A stretch of DNA of 64,000 nucleotides from an uncultured bacterium. GTDB lineage: Bacteria; Chloroflexota; Dormibacteria; Aeolococcales; Aeolococcaceae. The position numbers and the translations under genes are program-made. Under the pieces are notes generated by a model. The model was not told where the DNA came from and made no database searches. It saw nothing but the letters and a program-made list of their open reading frames with translations. Below, one piece after another: positions 1 through 64,000 of the stretch; position 1 is the first letter of the stretch; the number at the start of each line of letters is the position of its first letter. Where the stretch lies: NCBI GenBank assembly GCA_963847225.1, contig CAWJYZ010000002.1:269007-333006 (forward strand), read 5' to 3'.

Positions 1-1095
1 CCCGAGGCCCACGCCCCGGGTGTCGTCCGCGCCTTCCTTGACGGGCTCCTTCCCGAGGGTCAGGCGCGCCTCGCCGCCGCCAACCGGGTCGACGTGAGGG
101 CCAGCGACACCGTCGCGCTGATCCGGGCTCTCGGCCGCGACTGCGCCGGAGCTGTCGTCATCCAGCCGGCGGCGGATGCCCCTCCATCGCCGCCGTCGAC
201 CCTGCGGGCAACGCGCCTGACGGACGAGGGTATCGAGGAGCTCGTCGCCAACCTGCGCACCGCACCGCTGGGAATCGACGAGAGGGTCAGGGTCTCCCTT
301 GGCGGCGTTCAGGAGAAGCTCCTGCTCACCCGGTTGCCGGACGGCGCCTGGGGCAGCCCCGTCGACGGGTCGCCGTCGACCCACATCGTCAAGCCGGAGA
401 TAGCGCGATTTCCAGCGACGGTGGAGAACGAAGCCTTCTGCATGCGGCTGGCAGGCCATCTCGGCCTGCCCGTTGCCCGCGTCGTAACGACGGTCATCCG
501 AGGTCGCACCCTGCTCGTCGTCGAGCGGTTCGACCGCATCGTCCACGACGACGGGAGTGTCGACCGCATCCATCAGGAGGACTTCTGCCAGGCGACAGCG
601 ACACCGCCAGCGAAGAAGTACGAAGAGGACGGCGGCCCGTCGCTGCGCAGAGTTGCCGACATCCTCGCCTCTGCAGCGTCACCCGGGGCCCTGAAGACCC
701 TGCTGCAGGCGACGGTCTGCAACGTGCTGCTCGGCAACGGCGACGCTCATGGAAAGAACCTCTCCCTCCTCCACCACGCGTCGGGGCGGCTCGAGCTGAG
801 CCCTCTGTACGACCTCCTCTCGACTCTCCACTACCGCCAGGACCGCCTCGCGATGCGGATCGACACCGCCCAGCGCCTCGAACGGGTGACCACCGAACGA
901 CTGGTCAACGAAGCGGTGCGATGGGGACTGCCGCACGAAGTTGCACGCGAGATCATCGATAACGTCCTCGACCATGCCGATGCCGCCGTCGCCGCAGCGC
1001 GCGATGAGACCGATGGATTGCCCCCCGAAGTGCCCGCGATCGTCACTGCGCAGCTGGCTCGGCTGCGCCGCCATGACGCGCCGGCGACGGGCTAG
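1..1095 (+). CDS. hipA: HipA-family serine/threonine kinase toxin; 5' end lies outside the window
   Basis: The reading frame is open from base 1 (PEAHAPGVVRAFLDGLLPEGQ...). HipA motifs are present: LGGVQEKLLL, GNGDAHGKNLSLL, SPLYDL. A stop codon sits at 1093-1095. Confidence 0.8.
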   Translation, partial: PEAHAPGVVRAFLDGLLPEGQARLAAANRVDVRASDTVALIRALGRDCAGAVVIQPAADAPPSPPSTLRATRLTDEGIEELVANLRTAPLGIDERVRVSLGGVQEKLLLTRLPDGAWGSPVDGSPSTHIVKPEIARFPATVENEAFCMRLAGHLGLPVARVVTTVIRGRTLLVVERFDRIVHDDGSVDRIHQEDFCQATATPPAKKYEEDGGPSLRRVADILASAASPGALKTLLQATVCNVLLGNGDAHGKNLSLLHHASGRLELSPLYDLLSTLHYRQDRLAMRIDTAQRLERVTTERLVNEAVRWGLPHEVAREIIDNVLDHADAAVAAARDETDGLPPEVPAIVTAQLARLRRHDAPATG

Positions 1096-1466
1096 TAGAC
1101 CAAGGCTCTGCTGCCTCTATGCTTGGTGGTGCAGCAATGATCTTTCGACCTTCTTCGCTGCACCTGATCTGCTCTTCAAGACTTTCGCAGGCGGTGCACC
1201 CTCTGATGATCTGCAGCCATGGCCACGCGGCTATGCAGCTCGTCAGCAGGCGATCGGAAGCATCACCCGAGAGACGGGAGCGGACCAAGCCTGGCTAGGA
1301 GCGGACGAGGGCAACGAGCCGCCCAAGCCCTGCACCGCAAGCTCGGGCCCAAGGAGGCCGACCTGGGAGTGATCGACAACTACAGGCTCCGAGGGACGCG
1401 AGGGGGATCACGCGATCGCGTTCTCCCATCTCGCCTCTGCTCTTGCCAGCGGCTACAGGGTGGACC

Positions 1467-1832
1467 TCAGGACCTTTGAGCGTCGACCTGGAGCGCCGCG
1501 GCCTTCTTCTCGATCGCGGCGGCCAGCGAATCCGCAGGCAATGGACCATCGAAGTGAAATTGAAGCGTGCTCCGATGCTCGAGGAAACGGGCGAGCTCCT
1601 CGGGAACACCAGCGTCAGCGTGGACGAGTCCATAGACGCCAACGTGTTTCCTGGCTGCCGCGAAGTGGAGCAGACGCTGACCCGCGTATTCGTAGGCGGG
1701 CATCCCGTAGCTGATCTTTTCCCTCACTCCCGGGACCGAACTCAGAACGATGCGGCGGACTTCCCGAAGCGCCGGCTGGGCCGCTTCGGGCGCCGCTCGG
1801 ATGTAAGCGTCGACATTCGCAGGCTTGTCCAT
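1467..1832 (-). CDS. DUF1801 (YdhG-like) domain protein
   Basis: 121 aa. Family-typical N-terminus (MDKPANVDAYI...) and the GMPAYEY..QRLLHF motif. Confidence 0.65.
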   Translation of the reverse strand: MDKPANVDAYIRAAPEAAQPALREVRRIVLSSVPGVREKISYGMPAYEYAGQRLLHFAAARKHVGVYGLVHADAGVPEELARFLEHRSTLQFHFDGPLPADSLAAAIEKKAAALQVDAQRS

Positions 1833-2149
1833 CTCACCTCCTGCCTCACGGCACCACGGTGTGCCGGGTACCGATCACTGCGACGCGTTAGGCGGATCAC
1901 CCGGAATTACCGAGCTCCTCGATCACCGCCGGATGCGACGGCTGCGGGTCGCCGTGGCCCGCTCGACTGCAACCCCATGACGCCTCACGCTAAGCGCGAG
2001 CAGATCAAGGCTGAGGCAAGTCCGCATCAGCACCGGTGGAGAACACTCATCCTCTCCAGCTATCAAGGATAGCAAACACCCGGGTCTTGCAGGAAGACCC
2101 CTGGCCTGCCCTACGATCCCCACACCGTGACGCTTGGAGGTGCGCGCTG

Positions 2150-4744
2150 ATGGGCCGCTACGTGCTGGATTTCGAGGACATCGACCGGACACAGGTCGCG
2201 GTCGTTGGCGGCAAGGGCGCCCACCTGGGGGAGCTTTCGCGGATCGAAGGTGTCCGCGTGCCGGCTGGCTTTTGCGTGACGACGGACGCCTTCCAGCGGA
2301 TCATGGCGGAAGCGCCGTCGATCGACGATCGGCTCGATCGGCTGTCGCGCCTCAGGTCGGACGACCGGGAAACGATCCACGCTCGCAGCGCGGAGGTCCG
2401 CCAAGCCCTCGCAGGGATCGTCATCCCCGAGGATCTGAGGGCAGAGATCATCCGACCGCTGGCCCGGCTCGGCGGCCAAGCCGCCTACGCCGTTCGATCC
2501 AGCGCGACGGCCGAGGACTTGCCGACCGCCTCCTTCGCAGGCCAGCACGACACGTATCTGAACGTTGTTGGGCCGGCGGCAGTCCTCCAGCACGTCAGCC
2601 GCTGCTGGGCCTCGCTCTTCACCGAACGGGCCATCGCCTACCGGCTGCGGAACGACGTCGACCACCGCAAGGTCAGCATGGCCGTGGTCGTGCAGCGCAT
2701 GGTCTTCCCGCGGGCGGCGGGCATCCTGTTCACCGCCGACCCCGTCACCTCGAACCGGAAGGTCGCTTCCATCGAGGCCACCTTCGGCCTGGGCGAACTC
2801 CTCGTCTCCGGCCTGGTCAGGGCGGACGTCTACAAGGTGCGTGGCGCCGAGATCGTTGCCAAGGTGATCGCCATCAAAGAGCTCGCCAGCCGGGCCTCGC
2901 CCGCTGGAGGGACGGAAGAATATGCGATCGCGCCCCAGCGGCGGGAGCGGGCCGTGCTAGGGGACGCGCAGGCTGTGCAGCTCGCGCATATGGGTCGGCG
3001 GATCGAGGCATACTTCGGCCACGCCCAGGACATCGAGTGGTGCCTCCTCGACGCCGGGTTCGCGATAGTCCAGAGCCGTCCGATCACCACGCTGTTCCCC
3101 ATCCCAGCGGCCAGCGATCAGGGGAACCACGTCTACGTCTCGGTCGGCCATCAGCAGATGATGACCGATCCCTTCAAGCCTCTGGGGCTCTCCTTTTGGC
3201 AGCTGACGGCCGCGCGGCCCATGTACGAGGCCGGCGGGAGGCTGTTCGTCGACGTCACCCGAGAGTTGGGGGCGCCAGCCAGTCGCGCCGGCCTCCTCAA
3301 AGCCCTGGGGAGGTCCGATCCGCTGATCGGGGATGCGCTGCAGACCATCGTGGAACGCGGCGACTTCATCCCGTCGCTCCCGGACGAGGGTCCTAGTGGG
3401 CCACCGACAGGCGGCGCGCAGGCACCGATCGAGACCGATCCGGCCATCGTCACCGATCTGATCGGACGCAACCAGGAATCCATCGCCGCCTTGAAGCGCG
3501 ACATCCGGACGAAATCCGGATCGGCGCTGCTCGACTTCATCCTGGCTGACATTCAGGAGCTGAGACGGATCCTGTTCGACCCCAAGAGCCATCAGGTGTT
3601 CATGTCGGCGATGGAGGCGACGTGGTGGCTCAACGAGCAGCTGGAGACGTGGCTCGGCCAGAGGAACGCGGCCGACACGCTCACGCAGTCCGTGCCCCAC
3701 AACGTCACGTCGCAAATGGGCCTGGCACTCCTCGAGATCGCGGATGTGATCCGCCCGCATCCGGAGGTGGTGGCTTTTCTGCAACAGGTCGAGGACGAGG
3801 GTTTCCTGGACGAGCTGGACAAGCTCAGGGGCGGGCGGGAAGCACGGGACGCCATCCGGGCCTTCCTCGACAAGTACGGTATGCGCTGCGTCGGCGAGAT
3901 GGACATCACGAGGCCGCGGTGGAGCGAACGCCCGACCACCCTCGTGCCCCTGGTCCTCGGCAACATCAAGAACTTCCAGTCGGGCGCCGGAGAGCAGCGC
4001 TTCGAGCAGGGGCGACAGGAGGCCTGGACGAAGGAAAAAGAGCTGCTGGAGCGCCTGCGAGCCTTGCCGGACGGAGCCCAGAAGGCCCAAGAGACCAAGC
4101 GGAAGATCGACCGCGTCCGGGCCTTCATCGGGTACCGCGAGTATCCAAAGTACGGCATGGTCAACCGCTACTTCGTTTACAAGGAGGCCCTGCTGGAAGA
4201 GGCCGGGCGCCTCGTGGAGACCCATGTGCTTCGTGAGAAGGACGACATCTTCTACCTCACTTTCCAGGAGCTCCACGACGTCGTGCGCACGAACCAGGTG
4301 GGTGAGCAGCTCATCCGTCAGCGTAAGGCCGCCTTCAGGTCGTACCAAGCGCTGACGCCGCCCCGGGTGCTCACGTCGGATGGCGAGGTGATCACGGGGA
4401 CATACCGGCGCGACGATGTTCCACCGGGCGCGCTGGTCGGCTTACCGGTTTGTGCCGGGACCATCGAGGGGCGGGCTCGCGTCATCCTCGACATCGCCGC
4501 GGCCGATCTCGAAGCGGGCGACATCCTGGTCACCACCTACACGGATCCCAGTTGGACCCCTGCCTTCCTGGCGGTTGCGGGCTTGGTGACGGAGGTGGGG
4601 GGTCTGATGACCCATGGGGCGGTGATCGCCCGCGAGTACGGCTTGCCGGCTGTTGTGGGAGTGGAGAATGCCACCCGGCTGATCGCGGATCGGCAGCGGA
4701 TCCGCGTGCACGGGGCGGACGGATACGTCGAGATCCTACCCTAG
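2150..4744 (+). CDS. PEP-utilising enzyme of the rifampicin-phosphotransferase / PEP-synthase-like family
   Basis: ATG at 2150 gives MGRYVLDFEDID..VVGGKGAHLGEL, a pyruvate-phosphate-dikinase PEP-binding N-domain. The C-terminal mobile domain GGLMTHGAVIAREYGLPAVVGV is present. About 864 aa, the size of Rph-type enzymes. The ORF-track start at 2036 is an upstream alternative codon. Confidence 0.8.
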   Translation: MGRYVLDFEDIDRTQVAVVGGKGAHLGELSRIEGVRVPAGFCVTTDAFQRIMAEAPSIDDRLDRLSRLRSDDRETIHARSAEVRQALAGIVIPEDLRAEIIRPLARLGGQAAYAVRSSATAEDLPTASFAGQHDTYLNVVGPAAVLQHVSRCWASLFTERAIAYRLRNDVDHRKVSMAVVVQRMVFPRAAGILFTADPVTSNRKVASIEATFGLGELLVSGLVRADVYKVRGAEIVAKVIAIKELASRASPAGGTEEYAIAPQRRERAVLGDAQAVQLAHMGRRIEAYFGHAQDIEWCLLDAGFAIVQSRPITTLFPIPAASDQGNHVYVSVGHQQMMTDPFKPLGLSFWQLTAARPMYEAGGRLFVDVTRELGAPASRAGLLKALGRSDPLIGDALQTIVERGDFIPSLPDEGPSGPPTGGAQAPIETDPAIVTDLIGRNQESIAALKRDIRTKSGSALLDFILADIQELRRILFDPKSHQVFMSAMEATWWLNEQLETWLGQRNAADTLTQSVPHNVTSQMGLALLEIADVIRPHPEVVAFLQQVEDEGFLDELDKLRGGREARDAIRAFLDKYGMRCVGEMDITRPRWSERPTTLVPLVLGNIKNFQSGAGEQRFEQGRQEAWTKEKELLERLRALPDGAQKAQETKRKIDRVRAFIGYREYPKYGMVNRYFVYKEALLEEAGRLVETHVLREKDDIFYLTFQELHDVVRTNQVGEQLIRQRKAAFRSYQALTPPRVLTSDGEVITGTYRRDDVPPGALVGLPVCAGTIEGRARVILDIAAADLEAGDILVTTYTDPSWTPAFLAVAGLVTEVGGLMTHGAVIAREYGLPAVVGVENATRLIADRQRIRVHGADGYVEILP

Positions 4745-4900
4745 GCCGGCCCGGGTGAGCGCTCGCCGGGCGGCGAGTGGCCAAGGCTGCGATGGCGCGG
4801 CCCTGACTTCGGCGCAGATGCCCTCAGATCCACCGCGATGACCTGGAGCCAGCCAGCCGGTCTGTAACCCTAGGTTCCAACCGATTTGGAGGCGGTCACC

Positions 4901-5494
4901 ATGCGAGTCGTCATCAGTGAGTTCATCAGCCTCGACGGAGTTGTGCAGGCCCCCGGCGGTCCTCAGGAGGACAGCAGCGGAGGCTTCCGCCACGGCGGCT
5001 GGTCGCTCCCCTTCTTCGATCCCGAGGTGATGGGAGAGGCCATCAGCACATTCGCGGAACGGAGCGACGCCCTGCTCCAGGGCCGGCGGACCTACGAAGT
5101 GTCGTCGGCTGCATGGCCGAGCCGCTCCGGCGACCCCTTCGCCGACTGGATCAACGCTGCCCAGAAATACGTCGTGTCCGACTCGCTCTCCGAGGCCGCC
5201 CTCACATGGATGCCGACGACGATCATCCGCAACGCTGATCTCGTCAGGGAGGTCTCCGATCTGCGCCGCAAGGAGGGTGGCGACATCTATGTCTACGGCA
5301 GCCTGTCAGTGGTCCGAGCACTGCTGGCCGCCGACCTGGTCGACGAGCTGGTCCTGATGATCGAGCCGGTGACCCTGGGCGGCGGCAAGACCCTCTTTCC
5401 CACCGATGGTGAGCTGCGCAACTTCGAGCTCATCTCGGCCAGGACGGCGGCCACCGGTGTGCAGCTCTGCCGTTACCGACCCGCCAGTGGCTGA
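4901..5494 (+). CDS. Dihydrofolate-reductase-like protein (RibD C-terminal domain family)
   Basis: ATG at 4901 (MRVVISEFISLDGVVQAPGG) lies 8 nt after a GGAGG. Family motifs YVYGS and LVDELVLMIEPV are present. Confidence 0.75.
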   Translation: MRVVISEFISLDGVVQAPGGPQEDSSGGFRHGGWSLPFFDPEVMGEAISTFAERSDALLQGRRTYEVSSAAWPSRSGDPFADWINAAQKYVVSDSLSEAALTWMPTTIIRNADLVREVSDLRRKEGGDIYVYGSLSVVRALLAADLVDELVLMIEPVTLGGGKTLFPTDGELRNFELISARTAATGVQLCRYRPASG

Positions 5495-5501
5495 TCTGCC
5501 A

Positions 5502-5942
5502 TCAAGCGTCTTCCCCGGCCCTGTCCCGCCCCTCACCGCTACCGAGCCCCTGCAGCTCGTAGTCGAGCCAGTAGGAGTGCGTGCCGTCGGGAGCGACGGT
5601 GATCTGCCCCTGGCCGCGCAGGCCGGCGAGCTCTCCGGTGCCGCTTGTCTCCACGATCTCCCAGCGCATCCAGGGGGTGCCCGCCGTGGACCCGGCGCTG
5701 TGCATGAGCACGAAGCTGCCCCGGCGTCCGTGGAGAACGCCGTCCACACGCTCGACGCCCACGTAGGCGGCCGGAAGGGTGGTGTGGACGGTGAGGATCT
5801 CGGTCTCGCTGGTGCCCACCAGCCCTCCCCGGAAGGTCTTGCTGACGCTGGCACGAGCAACCCGGATCCCCTCGGCGGTGTGGTGGGGCGGCTCAGCTCG
5901 GAACACGACGTCGAACGCGCCCTCGGCCCGGGTCATGCCCAC
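5502..5942 (-). CDS. DUF3224 domain protein
   Basis: 146 aa. Family-like segments FDVVFRAEP...GTSETEILTVHT and GSFVLMHSAG...GTHSYWLDYEL. Confidence 0.55.
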   Translation of the reverse strand: MGMTRAEGAFDVVFRAEPPHHTAEGIRVARASVSKTFRGGLVGTSETEILTVHTTLPAAYVGVERVDGVLHGRRGSFVLMHSAGSTAGTPWMRWEIVETSGTGELAGLRGQGQITVAPDGTHSYWLDYELQGLGSGEGRDRAGEDA

Positions 5943-5961
5943 CTCCTGGCCTCACCGGACA

Positions 5962-6321
5962 TCACCTCTTGCGGGCCCTGCCGCCTTGGAAGAGCTGGTG
6001 CCAGCTTCCCTCCGACACCTCCACGTCGTGCTTGCGCGCGGCAGCTCTGATGCGACGCCAAGCTTCATCGCGCTCTCGGTCGCTGACGCCCTCCACCTGA
6101 TCGAAGCGAGCGATCGCGTTGCGCACGTGACGCGCATCGGTGAGCGGCTCCTTTCGTTCGCGGGGAAAGGCGAACTCCGACGCGGACAGACGGTTCTCCT
6201 GGTGCGTGCTCAATCCCGGCCGCTGCTTCGGGATGCGCTCTCCGTGAGCCCTGGCGCTCTGCACCTCGCGGGCTCTCTCGAGGTTGCGGCGCGCTGCCGC
6301 CTTCTGCTTCTCCGTGGCCAT
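5962..6321 (-). CDS. Hypothetical conserved small basic protein
   Basis: Clean 119 aa ORF (MATEKQKAAARRNLERAREVQ...). No recognisable catalytic motif. Confidence 0.45.
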   Translation of the reverse strand: MATEKQKAAARRNLERAREVQSARAHGERIPKQRPGLSTHQENRLSASEFAFPRERKEPLTDARHVRNAIARFDQVEGVSDRERDEAWRRIRAAARKHDVEVSEGSWHQLFQGGRARKR

Positions 6322-6633
6322 TTCAGCTCTCCCTGAGGCTCAACCCATCGATCCACCGCCGTTCCAAGCCGGCGGGCGGTCGCCCCTCCCAAGCGACGAT
6401 GCGCGGAGTGCGGTGGTAGCACCGTGCCATCCTTTCTGCTTTGAGCGCCTGTGGAACCCTCCTGATCGACCTCCGCAGGACGCCCTAGCCCCACCAGTCT
6501 ACTCATATCATCGTACATGCGGAATATCAGCTCCCACCCCCGAGGCGGCCCCCTGAGGGCGCACCGGCCGGGGCGGCGCGACCTCGATCAGGATCCGCCT
6601 CCATCGGCGCGCGCGCTCGCCCACGGGGATCCG

Positions 6634-7347
6634 ATGTCGCTGGTGTGGAAGAACGAGGATGCGCTCACCTTCGAAGTCGGCGCAGGAGCCGGCCGCCGCT
6701 TCGTCAAGTGGGCGCCTCCATCGTCCTCGCTGGACCTCGCCGCGGAGTGCGAGCGCATGCGCTGGGCGTTCGCCTATGCCCGCGTGCCCCGGGTTCTGGG
6801 CTGCGGGCAAGACGCCGACGGAGCGTGGCTGATCACCGCCCCCCTCGGCGGCGAGAATGCGGTGAGCCCGCGGTGGAGGGCAGACCCGGTCCGGGCCGTC
6901 ACCGCCATCGGAATGGGTCTGCGCCTGCTCCACGAAAGCCTCCCGGTCGCGGAGTGCCCTTTCTCATGGTCAGCTGAGGAGCGCGTCACCAGGCTTCAGG
7001 CTGGCGTCAGCGACCCGGCGCAGTGGGAAGAGGTCCACCGTCACCTGTCGCCGGACGAGGCTCTCCGCCGCGTCGCTGTTCCGGCGCCCGTCGACCGGCT
7101 CGTCGTGTGTCACGGCGACGCCTGCTCGCCCAACACCGTCATCGCCGCCTCGGGCGAATTCGCCGGGCACGTCGACCTCGCCTTGCTGGGTGTCGCCGAC
7201 CGCTGGGCCGATCTCGCCATCGCCACCTTGGCGACGACCTGGAACTACGGGCCGGGGTTCGGGGAGCAACTCCTCGACGCCTACGGGATCGAGCCCGATG
7301 AGGAGCGCACCCGCTACTACCGGCTTCTCTGGGATCTGGAGCCCTGA
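6634..7347 (+). CDS. Aminoglycoside 3'-phosphotransferase-like kinase (APH family)
   Basis: ATG at 6634 (MSLVWKNEDALTFEV). APH signature motifs VCHGDACSPN and ADRWADLAIA are present. The ORF-track start at 6517 is an upstream alternative codon. Confidence 0.75.
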   Translation: MSLVWKNEDALTFEVGAGAGRRFVKWAPPSSSLDLAAECERMRWAFAYARVPRVLGCGQDADGAWLITAPLGGENAVSPRWRADPVRAVTAIGMGLRLLHESLPVAECPFSWSAEERVTRLQAGVSDPAQWEEVHRHLSPDEALRRVAVPAPVDRLVVCHGDACSPNTVIAASGEFAGHVDLALLGVADRWADLAIATLATTWNYGPGFGEQLLDAYGIEPDEERTRYYRLLWDLEP

Positions 7348-7502
7348 GAAGGCCTCAGACTGCGCCACGGTGTGGGATTTGGAGGGCCAGCCAGCCCCTG
7401 CCTTGAGCGTCACGGGTCGACCGGCTCGTCGGCGAGGCGGGCGCCACCCGACGGCGCCTACCATCGCGACGCGGTCACTGGCCAACACCCCAGGAGGCGG
7501 AT

Positions 7503-7808
7503 GTGGAAGCTGACGAGCGACTGGGCACGCGGCTCATGCTGCAGAATGAATCAATCCGGGTATGGGAACATGAGGTTCCCGCCGGGACCACGGGCCACCT
7601 GCACAGGCACGTGCGCCCCTATGTCTCCGTCGCCGTGCGAGGTCAGCGGGGGGAGACCCTGGGTGGCCACGGCGAGGTCCTCGAGCACTTCGACCTGCAG
7701 CCCGGGACAGCCTTCTGGTACGGAGCTCAGCATCTCCCGGAGACCCACGCCCTCAGGAACAGCGGCGGCGAAGGCGTCCTCATCGTGACCATCGAGCTGC
7801 TCCGCTGA
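7503..7808 (+). CDS. Cupin domain protein
   Basis: 101 aa with a cupin-like His motif (GHLHRH...). An AGGAGG precedes the start. Confidence 0.6.
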   Translation: MEADERLGTRLMLQNESIRVWEHEVPAGTTGHLHRHVRPYVSVAVRGQRGETLGGHGEVLEHFDLQPGTAFWYGAQHLPETHALRNSGGEGVLIVTIELLR

Positions 7809-7852
7809 CATGGGTTGACGGCGGTCGAACGAGGCCCCTACGCTGCATCTCC

Positions 7853-8470
7853 GTGGCCGAGGCAGAGAGTCCCACCGACGCGCTGACGCCCCTTCAGCGA
7901 GCCCTCGACCAGACTCAGGCCGTCATCGCCGCGATCGACCCGGATCAGGCTGAGCTCCCCACCCCGTGCGGTGAGTGGAACGTGCGTGAGCTCGTCGCCC
8001 ACCTGGCACCCCGAGGCCTGCGCAACTTCACGGTCTCGGCCCAGGGCGAGATGCCCGACTGGCGGGCTCCCGCCGGCGAGCCGGGGGAGGACTGGGCGGC
8101 CACCTTCGCCACGGGCGCACGGACGCTGATGGAGACCTGGAAGCAGGCTGACCTCAACCGGCCGGTGCCCCGGCCGGGTGGCGGGGAGGCCCCTTTGCGC
8201 AGCCGCCTCGACCAGCAGATCGCCGAGCTCGCCATCCATGGGTGGGACCTTGCCCGCGCCACCGGCCAGTCTCTCGACCGCCTCGACCCCGGCCTCGCGG
8301 AGCGCGCGCTTGCCTGGGCACAGCGAACGCTCCGGCCGGAGCACCGCGGCCCGGGGAGGGCCTTCGCAGTGGAGGTGCTGGTGGAGGCGAACGCCACCAT
8401 CGAGGACCGCCTCGCCGGCTGGTTCGGGCGCGATCCGCACTGGACCCCCGGCCCCGTTCCGCGAGCGTGA
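7853..8470 (+). CDS. TIGR03086-type metal-binding protein (DinB_2 / mycothiol-dependent maleylpyruvate isomerase N-terminal-like)
   Basis: 205 aa. Family-like ELVAHLA helix motif and WDLARATGQ. Confidence 0.6.
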   Translation: MAEAESPTDALTPLQRALDQTQAVIAAIDPDQAELPTPCGEWNVRELVAHLAPRGLRNFTVSAQGEMPDWRAPAGEPGEDWAATFATGARTLMETWKQADLNRPVPRPGGGEAPLRSRLDQQIAELAIHGWDLARATGQSLDRLDPGLAERALAWAQRTLRPEHRGPGRAFAVEVLVEANATIEDRLAGWFGRDPHWTPGPVPRA

Positions 8471-8478
8471 GGTGAGGC

Positions 8479-8769
8479 ATGTACCACCTGCTGATCTATG
8501 ACCTCGTCGACGACTACCTGGACCGCCGTCCGGCCTTCCGTGAGGAGCATCTCGAGCTGGCGCGCCAGGCCCACGAGCAAGGTGAGCTCCTCCTCGCCGG
8601 CGCGCTCGACGACCCGGCCGACATGGCGCTGCTGGTCTTCCGAGGGGAGGGGCCGGAGCCGGCGCGAAGCTTCGCGGAAGGCGATCCCTACGTTCGGGCC
8701 GGGCTGGTGAAGGGCTGGCGGGTCCGGCCCTGGAAGGTGGCCATCGGCGCAACACCGGAGGCGCGGTGA
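8479..8769 (+). CDS. YciI-like protein
   Basis: 96 aa (MYHLLIYDLVDDYLDRRPAFREEHLELA...GDPY). Confidence 0.7.
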   Translation: MYHLLIYDLVDDYLDRRPAFREEHLELARQAHEQGELLLAGALDDPADMALLVFRGEGPEPARSFAEGDPYVRAGLVKGWRVRPWKVAIGATPEAR

Positions 8770-9668
8770 ACGCAGAGGGGGAGGGCGTCGAGACCTCGAC
8801 GCTCCGGGTCCCGGTACGCGGAGGCGAGCTCCTCGTGACCCGGTTCGGGTCAGGGGCCCGCACGGCAGTGGGAATTCACGGGATCACCGCAAACTCGATG
8901 TCCCTCCGCGCCGTGGCGCGGCAGCTGGGAGCGGAGTTCACCCTCATCGCACCCGACCTACGTGGTCGCTGCGGATCCGTCCAGCTGCCGGCACCCTTCG
9001 GCATGCGCTCCCATGCTGCCGACTGCGCGGCCGTCCTCCGCGCTCTCCAGATCGGCCCCGTCACGGTTCTCGGTGAGTCGATGGGCGCCTACGTGGGGGT
9101 CGTTCTCGCCGCCGAGCATCCCGAGCTCGTGCACCGCCTCGTGCTCGCCGACGGTGGGCTGCCGCTGCCCCTCCCCCCGAGCCTGACGTCCATCAGCGAT
9201 CCTGACCTGCTGACCGAGAGACTATTGGGCCCCGCGATCGCTCGGCTCAGGATGGTCTTTGCCTCACCGAGTGCGTACATGGACTTCTGGCGGCAGCACC
9301 CCGCCTTCGCGGAGGAGTGGAGCGCAGACATCGAAGCGTACTTCGCGTATGACCTCGAACCGTGCGAGGGTGGCTTCCGGAGCCGCGTCAACGAGGCGGC
9401 GGTGCGCGCTGACGGTGCTGAACACCTGACCGATCCGGAGCTGTTTCGCGACGCCTTGGGGAAGATCGCCTGCCCCATCATCCTCGTCAGGGCGCCCCGA
9501 AACCTCATGAACCAGCAACTTCCGCTCCTCAGCGAGGCCGTCGTGGACGAGTGGAGCGCGAAGCTCGGGAATCTCAGCGCAGAGATGGTCGACGACGTCA
9601 ACCACTACACGCTCATGATGGGGGCGCGTGGGGCGAGCGTCCTCGCCACTCGCGTGGCGGGGCGTTGA
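8766..9668 (+). CDS. Alpha/beta-fold hydrolase
   Basis: GESMGAYVG nucleophile elbow and an HGITANS oxyanion region. The ATGA overlap with the YciI stop suggests translational coupling. Confidence 0.75.
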   Translation: MNAEGEGVETSTLRVPVRGGELLVTRFGSGARTAVGIHGITANSMSLRAVARQLGAEFTLIAPDLRGRCGSVQLPAPFGMRSHAADCAAVLRALQIGPVTVLGESMGAYVGVVLAAEHPELVHRLVLADGGLPLPLPPSLTSISDPDLLTERLLGPAIARLRMVFASPSAYMDFWRQHPAFAEEWSADIEAYFAYDLEPCEGGFRSRVNEAAVRADGAEHLTDPELFRDALGKIACPIILVRAPRNLMNQQLPLLSEAVVDEWSAKLGNLSAEMVDDVNHYTLMMGARGASVLATRVAGR

Positions 9669-9709
9669 TCAGCACCCCTCCGGGGTTGCTGCGCCCGGCC
9701 TGAGGTGGG

Positions 9710-12700
9710 ATGGACGAGACGCCCGTCGCCAGGATGCTGCCGCCGGCTCGGCCGCCGGACTGGATGGCACGACCGGCACTCGCACGCCAGCTGGAAAGCG
9801 TTCTGGCACGGCGGCTCACCACCGTGGTCGCAGAGGCCGGCTACGGCAAGTCGACACTGGCAGCCTCCTGGTGGGAAACCGGACCTTGCGCCTGGTACAC
9901 AGCCGACAGCTCCGATCGGGACGTGGCCACCCTGGCCCTGCGACTCGGCGAGAGCCTGCGCCTGCGTGTCCCCGAGCTTCCCCCCGAGCTCACCCATCCG
10001 GCCGAGGGCTCGTCGGGCTATGCGGAGGAGCAGTCGGCGTACGCCGACGTGCTCGGCTCCCGCCTTGCCCAGGTGCTGCACGCGCACCTTGGCGTGGACC
10101 TTCTTCTCGTCATCGATGACGTGGACGAGCTGGGGATCGCGACCTCCGCGGCCCGGCTGGTCGAGGCGGTCTGCCGCCACGCACCAGCCCGGCTGCATCT
10201 GGTCCTGATCGGACGGCGCGGGCCGCCATTTCCCGTCGAGCGCCTTCGCGGTCAGGGGCAGCTCCTGGAGATCGGCGGCGACCGGCTGGCCTTCAGCGCC
10301 GAGGAGGTGGAGCAGCTGGTCGGATCACGCCTCAGATCCGCGGCTCCCGGCGTCGCCCGGAGCATCTTCGAGCTGGCGGGAGGATGGCCGGCGGCCGTGG
10401 TGCTGGCGCTGGAGGCGCTGCGCGGCTCTCCCGAGGAGAGGTGGCCGTCGGTGCTCGCGGCGACGGGGGGGCGCGGCGCCCCCCTTTTCACCTATCTCGC
10501 CGAGGAGGTCTTCGCACGCCAGCCACCCGAAGTTCGCCAGCTGGTCGCCACGGCAGCCCTCTTCGATCAGTTCACTCCCGACCTCTTCACGGCGCTGGGG
10601 GTCGCCGACTCCCGCGGCGTGCTGGACCGCCTGGCGCGGGCCAGCCTGTTCATCGAGGCCCGCCAGGACGGATCGCTGGCGCTCCGCCCCCTGATCCGCG
10701 ACTACGCACTCGAGCACCTGCCCGTCGCATCAGGGGCGGCCCAGCGGCTGCGCGTGCGCGGAGCCGCGTGGCTCGCTGCCAACCGGCACGTCGCGGCCGC
10801 GCTGCGCCTTCTCGTCGCCGCCGGCGAGACCACACGCCTGGCGGAGATGATCGAGCGGGAGGGTCAGGGCTTGCTCGCCTCGGGGGAGGTCGGGGCTCTG
10901 ATGCAGGCCTGCCTCGCCCTTCCGGCCGGCGTCCGCACCGCGAGGGTGGACGCACTGGAGGGCGAGGCGCGGCAGATCCAGGGCGACTGGCCGGGTGCGC
11001 TCGCCTGCTTCGAGCGGGCCGCCACGGGGCTGCACCCATTGCCCGCTCACCTCGCCTGGCGCATCGGCCTCATTCACTACCTTCGCGGCCCTCTCGAGCA
11101 GGCGCTCCAGACCTTCCGGGAGGGGCTCGAAGACGCGACCGCGGATCCGGTGGAGATGTCCCTTCTCTCGGCGTGGACCGCCGCCACCCACTGGGGGCGC
11201 GGTGAGGTGGAGGAGTGTCGCCGCCTAGCCCGCCGCGCCCTCAGCCTGGCCACCACCCACGCCGACGCCCGGGCCCTCGCGGCCGCTCACACGGTCATGG
11301 CGATGCTGGCTGCTCTGGACGGTGACCGTCGCGGGAACGATGCCCATTACCTGCTCGCTCTGCGGGCCGCCGAGGAGGCCGGGGACGTCTTGCAGACGGT
11401 GCGCATCCGCACCAACCGAGGCTCGCACTTCATGGAGGAGGGGTCGTACAACGAGGCGCTCCAGGAGCTCGACGTGGCCATCCGTCTCGCCGAGACGACG
11501 TCCTTCGCCAGCTTCCTGGCGCTCAGCCTGTGCAACCGCGGAGAGACCAAGCTCCGCATGGGCAGCTTGGATGAGGCACTGAGCGACCTGGAATCGTCGC
11601 GCGACCGATTCCAGCAGATCGAGGCCGACATGATCGCCTACCCCCTGGCCCTGATCGGCGAGGTGTACAAGGAGCGCGGCAACCTGGCCCAGGCCCGCGC
11701 CGCCTACGAGGAGGCGGTCGCGGTCGCCGAGCGCTCCGGTGACCAGCAAGGTCTGGTGCCGGCGCTGGCCGGCCTCGCCACGGTGCTGGCGCGGCCGGAG
11801 CCGGACCGGGCCAGCGAGATGGCTCATCGCGCCGTGGCTATGGGCACGGGCATGGGCTATGTGGCGGCCCTGATCGCCGCCGGGTGGGTGGCAGCGGTCA
11901 CCGGAGACCGGGAGGAGGCACAGAGACGGGCCGCGGAGGCCACCGCCGTCGCCCGGGCGCGGCGCGATCGCGCCGGCCTCGCCGAGGCCCTGGCCCTGGA
12001 CGCGCTGACGGCGACGGAGCCACCCCGGCAGGCGGGGAAGCTGCGTGAGGCCTTGGCCATCTATCAGGAGACCGGCAACCAGCTCGGGGTAGCGAAGATG
12101 CAGCTGGTCTTGGCGCTCCTCGAGGGAGGGCCCGGCTCGGCAGCACGGCGTCTCGATGCCGAGCGCCGGCTGGATGATCTCGGAGAGCACGGCCACCGCG
12201 GCGGAGCTCCGGCCGGCGTCCTGGCGATGCTGGGAGGGCCGTCCACCAACGCGGTGCAGGTGAAGTCTCTGGGAGGCTTCGCTGTCCTCCGCGGGGGGGC
12301 GCAGGTGAAGCTCTCAGAGTGGCAGTCGAGACGCGCCCGCGAACTGCTCAAGCTGCTGATCGCACGGCGCGGACGTCCGGTCTCGCGTGGCTACCTGATG
12401 GAGACCCTGTGGCCTGACGAGGATGCCGACAAGGTGGGCAACCGTCTATCGGTGGCGCTCAGCACCGTGCGCAGCATCCTCGACCCGGAGCGGCGATCCG
12501 CGGTGGATCTCATGGTGGCCGACAGGGATTGGGTGGCCATCAACCTGGAGGCGGTCGACATCGACCTCGAGCGCTTCCACAGCTCCGCCGCCGCCGGCCT
12601 GCAGCAGTGGCGCGGCCCCAACGCCAACGACGCCGCGCCCCACCTGGAGGCCGCCGCCGCGACGTATTCAGGCGACTTCCTGGAGGAGAACCCCTACGAC

Positions 12701-13015
12701 GAATGGGCCGTCCCCGCACGCGAGGAGGCACGAGCTGCCTACGTCGCAGTCACCGGTGCTCTGGCCGAGCAGGCCGCCCGGCGTCATGACGTCGACGCGG
12801 CGGTGCGCTACCTGCTGCGCATCCTGGAGCTGGACCGTTACGACGAATCCGCCAACCTTCGCTTGGTGGCCACGCTTTCAAGCGCGGGCCGGCATGGCGA
12901 AGCGCATCGCCACTACCTCGCCTATCGCCGTGCCATGGATGAGCTGGGCGTGGAACCCTCCCCCTTCCCCGCGCCGACCGAGCGGCCCGCCGCCGGGGCG
13001 CCCGGGCAAGTCTGA
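9710..13015 (+). CDS. Large multidomain regulator: N-terminal STAND/AAA ATPase (P-loop AEAGYGKST), TPR region, C-terminal SARP module (OmpR-type winged helix plus BTAD)
   Basis: 1101 aa. The Walker A box is near residue 45. Long helical TPR-like repeats follow. The C-terminus carries LGGFAVLRGGAQVKL..RRARELLKLLIARRGRPVSRGYLMETLWPD (winged helix), then BTAD (YLLRILELDRYDESANLRLVATL...AHRHYLAYRR). Confidence 0.8.
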   Translation: MDETPVARMLPPARPPDWMARPALARQLESVLARRLTTVVAEAGYGKSTLAASWWETGPCAWYTADSSDRDVATLALRLGESLRLRVPELPPELTHPAEGSSGYAEEQSAYADVLGSRLAQVLHAHLGVDLLLVIDDVDELGIATSAARLVEAVCRHAPARLHLVLIGRRGPPFPVERLRGQGQLLEIGGDRLAFSAEEVEQLVGSRLRSAAPGVARSIFELAGGWPAAVVLALEALRGSPEERWPSVLAATGGRGAPLFTYLAEEVFARQPPEVRQLVATAALFDQFTPDLFTALGVADSRGVLDRLARASLFIEARQDGSLALRPLIRDYALEHLPVASGAAQRLRVRGAAWLAANRHVAAALRLLVAAGETTRLAEMIEREGQGLLASGEVGALMQACLALPAGVRTARVDALEGEARQIQGDWPGALACFERAATGLHPLPAHLAWRIGLIHYLRGPLEQALQTFREGLEDATADPVEMSLLSAWTAATHWGRGEVEECRRLARRALSLATTHADARALAAAHTVMAMLAALDGDRRGNDAHYLLALRAAEEAGDVLQTVRIRTNRGSHFMEEGSYNEALQELDVAIRLAETTSFASFLALSLCNRGETKLRMGSLDEALSDLESSRDRFQQIEADMIAYPLALIGEVYKERGNLAQARAAYEEAVAVAERSGDQQGLVPALAGLATVLARPEPDRASEMAHRAVAMGTGMGYVAALIAAGWVAAVTGDREEAQRRAAEATAVARARRDRAGLAEALALDALTATEPPRQAGKLREALAIYQETGNQLGVAKMQLVLALLEGGPGSAARRLDAERRLDDLGEHGHRGGAPAGVLAMLGGPSTNAVQVKSLGGFAVLRGGAQVKLSEWQSRRARELLKLLIARRGRPVSRGYLMETLWPDEDADKVGNRLSVALSTVRSILDPERRSAVDLMVADRDWVAINLEAVDIDLERFHSSAAAGLQQWRGPNANDAAPHLEAAAATYSGDFLEENPYDEWAVPAREEARAAYVAVTGALAEQAARRHDVDAAVRYLLRILELDRYDESANLRLVATLSSAGRHGEAHRHYLAYRRAMDELGVEPSPFPAPTERPAAGAPGQV

Positions 13016-13144
13016 GCGGCTGAGCGCGAGCACGACCGGAGAGCAGTCCGCTTCGAGCCGAGCGGGCTGGGATCGCTCCGAGGTGCGGCCGCCCTTAAGC
13101 GGACTTTAAGACAGCCCCAATCCCCCCTTCTAGGCTCGCGGCCC

Positions 13145-13351
13145 ATGGAAACGTTCATGGTCCGTGTCTGGCGACCCGTTGTCGAGGAGCGCTCCGAGGG
13201 GGTTCGGGGGCATGCGGTCCATCTCGGATCCGGACGGCAGATCACGTTTTCCGAGCCGCGCAGCCTGATTCGCTTTCTAGCCGAGGCCGGCGGTGCCGCT
13301 CATGCCGCGGCGCCGGATCCGGGCTCTCTGCCCACCACCCATGAGGAGTAA
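13145..13351 (+). CDS. Hypothetical small protein (68 aa)
   Basis: ORF only. It sits immediately downstream of the SARP-type regulator. Confidence 0.25.
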   Translation: METFMVRVWRPVVEERSEGVRGHAVHLGSGRQITFSEPRSLIRFLAEAGGAAHAAAPDPGSLPTTHEE

Positions 13352-13357
13352 CCAACC

Positions 13358-13837
13358 ATGAGAGCAGGCATATTTCTTCCACTGCTGGCCAGCCTCGCGG
13401 CCGGGTCGTTGGCGGTGGCCTGTGGGTCGTCGAGCATGGCCCTGACGCCGCCCCCGACCTCGGCTCAAAACACCGCCGCCACCCCGCCCCCGGCCACCTC
13501 GGCGCCGGCCGCGGCCACCTCCCTGGCGCCGGCCGGCGTCGACCTCTCGGGAAGCTGGTCCGGCCAGTACAGCGGCACTCCCTACTCCGGCACCTTTACC
13601 CTGACCTGGACGCAGACGGGCTCGTCCCTGAGCGGTGACATCAAGGTCTCAGATCCCGCCGCGAAAGATTACCAAATCACCGGGACGGTCACGGGCAGCT
13701 CCATCCAATTCGGCGCCGTCGGAGCGGTCAGCTACACGGGCACGGTCTCGGGTAGCTCGATGTCGGGTTCCTGGTCGATCCCGAATCCCAATGGCGGCAG
13801 CCTCGGCGGCGGCAGCTGGAGCGCCAGCAAGCAGTGA
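13358..13837 (+). CDS. Putative secreted lipoprotein, Gly/Ser/Thr-rich
   Basis: Signal peptide ending in the lipobox-like LAVAC|GSS. The mature part is a low-complexity S/G/T-rich beta-type sequence. Confidence 0.5.
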   Translation: MRAGIFLPLLASLAAGSLAVACGSSSMALTPPPTSAQNTAATPPPATSAPAAATSLAPAGVDLSGSWSGQYSGTPYSGTFTLTWTQTGSSLSGDIKVSDPAAKDYQITGTVTGSSIQFGAVGAVSYTGTVSGSSMSGSWSIPNPNGGSLGGGSWSASKQ

Positions 13838-13863
13838 CGGCAGCAGCGATGTGGAGGAAATCA

Positions 13864-14403
13864 ATGCGTAATTCGCTCACGAACCCGAGCTTCATGAACA
13901 ACCCACCGGTCAAGCTCAACGTCAACGCCAGGATCCTCGGCCTGGTCATCGCCATCCTGGCCGGCATCGGGCTGCTCCTGTCACTCTTCGCTGGCGGACT
14001 CTTGTCGATCATCAGTTTCGTCGGAGGCTTTGCTCCCATCTGGTTCCTCGGCGTCCTCGTTGCCATCGTCGCCGAGGCGGTGGCCGCCGTCGGCGGATTT
14101 CAGATGTACCGCCTCAACCCGGGGGGCAAGAGTTTGGTCATCAGCGGTCTCGCCCTTGGATTCGCCGGAGCCGTGCTGTCGCTCGTCGGCGAGATCATGG
14201 CCTACTCCGGTCTGCTCGGCTACGGCGCCAGCGGGGCGATCGTCGGCCTGGTCTTCGACGTGATCGTCTACGGGATCATCTACTACCTGGTGGTGATCAG
14301 CAGGTTTCCCAACCAGCCTCCTCTGGTCTCGACCGCGATGATGGGGCCACCTCCCTTCGGGCCCCCGCCGTCCTACGGCCCTCCCCCACCTCCAACGGCC
14401 TGA
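13864..14403 (+). CDS. Integral membrane protein with a Pro-rich C-terminal tail
   Basis: ATG at 13864 lies after a GGAGGA. It has four predicted transmembrane helices and the tail PPFGPPPSYGPPPPP. Confidence 0.5.
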   Translation: MRNSLTNPSFMNNPPVKLNVNARILGLVIAILAGIGLLLSLFAGGLLSIISFVGGFAPIWFLGVLVAIVAEAVAAVGGFQMYRLNPGGKSLVISGLALGFAGAVLSLVGEIMAYSGLLGYGASGAIVGLVFDVIVYGIIYYLVVISRFPNQPPLVSTAMMGPPPFGPPPSYGPPPPPTA

Positions 14404-14552
14404 CCACCCCAATCCGGGGCCACGGCTCGCTGCCGCGGGCCGCGGCCCCACCCGGCGTCAGTCGCAGGAGCGCGCCTCAGGCAAGCCCGCACCGGCCGGG
14501 CCACGCTGGCGACGCAGCCAGCCGCGACAGTCACCGGCGCCCGCCCGAGCGG

Positions 14553-15380
14553 TCACTGGACGTCGCGGCGGCGCAGCAGCAGCGCTCCGGCGGCCGCGAA
14601 GAGGACGAAGTACAGCGCCACCACCAGCAGCGCCTGGCCACCCGAGACCACGGCGGCGACACCGTCGGCGGTCGTTCCCGCGGGGGACGCCCCCAAGGCG
14701 GCCACCAGCGATCCGGCGTTGACACCGGGCAGGGCCTTTTCGATCGAGGCCATCACCGAGAGCAGGGGGGCGGTGGCCCGAATCAGGTTCTCCACCGCGA
14801 GCACCCAGACCAGCCCCAGACCGACGGAGAGCGCCGTGCCGCGGATGAGCGCCGCGAGGGTCACCCCGAAGAGACACCACATGGCGAGGATGAGCCAGCC
14901 GGCGACGACCGACCGGGCCAGGGCACCAGCCGATGGACCGGCGAGGCTCGCATGGGCTGACACGGCGATGAGCACGCTGGCCAGCCCGGAGCAGGCGAAG
15001 GCCACCAGCACGAGGCCGGCCAGAGCGGTGAACAGCGCCGCCACCTGGCCGAAGAAGACGGTGAGCCGGCCCGGCCCGTTGCTCAGCATGGTCTTCACCG
15101 TCCCCCAGCCGTACTCCGAGCCGAGGCTGAGAGCCCCGAGCACCACGATCAGCGAGCCACCCCACACCGCGTAGCCGATGAGGCCCTGGCCGGGCAGGTG
15201 GGAGGGAAGCAGGGCGACGAGCAGGCGCTGCGCCTCGACCGCGCTCTTGGCGGAGCGATAACCGAGGTAGGGGAAGAGATAGGTGAAGAGGAGCATGAGG
15301 AGCAGCCAGACGCCGAACACCACCCAGACGGCGGGCCGCTTGCGGAGCTTGAAAAGCTCAGCGCGGTAGCTATGCAGCAT
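14553..15380 (-). CDS. ABC-2 family transporter permease
   Basis: ATG at 15380 (MLHSYRAELFKLRKRPAVWVVFGVWLL). It has six hydrophobic segments. It overlaps the ATPase stop (ATGCTGCATAG). Confidence 0.75.
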   Translation of the reverse strand: MLHSYRAELFKLRKRPAVWVVFGVWLLLMLLFTYLFPYLGYRSAKSAVEAQRLLVALLPSHLPGQGLIGYAVWGGSLIVVLGALSLGSEYGWGTVKTMLSNGPGRLTVFFGQVAALFTALAGLVLVAFACSGLASVLIAVSAHASLAGPSAGALARSVVAGWLILAMWCLFGVTLAALIRGTALSVGLGLVWVLAVENLIRATAPLLSVMASIEKALPGVNAGSLVAALGASPAGTTADGVAAVVSGGQALLVVALYFVLFAAAGALLLRRRDVQ

Positions 15381-16335
15381 TGACACCCCTCCCCTCTCCC
15401 TCCTGGTCGGCGCTGAGGGACAGGAAAACATCCTCCAGGCTGCGCTCGTCGCGGCGCAGCTCGTGGAGATCGACCCCAGAGGCGATGAGGTGCCTGCTCA
15501 CCCGCGGCGCTTCCTCCGGTGCGGCATCGACGCGGAGCTCGCCGTGCGCGACGGTGACACGATCTCGGCCGAATAGGCCCACAAGGGACGTCTCGGCCTC
15601 GTGCACCGGGGTGGCGCGGATGAGCAGGCGGCAGGCCCCGCGGAGCTCCCCCACCGTGCCCTCCCGCACCAATCGGCCGCGGAAGATCACCCCGACCCGG
15701 TCGCAGATCTGCTCCACCTCGGTGAGCTGGTGACTGGAGAGGAGCACCGCCTTTCCGTCCGCCGCCAGGTCGCGCAGCAGGGTCCGCATCTCGGCGATGC
15801 CCATGGGATCCAGGCCGTTGGTGGGCTCATCGAGGAGCAGGAGATCGGGGTCCTTGAGGAGAGCGGCGGCCACCCCGAGGCGCTGCTTCATTCCCAGGGA
15901 GTAGGCGCTGAAGTGGTCGTCGCCGCGGCTCGTGAGGCCGACGATCGCCAAGACGTGGGCCACCCGCCGGCGGGGCACTCCGGCCTGGAGGGCGAGGAGG
16001 TCGAGGTTCTCGCGCCCGGAGAGGTAGGGGTAGAGGGCCGGGGTCTCCACCATGGCTCCGACCCGGGCCAGGCTTGCCGGGCTTCCCGGCGCGGCGCCGG
16101 CCACCTCCGCGGTCCCCGCGCTGGGCCGTACCAGGCCCACCAGCATGCGCAGGGTGGTGGTCTTGCCGGCGCCGTTGGGACCGAGGAATCCGTAGACCTC
16201 GGCGCGCCGCACCACCAGGTTGAGCCCGTCGACGGCCAGGACGGCGCCGTAGCGCTTGGTCAAGCCGCGGACCCGAACTGCCTCAGCTCCTCGGTCCCGC
16301 GCCATCTCGATCTGCATGGCCCGCATATTAGCCAT
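15370..16335 (-). CDS. ABC transporter ATP-binding protein
   Basis: ATG at 16335 (MANMRAMQIEMARD..). Walker A GPNGAGKTT, the ABC signature LSGGMKQRL-like motif and Walker B LLLLDEPT are present. The ORF-track N-terminal 128 aa is an upstream low-complexity extension. Confidence 0.85.
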   Translation of the reverse strand: MANMRAMQIEMARDRGAEAVRVRGLTKRYGAVLAVDGLNLVVRRAEVYGFLGPNGAGKTTTLRMLVGLVRPSAGTAEVAGAAPGSPASLARVGAMVETPALYPYLSGRENLDLLALQAGVPRRRVAHVLAIVGLTSRGDDHFSAYSLGMKQRLGVAAALLKDPDLLLLDEPTNGLDPMGIAEMRTLLRDLAADGKAVLLSSHQLTEVEQICDRVGVIFRGRLVREGTVGELRGACRLLIRATPVHEAETSLVGLFGRDRVTVAHGELRVDAAPEEAPRVSRHLIASGVDLHELRRDERSLEDVFLSLSADQEGEGRGVNAA

Positions 16336-16349
16336 CGAAGTCTTCGATG
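16333..16349. promoter_or_regulatory. Perfect 17-bp palindrome CATCGAAG-T-CTTCGATG, a putative MarR operator
   Basis: It lies in the divergent intergenic region between the ABC ATPase start and the MarR gene, and overlaps the ATPase start codon. Confidence 0.45.
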
Positions 16350-16392
16350 TCAAATTCTTAGATGATGACCTTGCTGTGCTACGCTTCAGGCG

Positions 16393-16950
16393 GTGATCCG
16401 ACGACCGGCGACGACCCCCATCGGGCTGCGCCTCAGCCGCACCGCCCGGGCCGTGGGCCGCGCCTTCGACGAGGCCCTGGGAGCGGTGGGCGGCTCCATG
16501 CCGGCCTGGCTCGTGCTCCTCAACCTCAAGATCCGTCCGCCGGCCACCCAGCGCGAGCTCGCCGAGGCGATCGGGGTCCGCGCGGCCACCCTCACCCACC
16601 ACCTCAACGCCATGGAGACCCAGGGGCTGGTGACGCGCCGCCGCGACCCCGCCAATCACCGGGTGCAGCTGGTGCAGCTCAGCGAGGCGGGCGAGGCAGC
16701 TTTCCTGCGCCTGGTCCAAGCCGCCACGGGGTTCGACCGGACGCTGCGCAGCGGCTTCAGCGACGAGGAGATCGAGAACCTCGGCGCCATGCTCGTCCGG
16801 CTCGCCGCCAACGTCGGTGACCTTGAGGACGGAAGACCGCCGTGGACCGCGCTGTCCGAGGATCTCTCCTCCCGGCGGGCACGTCCGGGCGCCGGGGCGC
16901 GTCGCGGGCCTTCAGGGCGCGCGCAGCCGGAGGACCTCAGCCCGGCCTGA
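16393..16950 (+). CDS. MarR-family transcriptional regulator
   Basis: Winged-helix region (QRELAEAIGVRAATLTHHLNAMETQGLVTRRRDPANHRVQLVQLSEAG). GTG start at 16393. Confidence 0.8.
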   Translation: MIRRPATTPIGLRLSRTARAVGRAFDEALGAVGGSMPAWLVLLNLKIRPPATQRELAEAIGVRAATLTHHLNAMETQGLVTRRRDPANHRVQLVQLSEAGEAAFLRLVQAATGFDRTLRSGFSDEEIENLGAMLVRLAANVGDLEDGRPPWTALSEDLSSRRARPGAGARRGPSGRAQPEDLSPA

Positions 16951-16993
16951 GCCCGGCGGCGGCAACGCCGACGACGCCGGCGTAGCCGGCGCC

Positions 16994-18304
16994 TCAGGCC
17001 TTGCGCAGGTCGACGATCCGCCGCGCCTTGCCCAGCGACCGCTCCACGAGGCCCGGCTCCACAACGTCGACGGAGGTCGTGAGCCCGATCGCATCCTTGA
17101 TCGACCGAGCCAGCAGCCCGGCCATCGCCTGGCGCTCCGCGGCCGACGCCGATCCCGGCCGGGCCTCCACCCGCACCGTCATCTCGTCGAGGTGGCGGGG
17201 CCGGCTCAGCACCAGCTCGAAGTGAGCCGCGAGGCCGGGGATGCGCAGGATCAGCTCCTCGACCTGGGTGGGGAAGAGGTTGACGCCGCGCAGGATGATC
17301 ATGTCGTCAGTCCGCCCGGTGATCCTGTCGATGCGGCGCATGGAGCGCGCCGTGCCGGGCAGGAGGCGGGTGAGGTCACGGGTCCGGTAACGGATCACCG
17401 GCATCGCCTCCTTGGTGAGGGAGGTGAGCACCAATTCACCCATCTCGCCCTCTGCGAGGGGCTGCTCGGTGACGGGGTCGATGATCTCAGGGTAGAAGTG
17501 GTCCTCCCAGACGTGCAGCCCGTCCTTGGTCTCGATGCACTCCTGAGCCACACCCGGCCCCATCACCTCGGAGAGACCATAGATGTCGACGGCGTGCATG
17601 GCGAGGCGGGCCTCGATCTCGCTGCGCATCTCCTCCGTCCAGGGCTCGGCGCCGAAGATGCCCACCTCCAGTGACGTGCCGCGCGCATGCACCCCCTGGC
17701 GCTCCATCTCATCGGCGATGGCCAGCATGTACGAAGGCGTCACCATGATGACCTGCGGCTGCAGATCCACGATGAGCCGCACCTGCCGCTCGGTCATCCC
17801 ACCGGACACGGGGATCACCGTGCAGCCCAGACGGGTGGCGCCGTCATGGGCCCCGAGCCCTCCGGTGAAAAGGCCGTACCCGTAGGCGACGTGCACGATA
17901 TCGCCCGGCCTGCCCCCGGCCGCGCGGATGGAACGGGCCATGACATCGGCCCACACATCCAGGTCCTGGCGCGTGTAGCCGACGATCGTCGGCGTCCCGG
18001 TGGTCCCGCTGCTGGCGTGGATGCGGGCCAGCCGTTGGCGGGGCACGGCGAGCAACCCGTAGGGGTAGTTGAGACGCAGGTCCTCCTTGGTGGTGAAGGG
18101 GAAACGGGAGATGTCATCGAGGCTGCGCAGCGTCTCCGGATGCACACCCGTCTCGTCGAAGCGGCGCCGGTAATGGGGCACGTTGGCGTAGACCCGCTCC
18201 AGGGTCTGACGGAGGCGACCGAGCTGCACAGCGCCGATCTCGTCGCGCGAGGCGAGCTCGATGGACTCGAGGTCCTGGCGGCGCGGCGTCCGGTCGGCGA
18301 TCAC
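16994..18304 (-). CDS. paaK: Phenylacetate-CoA ligase (PaaK-type adenylate-forming enzyme)
   Basis: 436 aa. PaaK motifs SSGTTGTPT, YGYGLFTGG and the full-length architecture are present. Confidence 0.85.
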   Translation of the reverse strand: MIADRTPRRQDLESIELASRDEIGAVQLGRLRQTLERVYANVPHYRRRFDETGVHPETLRSLDDISRFPFTTKEDLRLNYPYGLLAVPRQRLARIHASSGTTGTPTIVGYTRQDLDVWADVMARSIRAAGGRPGDIVHVAYGYGLFTGGLGAHDGATRLGCTVIPVSGGMTERQVRLIVDLQPQVIMVTPSYMLAIADEMERQGVHARGTSLEVGIFGAEPWTEEMRSEIEARLAMHAVDIYGLSEVMGPGVAQECIETKDGLHVWEDHFYPEIIDPVTEQPLAEGEMGELVLTSLTKEAMPVIRYRTRDLTRLLPGTARSMRRIDRITGRTDDMIILRGVNLFPTQVEELILRIPGLAAHFELVLSRPRHLDEMTVRVEARPGSASAAERQAMAGLLARSIKDAIGLTTSVDVVEPGLVERSLGKARRIVDLRKA

Positions 18305-18756
18305 GGTGTGGGCGCCCTCGCCTCGCCCGGATCGGAGCCGGCGGACGGCGGACGCTGCCGGCTGTGGCCTCGGAACTCGGCGACGACCCGGCCCCCTGGA
18401 CCCCGGACGGTGACGTCGTAGATCCCGCTGCGACCGAAGCGCACCCGCTCCTCGGCCACGGCCTCCAGCTCCTCGCCTTCGCGGGCGACGCTGACGAAGA
18501 CGATCTCCGCGCTCCCCGCGATCGTGCGCCCGTGGGTGTTGCAGGCGAGCGCGAAGGCCGTATCGGCGAGCAGGAAGATGTAGCCGCCGTGGGCGATGCC
18601 GTGGCCGTTCACCATCGCGGCCATCACCACCATGCGCGCGGTCGCCCGTCCGGGGGCGATGCCGCCGGCGGAGATGCCGAGGGCCTGCGCGGCGCGGTCG
18701 TCCGCGTGCATCGCCTCGGCGCTCCAGGGGCTCGGCTCGGCCATCGGCACGGACAT
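18301..18756 (-). CDS. paaI: Hotdog-fold thioesterase (PaaI/PaaD-like)
   Basis: 151 aa with the NGHGIAHGGYIFLLADTAFALA motif. ATGA overlap with paaK. Confidence 0.75.
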   Translation of the reverse strand: MSVPMAEPSPWSAEAMHADDRAAQALGISAGGIAPGRATARMVVMAAMVNGHGIAHGGYIFLLADTAFALACNTHGRTIAGSAEIVFVSVAREGEELEAVAEERVRFGRSGIYDVTVRGPGGRVVAEFRGHSRQRPPSAGSDPGEARAPTP

Positions 18757-18771
18757 CCTCGCTGCGGCCGA

Positions 18772-19710
18772 TCAGGCGACAGGGATCAGCCTGGGAAGGT
18801 CGGGAGACTCACTGATCTCGCGAAGCCTCGTCTCCTCCTCCGCGCTCAGGCCCCGGAGCGGAGCGCGCGCTGAGGTGTTCAGGGAGACCCCCCGCCAGCG
18901 CAGCATGGTCTTGAGGGCGGCGTGAAAGGGAAGAGACTGGATGGACTGGCGGACTCTGCCGGCTCTCTGGCTCGCCTCAACCGATGCCTCGCGCACGGCG
19001 GCGATGGTGAGCTCGGGCAGTGCGGCAGCCAGCCCCGAGACCGCGCCCACCGCTCCACCACGCAGCCCGGTCTCGATGAGGGCCTCAGCCCCGATGAAGA
19101 CGTCGAGACCCAGGCCCAGGTATGGTTGCACGCGATCGAAGGGTGCGTCCGAGACCTTGAGCCCCTGAAGATTGGGAGCTGACTCCTGGAGGCGGCCGAG
19201 CACGGGAAGTGGAACCGCGTACCCGCTCCGCGCCGCGAACTCATAGACGTAGAAAGGCGCGGGTGCGCAAGCTTGAGAGACGCTCAAGAGATGCCGGAAG
19301 AGGGCCTCCTCGTCGAGGGGGAAGTACGGCGGCGGTATCGCCGCCACCGCGTCGGCCCCGTGAGCCGTTGCATGGCCCGCGAGCTCCACGCTGTCCCGCG
19401 TTGATTGGGCGCCGCAGTGCACCACGATGCGCAGCCGCTCGTCGCGCTCGGTGAGAAATGCCTCCGCCACCCGACGCCGCTCCGCCGGCGAGAGGAGGAT
19501 GCCCTCGCCGGTCGTTCCCAGGATGAGCAGTCCATCGAGACCGCTCGCCGCATAGAAGGCCGCCAGCCCGCCGATAGCGGGGAGATCCACGGCATCACCC
19601 GCCGCGGTGAGCGGCGTCACCGCGGCGGCCAGAGCGCCCCGCAGCCGCTTCCCGGGCGGGGGCGCAAGGCTCCCCCCGGGATCAGAAGCGGCGGGGAGCT
19701 CGACCCGCAT
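18772..19710 (-). CDS. Dihydrodipicolinate synthase/N-acetylneuraminate lyase (DapA) family aldolase
   Basis: TIM-barrel DapA-family motifs TPLT, ILGTTGEG, YVYEF and the Schiff-base Lys in LQGLKVSD. Its start abuts the citrate synthase stop (19710/19712). Confidence 0.75.
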   Translation of the reverse strand: MRVELPAASDPGGSLAPPPGKRLRGALAAAVTPLTAAGDAVDLPAIGGLAAFYAASGLDGLLILGTTGEGILLSPAERRRVAEAFLTERDERLRIVVHCGAQSTRDSVELAGHATAHGADAVAAIPPPYFPLDEEALFRHLLSVSQACAPAPFYVYEFAARSGYAVPLPVLGRLQESAPNLQGLKVSDAPFDRVQPYLGLGLDVFIGAEALIETGLRGGAVGAVSGLAAALPELTIAAVREASVEASQRAGRVRQSIQSLPFHAALKTMLRWRGVSLNTSARAPLRGLSAEEETRLREISESPDLPRLIPVA

Positions 19711-19711
19711 C

Positions 19712-21031
19712 TCAGGCGGGGGAGGGTGCGAAGGCCGGGGCAGCAGCGGATCGGGCGGCGAGAGGAACGAAATCGCGGCGCGCCGGCCCGACGTAGAGCT
19801 GGCGGGGCCGGTAGATGCGCTGCTCCTTGTCGAGGAGGGACTCCTCCCACTGCGCCAGCCAGCCCGCGACGCGCGGGATGGCGAAGAGGACGGGGAACAT
19901 GGAGGTGGGAATGCCCATCGCCTGGTAGATGAAGCCGCTGTAGAAGTCGACGTTGGGATACAGCTTGCGGGAGATGAAGTATTCGTCCTCCAGAGCGATG
20001 CGCTCCAGCTCCTGGGCCACCTCCAGGAGGGGGGACGACCCGGTGACCGCGAGGACTTGGTCCGCCATCCGCTTGATGACCTTGGCCCGCGGATCGTAGT
20101 TCTTGTAGACGCGGTGACCGAAGCCCATCAGGCGTTCCCGGCCCGCCTTGACGGCGGCGATGAAATCCGGAATCGCCTCCACCGTCCGGATGCGCTCCAG
20201 CATGTGGACGACGGCCTCGTTGGCGCCGCCATGCAGGGGACCGTAGAGCGCCGCGATGGCGGCCGACGTCGCGGTGTACGGATCGGGATGAGACGAGCCG
20301 ACACAGCGCATCGCCGTGGTGGAGCAGTTCTGCTCGTGGTCGGCGTGAAGGATAAAGAGGACGTCCAGCGCCTTCTCGATCTCGGGCGAGGGCCGGTACC
20401 TCGGCTCCACCATCTTGAACATCATGCTCAGAAAGTTGCCCGCGAAGCTGAGCTCGTTGTCGGGCAGAACATAGTGCAGGCCGAGGTGGTATCGATAGGT
20501 GAGCGCTGCCAGGGTGGGCATCTTGGCGATCAGACGATAGATGGAGATGCGGCGCTGCGCCTCGTCGTGAATGCTGATGGCCTCAGGATAGAAGGTCGAC
20601 AGCGCTCCCACCACCGAGACCAGCATGGACATGGGATGGGCATCGTGGTGGAAGCCGTTGATGAAGTTCTTGATGTTCTCGTGCACCATCGTGTGAATGG
20701 TGATCTCATGGATCCATTCGTCCGCCTGCTCCCGTGTGGGCAGCTCGCCATGGATCAGTAGATAGGCGACCTCCAGGAAGGTGCTCCTCTCGGCAAGCTG
20801 TTCGATGGGGTAGCCACGGTAGAGGAGCACACCGGCGTCACCGTCGATGTAGGTGATGCTGCTGCGACAGCTCGCCGTGTTCATGAAAGCCGGGTCGTAG
20901 CAGGCGATGCCGTGGTCTCCCGGCTCCAGGTGCATCTGCTCGAAGGCCGTGGAGCGAACTGCCCCCTGCTCCACCGGAACCTCGAAGGTCCGGCCGGTGC
21001 GGTTGTCGGTGATCGTCAGAGTGTCGCTCAT
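19712..21031 (-). CDS. Citrate synthase
   Basis: ATG at 21031 (MSDTLTITDNRTGRTFEVPVEQG), with a GGAGAAGG RBS. The signature GYGHRVYKNYDPRA is present. 439 aa. The ORF-track start at 21202 is an upstream extension. Confidence 0.9.
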   Translation of the reverse strand: MSDTLTITDNRTGRTFEVPVEQGAVRSTAFEQMHLEPGDHGIACYDPAFMNTASCRSSITYIDGDAGVLLYRGYPIEQLAERSTFLEVAYLLIHGELPTREQADEWIHEITIHTMVHENIKNFINGFHHDAHPMSMLVSVVGALSTFYPEAISIHDEAQRRISIYRLIAKMPTLAALTYRYHLGLHYVLPDNELSFAGNFLSMMFKMVEPRYRPSPEIEKALDVLFILHADHEQNCSTTAMRCVGSSHPDPYTATSAAIAALYGPLHGGANEAVVHMLERIRTVEAIPDFIAAVKAGRERLMGFGHRVYKNYDPRAKVIKRMADQVLAVTGSSPLLEVAQELERIALEDEYFISRKLYPNVDFYSGFIYQAMGIPTSMFPVLFAIPRVAGWLAQWEESLLDKEQRIYRPRQLYVGPARRDFVPLAARSAAAPAFAPSPA

Positions 21032-21086
21032 CTCTCTCCGAACCTTCTCCTTGGACCGCTCACTTATACTCGTGTCCCAGCCCACG

Positions 21087-22352
21087 ATGCGCAGCCTTCT
21101 CTCCGCCAGCCGCCTCAGGGGCAGCCCGGCGGAGACGCATCCGGGGGGCGGTCCGCACACCGTGCGGGACACCGTCGGGGCGGTGATGGCGTCGACGGCC
21201 ACGGCGCTCGCCGTCTTCTTGGTGGGAGCGCTCGCCGTGCAGATGCGCTCCTCGCTCCACCTCAGCCTCAGCGGCCTCGGAGCGACGGTGAGCCTCTACT
21301 ATCTGGCGGCGGCGGCGGGCTCGGTTCCGGCGGGACGGCTCGCCGAACGCCTGGGCAGCGTCCCGACGATGCGGGCCGCCGCCGTTGCCGGGGCGGTGAC
21401 CCTCCTCGTGATGGCCCTCCTCGCCACGTCCTTCGCCACTCTCGCCGCCTTCATGGTGCTGGCCGGGCTGGCCAGCGCGTGCATGCAGCCGGCCACCAAC
21501 CGCTTCCTCATCCGGCGCATCCCCGAGCATCGCCAGGGGCTGGCCTTCGGGATCAAGCAGTCATCGATCCCCTTCTCCGCTTTCCTGGCCGGGCTCGCGG
21601 TGCCGGCTATCGCCCTCACCGTCGGCTGGCGGTGGGCGTTCGCCGCCGCCGCGGCGCTGGCCGCAGGCGCCGCGCTGCTCATTCCAGGACGGCGAGGTCG
21701 GAAGCAGCGGGAGCGGCCTGCCCACACCGCCCGAGGACGCGGCGAGGCCATGGCGCTCGGCGTGCTGGCGATCGGCTTCGGTCTGGGCATCTTCGCGACG
21801 ACGGGGCTCACCGCGTTCCTCGTGCTCTCCGCGGTCGCAGCCGGGATCGGCGAGGCCACCGCGGGGCTGGTGGCCGCGCTGGCCGGGGCCGGAGCGGTGA
21901 TCGCCAGGATCGTCACCGGAGCTCAGGCCGATCGTCGTGGCCACTCCCACTACGGCATCATCGCCGCCATGCTGACCACCGGAGTCGCCGGCTATGTCGC
22001 CCTGGCGGTCGGCTCGGCCACGGGCAGCGGGGCGGTCTTCGTGGCCGGAGCGATAGTCGCTTTTGCGGCGGGCTGGGGCTGGAACGGGTTGTTCAACTTC
22101 GCCGTCTCGCGCAGCTACGCTGGGGCGCCCGCGAGGGCTACCGGGGTGACCCAGGCCGCCGGCAGGCTGGCCGGGGTGGTCGGTCCGCTCGTGTTTAGCC
22201 TGATGGTGGTCCACCTCTCCTACGCGGCTGCGTGGCTGATGGCGGCCGGCCTCGCTCTCGCCGGCGCCGTCGTCATCTTGCTGGGCGGGAGCGCCGTCGC
22301 CGCCGCGCAACGGAAGCTCTCGGCGGTGGCAGCGGGGGACCCCGGGCGGTGA
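21087..22352 (+). CDS. MFS transporter
   Basis: 12 hydrophobic segments. It is divergent from the citrate synthase operon. Start ATG at 21087 (MRSLLSAS..), or possibly 21185. Confidence 0.7.
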   Translation: MRSLLSASRLRGSPAETHPGGGPHTVRDTVGAVMASTATALAVFLVGALAVQMRSSLHLSLSGLGATVSLYYLAAAAGSVPAGRLAERLGSVPTMRAAAVAGAVTLLVMALLATSFATLAAFMVLAGLASACMQPATNRFLIRRIPEHRQGLAFGIKQSSIPFSAFLAGLAVPAIALTVGWRWAFAAAAALAAGAALLIPGRRGRKQRERPAHTARGRGEAMALGVLAIGFGLGIFATTGLTAFLVLSAVAAGIGEATAGLVAALAGAGAVIARIVTGAQADRRGHSHYGIIAAMLTTGVAGYVALAVGSATGSGAVFVAGAIVAFAAGWGWNGLFNFAVSRSYAGAPARATGVTQAAGRLAGVVGPLVFSLMVVHLSYAAAWLMAAGLALAGAVVILLGGSAVAAAQRKLSAVAAGDPGR

Positions 22353-22579
22353 GCGCCGTGCCATCGACCCAACCACTCGCCGACCAGGTGGCAGCCTGGA
22401 CCGACGGCTGGCTTGGCTATCGGCGGCCCAGCCTTGGCATCACGGCTCTCCGAGGTCGGTGCCGGTGATCCCCGCCTCGGACTTCATATTATGTGATAGC
22501 CTGACTGTAAGAGAAAGGGCTGAAGTCGACGCTGTTGGGAGGTCCAAGCCTGGGTCAGGACGACTCTGCGCCGGCGGAA

Positions 22580-23995
22580 ATGCAGGTGTCACCGATCCCC
22601 CTGCGCCGGCTCAGCACGGTGATCGGCGACGAGGCGACCGAGGCCCTGCTCGCCGACGCGGACAGCTTCCGCGTGGCCCTGAGGGGGCGCACCATCTGGA
22701 ACGTCAACTCCACCTCGACGAGCGGTGGCGTCGCCGAGCTGCTCCAGTCGCTCGTCGCCTACGGTCGAGGCGCGGGGTGCGACGAACGCTGGATCCTGGT
22801 GCGCGGGGACGAGGACTTCTTCCGCATCACCAAGACCATCCATAACCGCTTGCACGGCAGCGCCCACGCCGACGATCGCCTCGGCGCGAGGGCTCGCCAG
22901 CTCTACGAGGAGGTGCTCGATGGCAACGCCACGCGCCTCGCTGCCTGCATCGGTCCCGAGGACGTGGTCATCGCTCACGATCCGCAGACGGCGGGGCTGA
23001 TCCCATTCCTCAAGCGGCGCGGCACCACCGTTCTCTGGCGCTGTCACGTCGGCGTCGACAAGCCCGACGCCGTTGTGCGCAGCGCCTGGGATTTCCTGCG
23101 TCCCTATGTGGTCGGGGCGGATCGCCTCATCTTCTCCAGCCCCTCCTTCGTGTGGGAGGGCCTGCCGACCGAACGCGTGGCCATCGTCCCCCCGGCGATC
23201 GATCCGCTGGCGGTGAAGAACCACGATCTGCCGCCGGAGAACGTGAGCGGCATCCTGAGAGCCGCCGGTATCGCCACCGCCGATGGAGATGGCGCAGCCT
23301 TTGTCCGACACGATGGAAGCACGGGGCACGTCACCCGTCGCGTCGCCGCCGTTCCCGGCGCGCCCGTCGAACCTGAAGTGCCCCTCGTGGTGCAGGTATC
23401 CCGCTGGGACCGCCTCAAGGATCCGGCGGGTGTTCTGCGTGCCTTCCAGGTCCATGTGGCACCGCGGACGGAGGCCCATCTCATCCTGGCCGGACCCGCC
23501 GTGGCCTCGGATAGTGACGACCCGGAGGGGCGAGAGGTGCAGGCGGAGATGATCGCGGCCTGGCACGATCTTCCCGAGTGGGTGGCGCGCCGGACGCATC
23601 TCTTGAGTGTTCCCCTCGACGACCTCGAGGAGAACGCGGCCATCATCAACGCACTGCAGCGGCGGGCAACCGTGGTGGTGCAGAAGAGCCTCGCTGAGGG
23701 CTTCGGCCTCACGGTCTCCGAGGCCATGTGGAAAGGGCGCCCGGTGGTGGCCAGCGGGCTGGGCGGCATCGGCGACCAGATCGAGGACGGCCGCTCGGGG
23801 TTTCTCGTCGATCCCCGTGATCTTGCAGGCTTCGGGGAGGCGGTGAACGCCCTGCTCGGTGACAGGAGCCGGGCGGCGGCGGTGGGTCGCGCGGCGAGGG
23901 CGAGAGTTCGCAAGGACTTCCTGGTCTCTCGCCACCTCCGCCAGCAGTGGGCAGTGGTGGGTTCCGTGCTCCGGCCTCCACGCCCTCCGGGCTGA
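22580..23995 (+). CDS. treT: Trehalose glycosyltransferring synthase (TreT-like, GT4)
   Basis: It matches TreT blocks: NVNSTSTSGGVAELLQSLV, VLWRCHVGVDKPD, VVQVSRWDRLKDP and EGFGLTVSEAMWKGRPVVASGLGGIGDQIEDGRSGFLV. Confidence 0.8.
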   Translation: MQVSPIPLRRLSTVIGDEATEALLADADSFRVALRGRTIWNVNSTSTSGGVAELLQSLVAYGRGAGCDERWILVRGDEDFFRITKTIHNRLHGSAHADDRLGARARQLYEEVLDGNATRLAACIGPEDVVIAHDPQTAGLIPFLKRRGTTVLWRCHVGVDKPDAVVRSAWDFLRPYVVGADRLIFSSPSFVWEGLPTERVAIVPPAIDPLAVKNHDLPPENVSGILRAAGIATADGDGAAFVRHDGSTGHVTRRVAAVPGAPVEPEVPLVVQVSRWDRLKDPAGVLRAFQVHVAPRTEAHLILAGPAVASDSDDPEGREVQAEMIAAWHDLPEWVARRTHLLSVPLDDLEENAAIINALQRRATVVVQKSLAEGFGLTVSEAMWKGRPVVASGLGGIGDQIEDGRSGFLVDPRDLAGFGEAVNALLGDRSRAAAVGRAARARVRKDFLVSRHLRQQWAVVGSVLRPPRPPG

Positions 23996-24080
23996 GCCGC
24001 GCGCCGGGGTCCCATCCCACCGCGACGGACCGCCTCGCCATGGCCGGCTGGCGTGGCCGGCTTATGATGTCGCCCTCGCC

Positions 24081-25511
24081 ATGCAGACCGTGGTTGCCGG
24101 CGGCCTTCTCCCGCACGCCTCGCCCGGATACGCGTTCACCGCGCGCTGCCGGCTTCAGAACACGCCGGGGACGCTCGGCCGGCTGACCTCGGAGATTGGC
24201 CGGCTTGGCGGCGACATCCGAGCCATCGACATCGTGAGTGTCGATCACCACAGCATCGTCCGCGACATCACCATCCTCGGGGCCAGTGCCGAGCATGTCG
24301 AGCGCTTGGTGCGGGCCATCGCCGGGCTGCCCGGCATCGAGCTCCTCGAATACTCGGACCGCGTCTTCGCCGCGCACCGAGGCGGCAAGATCACCATCAC
24401 CGCCAAGGCTCCGGTGCGCACGCGTGACGACCTCTCGATGGTGTACACGCCCGGCGTCGCGAGGGTCTGCGCCGCCATCGCCGCCGATCCCGAGCGCGTC
24501 CGTGACCTCACCATCAAGAGGAACTGTGTCGCGGTGGTGAGCGACGGCAGCGCCGTGCTCGGTCTCGGCAACCTCGGTCCGGAGGCCTCTCTGCCCGTGC
24601 TCGAGGGCAAGGCCCTGCTCTTCAAGGAGCTGGCCGACGTCAACGCCTTCCCCCTCGCTCTGGCGACGCAGGACGCCGATGCCATCATCGCCGTGGTGCG
24701 GGCCGTGGCCCCCGTTTTCGGTGGCATCAACTTGGAGGACATCGCCGCGCCGCGCTGCTTCGCGGTGGAGAGCAGGCTGGCCGAGGTGCTCGACATTCCC
24801 GTCTTCCACGACGATCAGCACGGCACGGCGGTCGTGGTCCTTGCCGCGCTGCTCAATGCCCTGCGTGTGGTCGGCAAGCAGATCGCCGACATCCGGGTCG
24901 TGGTCCTCGGTTGCGGCGCCGCCGGCGGTGCCGTCATCCGCCTGATGCTGGCCGCGGGCGCGCGCGACGTCGTGGGGGTCGACCGGGTGGGAGTGCTCCA
25001 CCCGGATATTCCCGGCCTGGAGCCGCACCTCCTGGCGCTGGCGCAGATCTCCAACCCACGCCAGTTGCACGGCTCCCTGCGGGACGCTCTCAGCGGCGCT
25101 GACGTCTTCGTCGGCGCCAGCGCCGGCGGCCTCCTGCGGCGCTCTGATCTCGAGCTGATGGCTCCCGGTCCCATCGTCTTTGCGCTGGCCAACCCCGATC
25201 CAGAGATCGCCCCCGAGGCGGCCGACGGCATCGCCGCGGTCATCGCCACAGGACGCAGCGATTATCCCAACCAGATCAACAACGTGCTCTGCTTTCCCGG
25301 CTTCTTCCGTGGGTTGCTGGACTGCGGAGCGCGGCGCGTGACCGAGGCGATGAAGCTCGCTGCCGCCACCGCCATCGCCGACCTCGCCGCACACGCTGGA
25401 CTGCATCCCGAGCACATCCTGCCCGCGGTGCTGAACCGTGAGGTCGCCCCGGCCGTCGCCGCCGCCGTGCGCGAGGCGGCGACACCCGAGGTCTCGCGCC
25501 CTCCCGCCTGA
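24081..25511 (+). CDS. Malic enzyme (malate dehydrogenase, oxaloacetate-decarboxylating) with an N-terminal ACT domain
   Basis: ATG at 24081 (MQTVVAGG...). An ACT-like region comes first (RLQNTPGTLGRLTSEIGRLGGDIRAIDIVS). The malic enzyme core follows (VYTPGVARVCAAIA, GGINLEDIAAP, FHDDQHGTAVVVLAALLNAL, VVLGCGAAGGAV). Confidence 0.85.
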   Translation: MQTVVAGGLLPHASPGYAFTARCRLQNTPGTLGRLTSEIGRLGGDIRAIDIVSVDHHSIVRDITILGASAEHVERLVRAIAGLPGIELLEYSDRVFAAHRGGKITITAKAPVRTRDDLSMVYTPGVARVCAAIAADPERVRDLTIKRNCVAVVSDGSAVLGLGNLGPEASLPVLEGKALLFKELADVNAFPLALATQDADAIIAVVRAVAPVFGGINLEDIAAPRCFAVESRLAEVLDIPVFHDDQHGTAVVVLAALLNALRVVGKQIADIRVVVLGCGAAGGAVIRLMLAAGARDVVGVDRVGVLHPDIPGLEPHLLALAQISNPRQLHGSLRDALSGADVFVGASAGGLLRRSDLELMAPGPIVFALANPDPEIAPEAADGIAAVIATGRSDYPNQINNVLCFPGFFRGLLDCGARRVTEAMKLAAATAIADLAAHAGLHPEHILPAVLNREVAPAVAAAVREAATPEVSRPPA

Positions 25512-25551
25512 CCGAGGCGCCGCCGCAGGCGGTCAGGGAGGCCGGGTGAGC

Positions 25552-26094
25552 TCAGCTCTCTGCGTGGGGCGGCCGGTGTCCTGGCCGCTGACGCTTCGGC
25601 CCGCCGGCGACCGGTCCCGGACGCGGTCCGTGGCCGTGGGGGGGCGGCGGGTGACCCTCGGGGTAGTGCTCCTCATCCATCCCCGTGACGTCGCGGAAGG
25701 CCTTGCGCTGGTAGAGGATGCGCAGGGCCAGCTCGGTGAGGGCGGGAAGATCCTGGTCCCGACCGGCGCGACGGACCTCGCGCTCGGCCAGCTCCTTCAG
25801 CATCTGCAGGCCATCGAGGGAGACCCCAGCTTCGACCAGGCGCTTGGTGAGCCGGGCGATGGCGGTGTCCCTCGGCGAGTAGCGAAGCTTGCCGTGCTCG
25901 CGAGAGGGGCTGATGAGGCCGAGCTCCTCCCAGTAGCGGAGGATCCGGGGACTGACTCCGGTTCGCTCCGAGAGCCTGGGGATGGCGACAAGCTCCTCGT
26001 CGTCGCCCACGGCCGAGAGCGGTGGGGCCGGGGGAGGAGGCGGATTGGGGGGCGGCTCTGGCCCGCCCGGCGGAGGGTAATCCGACATGATCAT
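25552..26094 (-). CDS. MerR-family transcriptional regulator with Pro-rich N-terminus and His/Pro-rich C-terminus
   Basis: ATG at 26094 (MIMSDYPPPGG..). MerR helix-turn-helix (IPRLSERTGVSPRILRYWEELGLISPSRE). C-terminal tail HYPEGHPPPPHGHGPRPGP. Confidence 0.7.
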   Translation of the reverse strand: MIMSDYPPPGGPEPPPNPPPPPAPPLSAVGDDEELVAIPRLSERTGVSPRILRYWEELGLISPSREHGKLRYSPRDTAIARLTKRLVEAGVSLDGLQMLKELAEREVRRAGRDQDLPALTELALRILYQRKAFRDVTGMDEEHYPEGHPPPPHGHGPRPGPVAGGPKRQRPGHRPPHAES

Positions 26095-26151
26095 GTAAAA
26101 TCGGCGCAGAGCATACCGAGCCTCCACTGGGCCCATGGGGGAAGCCAAAAG

Positions 26152-27228
26152 ATGAGATTGCTGACGGCCGTCGGAGCGCGCCCCGCGCCGAGATCGAGAA
26201 GTGACACGATGTTGACACCTCGAGATCCCGTGCGGAGGGCCACGTGGGGATTGGCCCTGAGCCTCGCGGCAGCCGCCCTTCTGGTGCGACGCAGCCTCCT
26301 CCTGGAGGCCGCCTCGTCCACCTGGCAGCCATTCCTGACCCTGGCCGGCGTCCTCGCCGGCGGTCTGGTCATCGACTCCCTCGGTGCCTTCCGTCGCCTT
26401 GCCGGGATCCTGGTGCCCGCTGCTGCCCCCGATTGGATGGCCGCCGCCGGCACCCTCGTGCTCACCGCCCTGGTGAGCGGCCTGGTGAACCTCGACGTCG
26501 CCGTCGTCGTCGCCGTGCCGCCGGCCATCGCCGTGGCCCGCGAGCGGCAGTGGAGGGGAGGCCAGATCGCCGTCGCCGTCGCTCTCACGGCCAACTCCAC
26601 CTCGTTCCTCCTGCCCACCTCCAACGTCACCACACTCCTCGTGCTCGACCATGCTCCCATCTCGCCCTGGAGGTACGCGGAGAGAAGCTGGGTGGCCTGG
26701 CTGCTGGTGACCGCGCTCACGGTGGCCGTGCTCTCAACCCACCTGGCTCATGGTCACCGCGGCCGATCGCGGGTGCGCACCCCGAGCGACGCCCGCGCCG
26801 GCATGGAGCGGGACGCCAGCTTCTCCAGCCGGGCCCTCGCCCTCCTCGACCTCCTGCCGATGTTCGCCGCCGCGGCGGCGATCCGCGCGCTGCTGGTCGG
26901 AGGGTTGCGCCCGGGCGGCGGCCTCCTGCCCGATCTCCTTCAGACCAACCTCCTCGCTGCCGGTGTCAACAACCTGCCGGCAGCGGCAGCCATGGCGCCG
27001 GCCGGATCGGTGGGCCGCTGGGCTGCGGTGCTGGGGCTCGCCATCGGCCCCAACCTGGTCCTCACCGGCTCCATTGCCAGCCTCATCGCCCGGCGCCTGG
27101 CCATGCACGCCGGGACACGCTTCCCCGTGATGGAGTTCAGCGCGCTGGGGGGGGCGATGCTGCCCCTGCAGCTCCTCCTGGCCCTCCTGGGTCTCGCCGT
27201 CTCCGGAGCCGCGGGCCTCCGTCTCTGA
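26152..27228 (+). CDS. Integral membrane permease of the ArsB/NhaD-like ion transporter superfamily (tentative)
   Basis: ATG at 26152. About 10 hydrophobic segments. Divergent from the MerR gene. Confidence 0.5.
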   Translation: MRLLTAVGARPAPRSRSDTMLTPRDPVRRATWGLALSLAAAALLVRRSLLLEAASSTWQPFLTLAGVLAGGLVIDSLGAFRRLAGILVPAAAPDWMAAAGTLVLTALVSGLVNLDVAVVVAVPPAIAVARERQWRGGQIAVAVALTANSTSFLLPTSNVTTLLVLDHAPISPWRYAERSWVAWLLVTALTVAVLSTHLAHGHRGRSRVRTPSDARAGMERDASFSSRALALLDLLPMFAAAAAIRALLVGGLRPGGGLLPDLLQTNLLAAGVNNLPAAAAMAPAGSVGRWAAVLGLAIGPNLVLTGSIASLIARRLAMHAGTRFPVMEFSALGGAMLPLQLLLALLGLAVSGAAGLRL

Positions 27229-27325
27229 CGAGCTCGGGGGTGCGAGTATCGCCTGGGAAGACCAGGAAGCCGAGCCAGCCCTGCTCGCGCGCCATGAGCG
27301 GCGGAGCGAGCCTCCCCGGCCGGGC

Positions 27326-28408
27326 TCACCCGGCGGAGACGGAGTAGTTGAGCACTCCGTCGAGCTCGGTCGCGGTGAGCGCGCCGCGCGCGACCAGCAG
27401 CTCGAGATGAGCCGCGGTCTCGATGACCGCGAGAAGCCGATTGAAGAGGTCGAGGTCGCCGTAGCGGCGGTCGTGGCGCGTCCAGCGCAGGGATCGGGCC
27501 ACGTCGAGAACGGTGCTGTCGCCCGAGCGCACCGCGGATGTGCAGGCATCGAGCCGCGCGGCGTGGTGCTCGGCGAGGGCGTCGACCCGGTCCGCCAGGC
27601 CGGTGAACTCCGGACCGTGGGCGGGAAGCACAAGCTCCACGGGAAGCGGGCGGACCCGCGCCAGGGAGGTGAGGAAATCGGTGAGGGCCCGCCCATCGGT
27701 GTAGGGCTCGAAACCGATGGACGGCGTGATGTGAGGGAGGATGTGGTCGCCGGCGAAGAGGAGGTGATCGTCCCGGTCGAGGAAGACGACATGGCCGCGG
27801 GTGTGGCCGGGGGTGGCGATGATCTCCAGGCTCCGCGAGCGCAGCTCGACCGTCGCCCCCGCCTCGGCGTAGAGGTCGGGAGGGCCCCAGAGGCCGAGGT
27901 CGCGAGGGATCCCACCGAAGCCTCCGCCGCGCATCATGGCCTCCACCTCGGCGGAGAGGGAGGCCGCGCCCCAGCGGCTCATCTGCCGGCGGTGCGCATC
28001 CCGCGCCTCGAGGGCGCTTCCCTCATCGAGGGCGGTCTCCAGGGAGCGGCGCTCCCCGGCGCCGAGGAGCACCGAGGCCCGGGACTCCCGACGAAGGCGG
28101 GTCGCCTGGCCGTAGTGGTCGCGGTGCATGTGGGTGACGAGCACGCGCTCGACGTCTCCCAGAGCGGCCCCGATCGTAGCCAGGCCCCGCTCCAACGCCG
28201 TCCAGCACTCCTCCCGCTGCCAGCCGGCGTCGACGAGGGCGACCCGCTCGCCGTCCTCCAGGACGTAGACGTTGACGGCGCGGAGCCCGTCGCCGGGAAG
28301 AGGCAGCGGGATCCGATGCACCCGGGGAGCTACCGTGTAGACGCCCGGCTCGGACCACGCTCCCGCGCCGGCCCGCTCCTCGGGCGAGAGCGGGGCGATG
28401 GGGACCAC
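27326..28408 (-). CDS. MBL-fold metallo-hydrolase
   Basis: Metallo-beta-lactamase-fold motif THMHRDHYG, plus DAGW and HTRGHVVF. Confidence 0.8.
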   Translation of the reverse strand: MVPIAPLSPEERAGAGAWSEPGVYTVAPRVHRIPLPLPGDGLRAVNVYVLEDGERVALVDAGWQREECWTALERGLATIGAALGDVERVLVTHMHRDHYGQATRLRRESRASVLLGAGERRSLETALDEGSALEARDAHRRQMSRWGAASLSAEVEAMMRGGGFGGIPRDLGLWGPPDLYAEAGATVELRSRSLEIIATPGHTRGHVVFLDRDDHLLFAGDHILPHITPSIGFEPYTDGRALTDFLTSLARVRPLPVELVLPAHGPEFTGLADRVDALAEHHAARLDACTSAVRSGDSTVLDVARSLRWTRHDRRYGDLDLFNRLLAVIETAAHLELLVARGALTATELDGVLNYSVSAG

Positions 28409-28450
28409 GGCGGAAGCCTACCCGCTCGCGGGCGCGGCACCGGCCGCCCC

Positions 28451-30022
28451 GTGCCGGCGCCGCCATCGAAGGGCTACGCTGCGGCTCCAGTGCTCAGCCT
28501 CGACGGATCCCCGCTCGGCATCGACGACCTGGTGGAGGTGGCGCGACGGGGCAGCCCCGTCGTGCTGAGCGAGGCGGGGCGGCAGCGCATGCTTCCCGCT
28601 CTGGAGCTCGTGCAGCGGTTTCACGCCGGCGGCGACCCCGTGTACGGGGTCACCACTGGCTTCGGGGCCCTGGCCGATCGGGCCATTCCCGACGCCGAGC
28701 GCGCCCGCCTCCAGAGATCGGTCATCCGCAGCCACGCCGCCGGCATGGGCGAACCCCTTCCCGCCGAGGTCGTCCGGGGCATGCTTCTCCTCCGCGCCCG
28801 CAGCCTCGCCGCGGGGTGCTCCGGGGTCCGCCCCGAGCTCCCGGAGGCCATCTGCGGCCTTCTCTGCGCCGGCATCACCCCTTGGGTGCCCGAGCACGGC
28901 TCCCTGGGCGCATCCGGTGACCTCGCCCCCCTGGCCCACGCTGCCGCCGCCCTCACCGGCGAGGGCTGGGTGCGTGCCGCGGACGGAGGACGGCGACCCG
29001 CCGGCGCGGCCCTCGCCGAGGCCGGGCTCGCCCCGATCATCCCAGGCCCCAAAGAGGGCTTGGCCCTCATCAATGGCACGGAGGGCATGGCTTCGGCCCT
29101 GGGGCTTGCCACCTTCGACCTGGAGCATCTCCTCACCGCCATCGACTGCGCCTGCGCACTCTCGGTCGAAGCTCTGCTCGGCTCCCCCCGCCCCTACGAC
29201 GCCGAGGTGATGGCCCTCCGTCCCGCGCCCGGGCAGGAGGCGGCGGCGGCCAACCTCCGCGCCCTCCTCGAAGACTCGGCGGTCGTCGCCTCGCACCGCG
29301 AGTCTCACCACGCCGTGCAGGACGCGTACTCACTGCGCTGCGCCCCCCAGGTGCACGGCGCCGCCCGCGACGTTGTCGGCTTCTGCCGGCAGACCGTCGA
29401 GCGGGAGATGGCCAGCGTGGTGGACAACCCGGTGGTGCTCGCCGGCCGCGGCGAGCTCTTCTCCACCGGAAACTTCCACGGCCAGGCTCTGGCCTACGCC
29501 GCCGACTTCCTGGCCGCGGCCTGCGCCGATCTGGCCGCGATCAGCGAAAGGCGTATCAACAGGCTCCTTGACCCCGCCCGCTCGCGCGGCCTTCCGGCCT
29601 TTCTCAGCCCCGATCCGGGGCTGAACAGCGGGCTGATGATCGCCCAGTACACGGCAGCGAGCTGCGTCATCCAACTCCGCCAGATGGCGGCGCCGATGGC
29701 GGTGCACAGCCTCGACACCAGCGCCGGCCAGGAGGACCACGTCTCCGCCGGATTCGCCGCGGCGATGCGGACTCGGCGCAGCGTCGACCTCTGCCACAAG
29801 GTCGTGGCGGTGGAGATGGTCTGCGCCGCCCAGGCGGTCGAGATGCGCGCCCCGCTCCGACCCGGTGCGGCGACCGCGGCCATCCTCGGCTCCCTGCGCG
29901 GAAGGGTCCCCCACCTCGACGACGACCGCCCCCTCGCTCCCGACCTCGAAGCCGCCCAGGGCTGGCTCAGCGAGGGAGGATGGCGCGACGCGGCGCAGGC
30001 CATGACCGGTCCCCTGCGATGA
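28451..30022 (+). CDS. hutH: Histidine ammonia-lyase
   Basis: GTG at 28451 ([34 protein letters not shown]). The ASG of the MIO-forming triad is in [19 protein letters not shown]. The ORF-track N-terminal 348 aa (27407-28450) is a spurious antisense extension over the MBL gene. Confidence 0.85.
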
Positions 30023-31677
30023 GCGGTCCACGCCGGGTCAGCGCTCCCCGCGGCGGAGAGCTGAGCTGCCGCAGCTGGCAGACCGAGGCGCCACTCCGCT
30101 GCCTCATGAACAACCTCGATCCGGAGGTCGCCGAGCGTCCCGACGACCTGGTGGTCTATGGGGGCACGGGGCGCGCGGCCCGCTCCTGGGAGGCCTTCGA
30201 CGCCATCTGCGCCACACTCCGCTCGCTGGGGGAGGAGGAGACCCTTCTCGTCCAGTCGGGGAAGCCCGTGGGGGTTGCGCGAACTCACGAGATGGCGCCC
30301 CGGGTGCTCATCGCCAACGCCCTGCTGGTGCCGGAGTGGGCGACCTGGGAGGAGTTCCGTCGCCTGGAGGCGCAGGGGCTCACGATGTTCGGCCAGATGA
30401 CGGCGGGTTCCTGGATCTACATCGGGACCCAGGGCATCCTCCAAGGCACCTACGAGACCTTCGCGGCGATAGCGCGCATCCGCTTCGGCGGTTCGCTGCG
30501 CGGTCGCCTCGTGCTCACCGCCGGGCTCGGCGGGATGGGCGGAGCCCAACCCCTCGCCGTGACCATGAACGACGGCGTGGCCCTCTGCGTTGAGGTCGAT
30601 CCCGAGAGAGCGCGGCGCCGTCTCGAGACCGGCTACCTCGACGAGCTCGCGGACTCCCTCGACAACGCGGTGCGCCGCGCCGATCTGGCTCGCGAGCAGG
30701 GACGCCCGCTTTCTGTCGGAGTTGTCGCGAACGCGGCGGACGCCCTGCCCGCACTTCTCGGCGCCGGTTTCGCCGCCGACATCGTGACCGACCAGACCTC
30801 GGCTCACGATCCCCTCAACGGCTACATCCCCGCCGGAATCTCGCTGGAGGCGGCGACACAGCTGCGCCACGACGACCCCGACGAATACGTCCGCCGCGCG
30901 CGCTCCTCCATGGCCCGGCACTGCGCCGCCATGGTGGAGTACGCCCGCCGTGGCGCCGAGGTATTCGATTACGGCAACGCCCTGCGCGACGAGGCGCGGC
31001 GCGGCGGGTTCGCCGACGCCTTCTCGTATCCGGGATTCGTCCCCGCCTACATCAGGCCGCAGTTCTGCGAAGGTCGCGGACCGTTCCGCTGGGTGGCGCT
31101 CTCCGGCGATCCCCGCGATATCGCGGCCACCGACCGCGCCGTCGCCGAGCTGTTCCCGGACAACGAGGGGCTGCAGCGCTGGCTGCACCTCGCCCGTGAA
31201 CGGGTGCGCTTCCAGGGCCTGCCGGCACGCATCTGCTGGCTCGGGGCCGGTGAGCGAGAGGTCGCCGGCCTGAGATTCAATCAGATGGTGAGAGACGGCG
31301 AGCTCTCGGCACCCGTCGTCATCGGCCGGGACCACCTCGATGCTGGCAGCGTCGCCTCCCCCTATCGCGAGACCGAGTCCATGCGCGACGGCAGCGACGC
31401 CATCGCCGACTGGCCCATCCTCAACGCCCTGCTCAACACCGCGAGCGGCGCTACCTGGGTGGCCGTGCACCACGGCGGTGGGGTGGGGATCGGCAAGGCC
31501 ATCCACGCCGGTGCCCAGATCTGCGTCGACGGCAGCGAGCTCTCGGCGCGGCGGGCCCGGCTCATGCTGGCCAACGACCCCGCCACCGGGGTGATGCGCC
31601 ACGCGGACGCCGGCTACCCCGAGGCCCTCGCCACCGCCCGCGCCCGGGACATCCGCATCCCCATGCTCGAGGAGTGA
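30019..31677 (+). CDS. hutU: Urocanate hydratase
   Basis: ATG at 30019, an ATGA overlap with the hutH stop. Motifs [19 protein letters not shown] and [15 protein letters not shown] are present. Confidence 0.9.
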
Positions 31678-31696
31678 GGCTGGCGGCGGCGCCCCG

Positions 31697-32908
31697 ATGA
31701 ATCCGACCCCGAGCCTCGTCGTCGTCAACATCGGGGAGCTGGTGACCGGCGACCCTCGCCTCCCCGCCCCCGGCGTGGTGCGCGACGCCATCCTCGCCTG
31801 CACCGGCGAGCGCGTGGCCTACGCGGGGGCGGCATCCCGATTCGACCTCGACACGGACGGGGGGACCGTCGAGCTCGACGCCCGAGGTGCCGCGGTCGTC
31901 CCCGGCTTCGTGGACTCGCACACCCACCTCATCTGGCTCGGCGACCGCTCCGAGGAGTACGCGCGGCGGGCCGAGGGCGCCACCTACGAGGAGATCGCCG
32001 CCCTCGGCGGGGGCATCCGCGCGACCACCTCCGCCACCTCGGCAGGGAGCGTCGAGGAGCTCGCCGCCGCGGCCGGGGAGCGCGCCCGGCGGATGCTCCG
32101 GCTCGGCACCACGACCGTGGAGGTGAAGAGCGGCTATGGCGCGGATGGCGACGCCGAGCTGCGCCAGCTGCACGCCGCCCATCTCCTGCGCGAGCGCCCC
32201 AGGCTGCCCGACATCGCCATCACCTACCTCCCCCTCCATGGCCCTCCTGGAACCGACCGCGCCGCCCAGGTCGAGGCTGTGCTGACCCAGGGGCTCCCGG
32301 CGGCGGCCCCGCTCGCCGGCTACATCGACTGCTTCTGCGATGCCGGGGCGTGGAGCGTCGCGGACTGCGAAAGGGTGCTGCGCGCGGGGAGGACGCTGGG
32401 GTTGCGCCCCAAGGTCCACGCCGAGCAGCGCAGCCGGAGCGGGGGCGCCGCCCTGGCGGCACGGCTCGGCGCGGTCTCCGCCGACCATCTCGACCACGCC
32501 GACGACGACGACCTCCGCCGTCTGGCCGCCGCCGGGGTGACCGGCGTGCTCCTCCCCGGCGCCTCCCTCGTGCTGGGCGGCCCGCCTCCCCCGGGGCGGC
32601 GCCTCCTGGAGGCGGGTGCCTCGGTCGCCGTCGCCACCGACTGCAACCCCGGAACATGCTGGTGCGAGGCGATGCCACTCATGGTCTCGCTGGCGGTGGC
32701 CACCGCCGGGCTCACGCCGGCTCAGGCCCTCCTCGCCGCCACGGCAGGCGGGGCCGAGGCCCTCGACCTGCCCGACCGCGGCCGCCTCATCGCGGGCCTG
32801 CGCGGCGACGCCCTGATGCTGGAGAGCCCGCATTGGATCGATGTCGCATACCACCTCGGCGCCAACCCCGTGGCCCGGGTCATCGCCGCCGGGAGGCTGG
32901 CGGAATGA
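31697..32908 (+). CDS. hutI: Imidazolonepropionase
   Basis: Motifs VVPGFVDSHTHLIW, KVHAEQ and VATDCNPG are present. Confidence 0.9.
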   Translation: MNPTPSLVVVNIGELVTGDPRLPAPGVVRDAILACTGERVAYAGAASRFDLDTDGGTVELDARGAAVVPGFVDSHTHLIWLGDRSEEYARRAEGATYEEIAALGGGIRATTSATSAGSVEELAAAAGERARRMLRLGTTTVEVKSGYGADGDAELRQLHAAHLLRERPRLPDIAITYLPLHGPPGTDRAAQVEAVLTQGLPAAAPLAGYIDCFCDAGAWSVADCERVLRAGRTLGLRPKVHAEQRSRSGGAALAARLGAVSADHLDHADDDDLRRLAAAGVTGVLLPGASLVLGGPPPPGRRLLEAGASVAVATDCNPGTCWCEAMPLMVSLAVATAGLTPAQALLAATAGGAEALDLPDRGRLIAGLRGDALMLESPHWIDVAYHLGANPVARVIAAGRLAE

Positions 32909-32916
32909 GTTCGACC

Positions 32917-33237
32917 TCAGCCGCCGCCAGCGCTGCCGCAGCGCTCCAGGCGGTGGATGGCCCGGCGAAGATCGCCCAGGGAGACGTCGAGGTGCTCCTG
33001 GGATTCGCGGCAGCGCGCCGCGTAGTCCTCGAGCGTCGCCGCGCCGCTCCGGGCCGCGGCCATGATCAGCACCAGGCCCGTCATGTCGTGAAAGGGCCCG
33101 TCGTGGATGGCGCGGGCGATTTCCCGGCACTGCCGCCGACACTGCCGCAGCTCTTCGTGAAGGACGCTCGCCTCCCGCTCACCCTGGCTCACGGGGTCAC
33201 CGTACGCCCCGGGAACGCCCTTCAATCGACGGGTCAT
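32917..33237 (-). CDS. HisKA_3 (NarX/DesK-type dimerisation/phosphoacceptor) domain-only protein; likely a truncated histidine-kinase remnant
   Basis: H-box REIARAIHDGPFHDMTGLVLIMAAARS and the second helix LGDLRRAIHRL are present. There is no HATPase_c domain downstream; hutI abuts it. Confidence 0.35.
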   Translation of the reverse strand: MTRRLKGVPGAYGDPVSQGEREASVLHEELRQCRRQCREIARAIHDGPFHDMTGLVLIMAAARSGAATLEDYAARCRESQEHLDVSLGDLRRAIHRLERCGSAGGG

Positions 33238-33385
33238 GGCCGTGATGTCCGGTTGTCGCGCTCTTTGCGATCCGGCCGCCGAGCGGATGACCGCGCGCAC
33301 GGCGCCGTCACGCCGCCGTTGCGGGCCAACGCCGGAGGACGCCCGCCGCCGTGGTGCCCTGGCCGTCCCCATCTGGCGGCCCGCC

Positions 33386-33784
33386 TCAGGGGCGGAAGCG
33401 GCGCTCCTCGCGGACGTGCATCGCCGCCTCCTCCGCGGCTTCCGCCTCGCCTCGGGGCGGCTCGTCGGCATCCTCCTCGCCGAGCTCCAGAGCGATGTCG
33501 TCCGCGCCGGGCTCCGCCGCCTGGATCTCGCCGGACGCCGCGGCGGAAGGGCGAAGGGCCCGGTCCGGCTCCTCCTCGGCGAGGCGCTCGTCGAGGCTGT
33601 CGCGCCGGTACCGTTGGTCCTCGGGGCGCATCCGCGGGTGGGAGACGTCCACCTCCTCGCCCTCGTCCCCCATCACCTCGGCGGGGTCGGGCTCCTCGGC
33701 ACCGAGGATGGCGTCGCTGTCGGCGGGAACGTCGTTCCAGGGGAGGTCCTCGGGATGCTCGTCCTCGCGGTTTGTGCGTGCCAT
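33386..33784 (-). CDS. Hypothetical highly acidic protein
   Basis: ATG at 33784 (MARTNREDEHPEDLPWNDVP...) preceded by a GGTGGA. The protein is Asp/Glu-rich throughout. Confidence 0.4.
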   Translation of the reverse strand: MARTNREDEHPEDLPWNDVPADSDAILGAEEPDPAEVMGDEGEEVDVSHPRMRPEDQRYRRDSLDERLAEEEPDRALRPSAAASGEIQAAEPGADDIALELGEEDADEPPRGEAEAAEEAAMHVREERRFRP

Positions 33785-34049
33785 CGCGAGTCCACCATAG
33801 CGGGGCGGGGCAAACCCGGGCAGCGCCCCGGGGCGGGGCCCACGCCGTTTCGACGGGCATACGCGCATCGAGGAATAGATGGTTCCTAGATTCGCCATGG
33901 CGCTCAAATAAGGAACCATCTCTTCCTCGATAAGCCAAGGGGTGCCGAGAAGGGGGGGTCGGCCCCCCAGCGAGCTCAGCTGCGTCCGCTATGGACCTGC
34001 CCGCCGGACCCTCGCGCCGCCGGTTCCGTCGCCCGCGAGCCGAGCGAGG

Positions 34050-34717
34050 CTACAGGGACCTCCCGCCCGGGTACCCCTCGAGGGGACCGGGGAACTCGCG
34101 CTCCGCCACCCCTTCGAGGCGGGCAGCCACCCGGCGCATGACAAGGACGCCGGCGATGACGAGGACGCCGCCGACGACACCGAGGACGATGTCAGCGGGC
34201 CCCTGGAAGTGGCTTAGGTTCTTGCCGAGCTCGTAGGCGGCGAGGCTCCACCCCGTGGCCCAGACGATTCCCCCGACGGCGTTGTAGACGAGGAAGGCGG
34301 GCCAGCGCATCCGTCCCGCGCCGGCCAGGAAGGCGGCGTAGGCGCGCAGGATGGCGACAAAGCGGCCGAAGAAGACGACCTTGCCGCCATGCCGTTTGAA
34401 GACGTAGCGGGCCACCTTGACCTTCGCCTGTTCGAGGTGGATGTAGCGCCCGTAGCGGACGAGGAGGCGGTAGCCGCCCCACCAGCCGAGCCCGTAGCCG
34501 ATGTTGTCCCCGATGATCGCCCCGGCGACCCCGGCCACGATCACCCAGAGGATGGCCAGGTGCACGCCGCCGGTGTGGGTTCCGGCGAGCGTGGCGGCGG
34601 TGATCAGGGTGGTCTCGCCGGGAAGCGGGATGCCGAGGCTCTCCACCGCCACGATCACGAAGACGGCCAGATAGCTCCAGTGATCGACGAAGCCGGTGAA
34701 GTCCAGTCCGAGGACCA

Positions 34718-34718
<1 letters not shown>
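34050..34718 (-). CDS. DedA-family (VTT/SNARE-associated domain) membrane protein
   Basis: ATG at 34718 (MVLGLDFTGFVDHWSYLAVFVIVAVESLGIPLPGET) overlaps the glgX stop (TGATG). Confidence 0.8.
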
Positions 34719-36889
<2,171 letters not shown>

Positions 36890-36900
36890 GGAGAGGCAGC

Positions 36901-38760
36901 GTGTCAGAGTACCCGACCGTGCAGCCCCCACCGTCCCCTCGGGCCTGGGGCGTCGTCCTTCGCTACACGCGTACCGATGGCGCGCCGCAGCGCCCTTCCC
37001 CGGCCACCGTCGCGGCCCTTCTCGCCGCCATGGGGGCGATCGGCAGGTCTCCCCCGGTCGGGCCAGAGGAGGAGGCCAGCGGCCCCCTCGTGGTCACCGC
37101 GGGGAGCAGCGCGGAGGCCGGCGCGGAGGGGGAGATCGAGCTGGAGGATGGCGGGTCCCGTGCCTGCCGGGGCCGCCTCCCCACCGATCTCCCCCTCGGC
37201 TATCACCGGCTCCACCAGGATGTCCGCTCCCGCCCCCTTATCGTCACCCCGCCGCGCTGCCACCCCGGGGCGGCGCTGCGCGGCTTCGGCTTCACCGTCC
37301 AGCTGGCCGCCGTCCGCTCGGCGCAGAGCTGGGGGATCGGCGACCTTCGCGATCTGGAGGCGCTGGGGAGCTGGGCGGCCGGGCTCGGCGCCTGCGTCCT
37401 CGCCGTCAGCCCGCTGCACGCCGCCCTCCCCATCGCGCCCGTGGAACGCAGCCCCTACTACCCGGCAAGCCGCCTCTTCCTCAACCCCCTCCACCTCCGC
37501 CCGGAGCCCGAGGATGACCCCGAGGTCCGCTCCCTCGCGGCCACGGCCCGCCGCCTCGACCTCGACCGGCGTATCGACCGGGACCGCGTCGTCGCTCTCA
37601 AGATGGCCGCCCTCGAGCGTCTCTTCGCCATCACCCCCGGGGCGAACGACGCTGCCGACCGTGCCCTCCGGGAGCGCCCCCACCTCCGCGATCTGGCCCT
37701 CTTCTCGGCTGTCGCCGAGCGGCATGGACGGGACTGGCGGGACTGGCCGCACCGGCTGAAGGACCGCGAGCGGGCGGCCCTCGCGGCCGCCGAGAGCGAG
37801 CTGGCGCCGCGCGTCCGCTTCCATGCCTGGGTGCAGAGTGAGCTCGACCGGCAGCTGCGGGCCGCCGGACGCACGCTGCCTCTGGTCGCCGACCTCGCTG
37901 TCGGCGTCCATCCGGGCGGTGCCGACGCCTGGATCTTCCAGGCGGTGCTCGCCCCGGGGGTGAGCGTCGGCGCCCCTCCGGACAGCTTCAACTCTCTGGG
38001 GCAGGACTGGGGTCTTCCCGCCTTCGATCCCTGGAAGCTGCGGGCAGCCGGTTACCGGCCGTTCGTGGAGACGCTCCGAGCCGCCCTCCGCCACGCCGGG
38101 GGGCTGCGCATCGATCACGTCATGGGCCTGGAGCGGCTGTGGTGGATCCCGGCCGGGGCCGGCCCGGCGGAGGGAGCCTACGTCCGCTACCCCGTCGACG
38201 ATCTCCTCGGCATCGTGGCCCTGGAGTCCGTGCGCCACCGGGCGGTGGTGATCGGGGAGGACCTGGGGACGGTCCCCCGCGGGCTGCGCGCCCGGCTGCG
38301 CCGGCGCGGCCTCCTCGGCTACGTCCTCCTCCTCTTCGACGACCGCCCCCCGGAGCGCTGGCCGCGGTCCGCCGTCGCCGCCGTGACCACCCATGACCTG
38401 CCCACCGTCGCCGGGCTGTGGGAGGGGACCGACCTCGCCTTCCGACGCCAGGTCGGGCTCCCCGCCGACGCCGAGGAGGCCCGGGCCCTCCGCGCCCGCT
38501 TGTCCCGCGGTGGCCTACCCCCTGGCGCGGGCGTCGAGGCGGCCATCCTCCACGCCCACCGGGCCCTGGGACGGTCTCCCTGTCGCCTCGTGATGGCGAG
38601 CCTCGAGGATGTGGCGGCGGTCCGGGAGCGACCCAATCAACCCGGGCTGCGGGCCTCGAGCAACTGGTCCCTGGCCCTGCCCGCGCCCCTGGAGCAGCTC
38701 ACCGCGGGGCCGCGGGCGGGGGCGGTCGCGGAGGCCCTGCGCCGAGATCGCAGGCGGTGA
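36901..38760 (+). CDS. malQ: 4-alpha-glucanotransferase (amylomaltase, GH77) with an N-terminal extension
   Basis: GH77 blocks SWGIGDL and DHVMGLERLWWIP are present. GTG at 36901 lies 4 nt after a GAGAGG; the exact start is uncertain (36883 TTG or 36919 GTG are alternatives). Confidence 0.85.
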   Translation: MSEYPTVQPPPSPRAWGVVLRYTRTDGAPQRPSPATVAALLAAMGAIGRSPPVGPEEEASGPLVVTAGSSAEAGAEGEIELEDGGSRACRGRLPTDLPLGYHRLHQDVRSRPLIVTPPRCHPGAALRGFGFTVQLAAVRSAQSWGIGDLRDLEALGSWAAGLGACVLAVSPLHAALPIAPVERSPYYPASRLFLNPLHLRPEPEDDPEVRSLAATARRLDLDRRIDRDRVVALKMAALERLFAITPGANDAADRALRERPHLRDLALFSAVAERHGRDWRDWPHRLKDRERAALAAAESELAPRVRFHAWVQSELDRQLRAAGRTLPLVADLAVGVHPGGADAWIFQAVLAPGVSVGAPPDSFNSLGQDWGLPAFDPWKLRAAGYRPFVETLRAALRHAGGLRIDHVMGLERLWWIPAGAGPAEGAYVRYPVDDLLGIVALESVRHRAVVIGEDLGTVPRGLRARLRRRGLLGYVLLLFDDRPPERWPRSAVAAVTTHDLPTVAGLWEGTDLAFRRQVGLPADAEEARALRARLSRGGLPPGAGVEAAILHAHRALGRSPCRLVMASLEDVAAVRERPNQPGLRASSNWSLALPAPLEQLTAGPRAGAVAEALRRDRRR

Positions 38761-38845
38761 TTTTCGCGCATCACCTGTGGTATAGTTGACGCAGCAACCT
38801 GGGGTTCCACCGCCCCTATTCCAGCCCTTCCTCCCTGAGCGTCCC

Positions 38846-39067
38846 ATGAAACAGCCGTCCACGCGGTCCGACGTCGAACTCTTCCTGCGGGCCAAGGCCG
38901 AGGCGCGCCGCCTCCACCGCCCGGTGTACATCGCGGCCAACGAGATCCATCATGAGCGCCCGCCGCGGACCACGGCGATGGTCTGGCCCAACGGCAGCGT
39001 GACCTGGGGCAACCCGCAGGCGGCCAGCAAGCAGATCGACCGGAGGCATCTCCCGCCCGCTGCATAG
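38846..39067 (+). CDS. Hypothetical small protein
   Basis: ORF only (MKQPSTRSDVELFLRAKAEARRLHRPVYIAANE...). Confidence 0.2.
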   Translation: MKQPSTRSDVELFLRAKAEARRLHRPVYIAANEIHHERPPRTTAMVWPNGSVTWGNPQAASKQIDRRHLPPAA

Positions 39068-39159
39068 GTGGCGCCCGGGCTGTCCGGCTCTGCGTCGTCG
39101 CTTAAGCAGCGGAGGGGCCGCGCCCTTCGGGCCCGGCCCCTCGTCGCCTCGGGGAGCGG

Positions 39160-39336
39160 TCAGGCAGAGGCTATGCCGTTGCTGACGTTGGAATACATAT
39201 TGCTGACCTGGTGTCCCAGCACCATGACGGTGACGAGCACCACAATCGCGATGAGGACGAGGATGAATGCGTACTCCACCATTCCCTGCCCTTCCTCGTG
39301 ACGGCGCCGGGCGCGTCGGGTGGGATGGGGGAGCAT
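39160..39336 (-). CDS. flp: Flp/Fap family type IVb prepilin
   Basis: 58 aa. Leader MLPHPTRRARRRHEEGQG followed by the Flp motif MVEYAFILVLIAIVVLVTV. A strong RBS, GAAGGAGGTGG, precedes it. Confidence 0.7.
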   Translation of the reverse strand: MLPHPTRRARRRHEEGQGMVEYAFILVLIAIVVLVTVMVLGHQVSNMYSNVSNGIASA

Positions 39337-39497
39337 GTTGACCAATCCGCACCACCTCCTTCTGGTGTGCTCCTGCGTACCTCCGTCACTGACCAGCTGA
39401 CCCGAGGGCTCCAACTCTGAGGCACGGCGCGGCAGGTCGGTCCGACGCGTGCGTGACAGGTCTGTGATGGTTCTGTTGACCGCTTTGACGTGAGAGG

Positions 39498-40439
39498 TCA
39501 CTTTCCTGAAGCGAAGCTCCTCACCGCCCAGGCCACGGCGCCGACCAGCCCGGCATCGCTCCCCAGCTCGGCTCGGCCCATCCGGCACTGGCGCAGCGGG
39601 GTGGCAAAGGCGATCTCGGCCATGCCCTCGCCGATGGGCGTCTCGAGGAGGTCGTAATGGCTCCCCACCCCACCTCCGACGGCGATCGCGTCGGGCCCCA
39701 GGATGTTCACCAGGCCGCCGAAAGACCGCCCCAGGGCGCGTCCCGCCTCGCGGTAGACACGGGCGGCCAGGACATCGCCGGCGCGGGCCGCGGCGGCGAT
39801 TTGGGAGGCGTCGAGAGGGACGATTCCGGCCACCCGTGACCGCTCGCCGGCGGCCATCGCGGCGGCGGCGCGGTTGGCGATGCCACTCCCTGAGGCCACC
39901 CCCTCGAGGCAGCCGAGGTGCCCCTGGCCGCAACGCGGACCGTCCGGCGAGGCGGGCACGTGGCCGACCTCCGCGGCCGTTCCCGCCACCCCCACCTGCA
40001 GCTCGCCGTCGATGATGATCGCCCCCCCGATCCCGGTGCCGACGATGACGAAGACGAAGCGTCGGGTTCCCCGCCCCATGCCCGCCACCCACTCCGCATA
40101 GCCGGCCAGGTTGGAGTCGTTGTGGATCGCGACAGGGCAGCCCGCCGCCTCGGCGAGCATGCGGCGAGCCTCAAGGCTCTCGAAGCCGGGAAGGTGGGGA
40201 GCCGCGAAAACCACCCCGGAGGCGGGGCTCAGGGGGCCGGGAATGCCGATAGCAATCCCCTCCGGGGTGCCTCCGGCCGCCTCCCGGGCGGCCTCAGCGC
40301 AGGCCTGGAGCACCGCCTCCGGTCCGTCGACCGCGGGAGTCGAGCGACGCACCACCGGCTCGCCGTAGGTGGCCGGGCCAGTCGCCACCGCGGCCCGGAT
40401 GCTGGTCCCACCCAGGTCGACGCCGACGAGCCCGGGCAT
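39498..40439 (-). CDS. ROK-family glucokinase
   Basis: ATG at 40439 (MPGLVGVDLGGTSIR). Motifs IGIPGPL, NDSNLAGYAEW, IVGTGIGGAII and the CGQGHLGCLE zinc motif are present. Overlaps the zwf stop (TGATG). Confidence 0.8.
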   Translation of the reverse strand: MPGLVGVDLGGTSIRAAVATGPATYGEPVVRRSTPAVDGPEAVLQACAEAAREAAGGTPEGIAIGIPGPLSPASGVVFAAPHLPGFESLEARRMLAEAAGCPVAIHNDSNLAGYAEWVAGMGRGTRRFVFVIVGTGIGGAIIIDGELQVGVAGTAAEVGHVPASPDGPRCGQGHLGCLEGVASGSGIANRAAAAMAAGERSRVAGIVPLDASQIAAAARAGDVLAARVYREAGRALGRSFGGLVNILGPDAIAVGGGVGSHYDLLETPIGEGMAEIAFATPLRQCRMGRAELGSDAGLVGAVAWAVRSFASGK

Positions 40440-41857
40440 CAGGCGTTGTGCCAGTGGCCGGGACGGGCGATGCGATCCGCCGCCGCCGGACCCCAGCTCC
40501 CCGCCGAATACATCTCCACAGGAGGTGGATTGTCGAGCACCGGCTGGACCACCTGCCAACCACGCTCGACCTCATCCTCGCGGATGAAGAGGGTGTGGTC
40601 GCCGATGAGGGCGTCGTGGACGAGACGTTCATAGGCCTCCGGAGGACTGGTCTTGAACGACCCCGCATAGCGGAAGTCCATCTCCACCGGCTGGGTGGTG
40701 AGCTCCGGCCCGGGGCGCTTGGCGATGAAGGTGACCGCGATCCCCTCGTCGGGCTGGATGCGCACCACCAGACGGTTGGCGTCGAGGCTGCTGACGCCCG
40801 CGCCCCGGAAGAGATGAAGCGGGACGTCGCGGAAGCTCAGCACCACCCTCGTGTCGCGGGCGGCGAGACGCTTGCCGGTGCGCAGGAAGAAGGGAACGCC
40901 GGCCCAGCGCCAGGAGTCGATGTGGAGGCGCAGGGCGGCATAGGTCTCGACCTCGGAGCGGGGATCGACGCCGTCCTCCTCACGGTAGGCGACGGCCTGC
41001 TCGCCGTCCACCGTGCCGGCAACATACTGGCCGCGCACCACATCGTCAGGCTCCACCGGATGAAGGGCGTCGAGCACCTTCACCTTCTCGTCGCGGATGG
41101 CCTCGGCGGCGAAGGAGATGGGCGGCTCCATGGCGGTGACGGCGAGGAGCTGGAACATGTGGTTCTGGACAATGTCGCGGATCGCTCCGGTCTCCTCGTA
41201 GAAGCGCCCGCGGTGCTCGACACCGATGGACTCCGCGACGGTGATCTCCACCCGCGCCACCGCGTCGCGGTGCCAGACGCGCTCGAAGACGGAGTTGCCG
41301 AAGCGGAAGACCAGCAGGTTCTGCACCGTCTCCTTGCCGAGATAGTGGTCGATGCGGAAGATGCGGTCCTCGGGGAGGACGGAGTGAAGGGCCGCATTGA
41401 GCCTCGTCGCAGAGCCTGTGTCATGCCCGAAGGGCTTCTCGATGATCAGCTTCGTCCCGACCTGGAGGTCGGCCTTGGCGATGGCCTTGGTCAGGGTGGT
41501 GAACGCCGAGGCGGGGACGGCCAGGTACATCAGCCGGGTGCTGCGGTGAGCGGCGGTGCGCAGCGGGGCGAGATCGCCGTCTCCGCCGATGGCGACGAAG
41601 CGCAGACGCTCGGCGAAGCCGGCAAACGCCCGGTCGTCCATGCCGGTGCGCGAGTGCTCTCGCACCGCGTCGGCGGCCTGCTCGCGAAAGCGCGCGTCGT
41701 CCCAATCCATGGGCGCGACCCCGATCACGTCGCATCCACTCGGAAGCAACTCCTCCCGGTGGAGGTTGTAGAGGGCGGGGATGAGCTTGCGCGCGGCGAG
41801 GTCCCCCGTGGCCCCGACCACCACGACGTCCTGGTCGTCGGGACGGGGCAGGGTCAC
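40439..41857 (-). CDS. zwf: Glucose-6-phosphate 1-dehydrogenase
   Basis: Motifs VVVGATGDLAARKLIPALYNL, RIDHYLGKE and DIVQNHMFQLLA are present. Confidence 0.9.
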   Translation of the reverse strand: MTLPRPDDQDVVVVGATGDLAARKLIPALYNLHREELLPSGCDVIGVAPMDWDDARFREQAADAVREHSRTGMDDRAFAGFAERLRFVAIGGDGDLAPLRTAAHRSTRLMYLAVPASAFTTLTKAIAKADLQVGTKLIIEKPFGHDTGSATRLNAALHSVLPEDRIFRIDHYLGKETVQNLLVFRFGNSVFERVWHRDAVARVEITVAESIGVEHRGRFYEETGAIRDIVQNHMFQLLAVTAMEPPISFAAEAIRDEKVKVLDALHPVEPDDVVRGQYVAGTVDGEQAVAYREEDGVDPRSEVETYAALRLHIDSWRWAGVPFFLRTGKRLAARDTRVVLSFRDVPLHLFRGAGVSSLDANRLVVRIQPDEGIAVTFIAKRPGPELTTQPVEMDFRYAGSFKTSPPEAYERLVHDALIGDHTLFIREDEVERGWQVVQPVLDNPPPVEMYSAGSWGPAAADRIARPGHWHNA

Positions 41858-41860
41858 GCG

Positions 41861-42754
41861 TCAGCGGCGCCGGGCGCGGACGGCCGCACCGCCGATCTCC
41901 ACCAGCGCGGCGCAGACGGCAAGGGCGATGCTGAGGACGACCACGGGAAGGGTGGCCCCGGCGGTGCTGTACCAATAGACAGCGAGGATGGCGCTGGCGA
42001 AGAAGCCGACGAGGCTCAAGCCGAGGAGCCCCACCGCCCATCCGGTGGCGGTGTCGATGCTGGAGTGGCCCCGGGCGCTCACGGCGATGCTGGGGGTCAG
42101 CTTGGGCATCGGGAACACCCGGCGCCACAGCGGCGCGGCGGCATTGACGACGACGAGCACCGCGAAGCTCAGGCCGAGGGTGAGGACCGTGGGTCCCTCC
42201 TGCGGCTGGAGGCTCTCCGGAACGACGGCGGCGACACCGGCAACGAGCAGGCCGATGCAGATGGCGGTGAGACCGAGAAGATTGGTCCAGCCAAGGAAGC
42301 CGAGAGCCGGGAGCTCGAATCGGGGGAGCTGCGGCCGCCAGGGGATGCTGGCCCCGCCCGCCTCGTCGACGTACATGCGCTCGTAGACCGTCTCGGGGAT
42401 GGAGAGACCGCTCACCCGCGCCTGGGCGCCGCGCAATACACGCTCCCAGGGGACGACGCTCGGCCGGGCCAGCAGGCCCGGCTGCTGGCCGGGGAAGAGG
42501 CGCCGCTCCTCCCTTCGCCCGTCCGGGTAGGTGAGGCGGAGAAGACCGCAGACCTCGCAGTGCCAGGCCTCGATGGGCAGGCCGCCGATCACCGGACCAT
42601 AGAAGGTGACGGTGCGCCGGATCCCCTCCGGTCCGATGGCCCCGTCGTAGTGGGCGAACTCATGGGCGAGCACACCCTGCACGGGTGCCGGGTGAGAGCA
42701 CTCCTCGGGGGAAGGCGGGCCCGTGGTGGTGAGGGCGGTTTCAGCCGCGGTCAC
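41861..42754 (-). CDS. Membrane-anchored protein with an HExxH zincin-like motif and a CxxC pair in the soluble N-domain; function unknown
   Basis: The GTG start at 42754 overlaps the ispE stop (GTGA). N-domain contains AHEFAHY and WHCEVCG. The C-terminal half has four to five hydrophobic helices. Its stop lies 4 nt before the zwf start. Confidence 0.5.
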   Translation of the reverse strand: MTAAETALTTTGPPSPEECSHPAPVQGVLAHEFAHYDGAIGPEGIRRTVTFYGPVIGGLPIEAWHCEVCGLLRLTYPDGRREERRLFPGQQPGLLARPSVVPWERVLRGAQARVSGLSIPETVYERMYVDEAGGASIPWRPQLPRFELPALGFLGWTNLLGLTAICIGLLVAGVAAVVPESLQPQEGPTVLTLGLSFAVLVVVNAAAPLWRRVFPMPKLTPSIAVSARGHSSIDTATGWAVGLLGLSLVGFFASAILAVYWYSTAGATLPVVVLSIALAVCAALVEIGGAAVRARRR

Positions 42755-43680
42755 GACTGCGCAGCATACAGGCGTGGCGCGCGGGCCAGAGGCAGTTGCG
42801 CTCCCCTCAGGCTGAGATACGCGGCGCTCACGGTGCGGCAGGGCCGAGCAGAGAAGCCGAGGGCGCGGGCGGCCTCCGCCAGACGGGCCGCACTGCCGGC
42901 GTCTCCGGCGAGGGCGAAGCAGGCGCCCCCGCTTCCGGTGAGGTGCCAAGCGACCTCGGGCACTCCTTGGCGAAGGGTGGTGAGGGCATGGCCCAGCTCG
43001 AGGTTGGCCCGGCAGGCGGCGGCCTCCAGGTCGGAGCCGCAGAGGCTCGGGTCCGGCGCGTCCCCGCCGGCCAGCAGCCGCGCCAGGGCCTCCGGCCGAT
43101 CCGGCCCCCGCCACTCGTCGGGCGCGAGGGCGGCGAAGGTGGCGGCGGTCGAGCTGCTCCCGGCCAGGGCGATGGCCAGGTGGAATTCCCGATGGTGGAG
43201 GCGCTCCAGTCTCTCCCCCGCCCCGCCGACGAGGAGGCTGCCCCCGGCGAGGCACGCCGGCACGTCACTGCCGAGACCGTCGCCGAGGTGGCGGAGGTTG
43301 GCTTCCGTAGAGCCGGGAAGCTGGCCACAGAGGAGGCGGAGCACCGCCGCGGCATCCGCCGAGCCCCCACCCAGCCCCGCCGCGGCGGGCAGGCGCTTCT
43401 CGAGATGGAGGCGCACGCCCCGGCCGGCCCGGGAGCGAAGCAAAGCGAGAAACGCGGCCGCGGCACGCTCCGCCAGGTTGCTGCCGTCACCCGGCACCAG
43501 CCCGGCGGCCGGCCCAGAGAGGGTGATGCGCACCCCGCGTCCTTTGTCCAGGACCAAGCCGATCAGGTCGTGCCAGTCGAGATGGACCACCACGGAGCGG
43601 AGATCGTGGCGCCCGTCGGCGCGGCGGTCGACGACGCTGAGGGCGAGGTTGAGCTTGGCGTAGGCGGGCCCGAAGATCAT
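42751..43680 (-). CDS. ispE: 4-diphosphocytidyl-2-C-methyl-D-erythritol kinase
   Basis: ATG at 43680 (MIFGPAYAKLNLALSV). GHMP-kinase motif PAAAGLGGGSADAAAVL. Confidence 0.85.
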   Translation of the reverse strand: MIFGPAYAKLNLALSVVDRRADGRHDLRSVVVHLDWHDLIGLVLDKGRGVRITLSGPAAGLVPGDGSNLAERAAAAFLALLRSRAGRGVRLHLEKRLPAAAGLGGGSADAAAVLRLLCGQLPGSTEANLRHLGDGLGSDVPACLAGGSLLVGGAGERLERLHHREFHLAIALAGSSSTAATFAALAPDEWRGPDRPEALARLLAGGDAPDPSLCGSDLEAAACRANLELGHALTTLRQGVPEVAWHLTGSGGACFALAGDAGSAARLAEAARALGFSARPCRTVSAAYLSLRGAQLPLARAPRLYAAQS

Positions 43681-43777
43681 GGACGGATGGTGGGGGATTG
43701 CTATACTCGACCGCCTCTCTCCCGCCACAGCCGGCGGGCGCCCGGCCGCCCGGGCGGTTTTCCTCCGAGGTGCACCC

Positions 43778-44254
43778 GTGGCCAACTCTCGCTCCGCTCG
43801 CAAGCAGATCCGTGCCAGCGAGCGTAAGCGCGTCCGCAACCGGGCGGTCCGCTCCGCGGTGCGCACCCGCGTCTCCCGCGCCCGGCGCTCCCTTGTCTCC
43901 GGCCAGACAGCCGACCTGGAGGGCGAGCTTCGCTCGGCGGTCCAGGCTCTCGACAAGGCGGCGGAGAAGGGGATCCTGCACCGCAACAACGCGGCGCGGC
44001 GCAAATCCAGGCTCATGGCCATGGCGGCGAAGCTCACAGCGATGAGCGGAAGCGAGCAGGAGAAGGCGGCGACCCGCTCCGCGGCCGCCGGCGGCAGCAA
44101 GGGAACGACGGCGAAGGCGGCCCCAGCCGCGGCGGCCTCCCGGAGCACGACCGCCAAGCCCGCCGGGACCAAGCCCGCCGCGACCCGAAAGGCCCCCGCC
44201 AAGCCGGGCGCGGGGAAGGCGCCCGCCGCCAAGCGGACGGCCCGGACCTCCTAA
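43778..44254 (+). CDS. rpsT: 30S ribosomal protein S20 with an Ala/Lys-rich C-terminal extension
   Basis: GTG at 43778, 5 nt after GAGGTG (VANSRSARKQIRASERKRVRNRA...HRNNAARRKSRL). Confidence 0.85.
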   Translation: MANSRSARKQIRASERKRVRNRAVRSAVRTRVSRARRSLVSGQTADLEGELRSAVQALDKAAEKGILHRNNAARRKSRLMAMAAKLTAMSGSEQEKAATRSAAAGGSKGTTAKAAPAAAASRSTTAKPAGTKPAATRKAPAKPGAGKAPAAKRTARTS

Positions 44255-44279
44255 GCCCGCGCGACTCCAGGTCCGAGCC

Positions 44280-45383
44280 TCAAGTCCACGCCCTGCCCGA
44301 GAGGGCTCGGCGAGGCCTGGTGTCCTCGACGGAGCGAGCGGCGGCGAGAGCGAAGCCGGCGAGTCCCTCGCGGTCATCCGCCTCGCCGGTCTTGATGGCG
44401 ACATCGAGCCTATGCAGCCGGCGCAACCAGGATTCGACCGTCTCTGGAGCCAGGACGCGCGCCTGCCGAGCGAGCCGCTCCGCCCGCCACTCAGGAATGT
44501 GCAGCCGGGCGGCCAGCGCCCCTGAGGTCGCTCCGCTCGCCAGCAAAGCCTGGGCGCGCCGCAACTCGCTGAGCTGACCAGCAAGCGTGGCGAGGAGGTA
44601 GATCGCCGAGCGACCCTGCTCCACCATGGCGATGGCGGCGGCGGACCCCAGGGCCGGCTCGGCCCCGAGGAGCCGCTCGAGGACGCCCCAGACCTCCACA
44701 CCCTCGGCGCCGCCGACGAGCCTGCGCAGAAGGTCGAGATCGATCGCCGACGGGGCAGGGCCGGCCACGTGGTGAACGGCGCCTTCATCCCTCCCACTCT
44801 GGAAGGCGCGGAGCTTGTCGAGCTCGGCGGAGATGACGCCGAGGTCGGCTCCGGCCACACCAAGCAGATGCTCGACGCCCCCGGGGGGAAGACGCAGGCC
44901 GCGCTCTGCCGCGGCGTCCCCGATCCAGGCCCGGAGCTCGCGACCGCGAAGGAGAGGTCGCTGCAACACCGTGCCGCCCAGCCGAGAGACCGCCGCCAGC
45001 ACCGGATGGGTGGCGGCGACCTGCTGGTGGGCGACGATGCAGAGAGTGGTGCTGGGAGCCCGCAATTCGAGAGCCGCGGCCAGATCGCGGCCGCCATCGC
45101 CGCTGCGCTTGCCACCGGCGAGCTGGGGCGGGTCGCGAAGGAGCACGTGGCGGCGCTCGTCGAGGAGGGGAACCTCGGCGAGCGCCGATCGGACACGCTC
45201 GATCGGGGCCGGCGGATCGATGACCTCCACGCCGAGCTGGGCGGCCCGCGCCAACTCCCGCCAGCGCGCGACCTCCTCGTCGATACGGTGCCGATCGTCG
45301 CCGTGGACGAGAAGGAGTTGGTGGGCCGGGGAGGAGGCGCCCGCCACACTGGCGTGCTCCGTTCGCCTATCCGCAGACGCCAT
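44280..45383 (-). CDS. holA: DNA polymerase III delta subunit
   Basis: It occupies the usual holA position next to rpsT. Family-like segments LLLVHGDD and LAGQLSELRRA. The start is uncertain (45383 ATG or 45431 GTG). Confidence 0.75.
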   Translation of the reverse strand: MASADRRTEHASVAGASSPAHQLLLVHGDDRHRIDEEVARWRELARAAQLGVEVIDPPAPIERVRSALAEVPLLDERRHVLLRDPPQLAGGKRSGDGGRDLAAALELRAPSTTLCIVAHQQVAATHPVLAAVSRLGGTVLQRPLLRGRELRAWIGDAAAERGLRLPPGGVEHLLGVAGADLGVISAELDKLRAFQSGRDEGAVHHVAGPAPSAIDLDLLRRLVGGAEGVEVWGVLERLLGAEPALGSAAAIAMVEQGRSAIYLLATLAGQLSELRRAQALLASGATSGALAARLHIPEWRAERLARQARVLAPETVESWLRRLHRLDVAIKTGEADDREGLAGFALAAARSVEDTRPRRALSGRAWT

Positions 45384-45450
45384 TGCCCAACCCAGCCGTG
45401 CGGCGGCGGGGAGGAGCCCCGACCCCGGCACCTCGCTTCGTCACGCTCTT

Positions 45451-45996
45451 TCAGCGTCCCCCCAGCCGGTAGCGTCGGTGCCCGTCGTCGCCGCGGTAGG
45501 TCTCGGCGCCGGCTCGTTCGGCGAGGAAGCGAATCGCCCGCCCGGACACCCGCACGCCGGCGCGGGTGATCTCGTCCGCGATCTCCGACGCCGTGCCCTG
45601 ACCGAGCTTGGCGATGGCCGCCTCAACGACCTGCGGCGTCACCTCCGCTGGGGTGGCCCGTCCCCGGGCGGAGCGGCCCCGTCCGCGCTTCCGGCGCGGC
45701 GGGGGAACCGGAGTCGGGCCGGCCACGAAGCGGCTGCGCCGGCCCCCGTCCGCCGGCGCGGCGGCGGATGCCCGATCCAGGAGCGACACCGCCTCATGAA
45801 CCTCGAGCCGCAGCTTGGCATTGTCGGCGCGCAGCCTGGCGACCTCTTCGACGAGGGTCTCGATCCGCTGAACCAACCTCTCGGCGGCGCGGATGATCGG
45901 AGAAGCTCCATCGGCGGATGCCCGCCGGCCACGGGCGTGCCCGACCTCCGGCCCACTGTATGTCATCGCCGTTTCGTCCTCGGCGAGAATAGCCAT
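45451..45996 (-). CDS. Hypothetical protein (coiled-coil N-terminus, possible C-terminal helix-turn-helix)
   Basis: ORF only. Confidence 0.35.
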   Translation of the reverse strand: MAILAEDETAMTYSGPEVGHARGRRASADGASPIIRAAERLVQRIETLVEEVARLRADNAKLRLEVHEAVSLLDRASAAAPADGGRRSRFVAGPTPVPPPRRKRGRGRSARGRATPAEVTPQVVEAAIAKLGQGTASEIADEITRAGVRVSGRAIRFLAERAGAETYRGDDGHRRYRLGGR

Positions 45997-46280
45997 CCTA
46001 CACTCCTCATCCCACCAACTTTGGAGACGGTGCCGACCTCGCGCCGCAGTCGAGCAGAGCCGCCTCAGCCTAGCCGATCATAGTCGCGGGGACCCGGCGA
46101 GTGCGACTGCAATCAGGACCATTGTCTCAGGATGGAGACTGCCGCCCAGCCACACCCCGAGCTCGTGTCTGAGCGGTTGCACTCTTTTCGGCAGCCACAG
46201 TGGAGGGTCCTCGCCTCAGCCCAAGACGCGGAACAGCTTCGCCGAGGCCTCCCGGTGGCCTGGTAGCATGGGCTTCCCCA

Positions 46281-46353
<73 letters not shown>

Positions 46354-46891
46354 CTTCGCTGGTGTTGCTGGGATTTCCCGTGGCACGGTTCGTGCCGGAT
46401 CGCCTCTTACCGGGCCTGGCCGGCGTCAGTTAAGCGCTCTCTTGCAGAGCCCCTCCGGAAGCAAGCTCGGAGGATCTTCGGTGGCCCTGGTGCGATTTGG
46501 CCCGTCTCTTCGCCGCCTGCTGGAGGTCATCGCGCCAAACCCCCCAACGCACGCCGTCGCGTGGCCGGCGGCCGCCGGCCTCCAGCGGAACCTCGAATAC
46601 CATTGATATCACTGCGCATTCGGGATTCCCGATCCTTCGCTCCGACGGTCGGCTCCCCGACGGCTTCCCAGCTCCCGCCCAAGGGGCTCCTGATCGCAGC
46701 AGTCAAGCGCGCTTGAAGGGACGCCCCAAGAGGACGACGAGATCAAGCCAGCTCACACGCTGCCCAGGATCCTTCTCAGGCAACGGTGATCCGAGCGATG
46801 AGCGAGCGCACCGGCCACGTATACAGGTACAGGCGAGTCTGCATAGTTGCACGAAACCGTCGCGATACGGCGCGTGGTCAAAGAGCGAACC

Positions 46892-47140
46892 TCAGCCACG
46901 AGACGGGCAGTCACTGACATGTCTGACCCGGAGGTCGCGAGCCTTCCCACCACGGGAGATGCGGAGAATCAGCTCGTCCCCGATCTCATGCTGGCGAATC
47001 GCCTTCTGGACGTCCGGGAAGTCTGTAATGGGCTTACCGTCCACCTCGATGAGGCGGTCCCCGCCGAGAACACCGCCCTCAGCAAGCTGACTGCCGCGCC
47101 GGGGAAGCGAGATCGCCAATCCAAGCTCGCCGTCTGCCGC
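46892..47140 (-). pseudogene. C-terminal PDZ-domain remnant of an HtrA/DegP-like protease
   Basis: PDZ-like sequence GGVLGGDRLIEVDGKPITDFPDVQKAIRQHEIGDELILRISRGGKARDLRV. No protease domain lies upstream. A second copy is at 52668-52930. Confidence 0.4.
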
Positions 47141-47144
47141 AGGT

Positions 47145-47762
47145 TCAGCTTCGAGCCAGGAACTCGTTAATCCAACTGCGCCCGGCGGCAGTGCACCCGC
47201 AAATCCCGATGCTGCACATGGGGCAGATACAGCGGCAGTCCTGGCCCTGACGGTGCAGCTCGCCCACGACAACGCTTGGACACAGGCACGTTAATAGGCG
47301 AAGCGCCTTCGTATAAGTGCTGAGGTGCCGCGGTGCGATCTCCCGTAGGTTGGGCTCGTACAGCCGAAGGGCCAGCTCGATCAATGCGGAGTACTCGGTG
47401 ACTGCGAAGCTGCACGCTGCGCAAAAAGTCGACACAACACGAACCGGCTCTCTGGGTGGGTCAGCGAGCAGACGTGTGATCGGCAGTCTCAAATCAGCGG
47501 CCGGCTCCACGCCTTGTCCACGGAGATGGTCCTCGAGCGTTCGTCGCTGGTCTCTGGAGTCCGCTTCGATCGCACGCAGCGATGCGTGAAGAAGAGGATG
47601 CGACAGCATCACGTCCGCCTGGCGGTCAATGGCCTCTTCGATTGCTCTCTCGGTGGCCACCAACGCGCTTACCTGGTCGAAGATAAGGGACGGTAACTCA
47701 TTGATGGAGTTCATAGACGCCGATCTCCTCCCGCCGGTCGTATTCATTCTGAAGGCCTCCAC
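47145..47762 (-). CDS. Hypothetical helical (ferritin/DUF892-like?) protein with a Cys-rich C-terminus (CRCICPMCSIGICGC)
   Basis: Intact 205 aa ORF in copy 1. Its last 9 codons cross the X/Y junction. Confidence 0.45.
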   Translation of the reverse strand: MEAFRMNTTGGRRSASMNSINELPSLIFDQVSALVATERAIEEAIDRQADVMLSHPLLHASLRAIEADSRDQRRTLEDHLRGQGVEPAADLRLPITRLLADPPREPVRVVSTFCAACSFAVTEYSALIELALRLYEPNLREIAPRHLSTYTKALRLLTCLCPSVVVGELHRQGQDCRCICPMCSIGICGCTAAGRSWINEFLARS

Positions 47763-48121
47763 TCTCGTTGAGAGTCCCGGCGGGTGCTTGGTCCGGCTCC
47801 ATAGTCAGGGGCCGAGTGGCTCTGGTTGGTAGCCGCGACCTGGGGCAGCAGCCAGGTGCTGCGGGTCATGCCGACGTAGTCTGGGCCTCTGAGGCTCACC
47901 CCGCTCCTCGACGGCTACCGCGGCTACCTCGCGTCCATACGGGAGGTTCTCATGGGCGGGTGGTCCGACCGTCTCCAGTCGCGGAGCGGCCCTCGAGCGG
48001 CTCTCGGCCACGCGCTTGCCTTCTCCACCTGGCGGTCACTGGTTTGCGAGCAGGATCTTGACGATGAGGCGTCTGTCGAGCTCATGGTTGCCGTGATTCA
48101 GCTTGCTGCTCACGGTAGCTG

Positions 48122-48589
48122 CTACGTAGTGCCCTGTGGGGCTGACGGCGGCGACAAGCCTGCGAAGGGGTCGCGAGCCTCGATGCCCGAGAAGCGGCGG
48201 AAGCCTCGATCACGCGTATAGATCGCAGCCACGCCCTGCTGGCGCATCAGGGTGGCAATGTGCGCGTCAGGGATGTCGTTGCCCCGCGGATGGTCGCCCG
48301 CAGTGCTCCGAAAGAGATCCCAGAAGCCATCATCCTCGCCTGGGGAACGCACGTGAGGCCGGCTCAGAAGCTGGGTCAAGTTGGCGATCGCCTCGGAGGG
48401 GCTGAGAGGGTGGGGCAGGATGCCCGGGTGGGTGACGATGCGCAGATAGCCGAGCGCCACTGGCCAGAAGAGATAGACGAGCTCCGGCCCGGTAGCGATC
48501 TCCTCAAGAAGACTGCGCGCCCGCCGGTGTAGTGGATCCGCCTCGTTGCTCGCGTAGACCAGGATGTTCGCGTCGAGAGTGACGCTCAT
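48122..48589 (-). CDS. vapC: PIN-domain toxin VapC
   Basis: N-terminal LDANILVYA motif with the conserved Asp. ATGA overlap with the upstream antitoxin. Confidence 0.8.
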   Translation of the reverse strand: MSVTLDANILVYASNEADPLHRRARSLLEEIATGPELVYLFWPVALGYLRIVTHPGILPHPLSPSEAIANLTQLLSRPHVRSPGEDDGFWDLFRSTAGDHPRGNDIPDAHIATLMRQQGVAAIYTRDRGFRRFSGIEARDPFAGLSPPSAPQGTT

Positions 48590-48825
48590 CCTGGCTCGTC
48601 GAGGATGGCTCGCACTGCCTCACGGTCCTCCAGGTCGACCCGCGGGCGACCGAGGTTCCGGCTGATCCACCCGAACGGCGGCGCGCCGGCGGCGGCTCCG
48701 CCCCCCGCCAGCGATCGGGCGAGCAGCTCGGACGCCACCTGCCCCATGCTCTTTCCTTCCTCGCGTCCGCGTCGCCGCAGGGCGCGCAGCACGGTGGGAT
48801 CGACGTCCAGGGTCGTCCGGGTCAT
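48586..48825 (-). CDS. vapB: VapB-type antitoxin
   Basis: ATG at 48825 (MTRTTLDVDPTVLRALRRRGREEGKSMGQVASELL). TTATCA TTATCA TCATCA direct repeats at 48837-48854, just upstream, are a candidate operator. Confidence 0.7.
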   Translation of the reverse strand: MTRTTLDVDPTVLRALRRRGREEGKSMGQVASELLARSLAGGGAAAGAPPFGWISRNLGRPRVDLEDREAVRAILDEPG

Positions 48826-49030
48826 GATGCCTGATGTTATCATTATCATCATCAGATGCGCGGCGTGCCTCTACTCAAGGGAGGGAAAGACCGTCCGCAT
48901 CACACTGCAAACGCCCTCGTCCCATTTACTTCCCAGCGGCGAAGTCAAGCTCGGACTTGGACCACTTCCCAGGAAGCAAGTGCCATGTTCCGACGTGGAC
49001 CAGCCTATGCCGGCGACGAAAAACGAGAGC

Positions 49031-49160
49031 GTTTCAATGGCATCAAGAGGTCGGGGGTTCGAGCCCCCCCGTCTCCACTTCGTTGGTATTGCTGGGGTTT
49101 CCCGCGGCATGGTCCGTGCCGAATCGCCTCTCACCGGGCCTCTCTCGCGTCAGTTAAGCG
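49031..49160 (+). repeat. tRNA-Ala 3'-fragment repeat (anticodon arm to 3' end) plus about 85 nt flank; att-like
   Basis: CGTTTCAATGGCATCAAGAGGTCGGGGGTTCGAGCCCCCCCGTCTCCA, then a conserved hairpin-containing flank. The 5' half of the tRNA is absent. Confidence 0.8.
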
Positions 49161-49229
49161 CCTGATCAGCTCAGCCAATCGATCATCAGCGCATTTCAGA
49201 ACGGAGGTGAGGGCTTCCTCGAGGGGACC

Positions 49230-49805
49230 ATGGCAGCGGCGCTTCCGCTCCTCTGGCTCCTTGCGCTGGCACTGCATCTCGCGCGCCCATACATGTTGCG
49301 CACTACTCAGAAGTTCTCACTGCGTTTGGGGGCCGACATTTGGTGGGTGCTATACATTGGGCTCCGAGACATCGTCATGGTCCTCGTGGCCGTCCTGAGC
49401 TTCATGTATCTGTACCCGGACGTGGTCGTCAACGATGCGCTACCGATCAGCGGCTCGCTCGCCACAGTTGCCATCTTTGCCGCCCTCCTAGTGAAGCTGG
49501 TGGCAGACACCGACGACGATCCCCGCGCATTCAAACTCCTGTCCACACTTCTGGGTGCCGGCAGCGCGCTCTACATCGTTCCCACGGTGGTAGGAGTGCA
49601 ACTGGCAGCGGTGGGTACGGGTCCAGTGTGGACGAACCTCGCGAAGGCGCTGGTCACTCACACTGACCAGGGGGTGGCGGTGGCGCTTTGCTGGATCTCG
49701 GTAGCCGCGATCGCCGTCATGGGCTTGGTCGCACTGACCTATGACTTCCGAACGCCAGCTCATAAGAGAGGCAGCCGCGCGCACCGGGGCGTGGCCGGAG
49801 CCTGA
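49230..49805 (+). CDS. Hypothetical integral membrane protein (paralog A)
   Basis: It contains HLARPYMLRTTQKFSLRLGADIWWVLYIGLRD. A second copy starts at 63555 with a 25-aa N-terminal extension. Confidence 0.5.
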   Translation: MAAALPLLWLLALALHLARPYMLRTTQKFSLRLGADIWWVLYIGLRDIVMVLVAVLSFMYLYPDVVVNDALPISGSLATVAIFAALLVKLVADTDDDPRAFKLLSTLLGAGSALYIVPTVVGVQLAAVGTGPVWTNLAKALVTHTDQGVAVALCWISVAAIAVMGLVALTYDFRTPAHKRGSRAHRGVAGA

Positions 49806-49823
49806 TGCGAGAAGGAGCATGAG

Positions 49824-50474
49824 ATGAGCTCAGAAGACATCACCAAGGCCATAACTCACGCGATCACGGCCGGCGGGATGCAGTGGACCGTCGCAACCAT
49901 CGCAGCGTTTATGCCCACCCTGTGGGTGATCACGGTCATCCTTCATCTAGCACGGCCTGTGGTGTTGCGCACCGTTAGGAAGCTGTCCCTGCGCTTTGGC
50001 GCGGACGTGTGGTGGCTCGGGTACGTTCTCGTGCGCGACGCCGTCATGCTGATCACCTTCGCGCTAAGCACGATCTTCTTGTTCCCGACCCTGATGCTCA
50101 CGATTCCGCTTCCGCTCACCGCTCCGCTGGCAGGCCTCGTGCTGTTTGCAAGCCTTTACGTGAAGCTGCTCTACGACGCTGACGACAGTTTCCAGGCATA
50201 CCGCGTGGCAACACTGCTGATGGCGGCCGGAGCCGCGCTCTACCTGATCCCACAGATCATCGGCATCGAATCGACCTCGCAGGGAGCGCTCTCCGGTGTC
50301 GCGTCGTTCCTGACTTCGACGAGCAATACCGGCTGGGCGGGCCCGCTCATGGTTGCCGCCCTGCTTGGGTATATGGGGGTGGCCAGCCTGATCTTCTACC
50401 AGGTAGTCTTCGGCGGCGTGCGTCGTTTAAGGAAGCGGGAGCAGCTTGGCAGAACGACGGGCGTGGCAGCTTAG
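49824..50474 (+). CDS. Hypothetical integral membrane protein (paralog B of 49230-49805)
   Basis: It shares HLARPVVLRTVRKLSLRFGADVWWLGYVLVRD with paralog A. Confidence 0.5.
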   Translation: MSSEDITKAITHAITAGGMQWTVATIAAFMPTLWVITVILHLARPVVLRTVRKLSLRFGADVWWLGYVLVRDAVMLITFALSTIFLFPTLMLTIPLPLTAPLAGLVLFASLYVKLLYDADDSFQAYRVATLLMAAGAALYLIPQIIGIESTSQGALSGVASFLTSTSNTGWAGPLMVAALLGYMGVASLIFYQVVFGGVRRLRKREQLGRTTGVAA

Positions 50475-50780
50475 AGAGGACTTCCGCTCACATCGACGCC
50501 TGAAGGCTAGGGGTACCCGTCATGTCTGCCAGCATGGCTGCGGCGCGCGAAGCTATGGGCATGAGTTGCGCCTGCCTCCGCTGACGAGCCCTACCGTGAA
50601 GCCCTGTGATGCCTGAGCCTGCCGCATCAGCGAACTCGCGGCCCTCAGCTTCGTCTGAGCGTAATCCAGAGATCAGGCTTGATCATTCCCGCCACGAACT
50701 GTGGTGGGAACCGGGGTCCGTGACACCGATAGCTCACCACCTCGTCGTCGGCCACATCGAAGGAACGCTGGGGGGCTGAC

Positions 50781-51155
50781 GTGGCGTCCGTCACCAAATC
50801 GCAGTGTGTGACGACCAGGCGCCAGCGATACCTCGCCGCGGCCTGGGTCTCGAGCGGATACTTCATGGCGGGATCGGTGCTGTCGGGTCTCGGTTTCGGC
50901 ATGGCCTTTCTCGGCGGGCTCCGAGGACTGGTGGTCGTCATACCGGCTGAGCACCGCGGGGCGGTGATGGCCGCCTTCTATATCACCGCCTATGCCTCCC
51001 TGTCGGTGCCCGCGGTCCTTGCTGGGCTCCTTGTGCCGCACTTGGACTTGGCGTCGACCTTCGAGATCTTCGGGAGCGTCGTGGCGGGCATCGCCCTGCT
51101 TGTTACTGCGCAGTCATGGAGAACTCGCCCGCGCTCCTTGGTGCCGCAGCCCTGA
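50781..51155 (+). pseudogene. C-terminal remnant (last about 100 aa, two transmembrane helices) of an MFS transporter
   Basis: Hydrophobic MFS-type tail with no N-terminal 10 helices upstream. Confidence 0.35.
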
Positions 51156-51233
51156 TCAACCGTCGACGCCCCACGGTCCCGCCACGAAGTCGCTCGAAGA
51201 TCCTGATTTGGAGCTCGCCCATTCTGGGGGTGA

Positions 51234-51599
51234 TCAGCGGATCTGCCGCACCCGCCCAGCGCGCCCCCATGCTCGGTCGGCGGTCCAGACCTCCGCGTCG
51301 TGCCGCTCGCCCAGGGCGAGGCAGAGTCGGTCGGCGAGCGAGAACCCCTCTCCTTTCAGCCATCGGCGAGCTGCCCACTCGGCGTCCTCCTCGGTGACCG
51401 GTTCGACGGTGAGCCCATAACTCTGGAGGAGCGCTCGCGCCAGCCCCCAGCTCCTTCCATGCGCCCGCACCTTCTGCGCCACCTCCGACCAATTGGCTGC
51501 CCCACAGACGCCGCCTGCGGCAAGCGCACCTTCGACGACGTCGTGACCGCGTTCGCCCGCCAGGTAGGCGAGGAGAGCCGACGCGTCGAAGACGTTCAG
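51234..51599 (-). CDS. VapC-like PIN-domain toxin with a non-canonical CTG start inside a CTGA stop/start overlap
   Basis: LNVFDASALLAYLAGE... then the PIN C-terminal motif FSLADRLCLALGERHDAEVWTADRAW. There is no in-frame ATG/GTG/TTG upstream of the conserved Asp. Confidence 0.45.
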   Translation of the reverse strand: MNVFDASALLAYLAGERGHDVVEGALAAGGVCGAANWSEVAQKVRAHGRSWGLARALLQSYGLTVEPVTEEDAEWAARRWLKGEGFSLADRLCLALGERHDAEVWTADRAWGRAGRVRQIR

Positions 51600-51841
51600 A
51601 GGGAGTCCTCGGCAGCAGCCTCCTGGCGGCGCTCGGCCAGCAGCTCCCTCACCAGATCCAAACCGGAGAGCTCCGTCCGCACGCGCTCACGAAGCTGTTC
51701 CTGGGTGAGAAGAACGAGGCCGCTCGCCGTCTCGACGAGCGTGAGCGGCGTCCCTTCAGCAAGCCCGGCACGCTCTCGAAGCTCGGCCGGGACGACGATC
51801 CGGCCGCGTTCTCCCATTCTGACTCGATATGTCCCACTCAT
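51596..51841 (-). CDS. AbrB/MazE/SpoVT-family antitoxin
   Basis: ATG at 51841 (MSGTYRVRMGERGRIVVPAELRERAGLAEGTPLTLVE). Confidence 0.6.
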   Translation of the reverse strand: MSGTYRVRMGERGRIVVPAELRERAGLAEGTPLTLVETASGLVLLTQEQLRERVRTELSGLDLVRELLAERRQEAAAEDSL

Positions 51842-52080
51842 ATGACCATCGTACCACAAGCTATATTCGCATGGGCAAGCGGACTTCACCACCGGGCGTG
51901 GGCGGACCGCGGCAGGTGGATGGCGGCGGCGCCGGCGTTATCGCCTCCCGGCACCGAGCAAGCGCCCTCCTCCCATTTACTTCCCAACAGCGGCGGCAAG
52001 CTCTGGCTTGGAGCGCCGCGATGGAAGCAAGCGCTGAACTCGAACTCCACTCAGCCTATGCGCCCGCCAAAGAAGGAGAG

Positions 52081-52220
52081 CGTTCAATGGCATGCAAGAG
52101 GTCGGGGGTTCGAGCCCCCCCGTCTCCACTTCGCTGGTGTTGCTGGGATTTCCCGTGGCACGGTTCGTGCCGGATCGCCTCTTACCGGGCCTGGCCGGCG
52201 TCAGTTAAGCGCTCTCTTGC
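52081..52220 (+). repeat. tRNA-Ala 3'-fragment repeat plus flank; this copy matches the flank of the intact tRNA
   Basis: GAGAGCGTTCAATGGCATGCAAGAGGTCGGGGGTTCGAGCCCCCCCGTCTCCA, followed by 92 nt identical to 46354-46445. Confidence 0.8.
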
Positions 52221-53044
52221 AGAGCCCCTCCGGAAGCAAGCTCGGAGGATCTTCGGTGGCCCTGGTGCGATTTGGCCCGTCTCTTCGCCGCCTGCTGGAG
52301 GTCATCGCGCCAAACCCCCCAACGCACGCCGTCGCGTGGCCGGCGGCCGCCGGCCTCCAGCGGAACCTCGAATACCATTGATATCACTGCGCATTCGGGA
52401 TTCCCGATCCTTCGCTCCGACGGTCGGCTCCCCGACGGCTTCCCGAGCTCCCGCCCGAGGGGCTCCTGATCGCAGCAGTCAAGCGCGCTTGAAGGGACGC
52501 CCCAAGAGGACGACGAGATCAAGCCAGCTCACACGCTGCCCAGGATCCTTCTCAGGCAACGGTGATCCGAGCGATGAGCGAGCGCACCGGCCACGTATAC
52601 AGGTACAGGCGAGTCTGCATAGTTGCACGAAACCGTCGCGATACGGCGCGTGGTCAAAGAGCGAACCTCAGCCACGAGACGGGCAGTCACTGACATGTCT
52701 GACCCGGAGGTCGCGAGCCTTCCCACCACGGGAGATGCGGAGAATCAGCTCGTCCCCGATCTCATGCTGGCGAATCGCCTTCTGGACGTCCAGGAAGTCT
52801 GTAATGGGCTTACCGTCCACCTCGATGAGGCGGTCCCCGCCGAGAACACCGCCCTCAGCAAGCTGACTGCCGCGCCGGGGAAGCGAGATCGCCAATCCAA
52901 GCTCGCCGTCTGCCGCAGGTTCAGCTTCGAGCCAGGACTGGTTAACCCCGATCATTCACGCCGACAGGTGATCGGAGAGGAGCCCCGGCGCGAAAGCGCC
53001 CTCCGGTAAGGGAAACTGGCGTGGACCAAAACTCCAGCAACCCA

Positions 53045-54940
53045 ACCAGGAGGGGTAGAGTAGGCGACTGGTTCAGCGTAGGCCTCCCCAGCCGCCCCTC
53101 ATCGAACCGTGCATGAGGTTCTCCCTCACACGGCTCTCCGACGGTGTTCACGTGACCCCTATCGCAGGCGCGCCATACCGGATCGTCCCAGTGAGGCAGT
53201 ACACACCGAGGCGCTGATACCAGTCATGGGTGTGCGCGGTGCCCCAGCGCCGTCCAGACTTCTGATGCTTCTTGCTGTCGAAAAGCGCCAGTCGCTCATG
53301 AACGTAGCAGTCGATCTGGTCGAACTTCTGCGTCGAGTTGCCCCAGCGGAAGAAGTTGCTCCAGCCTCGGAGGACCGGGTTGAGCTCAGCGACCAACGCA
53401 CCGATCGGCCACTTCAGACGGGATCGCGGAGCCGTGATCGCCTTGACCTTGGCCCTGATCGACGCCATCGCACGTCGCGACGGCCAGCGGTGCAAGTACC
53501 GCCGCCCATACCGGAAGGACCTGACCATGCGCAGATGGAACCCCAGAAAGTCGATGCCATCGGCCCCGTCACCCATGCTCACAATCCGGGTCTTGTCCGG
53601 GTGGAGCTGAAGGTCGAGGGCTTGGGCCCGATTCTGGAGCCAGCGAAGGGCATTGCGCGCGTCGGTTTCGCTCCGACACAGAATCACGCCATCATCGGCG
53701 AAGCGCAGCCACGTACCGAGAGGCTTCGCCTCCTTCTCAAAGAGGGCGTCGAGGGCATGGCCGTAGATGTTGCTGAGCAAGGGGCTGACCGTCCCGCCTT
53801 GCGGAACGCCCGTGCTGGAGACGACGATGCCGTGCTCCATCACACCCGCTCGCAGCCACATCCGAATGAGCCGCAGCACCCGGCGATCGCTCACTCGCCT
53901 CGCCACCAACCTGAGCAACAGATCGGGGTCAAGGCTGCCGAAGAAGTCCTTGAAGTCCAACTCGACGATCCACCACGCCCCACGGTTCACCTCCGAGCGG
54001 ATGCGTTCCAGCGCTTGGTGTGCACTCCGCCTCGGCCGAAACCCGTATGAGCAGGGGAGAAAGCCGGCCTCAAACAACGGCTCCAACACCAGCTTGGCCG
54101 CGGTCTGGAGCACCCGATCACGGACCCGGGGGATTCCGAGCCCGCGCCGCTCCTGCGGCCGCCCTGGCTTGGGGATGTAGACCCTGCGCACTGCCTGTGG
54201 ACGGTACCGCCCGCTCAGCAGTAGCCCGCGCAACTCCACCAGCATCCGCTCCACCCCGTAGGCTTCGATCGCCTCGATGGTCTCGCCGTCGATGCCGGCA
54301 GCGCCCCGATTGCGTCGGACCTGTTCCCAGGCTCGCCGCAACACATCTGGCCGAGCTATCCGGTCGTAGAGAGCATGAAACCTCCTCTGACGGTTCTGCT
54401 TTGCGGCCACGTAAAGCGTGCGCTGAAGTGCGCGGACTTTGTCGTCGGGGTGGTTGGCTCTCGCCATGCCCTCATCCGCCCCTTGCTGCGCACACGCCAC
54501 CGAAGTGCGGGTCCTTCCCTACGCCGAGTTCTGTTGTCTCGGCGATCATTGGTACAGATATGACCCGCTCCAACTCCCTCCGCACCGCCCCGGACTTCGG
54601 TGTGGCCTTATACCGGGACAAGCTTCCGCGGCGATCGACACGCCGTCGGGTGCGGGAGGGCCTCCCCAGTTGACCGATCGGCCTTCCCTGCATGCCGTCG
54701 CCTCTACGCCGGAGCGATTCCGGGATGCTCCAGAACCCAAGTCCCGGACTGCAGCCTTCGCCCACAAGTGCCAGGCTCGGCTCGCTCAATCCCTCACGGG
54801 TCACTTTCACGACGCGGCAGCGTTCACGTAATGTTGCGGCCTGCAGGTTCGCTTCTTCTCGCTTCGACGCCCACCTCTCGATGAACGTCGGAGATTGACT
54901 ACCCGGCTCCTCTGGCGGCTTGCCGGGACGGGACTCGCAC
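53045..54940 (-). mobile_element. Bacterial group II intron (about 1.9 kb), minus strand
   Basis: The 5' end GTGCGAG is at 54940 (minus strand). Domain V GAGCCGTGTGAGGGAGAACCTCATGCACGGTTC occupies 53137-53105. An RT/maturase ORF lies in domain IV. The 3' end is approximate. Confidence 0.7.
53148..54467 (-). CDS. Group II intron reverse transcriptase/maturase (no obvious HNH endonuclease domain)
   Basis: RT blocks RVYIPKPGRPQERRGLGIP, VELDFKDFFGSLD, GVPQGGTVSPLLSNIY and LRFADDGVIL, plus the maturase X domain. Confidence 0.85.
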   Translation of the reverse strand: MARANHPDDKVRALQRTLYVAAKQNRQRRFHALYDRIARPDVLRRAWEQVRRNRGAAGIDGETIEAIEAYGVERMLVELRGLLLSGRYRPQAVRRVYIPKPGRPQERRGLGIPRVRDRVLQTAAKLVLEPLFEAGFLPCSYGFRPRRSAHQALERIRSEVNRGAWWIVELDFKDFFGSLDPDLLLRLVARRVSDRRVLRLIRMWLRAGVMEHGIVVSSTGVPQGGTVSPLLSNIYGHALDALFEKEAKPLGTWLRFADDGVILCRSETDARNALRWLQNRAQALDLQLHPDKTRIVSMGDGADGIDFLGFHLRMVRSFRYGRRYLHRWPSRRAMASIRAKVKAITAPRSRLKWPIGALVAELNPVLRGWSNFFRWGNSTQKFDQIDCYVHERLALFDSKKHQKSGRRWGTAHTHDWYQRLGVYCLTGTIRYGAPAIGVT

Positions 54941-54982
54941 TCGCTGGTTGATCGGCCCTTGGCTGGGCACACCACTTGCGAA

Positions 54983-56350
54983 GTGAACGGTACCAGCACG
55001 GCACGGGTGAGGGTGGAGGCGGGCGGCGACCAGGTCGTGGGCCATGTCGGGTTGCACGCCTTGGGGGCCTTCGCCGACCACCTGGGGCTGGGTGATGCCC
55101 TCTCGGCGCGCATCCAGGCGATCCAGGGGCGGTTGCCGCTCCATGACCGAGGCAAGGTCCTGGTCCACGCCATGCTGATGCTGGCTGGCGGAGGTGAGTG
55201 CTGCGCCGACATCGAGCACCTTCGAATCGAGCCCGAGCTGTTCGGCGAGGTCTGCTCGGACTCCACCCTGTACCGGACCCTGCGCAGCCTCGATGGCCCG
55301 ACCGTGGCGGCGGTGAAAGAGGCCATGGCTGAGATCCGGGCCAGGGTGTGGCGACGGCTGCCGGCGGCCACGCGGGGTCCGGTGGTGCTGGACATGGATG
55401 CTTCGCTGGTGGAGATCCACTCCGAGAACAAGGAGGAGACGGGCCCCACTTACAAGGGTGGCTTCGGCTTCCACCCGCTGCTCTGCTTTGCCGACGCTAC
55501 CGGCGAGACCCTGGCCGGCTTGTTGCGACCCGGCAATGCCGGGGCCAACACCGTGGCCGACCACCTCCAGGTGCTCGATGAGGCTCTCGCCCAGCTGCCG
55601 CGCTGGATCGCGAAGGGCCACCACCCCGGCGACCGGCCAGCCGAGGCCCGCCGAACGATCGTGGTGCGCGCCGACTCGGCGGGGTGTACTGAGGGCTTCG
55701 TGAGGGGCTGCCGCCAGCGCAACCTCGGCTTCAGCGTGGTGGCCCGCTCCAACTCGCAGATCCACACGGCGATCTCGCGGGTGGTGGACGACGAGAAGAG
55801 CTGGCGGCCGGCGATCCGCCAGGACGGCGAGCCTCGGACCGGGGCCTCGGTGAGCGAGGTCACCGAGCTCTGCGATCTCGCGTCCTGGCCATCGGGAACG
55901 CGCCTGATCGTCCGCCGGGAGCCGTTGCACCAGGGCGCCCAGCAGAGCCTGTTCCCGTCCTTGGAGTACCGGTACTGGGGCTTCTACACCGATCAGGAGG
56001 GCAGCCCCGTCGAGGTCGACCGCTTCATGCGCGCTCATGCCCATGTCGAGGACCACATCTGCCGGCTCAAGGATTCCGGGCTGTTGCGCTTCCCCTTCAC
56101 CAGCTTCGAGGCCAATTGCGCCTGGCTGGCGGTGGTGGGCTTCGCCGCCGACCTGGTGCGCTGGTTCCAGTTGCTCTGCCTCCGCGGCGGTCTGGCCGTC
56201 GCCGAGCCCAAGGCGCTGCGCCGGCGGCTCTGGGATGCGCCGGCACGGATCGTCCGTTCGGCCCGACAGACCATCGTCCGGGTTCTCCGGGGCTGGCCTG
56301 ATGGCGACGCCATCCTCACCGCCTACCAGCGCCTCGCTGTCATTGGCTGA
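54983..56350 (+). CDS. IS1380-family DDE transposase
   Basis: RVRVEAGGDQVVGHVGLHALGAFADHLGL is the typical IS1380 N-terminus; about 455 aa. The start is uncertain (GTG 54983, TTG 54959 or CTG 54944). The ORF-track start at 54920 lies inside the intron. Confidence 0.75.
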   Translation: MNGTSTARVRVEAGGDQVVGHVGLHALGAFADHLGLGDALSARIQAIQGRLPLHDRGKVLVHAMLMLAGGGECCADIEHLRIEPELFGEVCSDSTLYRTLRSLDGPTVAAVKEAMAEIRARVWRRLPAATRGPVVLDMDASLVEIHSENKEETGPTYKGGFGFHPLLCFADATGETLAGLLRPGNAGANTVADHLQVLDEALAQLPRWIAKGHHPGDRPAEARRTIVVRADSAGCTEGFVRGCRQRNLGFSVVARSNSQIHTAISRVVDDEKSWRPAIRQDGEPRTGASVSEVTELCDLASWPSGTRLIVRREPLHQGAQQSLFPSLEYRYWGFYTDQEGSPVEVDRFMRAHAHVEDHICRLKDSGLLRFPFTSFEANCAWLAVVGFAADLVRWFQLLCLRGGLAVAEPKALRRRLWDAPARIVRSARQTIVRVLRGWPDGDAILTAYQRLAVIG

Positions 56351-56565
56351 CGCCGACCGCTGCGCCGCTTCATTTCGCCATCACCAACCCTGCGCTGCTT
56401 CAAGCACGCCCTGCCTCAGCGCCACCGAGCCCACACAGTCAGGGACGCGGCCGCTTCGCGCCGTCACCGGCGACCCAATGACCGTTCACGGCGACCTGGC
56501 GAGCCGGAATCGCGCCGACGGGGGCCTGTCGACCGCCTTCCGTGCACCTGCATGAATGATCGGGG

Positions 56566-57161
56566 TTAATCCAACTGCGCCCGGCGGCAGTGCACCCGCA
56601 AATCCCGATGCTGCACATGGGGCAGATACAGCGGCAGTCCTGGCCCTGACGGTGCAGCTCGCCCACGACAACGCTTGGACACAGGCACGTTTAATAGGCG
56701 AAGCGCCTTCGTATAAGTGCTGAGGTGCCGCGGTGCGATCTCCCGTAGGTTGGGCTCGTACAGCCGAAGGGCCAGCTCGATCAATGCGGAGTACTCGGTG
56801 ACTGCGAAGCTGCACGCTGCGCAAAAAGTCGACACAACACGAACCGGCTCTCTGGGTGGGTCAGCGAGCAGACGTGTGATCGGCAGTCCCAAATCAGCGG
56901 CCGGCTCCAGCCTTGTCCACGGAGATGGTCCTCGAGCGATCGTCGCTGGTCTCTGGAGATCGCTTCGATCGCACGCAGCGATGCGTGAAGAAGAGGATGC
57001 GACAGCATCACGTCCGCCTGGCGGTCAATGGCCTCTTCGATTGCTCTCTCGGTGGCCACCAACGCGCTTACCTGGTCGAAGATAAGGGACGGTAACTCAT
57101 TGATGGAGTTCATAGACGCCGATCTCCTCCCGCCGGTCGTATTCATTCTGAAGGCCTCCAC
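56566..57161 (-). pseudogene. Cys-rich ferritin-like gene, copy 2, disrupted
   Basis: Relative to copy 1 it has a +1 indel (about 56690), a -1 indel (about 56906), and the IS1380 inserted 9 codons before the stop. It is split into ORFs 56566-56892 and 56781-57161. Confidence 0.7.
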
Positions 57162-57520
57162 TCTCGTTGAGAGTCCCGGCGGGTGCTTGGTCCGGCTCCA
57201 TAGTCAGGGGCCGAGTGGCTCTGGTTGGTAGCCGCGACCTGGGGCAGCAGCCAGGTGCTGCGGGTCATGCCGACGTAGTCTGGGCCTCTGAGGCTCACCC
57301 CGCTCCTCGACGGCTACCGCGGCTACCTCGCGTCCACACGGGAGGTCCTCATGGGCGGGTGGTCCCACCGTCTCCAGTCGCGGAGCGGCCCTCGAGCGGC
57401 TCTCGGCCACGCGCTTGCCTTCTCCACCTGGCGATCACTGGTTTGCGAGCAGGATCTTGACGATGAGGCGTCTGTCGAGCTCATGGTTGCCGTGATTCAG
57501 CTTGCTGCTCACGGTAGCTG

Positions 57521-57987
57521 CTACGTAGTGCCCTGTGGGGCTGACGGCGGCGACAAGCCTGCGAAGGGGTCGCGAGCGTCGATGCCCAAGAAGCGGCGGA
57601 AGCCTCGATCACGCGTATAGATCGCAGCCACGCCCTGCTGGCGCATCAGGGTGGCAATGTGCGCGTCAGGGAAGTCGTTGCCCGCGGATGGTCGCCCGCA
57701 GTGCTCCGGAAGAGATCCCAGAAGCCATCATCCTCGCCTGGGGAACGCACGTGAGGCCGGCTCAGAAGCTGGGTCAAGTTGGCGATCGCCTCGGAGGGGC
57801 TGAGAGGGTGGGGCAGGATGCCCGGGTGGGTGACGATGCGCAGATAGCCGAGCGCCACTGGCCAGAAGAGATAGACGAGCTCCGGCCCGGTAGCGATCTC
57901 CTCAAGAAGACTGCGCGCCCGCCGGTGTAGTGGATCCGCCTCGTTGCTCGCGTAGACCAGGATGTTCGCGTCAAGAGTGACGCTCAT
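57521..57987 (-). pseudogene. vapC: vapC copy 2 with a 1-nt deletion frameshift
   Basis: GCCCCGCGG in copy 1 is GCCCGCGG here. The C-terminal third of the PIN domain is replaced by RATTSLTRTLPP*. Confidence 0.7.
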
Positions 57988-58223
57988 CCTGGCTCGTCGA
58001 GGATGGCTCGCACTGCCTCACGGTCCTCCAGGTCGACCCGCGGGCGACCGAGGTTCCGGCTGATCCACCCGAACGGCGGCGCGCCGGCGGCGGCTCCGCC
58101 CCCCGCCAGCGATCGGGCGAGCAGCTCGGACGCCACCTGCCCCATGCTCTTTCCTTCCTCGCGTCCGCGTCGCCGCAGGGCGCGCAGCACGGTGGGATCG
58201 ACGTCCAGGGTCGTCCGGGTCAT
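57984..58223 (-). CDS. vapB: VapB antitoxin, copy 2 (intact)
   Basis: Identical protein to the copy at 48586-48825. Confidence 0.65.
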   Translation of the reverse strand: MTRTTLDVDPTVLRALRRRGREEGKSMGQVASELLARSLAGGGAAAGAPPFGWISRNLGRPRVDLEDREAVRAILDEPG

Positions 58224-58428
58224 GATGCCTGATGTTATCATTATCATCATCAGATGCGCGGCGTGCCTCTACTCAAGGGAGGGAAAGACCGTCCGCATCA
58301 CACTGCAAGCGCCCTCGTCCCATTTACTTCCCAGCGGCGAAGTCAAGCTCGGACTTGGACCACTTCCCAGGAAGCAAGTGCCATGTTCCAACGTGGACCA
58401 GCCTATGCCGGCGACGAAAAACGAGAGC

Positions 58429-58572
58429 GTTTCAATGGCATCAAGAGGTCGGGGGTTCGAGCCCCCCCGTCTCCACTTCGTTGGTATTGCGGGGGTTTCC
58501 CGCGGCATGGTCCGTGCCGAATCGCCTCTCACCGGGCCTCTCTCGCGTCAGTTAAGCGCTCTCTTGCAGAGC
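58429..58572 (+). repeat. tRNA-Ala 3'-fragment repeat plus flank (variant matching 49031-49160)
   Basis: Same variant bases as the 49031 copy (GGCATGGTCCGTGCC hairpin, CTCACCGGGCCTCTCTCGCG). Confidence 0.8.
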
Positions 58573-58591
58573 CCTTAGCGCCCCCTTAGCG

Positions 58592-60658
58592 CCGATTCTC
58601 GCGTCGCCAGCTGCGGGATGAGGTGAGGAGGGTCGGGGCAGGTCCGGGTGATATGGACTTCCGGGCCAGCGCTGGGGAATCGCGGCAGGGAGGCGAAGCC
58701 ATCACGGAGAGTGCTGGGTGGATCTAGCTGTCTGTAACCATGGTCAACTCCGAGGTGGTCCGCGGGCCAGGGTGGTGAGTTGAGCGACTCATCCAACTGA
58801 TTCGCTGCAGTTCCATTGCAATTACAGCCAACTCCTGCGCAACGAGCTTGACCTCCCTCGGAGAGTGTGATTTCATATCGTCATGGAACAGGCAGCGATA
58901 TCACCCCCAGCCAGGGCCGGGGGTGAGTTCTTCGCTGTTCCGTCCACCCCCCTCCAGCGCCGCTACGAAGCCCTGCGGGCCTACCTCTACGAGGGCAGCC
59001 CCGCCGCCGAGGCCGCCGCCCGTTTCGGCTACTCGACGGTGAGCCTCCTCTCCGCCGTCCGGGACTTCCGCGCCGGTCAGCGCGACTTCTTCCGGATCCC
59101 GCGGCCGGGGCCTCACTCGGCGCCGGCCAAGGAGGCGGCCCGGGCCCGGGTGGTGGAGCTCCGCCGCCAGGGTTACTCCGCCTACGAGATCGCCGCGGCG
59201 CTGGCCTTGACGGACACCCCACTGAACCGACTGGGGTGGCCGAGGTGCTTGCCGAAGAAGGGCTGCCCCGGCTCTGGCCGCGTCCATACGCGGCGCGTGG
59301 AGGGCCGCGCCGCGAGGTGCTGCGGCGCGCTGAGGCGCTGGACTTCAGCGCTCTCCCGGAGCGCAGCGAGACCCGGGTGGCGGGGCTGTTGCTTGCCATC
59401 CCCGAGCTGGTGGCGCTGGACCTTCCCACCCTGGTCAAGGCGGCCGGCTACCCCGGGACCTCGGTCATCCCCGCCCTCTCCTCGATCGCCTCGCTGCTCG
59501 CCCTCAAGCTGGTGGCGATCCGGCGGGTCAGCCATGTCGACGACATCGCCACCGACGTCGGCGCCGGGCTCTTCGCCGGGCTGGTCGCGCTGCCCAAGGC
59601 AACGGCGCTGACCACCTACTCATATCGCACCGACCACCGCCAGCAGCGCCGCTTCCTCCACGCCCTGGGCCAGGCGATGGCGGGCAGCGGGCTGGCGGCT
59701 GGCGATGAGTTCGACCTCGACTTCCACGCGGTGATGCACTGCGGCGAGGACGCCGTCCTGGAGAAGCACTACGTGCCCAAGCGCTCGCAGCAGACCCGCT
59801 CGGTGCTCACCTTCTTCGCCCAGGACGGCAGGACCCACAACCTGGTCTACGCCGACGCCGACCTGCACAAGGCCACTCAGGCCCATGCGGTGATCGACTT
59901 CTGCGACCACTGGCGCTCGGTGAGCGGTCGCGACCCCGGTCTCTTGGTCTTCGACTCCAAGCTCACCACCCAGGAGATGCTGGGTCTCCTCGATGCTCGC
60001 GGGGTGCGCTTTCTCACCCTGCGGATGCGCAGCCCCTCGCTCACCTCCAGGATCGCCGCTCTGCCGGCAAGTGCCTGGCGCACCGTCGCCCTGGACCGCG
60101 ACGGCGAGTACCGCAAGCCCCAGGTGGCCGAGGATCCCGCAGCCCGGCTGACGGAGTACCCCGGCACCGTCCGCCAGCTGGTGGTCCGCGGCCTCGGTCG
60201 GGAGGCGCCGACGGTCCTGATCACCAACGACCGCGCCGCCACCACCAAGACCCTGATCGAGCGCTACGCCCGGCGGATGACCATCGAGCAGCGCCTCGCC
60301 GAGGCGATCCGCAGCTTCCACATCGACGCCCTGAGCTCGGCGGTCCCCCTCAACGTGGATCTCGACGTCGTCCTGTCGGTGCTGGCCAGCGCTGTCTGCG
60401 GCTCGCTCCGTCGCCGGCTCCGTGGCTACGAAACCGCCACCCCCGACACCCTGCAGCGCCGCTTCCTCTCCACCAGTGGGGTCATCCTCAACCGCCCAGA
60501 CGGGATCGTGGTCCAGCTTGCCCGCCACACCTACTCACCCGTCCTCCGCTCCGCCGACCTCCCCACGGTCGTCGTCCCCTGGTGGGGCGACCGCCGCCTC
60601 AGGTTCGAGTTCCGCTGAGGCCCGGGATTGGGGTCGATTTCGCTGCGCGAGAATCGGC
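58592..60658 (+). mobile_element. IS element (IS4/IS1634-like, about 2.07 kb) with a frameshifted transposase
   Basis: Imperfect terminal inverted repeats CGCCGATTCTCGCG at 58592-58605 and CGCGAGAATCGGCG at 60645-60658, flanked by TTAG on both sides. The transposase is split across 58883-59230 (HTH part) and 59236-60618 (DDE part, with LITND and Y-x2-R-x3-E). Confidence 0.6.
58883..60618 (+). pseudogene. DDE transposase interrupted by a frameshift near 59225-59240 (or a programmed frameshift)
   Basis: There are two overlapping frames. The fused protein would be about 575 aa. Confidence 0.55.
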
Positions 60659-60724
60659 GTTAGCTGGACGGTGGCGCTTGCCGTCGGGCAGCTGGCGGCG
60701 CTCCTGACCCAGCGACGCCCTCGC

Positions 60725-61483
60725 TTACCCGTCGGTGAGATGGTGCTCAAGCGCGTACCGCACTGCCCCCGTGCGTGACCTGACGCCCGCCTTGATGAAG
60801 ATGTTGTGGACGTGCTGATCCGCTGTCCGCGGCCCGATGCCAAGCTCGCGCGCGATCGCTCGATTCGTCAGGCCGCGAGCCATCAGATGCAGGACCTCCA
60901 TCTCCCGGGGGGTGAACGGCATCACCAGCGGAGCCCGAGGTGCCCCGAGCGACAGGGTGACGTCACCGCCCAGCCCGTCCGGTATGACGGTGGCACCGTA
61001 GTAGACACTTCGAATAGCCGCCAGCAGCGCTTGACCGTGAGCGGACTTCAGCATGTAGCCGGAGGCACCCGCGAGGAAGGCTTCCCGTGCGCACTCGGGA
61101 TGTGCGGTCAGTATCAACACCCGTAGCGTCGTGTACGTCGCTCGCAGCCGCCTCGTGGCATCGATGCCGCCCATTCCTGGCATTCGAGCCTCCATGACGA
61201 CGATATCGACCTGTCGCTGGGCGACGAACGCGAGGGCTTGCTCCGCGCCCTCGGCCTCGCCGAGTACAAGCATGTCCGGGCAGCCCTGAAGCAAAGCCCG
61301 GATCCCTTGTCGCATGAGTGGGTGAGCATCGGCGATCAGGACGCGGATGACCGGAGCCGTCTGGACGGCTGCATCCTCACCTCCTGGAGCGGGGTCTCGT
61401 CGAAGGCCATCTGCCGACTTCGGGGCCACCGGGGTCCAGCCCGCCGGCTCGGACGAGCCCATGTACGTAGTGGAGTCGAGCAT
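60725..61483 (-). CDS. NarL/FixJ-family response regulator (REC plus LuxR helix-turn-helix)
   Basis: ATG at 61483 with a GGAGAC RBS. REC motifs RVLIADAH and VDIVVMEARMPGMGGID. LuxR HTH REMEVLHLMARGLTNRAIARELGIGPRTADQHVHNIFIK. The rest of ORF 60725-62914 is antisense to the next gene. Confidence 0.8.
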   Translation of the reverse strand: MLDSTTYMGSSEPAGWTPVAPKSADGLRRDPAPGGEDAAVQTAPVIRVLIADAHPLMRQGIRALLQGCPDMLVLGEAEGAEQALAFVAQRQVDIVVMEARMPGMGGIDATRRLRATYTTLRVLILTAHPECAREAFLAGASGYMLKSAHGQALLAAIRSVYYGATVIPDGLGGDVTLSLGAPRAPLVMPFTPREMEVLHLMARGLTNRAIARELGIGPRTADQHVHNIFIKAGVRSRTGAVRYALEHHLTDG

Positions 61484-61612
61484 CCGAATACGTCTCCAGG
61501 ATCTTACGTACAAGTCAAACGCTGAAATGCCGGGCCGACTAGAGACTTTCGGCCCTTGTTGAACGGGCCGACCGCCCCCACCGTATAGCCATCCCGTGCC
61601 GGGGAGACAGCC

Positions 61613-63558
61613 ATGCCGTACAGATTCGAGTTCAACCGCTCCGAGTGCCTCAACTGCGGCGTCTGCATGGACGTCTGCCCAGTTCAGGCACTCGACATGA
61701 CGCGGACCACGACCCCATCGATCGAATCCGGTATCCGAGCAACGGCGCTGCGCGAGCAGCCCTGGATGATGGAGTTCCCCATCCAGGCGAAAGAGTGCAT
61801 CGGATGCGAGCTCTGCTCGACCGAGTGTCCGACCGGCTGCATCGAGGTCAGGGCGGTCCCGGGCACGGTCGAGCTGGTGGCGCCGCAGGGACCCACGTAT
61901 CGCGACCCTGGGCCGGTCACAACCTGGGCGCCGCTGGCCCCATACACGATGGAGTCCCTGAAGGAGGTGCACTCCGACCCCTGGGGGAAGCTCGCCCACT
62001 GGCAGGCGGCTAAGCGCGAGGGTGCCTGGCAGGTGTGGCGCAGTTGGGGCGGCGATGGCGAAGGTTCTGGGACGAGTGCTCTCGTCGCGCCGTGCCAGGA
62101 GGCCTGCCCCGTCGGCACCAACGCCGGCTTGTATGTCGCCCTGGTTGGTGAGGGCCGCTATGCGGAAGCCTTCGCCGTGGCCGCCGAGTTCAATCCGTTC
62201 CCCTCGGTCTGCGGCCGTGTGTGCACCGCGCCTTGCGAGATCGCCTGCCGGCGCGCTGTTGTCGATGAGCCGATTGCGATCCGCGAGTTGAAGCGCTTTG
62301 CCGCTGATTACGGGGGGTCCGGCTACCCGGCGGCGCCGCCTCCGGAGCAGCGCAGGTCCGAACGAGTGGCGATCGTCGGGGCAGGTCCAGGCGGCCTCGG
62401 GGCCGCCTACCTTCTGGCGCGAGCCGGCTACTCGGTGACGATCTTCGAGGCGATGCCCGTTGCCGGCGGCATGATGGCGATCGGCATTCCCGAGTACCGC
62501 CTGCCGAAGCGCGTCCTCCAGGCCGAGATCGATCGGATTCTCGGGCTGGGGGTCGAGCTTCGCGTCAATTCGGCGTTGGGCCGGGACTTCACGCTGGACG
62601 GTCTGCGGCGCGACGGCTACGACGCGATCCTCATCGCAACGGGTGCTCCGATGAGCCAGCCCCTGCGGGTTGCGGGCGAGGAGTTGCACGGAGTCTGGCC
62701 GGCAACCGTCTTTCTCAAGCGCGTGAACCTCGGCGAGAAGGTCAAGTTGGGCGGTGACGCGCTGGTCGTGGGCGGCGGGTCCACAGCGATGGATGCCGCG
62801 CGCTCCGCCTGGCGGGCCGGGGCCGGCACAGTGCGGGTGCTCTACCGGCGCACCCGCGAGGATATGCCGGCGCAGGAAGAGGAGCTCCGGGCCGCAGAGC
62901 TCGAGGGGGTCCACATCGATGAGTTGCTCGCTCCATCGAGATCCTCGGCCGGCAGGGGCGGATGACGCACGTCCGGTGCCAGCGGATGGCTGTGACCGGG
63001 AGAGATGAGAACGGGCGCAGCACCATCATTCCCGTTCCAGGCAGTGCCTTTGACATTCCCGCACGGACGCTCCTGATTGCGATCGGCGAGGCGCCCGATC
63101 CGTCTATCCTACCCGAGGGCTCCAGCATCGAGGTCGCGCAGTGGGGCGGTCTGCTCACCGACTCCGAGACGCTGATGACGGCTCAGCCTGGCGTCTTCGC
63201 GGCAGGCGATGTGGCAACCGGACCCAAGAGCATCATCGAAGGTGTGGCCCAGGGGCAGCGCGTCGCGTGGGCGATCGACCGCTATCTGCGCGGGTTGCCC
63301 ATGGATCACTACACACCGCCTTGGCGATACCGGCCTGCGCGCTTCGCGACCGATAGGATGGTCATCGACCTCAGCAACCGCCAACGGGCGATCATCCCGC
63401 TGGCCACGCGGGACCAGGTCGAACGCGTGGACCTCTACCAAGAGGTGTCGATCGGCTTTGGCGAGCCAGACGCTCAGCGTGAGGCGCAGCGTTGCCTGCA
63501 CTGCGATGTCATCGCATCTTGCCAAGTGGTCAACGTGATAAGGGAGGTGACCGCATGA
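61613..63558 (+). pseudogene. GltD/PreT/SudA-like NAD(P)H-dependent Fe-S flavoprotein oxidoreductase with an N-terminal 2x[4Fe-4S] ferredoxin domain, split by a frameshift
   Basis: Motifs CLNCGVCMDVCP, CIGCELCSTECP, CQEACPVGTNAG..CGRVCTAPCEIAC, VAIVGAGPGGLGAAYLLA and GVFAAGD. Frame 2 ends at 62965. The family-conserved SIEILGRQGRMTHVRCQRM continues in frame 1 from about 62925. Confidence 0.55.
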
Positions 63559-64000
63559 CACCTGATCAGCTCAGCCAATCGATCATCAACGCATTTCAGA
63601 ACGGAGGTGAGGGCTTCCTCGAGGGGACCATGGCAGCGGCGCTTCCGCTCCTCTGGCTCCTTGCGCTGGCACTGCATCTCGCGCGCCCATACATGTTGCG
63701 CACTACTCAGAAGTTCTCACTGCGTTTGGGGGCCGACATTTGGTGGGTGCTATACATTGGGCTCCGAGACATCGTCATGGTCCTCGTGGCCGTCCTGAGC
63801 TTCATGTATCTGTACCCGGACGTGGTCGTCAACGATGCGCTACCGATCAGCGGCTCGCTCGCCACAGTTGCCATCTTTGCCGCCCTCCTAGTGAAGCTGG
63901 TGGCAGACACCGACGACGATCCCCGCGCATTCAAACTCCTGTCCACACTTCTGGGTGCCGGCAGCGCGCTCTACATCGTTCCCACGGTGGTAGGAGTGCA
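63555..64000 (+). CDS. Integral membrane protein paralog A, copy 2 (3' end runs off the window), with a 25-aa N-terminal extension
   Basis: ATG at 63555 after a GGAGGTGA, giving an ATGA overlap with the upstream stop. From 63559 the DNA is near-identical to 49161 onward. Confidence 0.5.
   Translation, partial: MTPDQLSQSIINAFQNGGEGFLEGTMAAALPLLWLLALALHLARPYMLRTTQKFSLRLGADIWWVLYIGLRDIVMVLVAVLSFMYLYPDVVVNDALPISGSLATVAIFAALLVKLVADTDDDPRAFKLLSTLLGAGSALYIVPTVVGV

Follow-up and report, generated by a model that had tools for sequence, protein, structure and literature searches.

Tandem amplification of tRNA-linked islands, as in arrays of integrative elements, involves a lower-GC island that extends from a tRNA gene's 3′ end, modules each bounded by direct repeats of the 3′ part of the tRNA, unit junctions resembling the attP of an excised circle, and pseudo-tRNA cores with compensatory T-stem changes, as expected if the cores were imported with the element. 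All of these features recur at a locus within the 64,000-nt stretch of DNA analyzed here (the window), which differs from such arrays in having no integrase in the window or in the 2.3 kb past the island end, repeats that reach ~100 nt past the tRNA, and an illegitimate internal deletion in one unit.

Two further systems provide points of comparison. In type II VapBC modules (TIGR00028, Mtu_PIN_fam), a small upstream antitoxin gene overlaps the gene for a PIN toxin by 4 nt; the genes found here share this arrangement, a toxin score above the curated cut-off and an accessory-island location, but the RHH match of the antitoxin is sub-threshold, and they form a predicted toxin–antitoxin pair. IS1380 elements, prokaryotic relatives of piggyBac, are characterized by an NF033539 equivalog match, short perfect inverted repeats and a 4-bp duplication of TTAA, a sequence that is also the target of piggyBac, to which IS1380 transposases are a prokaryotic outgroup (PMC10813416). 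The element in this island shares those properties and a length of ~1.7 kb once its intron is subtracted, and differs in carrying a 1.9-kb antisense group II intron between its left end and the transposase start. Other mobile elements are a common home of bacterial group II introns, and this intron resembles its relatives in that placement, in Rfam matches to D1–D4 and DV–DVI, in a reverse transcriptase/maturase ORF in domain IV, and in GUGCG and AY boundaries.

A tandem repeat begins at tRNA-Ala(GGC)

When copy 1 was compared with copy 2 by blastn, positions 46299–47170 matched 52075–52945 with 98.9% identity and positions 47166–49161 matched 56565–58559 with 99.0% identity. At the level of sequence, the module duplication is real: a 2.87-kb module, which contains a gene for a ~270-aa protein of predicted ferritin-like/Cys6/PDZ architecture and a vapBC toxin–antitoxin pair, recurs at 52129–58428 as its second copy. 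The first-pass annotation had described a duplicated X–Y islet, and this duplication was borne out, but the repeat is larger than it had recognized: the direct repeat that holds both copies spans at least 5.8 kb, in a lower-GC island starting at tRNA-Ala(GGC), and the final 56 nt of the tRNA are repeated at the head of each unit. The features that define the repeat are as follows.

46281..46354 (+): tRNA-Ala(GGC) (ARAGORN; Rfam RF00005, 62.5 bits)
46299..49161 (no strand): copy 1 of the module, comprising core c, X, Y and pseudo-tRNA t1 (blastn against copy 2 and list of differences)
49025..49160 (+): pseudo-tRNA t1, core plus a downstream block of ~80 nt (blastn, core alignment)
52075..52129 (+): pseudo-tRNA core t2, at the junction between repeat units (core alignment, L014 comparison)
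52130..52945 (no strand): X part of copy 2, including a detached PDZ-coding remnant at 52668–52945 (−)
58423..58574 (+): pseudo-tRNA t3 and downstream block; the next 15 nt are the same as the start of X

The tRNA-Ala is the only functional tRNA within the window, and an alignment of four copies identified the repeated core c as its 3′ 56 nt (46299–46354). Cores begin at 46299, 49025, 52075 and 58423, and a further one, the pseudo-tRNA t_end at the end of the island, lies in L014 (ERZ25039538 contig_42610), a public assembly in which this locus was assembled independently; t_end is the same as t2 as far as the tRNA 3′ end and diverges beyond it. Upstream of t2 are a block, u′, and a t_end-type core, and downstream is the start of X. 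Pseudo-tRNA t1 terminates at an illegitimate junction between GCGC and CTGATCAG (49160/49161). GC content is 70.6% ahead of the tRNA and 65.7% past it, and this composition shift, together with tRNA 3′-end direct repeats at the borders, identifies a genomic island at the tRNA. None of the scanned island ORFs matched a recombinase or integrase family, and in L014 and L052 the genes past t_end have no integrase among their precomputed Pfam entries, which leaves none in the 2.3 kb past the island end. A cognate integrase could lie elsewhere in the genome.

The Cys-rich gene of copy 1 is frameshifted as assembled

46892..47762 (−): copy-1 ferritin-like/Cys6/PDZ gene (homologue lengths, PDZ_2 match, frame correction)
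56566..57161 (−): N-terminal part of the Cys-rich gene in copy 2 (ORF list, copy comparison)

Copy 1 had been annotated as encoding an intact 205-aa Cys-rich protein. As assembled, the gene consists of a 205-aa ORF (47145–47762) and an out-of-frame PDZ part (46892 to ~47140), split by an extra base at 47161/47162 that causes a +1 frameshift; the out-of-frame ORF matches PDZ_2 (1e-8). The 33 database homologues are mostly 255–295 aa long (~270 aa), most with a C-terminal PDZ domain, and both gene parts share one frame in 13 metagenome loci. Removing one base from copy 1 restores a protein of full length, which can be aligned from one end to the other and has all invariant residues. Because full-length homologues carry a C-terminal PDZ domain, which in copy 1 lies out of frame after the stop at residue 205, the 205-aa ORF represents a ~270-aa PDZ protein cut short by a frameshift, and copy 1 as assembled lacks the full-length family architecture. 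We therefore rejected the intactness of copy 1 in this assembly, which is contradicted both by this loss of the PDZ domain and by the absence of ~5 kb from unit 1, described below.

In this family, an invariant CxCxCPxCxxxxCxC motif (Cys6) joins a predicted ferritin-like N-domain, a four-helix bundle, to the C-terminal PDZ domain. A fold model (pLDDT 80.7) gave Foldseek matches to YciE/ferritin and HtrA/RseP PDZ structures. The predicted N-domain, for which there was no sequence-family match, superposes on the YciE/YciF (DUF892) proteins YciE (3ogh) and XCC3681 (3hiu) with TM scores of 0.87–0.91 normalized to the target, and the predicted C-domain superposes on protease PDZ domains of the HtrA/RseP type. 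The Foldseek E-values were weak, at 3e-3 to 1e-2 for the YciE and PDZ comparisons and about 7e-3 to 1.4e-2 for 3ogh and 3hiu. The Cys motif was not apparent in either reference structure in a non-systematic comparison.

In copy 2, the N-terminal part of the gene carries +T at 56690 and −C at 56909 in the window, as well as three window-private non-synonymous changes (56889, 56939 and 56959), and the detached PDZ remnant has kept the reading frame of the upstream part. L014 has an uninterrupted frame for this gene as far as the insertion described next (P0035).

An IS1380-family element with a nested intron interrupts copy 2

52942..52945 (no strand): TTAA target-site duplication, left copy (right copy at 56566–56569)
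52946..56565 (+): IS1380-family element including the intron, 3,620 bp (13-bp terminal inverted repeats CCCCGATCATTCA)
53055..54940 (−): group II intron in the IS (RF02005, 58.9 bits, gathering threshold 49; RF00029, 55.2 bits, gathering threshold 40)
53148..54500 (−): intron-encoded reverse transcriptase/maturase, 450 aa (TIGR04416, 374.7 bits, cut-off 300; RVT_1, GIIM)
54983..56350 (+): IS1380-family transposase, 455 aa from GTG (NF033539; DDE_Tnp_1_4, 2e-58)

An IS1380-family element inserted at TTAA in unit 2 and parted the PDZ domain from its gene. The terminal inverted repeats are perfect, the empty site in copy 1 is a single TTAA (47167–47170), and the transposase, for which the same gene call was made in L014, scores 304.3 bits against NF033539 (cut-off 180; model positions 2–419 of 419). 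This disrupting lesion of the copy-2 Cys-rich gene is reproduced, with the IS at the same TTAA in the window and L014. The first-pass annotation had thus identified the insertion correctly, although it missed the intron and placed the element nine codons before the stop; the insertion is ~7 codons before the stop of the 205-aa ORF and ~75 codons before the true gene end.

The element comprises a ~1.73-kb IS1380 and a complete 1,886-nt intron with 5′ GUGCG (54940–54936) and 3′ UAC (53057–53055) boundaries; no endonuclease domain was detected. The intron is antisense to the transposase gene and cannot be spliced from the transposase transcript. It also separates the transposase gene from any left-end promoter.

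The predicted vapBC pair

48122..48589 (−): vapC copy 1, 155 aa, PIN domain (TIGR00028, 126.4 bits, cut-off 73.6; Pfam PIN)
48586..48852 (−): vapB copy 1, 88 aa (ORF list; 4-nt overlap with vapC)
57521..57987 (−): vapC copy 2 (ORF list, copy and L014 comparison)
57984..58250 (−): vapB copy 2 (DNA identical to copy 1 and L014)

VapB has a FitA-like RHH match of 19.7 bits, under the cut-off of 27, and no NCBIfam match. Intactness of vapB in copy 2, as first annotated, holds at the DNA level. Copy-2 VapC gained three amino-acid replacements (I to F, S to L and E to D) that are present in the window and L014 and are derived when polarized relative to an outgroup. In the window, copy-2 vapC is also split after residue 101 by −C at 57680 (C4 to C3), whereas L014 encodes the full 155-aa VapC. 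The earlier proposal of a stable decay state, in which an intact antitoxin is paired with a broken toxin, depends on this single base, which is not deleted in the second assembly, where the IS insertion is the same.

Unit 1 has lost ~5 kb

49161..52074 (no strand): Z1, the rest of repeat unit 1 (Pfam, blastn, L014 comparison)
58586..60664 (+): second IS, IS2, ends approximate (inverted repeat ...CGCCGATTCTCGCG)
60725..61483 (−): LuxR-type response regulator (part of the 60725..63558 segment)
61613..63558 (+): GltD-like Fe-S/FAD oxidoreductase (part of the same segment)
63555..64000 (+): native Zmem1 (Z′), which has an ATG and a ribosome-binding site of its own and runs off the window

Z1 contains a 5′-truncated Zmem1, Zmem2, an MFS fragment, a PIN ORF, a MazE/AbrB antitoxin and block u′. 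The membrane-protein gene Zmem1 at 63555 marks the start of a second Z copy: 49161–49600 is 99.8% identical to 63561–64000 (blastn), and when Z1 is set against Z′ of L014 the identity is 99.83%. The native start ATG (63555) is missing from Z1, where Zmem1 lacks its first two codons; with them, unit 1 has lost IS2, LuxR and GltD, or ~5 kb. The gene order LuxR, GltD, Zmem1, Zmem2 was found in 13 of 13 related loci (L001–L013, from Dormibacterota, Chloroflexota and one Nitrosotalea-labelled MAG) and in L014; thus, the Z′ context is ancestral and the t1–Z1 junction is derived. The end of L053, a Logan contig, falls directly next to the two SNPs by which Z1 and Z′ can be told apart, indicating that both alleles co-occur in that run; by itself, this contig is compatible with two copies in a single genome as well as with two strains.

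Most single-base indels are private to the window

The three indels first reported in copy 2 (+T at 56690, −C at 56909 and −C at 57680) were all found in the sequence, and pairwise alignment of the copies revealed three more (46307, 46669 and 47161). Two of the three were said to fall in C/G runs, but just one does (57680); 56690 is a change of TT to TTT and 56909 is the loss of a lone C. Outside the module, the IS2 transposase is split at 59229 and the GltD-like gene by −C at 62932 in the window only, whereas L014 has a single 578-aa transposase ORF and a 648-aa GltD-like protein. L014, in which the IS::intron likewise occupies this TTAA and which shares 99.47% identity with the window across 11.9 kb, has none of the indels at 56690, 56909, 57680, 59229 and 62932, and the three-way comparison showed that the copy-2 indels are private to the window. 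Because the window and L014 are separated by 52 substitutions (0.44% divergence), they are different strains; the indels could thus be real strain differences, and their absence from L014 is no proof of error. Copy 1, with the indel at 47161, is covered by no independent assembly.

Differences between the window and L014 are unevenly spread. There are none in a 3.4-kb stretch of the IS::intron (52946–56385), and Z1 (2.9 kb) differs from Z′ of L014 by four substitutions and one non-coding 1-nt indel. By contrast, five differences fall within 270 bp (56690–56959) and six within 57 bp (56386–56442), and the 5 nt beside the IS breakpoint exist in three different versions. Twenty core ORFs in the first 46 kb of the window contain no split domains, indicating that the assembly is not error-ridden overall. 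The indels lie mostly outside long homopolymers, and the five window-private frameshifts all hit genes whose loss is plausibly tolerated.

Origin of the locus

Overall, we favor, with a probability of about 0.7, ordinary island turnover comprising a duplication, a deletion in unit 1 and an IS insertion, together with doubtful indels that are probable sequencing noise. The repeat most likely arose either when the tRNA recombined with the pseudo-tRNA of the far island end or when an excised circle re-integrated beside a resident copy; either origin would fit, because at t2 the island's right-end block abuts its left-end block. Unit 1 would afterwards have lost ~5 kb through an illegitimate deletion, and the IS would have entered last, with its intron either already in place before insertion or received later. 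The only firm signs of decay in copy 2 are the IS insertion and the three VapC replacements. Duplication followed by pseudogenization of copy 2, as first proposed, is therefore retained for these changes, which are common to two assemblies, but not for the indels, which are absent from L014. For the six indels (three in copy 2, one in copy 1, and those in the IS2 transposase and GltD-like genes), we lean slightly toward consensus errors rather than real mutations. Nanopore errors are dominated by indels, which give rise to false pseudogenes in MAGs (PMC8103633), and the proposed source would be long-read metagenome assembly across a region that is repeated and varies between strains; errors, of which the first-pass annotation had itself warned, are conceivable because private 1-nt frameshifts also occur in two neighboring single-copy genes. 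If, instead, all single-base indels were real and strain-private, the whole island would be decaying, including both PDZ-gene copies, copy-2 vapC, the IS2 transposase and the GltD-like gene. This reading is credible but less likely: the frameshifts are concentrated in the island while the core ORFs are whole, errors would not be uniform given the near-perfect agreement of the IS::intron and Z1 with L014, all three private substitutions in the dead N-terminal remnant are non-synonymous, changes in GltD plus LuxR (4 synonymous versus 7 non-synonymous) are consistent with relaxed selection, and the two assemblies represent distinct strains, but for real strain divergence the ratio of five independent frameshifts to 52 substitutions would be very high, the GltD-like gene is a single ORF in ~120 homologues and all 13 related genomes, the copy-1 PDZ remnant keeps every invariant residue, and local clustering of differences is typical of a poor local consensus.

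The first-pass model itself, in which copy 1 is fully intact and copy 2 alone decays through the IS and three real indels to reach a stable intact antitoxin with a broken toxin, is improbable. It accounts for the presence of the indels in the sequence, the genuine insertion, the identical vapB genes and the derived VapC replacements; against it stand the truncated 205-aa ORF with its PDZ part out of frame, the intact vapC and unshifted frames of L014 behind the same IS, and the rearrangement of unit 1 itself, with ~5 kb deleted and Zmem1 without a start. Least probable is that the duplication is an assembly artefact, produced by the tandem joining of two strain haplotypes, of which one bears the IS and the other the 5-kb deletion. 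The region varies between strains, L014 breaks off precisely within the repeated core, its core resembles the true tRNA rather than t2 at one informative site, and L053 shows no more than the co-occurrence of two alleles in a sample; however, the t2 junction (block u′, t_end-type core, X) would exist in neither single-copy haplotype, the sequence common to t2 and the true tRNA is just 56 nt, not enough for long reads to overlap, and real molecules must carry the t1–Z1 junction because it has no homology.

Beyond the turnover that we favor, X–Y might be an integrase-less mobile islet that targets tRNA-Ala, is moved by a recombinase encoded elsewhere, stacks in tandem and is stabilized by VapBC, although we consider this unlikely. 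Its att-like module would then comprise the upstream block, the imported 56-nt tRNA core with compensatory T-stem changes and the downstream block, and its cargo would be the uncharacterized family with a ferritin-like bundle, CxCxCPxCxxxxCxC motif and PDZ domain, which may bind metal or sense redox state.

A duplicated module with an IS1380 element in one copy

Self-comparison of the window bore out the duplication of the Cys-rich gene and vapBC proposed by the first-pass annotation: 46299-47170 matched 52075-52945 at 98.9% identity and 47166-49161 matched 56565-58559 at 99.0% identity, with the halves of copy 2 separated by 3,620 bp (52946-56565). Pairwise alignment of copy 1 (46299-49161) with copy 2 gave 29 differing columns, which included all three single-nucleotide indels previously assigned to copy 2 (+T at 56690, -C at 56909, and -C at 57680) but also three indels between the copies that had gone unlisted (46307, 46669, and 47161). 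The vapB gene had no differences between the copies and, as claimed, is undamaged in copy 2.

The insert 52946-56565 ends in perfect 13-bp inverted repeats (CCCCGATCATTCA), has TTAA on both flanks where copy 1 has a single TTAA (47167-47170), and carries a transposase gene (54983-56350) whose product scored 304 bits on the IS1380 equivalog model (cut-off 180). The transposase match, inverted repeats, and doubled TTAA confirm the reported IS1380 insertion. IS1380 is the prokaryotic outgroup of piggyBac (PMC10813416), and the family member found here is piggyBac-like in its TTAA target. Rfam models also detected a complete group II intron, on the minus strand of this element, that had been overlooked:

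53055-53138, minus strand, match to the intron DV-DVI model (Rfam)
53148-54500, intron reverse transcriptase/maturase ORF (TIGR04416, 375 bits)
54700-54937, minus strand, match to the intron D1-D4 model (Rfam)

The intron boundaries (GUGCG at 54940 and UAC at 53055) define a length of 1,886 nt, leaving an IS of ~1.73 kb, a typical size. As is common for bacterial group II introns, this one sits inside another mobile element. Placed between the left inverted repeat and the transposase start codon (GTG, 54983), it is antisense to and upstream of the transposase gene and thus cannot be spliced from transposase mRNA. It lies 43 nt upstream of the transposase start and occupies the loop of a 7-bp IS hairpin, CAACCAG...CTGGTTG (53042-53054 and 54941-54955).

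The Cys-rich gene belongs to a PDZ-containing family

Copy 1 had been described as encoding an intact 205-aa Cys-rich helical protein, and the IS in copy 2 as clipping only the last codons of this gene; comparison with the protein family contradicts both descriptions. Most of the 33 database homologues are 255-295 aa long, and most have a C-terminal PDZ domain. In copy 1, a PDZ-coding ORF (46892-47272; PDZ_2 at 1e-8) lies directly past the stop in another frame, and removing one base of the AA at 47161/47162 yields a protein that can be aligned with the family over its full length and keeps all invariant residues, including those of the terminal ...RVRHVSD.P motif. At the equivalent position copy 2 is of in-frame length (..SWINQSWLEAEP..), and the N-terminal and PDZ parts share one frame at 13 of 13 metagenome loci. 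As assembled, the copy-1 gene has thus lost its PDZ domain by a frameshift, which sits 6-10 nt from the site equivalent to the copy-2 IS insertion. Because full-length family members carry the PDZ domain past the 205-aa stop, the IS in copy 2 cuts off this domain (~75 codons) rather than a few terminal codons.

In an AlphaFold model (pLDDT 80.7), a four-helix bundle and a PDZ domain were accompanied by a Cys-rich loop that was modelled poorly. Foldseek matched the bundle to YciE and ferritin-like proteins (TM 0.87-0.91 relative to target) and the C-terminus to HtrA/RseP PDZ domains, with weak E-values in both cases. The locus brings to light a conserved, unnamed family (P0002-P0034) in which a predicted YciE/ferritin-like four-helix bundle is combined with a PDZ domain and an invariant Cys6 motif, CxCxCPxCxxxxCxC; its N-terminal domain is without a Pfam model, and members occur in soil and sediment metagenomes. 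A metagenome scan with the family alignment returned no near-identical copy of the gene (maximum 60% identity) and thus added no outgroup against which to judge the indels, nor did it link the family to vapBC or tRNA-Ala.

An independent assembly does not reproduce the copy-2 frameshifts

A 16.8-kb ENA contig (ERZ25039538:contig_42610; L014, also L052), which encodes the exact VapB protein, contains the same intron-bearing IS at the same TTAA as window copy 2 and aligned with 52108-64000 at 99.47% identity, with 52 substitutions and 11 indel columns. None of the three copy-2 frameshifts is present in L014: the product of its vapC (P0039) is 155 aa long, and the reading frame of its Cys-rich gene (P0035) runs unbroken from the start to the IS junction. 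L014 is also without the 1-nt deletions of the window at 59229 and 62932.

Sites in the Y part of the module (2 kb) at which one of three sequences alone differs
Copy 1: 13 sites
Window copy 2: 6 sites (three indels and three substitutions; 5 of 6 within 270 bp)
L014: 0 sites

Since copy 1 alone differs at 13 sites, L014 is orthologous to copy 2. VapC of copy 2 has three derived replacements (I to F, S to L, and E to D), polarised by a JGI homologue (P0037) that agrees with copy 1, and the IS insertion is common to both assemblies. The firm signs of decay in copy 2 are the IS insertion and these three VapC replacements. The -C at 57680, if real, would remove the C-terminal third of the PIN domain, presumably including conserved acidic residues, and the proposed state of intact antitoxin and broken toxin hinges on this one base, which L014 does not reproduce. 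The proposal of duplication followed by pseudogenisation of copy 2 survives in part: firm damage is heavier in copy 2, but copy 1 as assembled is itself damaged, and the frameshifts are not reproduced in L014.

A 57-bp stretch at the right end of the IS1380 element (56386-56442) has 2 substitutions and 4 indel columns between the window and L014, either from a consensus problem in one assembly or at a hypervariable spot; the rest of the element is identical over 3.4 kb.

Second IS, GltD-like gene, and native gene order

Downstream of copy 2 lies a further insertion sequence:

~58586-60664, second IS, with imperfect inverted repeats (...CGCCGATTCTCGCG)

The transposase of this IS, with weak matches alone to IS1380 and IS481 models, is split at 59229 into HTH and DDE ORFs in the window and is a single 578-aa ORF in L014. 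The gene for a GltD-like Fe-S/FAD oxidoreductase (61613-63558) likewise falls into two ORFs (450 aa and 198 aa) because of a 1-nt deletion at 62932 (CCC to CC); one undivided ORF of 620-680 aa encodes the protein in L014 (648 aa), in 13 of 13 related genomes, and in ~120 database homologues. A homologue search with the intact protein returned no near-identical short-read contig across 62932.

The order LuxR, GltD, Zmem1, Zmem2 is kept in L014 and at each of the 13 related loci (L001-L013; Dormibacterota, Chloroflexota, and one MAG labelled Nitrosotalea), with relatives among species representatives at 60-73% amino-acid identity. LuxR/GltD/Zmem is a conserved, uncharacterised gene cluster. We rejected the 58.6-63.6 kb block as one inserted element: the IS covers just ~58586-60664, and LuxR-GltD-Zmem is the native order. 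The two paralogous ~216-aa membrane proteins (49230-50474; 63555-64000) belong to no Pfam or NCBIfam family, and in related loci, mostly Dormibacterota and Chloroflexota, the pair always follows the GltD-like oxidoreductase and a divergent LuxR-type regulator.

Consensus errors or strain-private mutations

We judge it slightly better than an even chance (about 0.55) that the single-base indels are consensus errors. Five private frameshifts per 52 substitutions is a very high ratio, a conserved single-copy gene is among those frameshifted, and the PDZ remnant of copy 1 is perfectly preserved. Differences also fall in tight clusters (56690-56959 and 56386-56442), and 5 nt at the IS breakpoint exist in three versions (copy 1, copy 2, and L014), which may stem from clipped reads at a structural-variant boundary. 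Indels dominate Nanopore errors and result in false pseudogenes in MAGs (PMC8103633).

The indels could instead be real mutations private to one strain, as L014 and the window represent different strains. Most indels are not set in long homopolymers, all genes hit are plausibly dispensable, and every private substitution in the gene fragment that was already dead is non-synonymous. Agreement with L014 elsewhere also favours real mutations: the 3.4-kb IS with its intron has zero differences from L014, and Z1, the rest of repeat unit 1 (49161-52074, 2.9 kb), differs from Z', the second Z copy, as it stands in L014 by just four substitutions and a non-coding indel. A GC3 frame-plot was too noisy (antisense shadows) to show hidden frameshifts in 1-46 kb, and we used Pfam domain coverage of 20 upstream core ORFs, all of which were unsplit with complete coverage. 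The exact frameshifted products (both GltD fragments and a 113-aa VapC) are not on record in short-read assemblies, nor are the exact copy-1 ORF, P0001 (annotated, 200 aa), vapC1, and LuxR products; the index searched does not hold the contig of the window, and these results hence have no bearing on the choice. The locus serves chiefly as a caution: a neat account of one intact and one decaying copy, drawn from one assembly, fails two checks, the protein family and a second assembly.

A larger repeat on a tRNA-linked island

The window has a single functional tRNA gene, tRNA-Ala(GGC) at 46281-46354, and GC content is 70.6% before it and 65.7% after. Its last 56 nt are repeated at 49025, 52075, and 58423 (pseudo-tRNA cores t1, t2, and t3), every copy with a related ~118-nt block ahead and a related ~100-nt block behind. 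All three cores carry compensatory paired T-stem changes relative to the real tRNA (GGGGG/CCCCC against GGGAG/CTCCC; sites 46325-46345, 49050-49070, 52100-52120, and 58448-58468), which suggests that they may derive from another functional tRNA-Ala allele, as element-borne att sites do.

Positions 49161-49600 matched 63561-64000 at 99.8% identity, so the repeat unit (X-Y-Z) spans 5.8 kb or more, and the event is bigger and less orderly than the two islets first described. Z' has its own ATG at 63555, and the conserved LuxR-GltD-Zmem order places this second Z in the ancestral context. Z1 starts at codon 3 of Zmem1, directly after ...AGTTAAGCGC, with the ribosome-binding site and first two codons missing, and the 49160/49161 junction (GCGC joined to CTGATCAG) has no homology when compared with 63555-63561. 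Unit 1 has, as read from this junction, apparently lost ~5 kb (second IS, LuxR, and GltD) by illegitimate deletion.

Taking the sequence beyond 64000 from L014, we found that the island ends in a core (t_end) that matches t2 exactly as far as the tRNA 3' end, with unrelated DNA beyond; thus, t2 joins the right end of the island to its left end. Such a junction would arise by recombination between the tRNA and t_end or, alternatively, if an excised circle re-integrated in tandem. As the origin of t2, plain unequal crossing-over at any point of the repeats was narrowed to a switch within the last ~12 nt of the tRNA-like core. No integrase was found near the island. That the tandem structure is an artefact of chained haplotypes is unlikely, as the t2 and t1-Z1 junctions are underivable from either single-copy haplotype. 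A Logan contig from run ERR11594399 matched 49190-51323 exactly and stops beside two SNPs that separate Z1 from Z', indicating that both alleles co-occur in an independent data set.

Divergence between units 1 and 2 is uneven, at ~0.8% in Y, 0.25% in X, and 0.13-0.23% in Z (46355-49161 vs 52130-58559; Z1 vs Z'), and L014 has 15 private differences in X and 0 in Y; together these suggest gene conversion or recombination among copies or strains.

The sequence facts of the first-pass annotation were largely right, but its claim of copy-1 integrity fails for the sequence as assembled, and its toxin loss depends on one base that L014 lacks as a deletion. All components of the locus, including the VapBC module and the tRNA-linked island with a tandem repeat, belong to known kinds. 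What the locus documents is nesting, a group II intron in an IS1380 element in a gene on a duplicated tRNA-linked island, in an uncultured and probably Dormibacterota-like lineage; this nesting, the architecture of the integrase-less att-like modules, and the unnamed ferritin-like/Cys6/PDZ family are of modest biological interest and mildly novel, and nothing else is.

A second toxin-antitoxin-like pair (51234-51892) adjoins the u' block, in an arrangement identical in L014:

51596-51892, MazE/AbrB-type antitoxin
~51590 to 51234, PIN ORF, open, with no canonical start codon before the conserved N-terminal Asp

Follow-up and report, generated by a model that had tools for sequence, protein, structure and literature searches.

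How has the transposase gene of an insertion sequence (IS) in a Candidatus Dormibacterota MAG come to lie 1.9 kb away from its own ribosome-binding site, with a reverse transcriptase (RT) encoded on the opposite strand in between? The locus is part of an island region rich in IS and toxin-antitoxin genes, within the 64,000-nucleotide stretch of DNA that we analyzed (hereafter, the window). The answer that we consider probable is that two mobile elements are nested here: an IS1380-family element inserted at a TTAA, and a group II intron then homed into it in antisense orientation, with the Shine-Dalgarno sequence of the transposase gene on one side and its GTG start codon on the other, leaving the transposase probably silenced.

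The limits of the IS could be read from an unoccupied copy of its target. BLAST comparison of the window with itself revealed a duplicated segment of 99% identity, in which positions 46299–47170 correspond to 52075–52945 and positions 47166–49161 to 56565–58559. The unoccupied paralogue has a single TTAA (47167–47170) within an ORF for a 126-amino acid PDZ-domain protein (46892–47272, minus strand); in the occupied one, TTAA is present on both sides of the element (52942–52945 and 56566–56569). Relatives of the IS that have no intron are 1690–1703 bp long and flanked by TTAA/TTAA or CTAG/CTAG. Because of the empty-site paralogue and these TTAA- or CTAG-flanked relatives, we place the true IS ends at 52946 and 56565 (plus strand), a total of 3620 bp made up of 1702 bp of IS and a 1918-bp intron. 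The inverted repeats, which start with CCCCGATCATTCA, lie at 52946–52961 on the left (CCCCGATCATTCACGC, conserved in relatives) and at 56550–56565 (minus strand) on the right. The original prediction was of a 3628-bp element with perfect 17-bp terminal inverted repeats. The match between 52942–52958 and 56553–56569 is indeed perfect over 17 nt (95% over 20 nt), but its outer 4 bp are the palindromic TTAA of the target-site duplication, and, judged by the empty site and the relatives, the IS ends 4 bp further in.

Members of the IS1380 family have inverted repeats starting with CC, generate target duplications of 4–5 bp, and measure about 1.5–2 kb. The element described here agrees with this in the start of its repeats, in the TTAA duplication seen against the empty site, and in its length of 1702 bp without the intron. 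Read from the sequences, the comparison with the paralogue establishes the first step of the proposed history, insertion of the IS into TTAA with duplication of the target: the 1702-bp element entered the TTAA of the small PDZ-domain ORF in one copy of the duplicated island segment. No other copy of the IS or of the intron was detected in the window by BLASTN and TBLASTN. Extra matches to the inverted-repeat motif at 49521 and 63921 reflect segmental duplication and are not IS ends.

The ORF at 54920–56350 matches PF13701 (DDE_Tnp_1_4; E = 2.4e-58, profile positions 5–431 of 435), in agreement with the IS1380-type transposase initially proposed, and NCBI names homologues of its product "IS1380 family transposase." The TTG with which this ORF opens (54920) falls within the intron; the real start codon is the GTG at 54983. 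The gene therefore spans 54983–56350 (plus strand) and encodes 455 amino acids. The start codon of homologues, GTG or ATG, is in the equivalent position, and gene calls at loci L081 and L089 give the same 455-amino acid product. The Shine-Dalgarno sequence AGGAGGG is found at 53048–53054 (plus strand), parted from the start codon by the intron; in every intron-less relative examined, CAGGAGGG runs unbroken into CACTT...(A/G)TGAACG.

The original prediction of an antisense group II intron lying between the end of the IS and the start of the transposase gene is borne out by a full-length intron located 109 bp inside the IS end, directly 3′ of the Shine-Dalgarno sequence and 10 nt before the GTG at 54983. 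Two Rfam covariance models matched the minus strand end to end and above their gathering thresholds: group-II-D1D4-6 (58.9 bits, threshold 49, model positions 1–225), covering part of domain I at 54700–54937, and Intron_gpII (55.2 bits, threshold 40, model positions 1–77), covering domains V and VI at 53055–53138. The latter contains the AGC triad, as foreseen for domain V. When 53055–54972 is removed, CCAGGAGGG joined to CACTTGCGAAGTG is regained, a sequence conserved in more than 50 intron-less relatives. This restored junction, CCAGGAGGG followed by CACTTGCGAAGTGAACGG, is collinear with L001, L003, L015, L049, L090, and L092–95 and with 49 metagenomic IS left ends. Since the deletion restores the conserved intron-less sequence, we conclude that the intron directly follows the Shine-Dalgarno sequence in antisense orientation, and comparison with intron-less IS1380 copies fixes it as 54972 to 53055 on the minus strand (1918 nt, from 5′ GUGUGCCCAG to CCUACUCUAC 3′). 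The exact limits of the inserted segment coincide with group II termini of the form 5′ GUGYG and 3′ AY, namely GUGUG at 54972 and CUAC at 53055. Consistently, five related introns with 77% DNA identity align over nt 1–1918, and GUGUGCCCAG and CCUACUCUAC are common to all of them at the two ends. The ribozyme amounts to about 600 nt (505 nt 5′ and 93 nt 3′ of the intron ORF).

These limits differ from those first suggested, a GTGCG at 54940 and a 3′ end near 53045. The true 3′ end, at 53055, lies about 10 nt further in. With a 5′ end at 54940, positions 54941–54972 would belong to the IS or represent a piece of exon carried over; GUGCG fits the group II 5′ consensus, and the D1D4-6 alignment starts at 54937, close to it. 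Yet those 32 nt are missing from every intron-less relative, while all related introns carry them, conserved, at their 5′ ends. Related introns within unrelated exons align from nt 1, and nt 1–10 (GUGUGCCCAG) are invariant among them, whereas nt 33–37, where the GUGCG falls, vary (GUGUA or GUGUG). The evidence from these alignments already refutes the shorter intron, to which we assign practically no probability; the motif is internal. The prediction was thus amended in detail, by 32 nt at the intron 5′ end and by 4 bp at the IS ends, but not in substance. The case illustrates two pitfalls of drawing boundaries by eye: a GUGCG motif within domain I and a target duplication that is palindromic.

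The intron ORF (53148–54500, minus strand) contains RVT_1 (5.2e-34) and GIIM (2.7e-14) Pfam domains, as anticipated for an RT/maturase. Counted from its ATG, the protein has 439 amino acids (53148–54467, minus strand; intron nt 506–1825, between the D1–D4 and domain V matches). It carries an FADD active-site motif and ends after the GIIM (X) domain; no endonuclease domain is present. In a PDB search, the nearest solved RTs were of the small class IIC type, and the nearest plasmid-borne ones, from Streptomyces, are 53% identical. Class C (IIC) introns have no EBS2 and a ribozyme of about 400–450 nt, and they insert immediately 3′ of a terminator or attC stem-loop. The intron described here has a covarying EBS2 loop and a ribozyme of about 600 nt, and no terminator-like hairpin was found in the region. 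With class D introns (RmInt1-like, IIB3), it shares general properties only: the lack of an endonuclease domain and an IS-borne homing site.

What directs the intron to this position? Two loops of the ribozyme, EBS2 (AAGUGA, 54801–54806, intron nt 167–172) and EBS1 (CACUUG, 54765–54770, intron nt 203–208), both on the minus strand, are perfect complements of IBS2 (UCACUU, 54981–54986), which is antisense to the GTG start region of the transposase gene, and of IBS1 (CAAGUG, 54973–54978), the last 6 nt of the 5′ exon. The intron can therefore form 6 + 6 perfect base pairs with the strand antisense to the start codon and its surroundings; the IBS sequences occur on one strand of the IS only. In related introns, the same loops change with the exons: the EBS1 loop covaries in L083 and L084 and the EBS2 loop in related introns, and both match the introns' own, differing exons in L083/84, L085, L087, L147, and L149. 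The pairing predicted from the sequence is thus demonstrated by complementarity and by covariation in relatives. Given both, the start-codon region of the IS is, as judged by base pairing, the cognate homing site of the intron, with the predicted form CCAGGAGGG followed by CACTTGCGAAGTGA, or, in one piece, CCAGGAGGGCACTTGCGAAGTGAACG.

A chance landing without any particular relationship between intron and IS, i.e., ectopic retrotransposition, would be in keeping with the varied contexts of related introns, some of them intergenic (L087, L146). We regard it as very improbable. Both helices are perfectly Watson-Crick paired over 12 bp, while ectopic sites usually contain mismatches; the same junction occurs at two independent genomic sites, the window and L081; and the target is conserved in this IS group, with exact unoccupied copies in L105 and L110. 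Homing at a cognate site, which we prefer, would have placed the intron in the strand of the IS that is antisense to the transposase gene (the bottom strand), the site being chosen by the intron RNA through pairing of EBS2 with IBS2 and of EBS1 with IBS1.

To see how intron and IS have travelled, we compared their copies. An RT identical to the intron protein (P0001) is encoded on four contigs. The transposase belongs to a cluster at 90% identity with three members, whose contigs have the same four lengths as those of the RT and which differ from each other by 3–4 amino acids; at the level of contigs, this IS variant is always accompanied by the identical RT in its known copies. Searches found no intron-less version of it anywhere at 90% or more transposase identity. 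Among 80 genome loci encoding related IS1380 transposases, none (0/80) had an intron at the same site; the only RT matches, in L004 and L067, are unrelated and lie elsewhere in the locus. When L081 was aligned with the window, one difference was found in 1918 nt of intron and six in the 1368-nt coding sequence of the transposase (Fisher p = 0.023), a contrast that comprises seven substitutions in all. Four of the six transposase substitutions change an amino acid. In the non-coding right ends, about 160 bp contain 36 differences. In both copies, the TTAA duplications and inverted repeats are intact.

These data bear on an alternative in which the intron entered only once and the resulting 3620-bp IS::intron composite has since moved as a transposing unit. 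The intron RT on every contig with this IS variant, the intact duplications and inverted repeats of both sequenced copies, and the full-length transposase ORF all fit such a unit, under which intron-less copies at or above 90% transposase identity would also be expected to be missing. Transposase might be made by low-level translation independent of a Shine-Dalgarno sequence, or thanks to read-through or to an outward promoter at the end of the antisense intron; alternatively, a related transposase might act in trans. IIC-attC introns provide a precedent for such promoters in antisense introns (PMC3001079). No promoter consensus was found here, however, and with the Shine-Dalgarno sequence displaced by 1.9 kb, the 20 nt before the GTG offer no visible replacement for it. 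The intron copies are closer to each other than the transposase genes are, the 36 differing right-end positions are better explained by separate invasions of diverged IS copies, and the predominance of non-silent substitutions in the transposase looks like relaxed selection. We consider movement as a composite unlikely, though it deserves to be kept in mind. The identity of the intron RT, in contrast to the differing IS parts, favors separate, efficient retrohoming that would have saturated pre-existing IS copies.

Could the arrangement be a mere fossil, the intron being an inactive relic? In bacteria, the majority of intron copies have been truncated or inactivated (PMC4424553), and the RT has FADD instead of the commoner YADD. 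This motif, however, is a lineage variant, shared by 15 of 120 relatives, in which both catalytic aspartates are kept; the reading frame is uninterrupted, and the full-length ribozyme models are matched over their entire extent. Moreover, near-identical copies, with one difference in 1918 nt, occupy different sites, which indicates recent mobility. A relic is accordingly improbable in our estimation, and the near-identical copies at two or more sites lend indirect, sequence-based support to retromobility of the intron.

The intron lies on the minus strand and the transposase gene on the plus strand; because of this antisense placement, the intron would not be spliced from transposase mRNA, as originally argued. 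With its arrival, the ribosome-binding site and any promoter at the left end would have come to lie 1.9 kb from the transposase start codon, and this separation probably abolishes or strongly reduces transposase synthesis. Direct reading of the intron-derived sequence revealed no substitute ribosome-binding site in the 20 nt upstream of the GTG. Between 52800 and 56700, neither strand contained a sigma-70 consensus, in a scan that may not suit Dormibacterota, and no terminators or terminator-like hairpins were found there on either strand by a scan that is uninformative for this phylum. The uncoupling of the transposase gene from its promoter, suggested earlier, is plausible. If the transposase is silenced, the intron would limit the spread of the IS in these genomes.

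The closest precedents are RmInt1 with ISRm2011-2 and RmInt2 with ISRm17. RmInt1 is a class D (IIB3) intron of Sinorhizobium meliloti, and ISRm2011-2 belongs to the IS630 family; RmInt1 lies in sense orientation within its IS, and splicing could in principle restore the gene. The present intron, in contrast, is antisense to the transposase gene, in the 10–11-nt gap between Shine-Dalgarno sequence and start codon, and it is hosted by an IS1380 element in Dormibacterota. Both its antisense orientation and the splitting of the ribosome-binding site from the start codon make the geometry unusually disruptive. The two introns nevertheless have general properties in common: an endonuclease-minus (RT + X) protein, a natural homing site inside an IS, EBS/IBS recognition, and occupation of most IS copies. 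For RmInt1, retrohoming is biased toward the lagging-strand template, and insertion at its homing site in ISRm2011-2 is thought to block the spread of that IS (PMC5894124). RmInt2, like our intron, targets IS ends, but does so at the inverted repeats of ISRm17, whereas our intron uses a unique site in the translation-initiation region of the transposase gene. IIC-attC introns such as S.ma.I2 offer a further parallel: they too sit in a mobile platform, integron cassette arrays, in the orientation opposite to resident transcription, impede expression from the upstream promoter (PMC3001079), and, because of that orientation, are not spliced from the resident transcript. They differ in being class C introns without EBS2 that recognize attC or terminator structures and rescue downstream expression through outward promoters; our intron has an EBS2, a ribozyme of about 600 nt, and sequence-based homing, and no outward promoter was detected in 52800–56700.

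More generally, bacterial group II introns are described as sparing housekeeping genes, as residing frequently within other mobile elements, and as forming twintrons (PMC4424553; PMC4181065). The intron in mobile DNA described here is alike; nothing fundamental sets it apart, and it adds an example from a little-studied phylum. As an instance of a mobile element that targets a second one, the nested pair is well resolved but fairly ordinary, and no new mechanism emerges from it. Among four papers mentioning both group II introns and IS1380, we found no specific report of such introns in IS1380 elements. Our results extend the RmInt1/ISRm2011-2 type of relationship to the IS1380 family and to the poorly known Candidatus Dormibacterota, and they provide an instance of retroelement homing into a DNA transposon in which the boundaries are base-exact, owing to an empty IS target and dozens of intron-less relatives.

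Related introns adjoin IS1380, ISL3, and IS21 genes, and one of them is a twintron. The intron at L147 is inserted in sense orientation directly after the ATG of another IS1380-type transposase gene, and that at L149, also in sense, 23 nt before the start of an ISL3 transposase gene; around the related intron at L085, no convincing pair of ISL3 inverted repeats was found. On the strength of three cases, the window (antisense), L147, and L149, one may tentatively suppose that this intron lineage (RTs at least about 74% identical) is specialized for transposase translation-initiation regions of several IS families, in either orientation, although we hold this to be rather doubtful. If true, the lineage would be a natural brake on IS proliferation, or a hitch-hiker in a composite of retroelement and DNA transposon.

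Endonuclease-minus introns are primed at replication forks (PMC4424553). The intron protein lacks an endonuclease, so cDNA synthesis would most likely be primed by the nascent strand at a replication fork, as in RmInt1. Transcription of the intron would have to come by read-through from flanking host genes, and at both sites, the window and L081, these genes are co-directional with the intron. GC skew on the plus strand is slightly negative (about −0.02 to −0.03), which points weakly to a leading-strand intron, co-directional with the fork.

The original prediction placed an IS1380-type element of 3628 bp with perfect 17-bp terminal inverted repeats at 52942-56569 of the window, and a group II intron on the minus strand within it. 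This span holds two long ORFs on opposite strands, and the inverted repeat around it is perfect over 17 nt (95% if extended to 20 nt). The ORF at 54920-56350 (+) covers nearly the whole of PF13701, the profile of IS1380-type transposases (E = 2.4e-58), and that at 53148-54500 (-) encodes a reverse-transcriptase (RT) domain, then a group II intron maturase domain, and nothing beyond. Scanned against Rfam at gathering thresholds, the whole window gave only three RNAs: one tRNA and, on the minus strand, group-II-D1D4-6 (54937..54700; 58.9 bits, gathering threshold 49) and Intron_gpII (domains V and VI; 53138..53055; 55.2 bits, threshold 40), both models being matched end to end. The nested arrangement is therefore real, and the proposed covariance scan bears out domain V.

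Self-comparison of the window showed that DNA around the element is duplicated elsewhere, with the element absent: 46299-47170 corresponds to 52075-52945 (98.9% identity) and 47166-49161 to 56565-58559 (99.0%), both flank alignments overlapping in GTTAA. The empty-site copy reads ...CCAGGAACTCGTTAATCCAACTG... and contains a single TTAA (47167-47170), whereas the interrupted copy has TTAA at each side of the element. The predicted repeat is thus a perfect 17-nt match whose outer four bases do not belong to the IS but form a palindromic 4-bp target-site duplication (52942-52945 and 56566-56569). From the empty site and the inverted repeats, which start with CCCCGATCATTCA, the IS proper spans 52946-56565 (3620 bp). 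Relatives without the intron, found in public genomes and metagenomes, measure 1690-1703 bp and have the same repeat and TTAA/TTAA or CTAG/CTAG flanks. The gene interrupted by the IS is a minus-strand ORF of 126 aa with a PDZ domain.

A transposase query against one genome per species gave 80 loci (best amino-acid identity 79-81%). In loci L001, L003, L015, and L049, the left-end alignment stops at window position 53054 and restarts at 54973. Their uninterrupted sequence is ...CCAGGAGGGCACTTCCGA(A/G)(G/A)TGAACG..., and removal of 53055-54972 from the window joins ...CCAGGAGGG to CACTTGCGAAGTGAACGG... The same junction occurs in the nearest intron-less relative (L090, 88% transposase identity), in L092-95, and in 49 more metagenomic left ends found by a pattern search with CAGGAGGGCACTTNNNAAGTGAACG. 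Because intron-less relatives are contiguous across 53054/54973, the intron is 54972..53055 (minus strand, 1918 nt), from 5' GUGUGCCCAGCC to CCUACUCUAC 3'. It can be aligned over its full length (nt 1-1918) with five related introns that have 77% DNA identity and unrelated exons; an invariant 5' start, GUGUGCCCAG, is common to them. These alignments rule out the predicted 5' end, GUGCG (GTGCG in the DNA), which is internal (intron nt 33-37) and variable among the related introns. The first 35 intron nt lie outside the coverage of the Rfam D1-D4 model.

The intron sits 109 bp inside the IS, in agreement with the predicted location about 100 bp from the left end and before the transposase start. 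Directly upstream of it, in the reading direction of the transposase, is the transposase Shine-Dalgarno sequence, AGGAGGG (53048-53054), and the GTG start codon lies 10 nt beyond its other end, at 54983. All relatives have their start codon (GTG or ATG) at this position, which gene callers also chose, giving a 455-aa product; the TTG at 54920 is an artefact, the longer ORF beginning within the intron. Direct reading of the 20 nt of intron-derived sequence upstream of the GTG revealed no Shine-Dalgarno-like motif. Left ends of this IS1380 subgroup (window 52946-53054; L001, L003, L015, L049, and L090-L144) share a conserved block, GCCCTCC(N4-6)GGGAAACTG, after which come a variable hairpin, the Shine-Dalgarno sequence CAGGAGGG, and CACTTCCAAAGTG; this may be a structure that regulates expression of the transposase.

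On the intron strand the 5' exon ends in ...GUUCACUUCGCAAGUG. Intron nt 203-208 (CACUUG), a domain I hairpin loop in the Rfam model, are a perfect complement of the last six exon bases (IBS1), and nt 167-172 (AAGUGA) of exon positions -14 to -9 (IBS2, UCACUU), which are antisense to the transposase start-codon region. Both loops vary among related introns, each matching its own exon: GAAUUCAG with CUGAAUUC and CGGCC with GGCCG in L083/84, GUGGGU with ACCCAC in L085, GAGGCU with AGCCUC in L087, AAGGUGC with GCACCUU in L147, and CUUGUC with GACAAG in L149. By this covariation the loops are recognised as EBS1 and EBS2, and the window intron is shown to occupy its cognate site. Two intron-less metagenomic IS variants (L105 and L110) carry the exact IBS1/IBS2 sequence unoccupied; in most IS relatives one to three recognition positions differ.

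Since the intron protein ends after the maturase domain, it lacks an H-N-H endonuclease. Its RT active site carries the FADD variant, which 15 of the 120 nearest relatives share. The closest solved structures are small class IIC RTs (E ~1e-53), with LtrA and the Thermosynechococcus RT behind. Class IIC was rejected for the intron RNA, which has EBS2 and a ribozyme of ~600 nt and is not preceded by a terminator hairpin. For endonuclease-minus introns of classes D, E, and F, homing is sequence-directed and priming takes place at replication forks (PMC4424553; PMC5894124).

An identical RT (439 aa) is present on four contigs, two of which could be read. One (L082/L089) is the window locus (99.5%); the other (L081) repeats the 3628-bp arrangement, TTAA flanks included, in a wholly different context (integrase and hypothetical genes). 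The transposase cluster at 90% identity has three members, 3-4 residues apart, on contigs of 664 kb, 1.46 Mb, 32.5 kb, and 16.8 kb. The RT-bearing contigs have the same four sizes, so wherever a copy of this IS variant is known, the intron co-occurs with it; none that lacks the intron is on record at 90% transposase identity or above. L081 and the window differ at one position in the 1918-nt intron and at six in the 1368-nt transposase gene (Fisher p = 0.023), four of the six being non-synonymous; in the right non-coding end they differ at 36 positions in ~160 bp. We read this comparison of two sequences as probable independent, recent retrohoming into already diverged IS copies, followed by relaxed selection on the transposase; that IS and intron instead transpose together as one composite we regard as unlikely. 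The divergence of the right non-coding end (window 56386-56544) in copies otherwise at least 99.6% identical points to recombination among IS variants or to a hypervariable region. At L081, the motif GGAACCCTTTG flanks the composite on both sides (1880-1905 and 5520-5545), just beyond the TTAA duplication; there the IS may have landed in or beside a short direct repeat.

Being antisense to the transposase, the intron should not be removable from its mRNA, and the ribosome-binding site and any promoter in the 109-bp left end lie 1.9 kb away from the start codon. The original interpretation is essentially right, and the proposed uncoupling of the transposase from its promoter is plausible. The intron itself would be transcribed only by transcripts entering the IS at its right end, antisense through the transposase gene, and flanking genes are oriented for such entry at both examined sites. 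Co-directionality with replication is expected for insertion using the lagging-strand template; plus-strand GC skew is slightly negative, which fits this orientation but is too weak to rely on.

Typically, bacterial group II introns avoid housekeeping genes, and many lie within other mobile DNA (PMC4424553; PMC4181065). The closest precedent is RmInt1, likewise endonuclease-minus: it homes naturally to a site within ISRm2011-2, and its insertion there is considered to block that IS from spreading. The related RmInt2 has the two inverted repeats of ISRm17 as its targets (PMC5894124). IIC-attC introns in integrons insert antisense and block resident transcription (PMC3001079). A literature search turned up no report of a group II intron within an IS1380 element. 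New here are the family of the IS, the phylum of the host, and the precise geometry (antisense, between Shine-Dalgarno sequence and start codon); the kind of intron-IS relationship is not new.

Relatives of the intron (RT 74-76%) also occur at 5' regions of other transposase genes. In L147 (403-4446; RT 74%) and L148, a sense intron directly follows the ATG of another IS1380-type transposase and is a twintron: at ~nt 415-423 a second element, which encodes a 411-aa RT (1623-2858), interrupts it. Relatives lie in sense 23 nt upstream of the GTG start of an ISL3 transposase (L149, 2529-4446) and antisense ~105-170 nt upstream of an ISL3 transposase (L085/L086, 2529-4446). In L145 (1708-4446) the intron adjoins a fragment of IS21 istB, and 823 bp are inserted at intron nt 248; L087 and L146 are intergenic. 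The lineage may prefer 5' regions of transposase genes, in a sample too small to show enrichment.

Relatives of the window's urocanate hydratase at 85% and below are named Candidatus Dormibacterota/Dormibacteraeota. The left 44 kb contains ordinary chromosomal genes (hutH, hutU, glgX, and paaK); the ORF at 2036-4744 matches the rifamycin-inactivating phosphotransferase model NF041857 (1538 bits; curated cut-off 999). From the intact tRNA-Ala(GGC) gene (46281-46354) onward, GC content drops from 72% to 65%, and repeated tRNA 3'-half sequences form a mosaic with toxin-antitoxin genes and IS elements. In this island region (46281-64000), the tRNA 3' half plus ~110 nt recurs in three further copies (~49025, 52075, and 58423), 46299-49161 is duplicated (99%) as 52075-52945 plus 56565-58559, and 49161-49600 matches 63561-64000. 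It looks like tandem or repeated integration at the tRNA attachment site. Duplicate B contains a 5-kb segment (58560-63560) absent from duplicate A, which encodes a LuxR-type response regulator on the minus strand (60725-62914) and a split GltD-like Fe-S/FAD oxidoreductase (61613-62965 and 62962-63558). A second transposase in this segment, which has an HTH domain and matches DDE_Tnp_1_4 weakly, is split into ORFs 58883-59611 and 59236-60618; on L089 a single 578-aa gene begins at the equivalent position and runs off the locus end.
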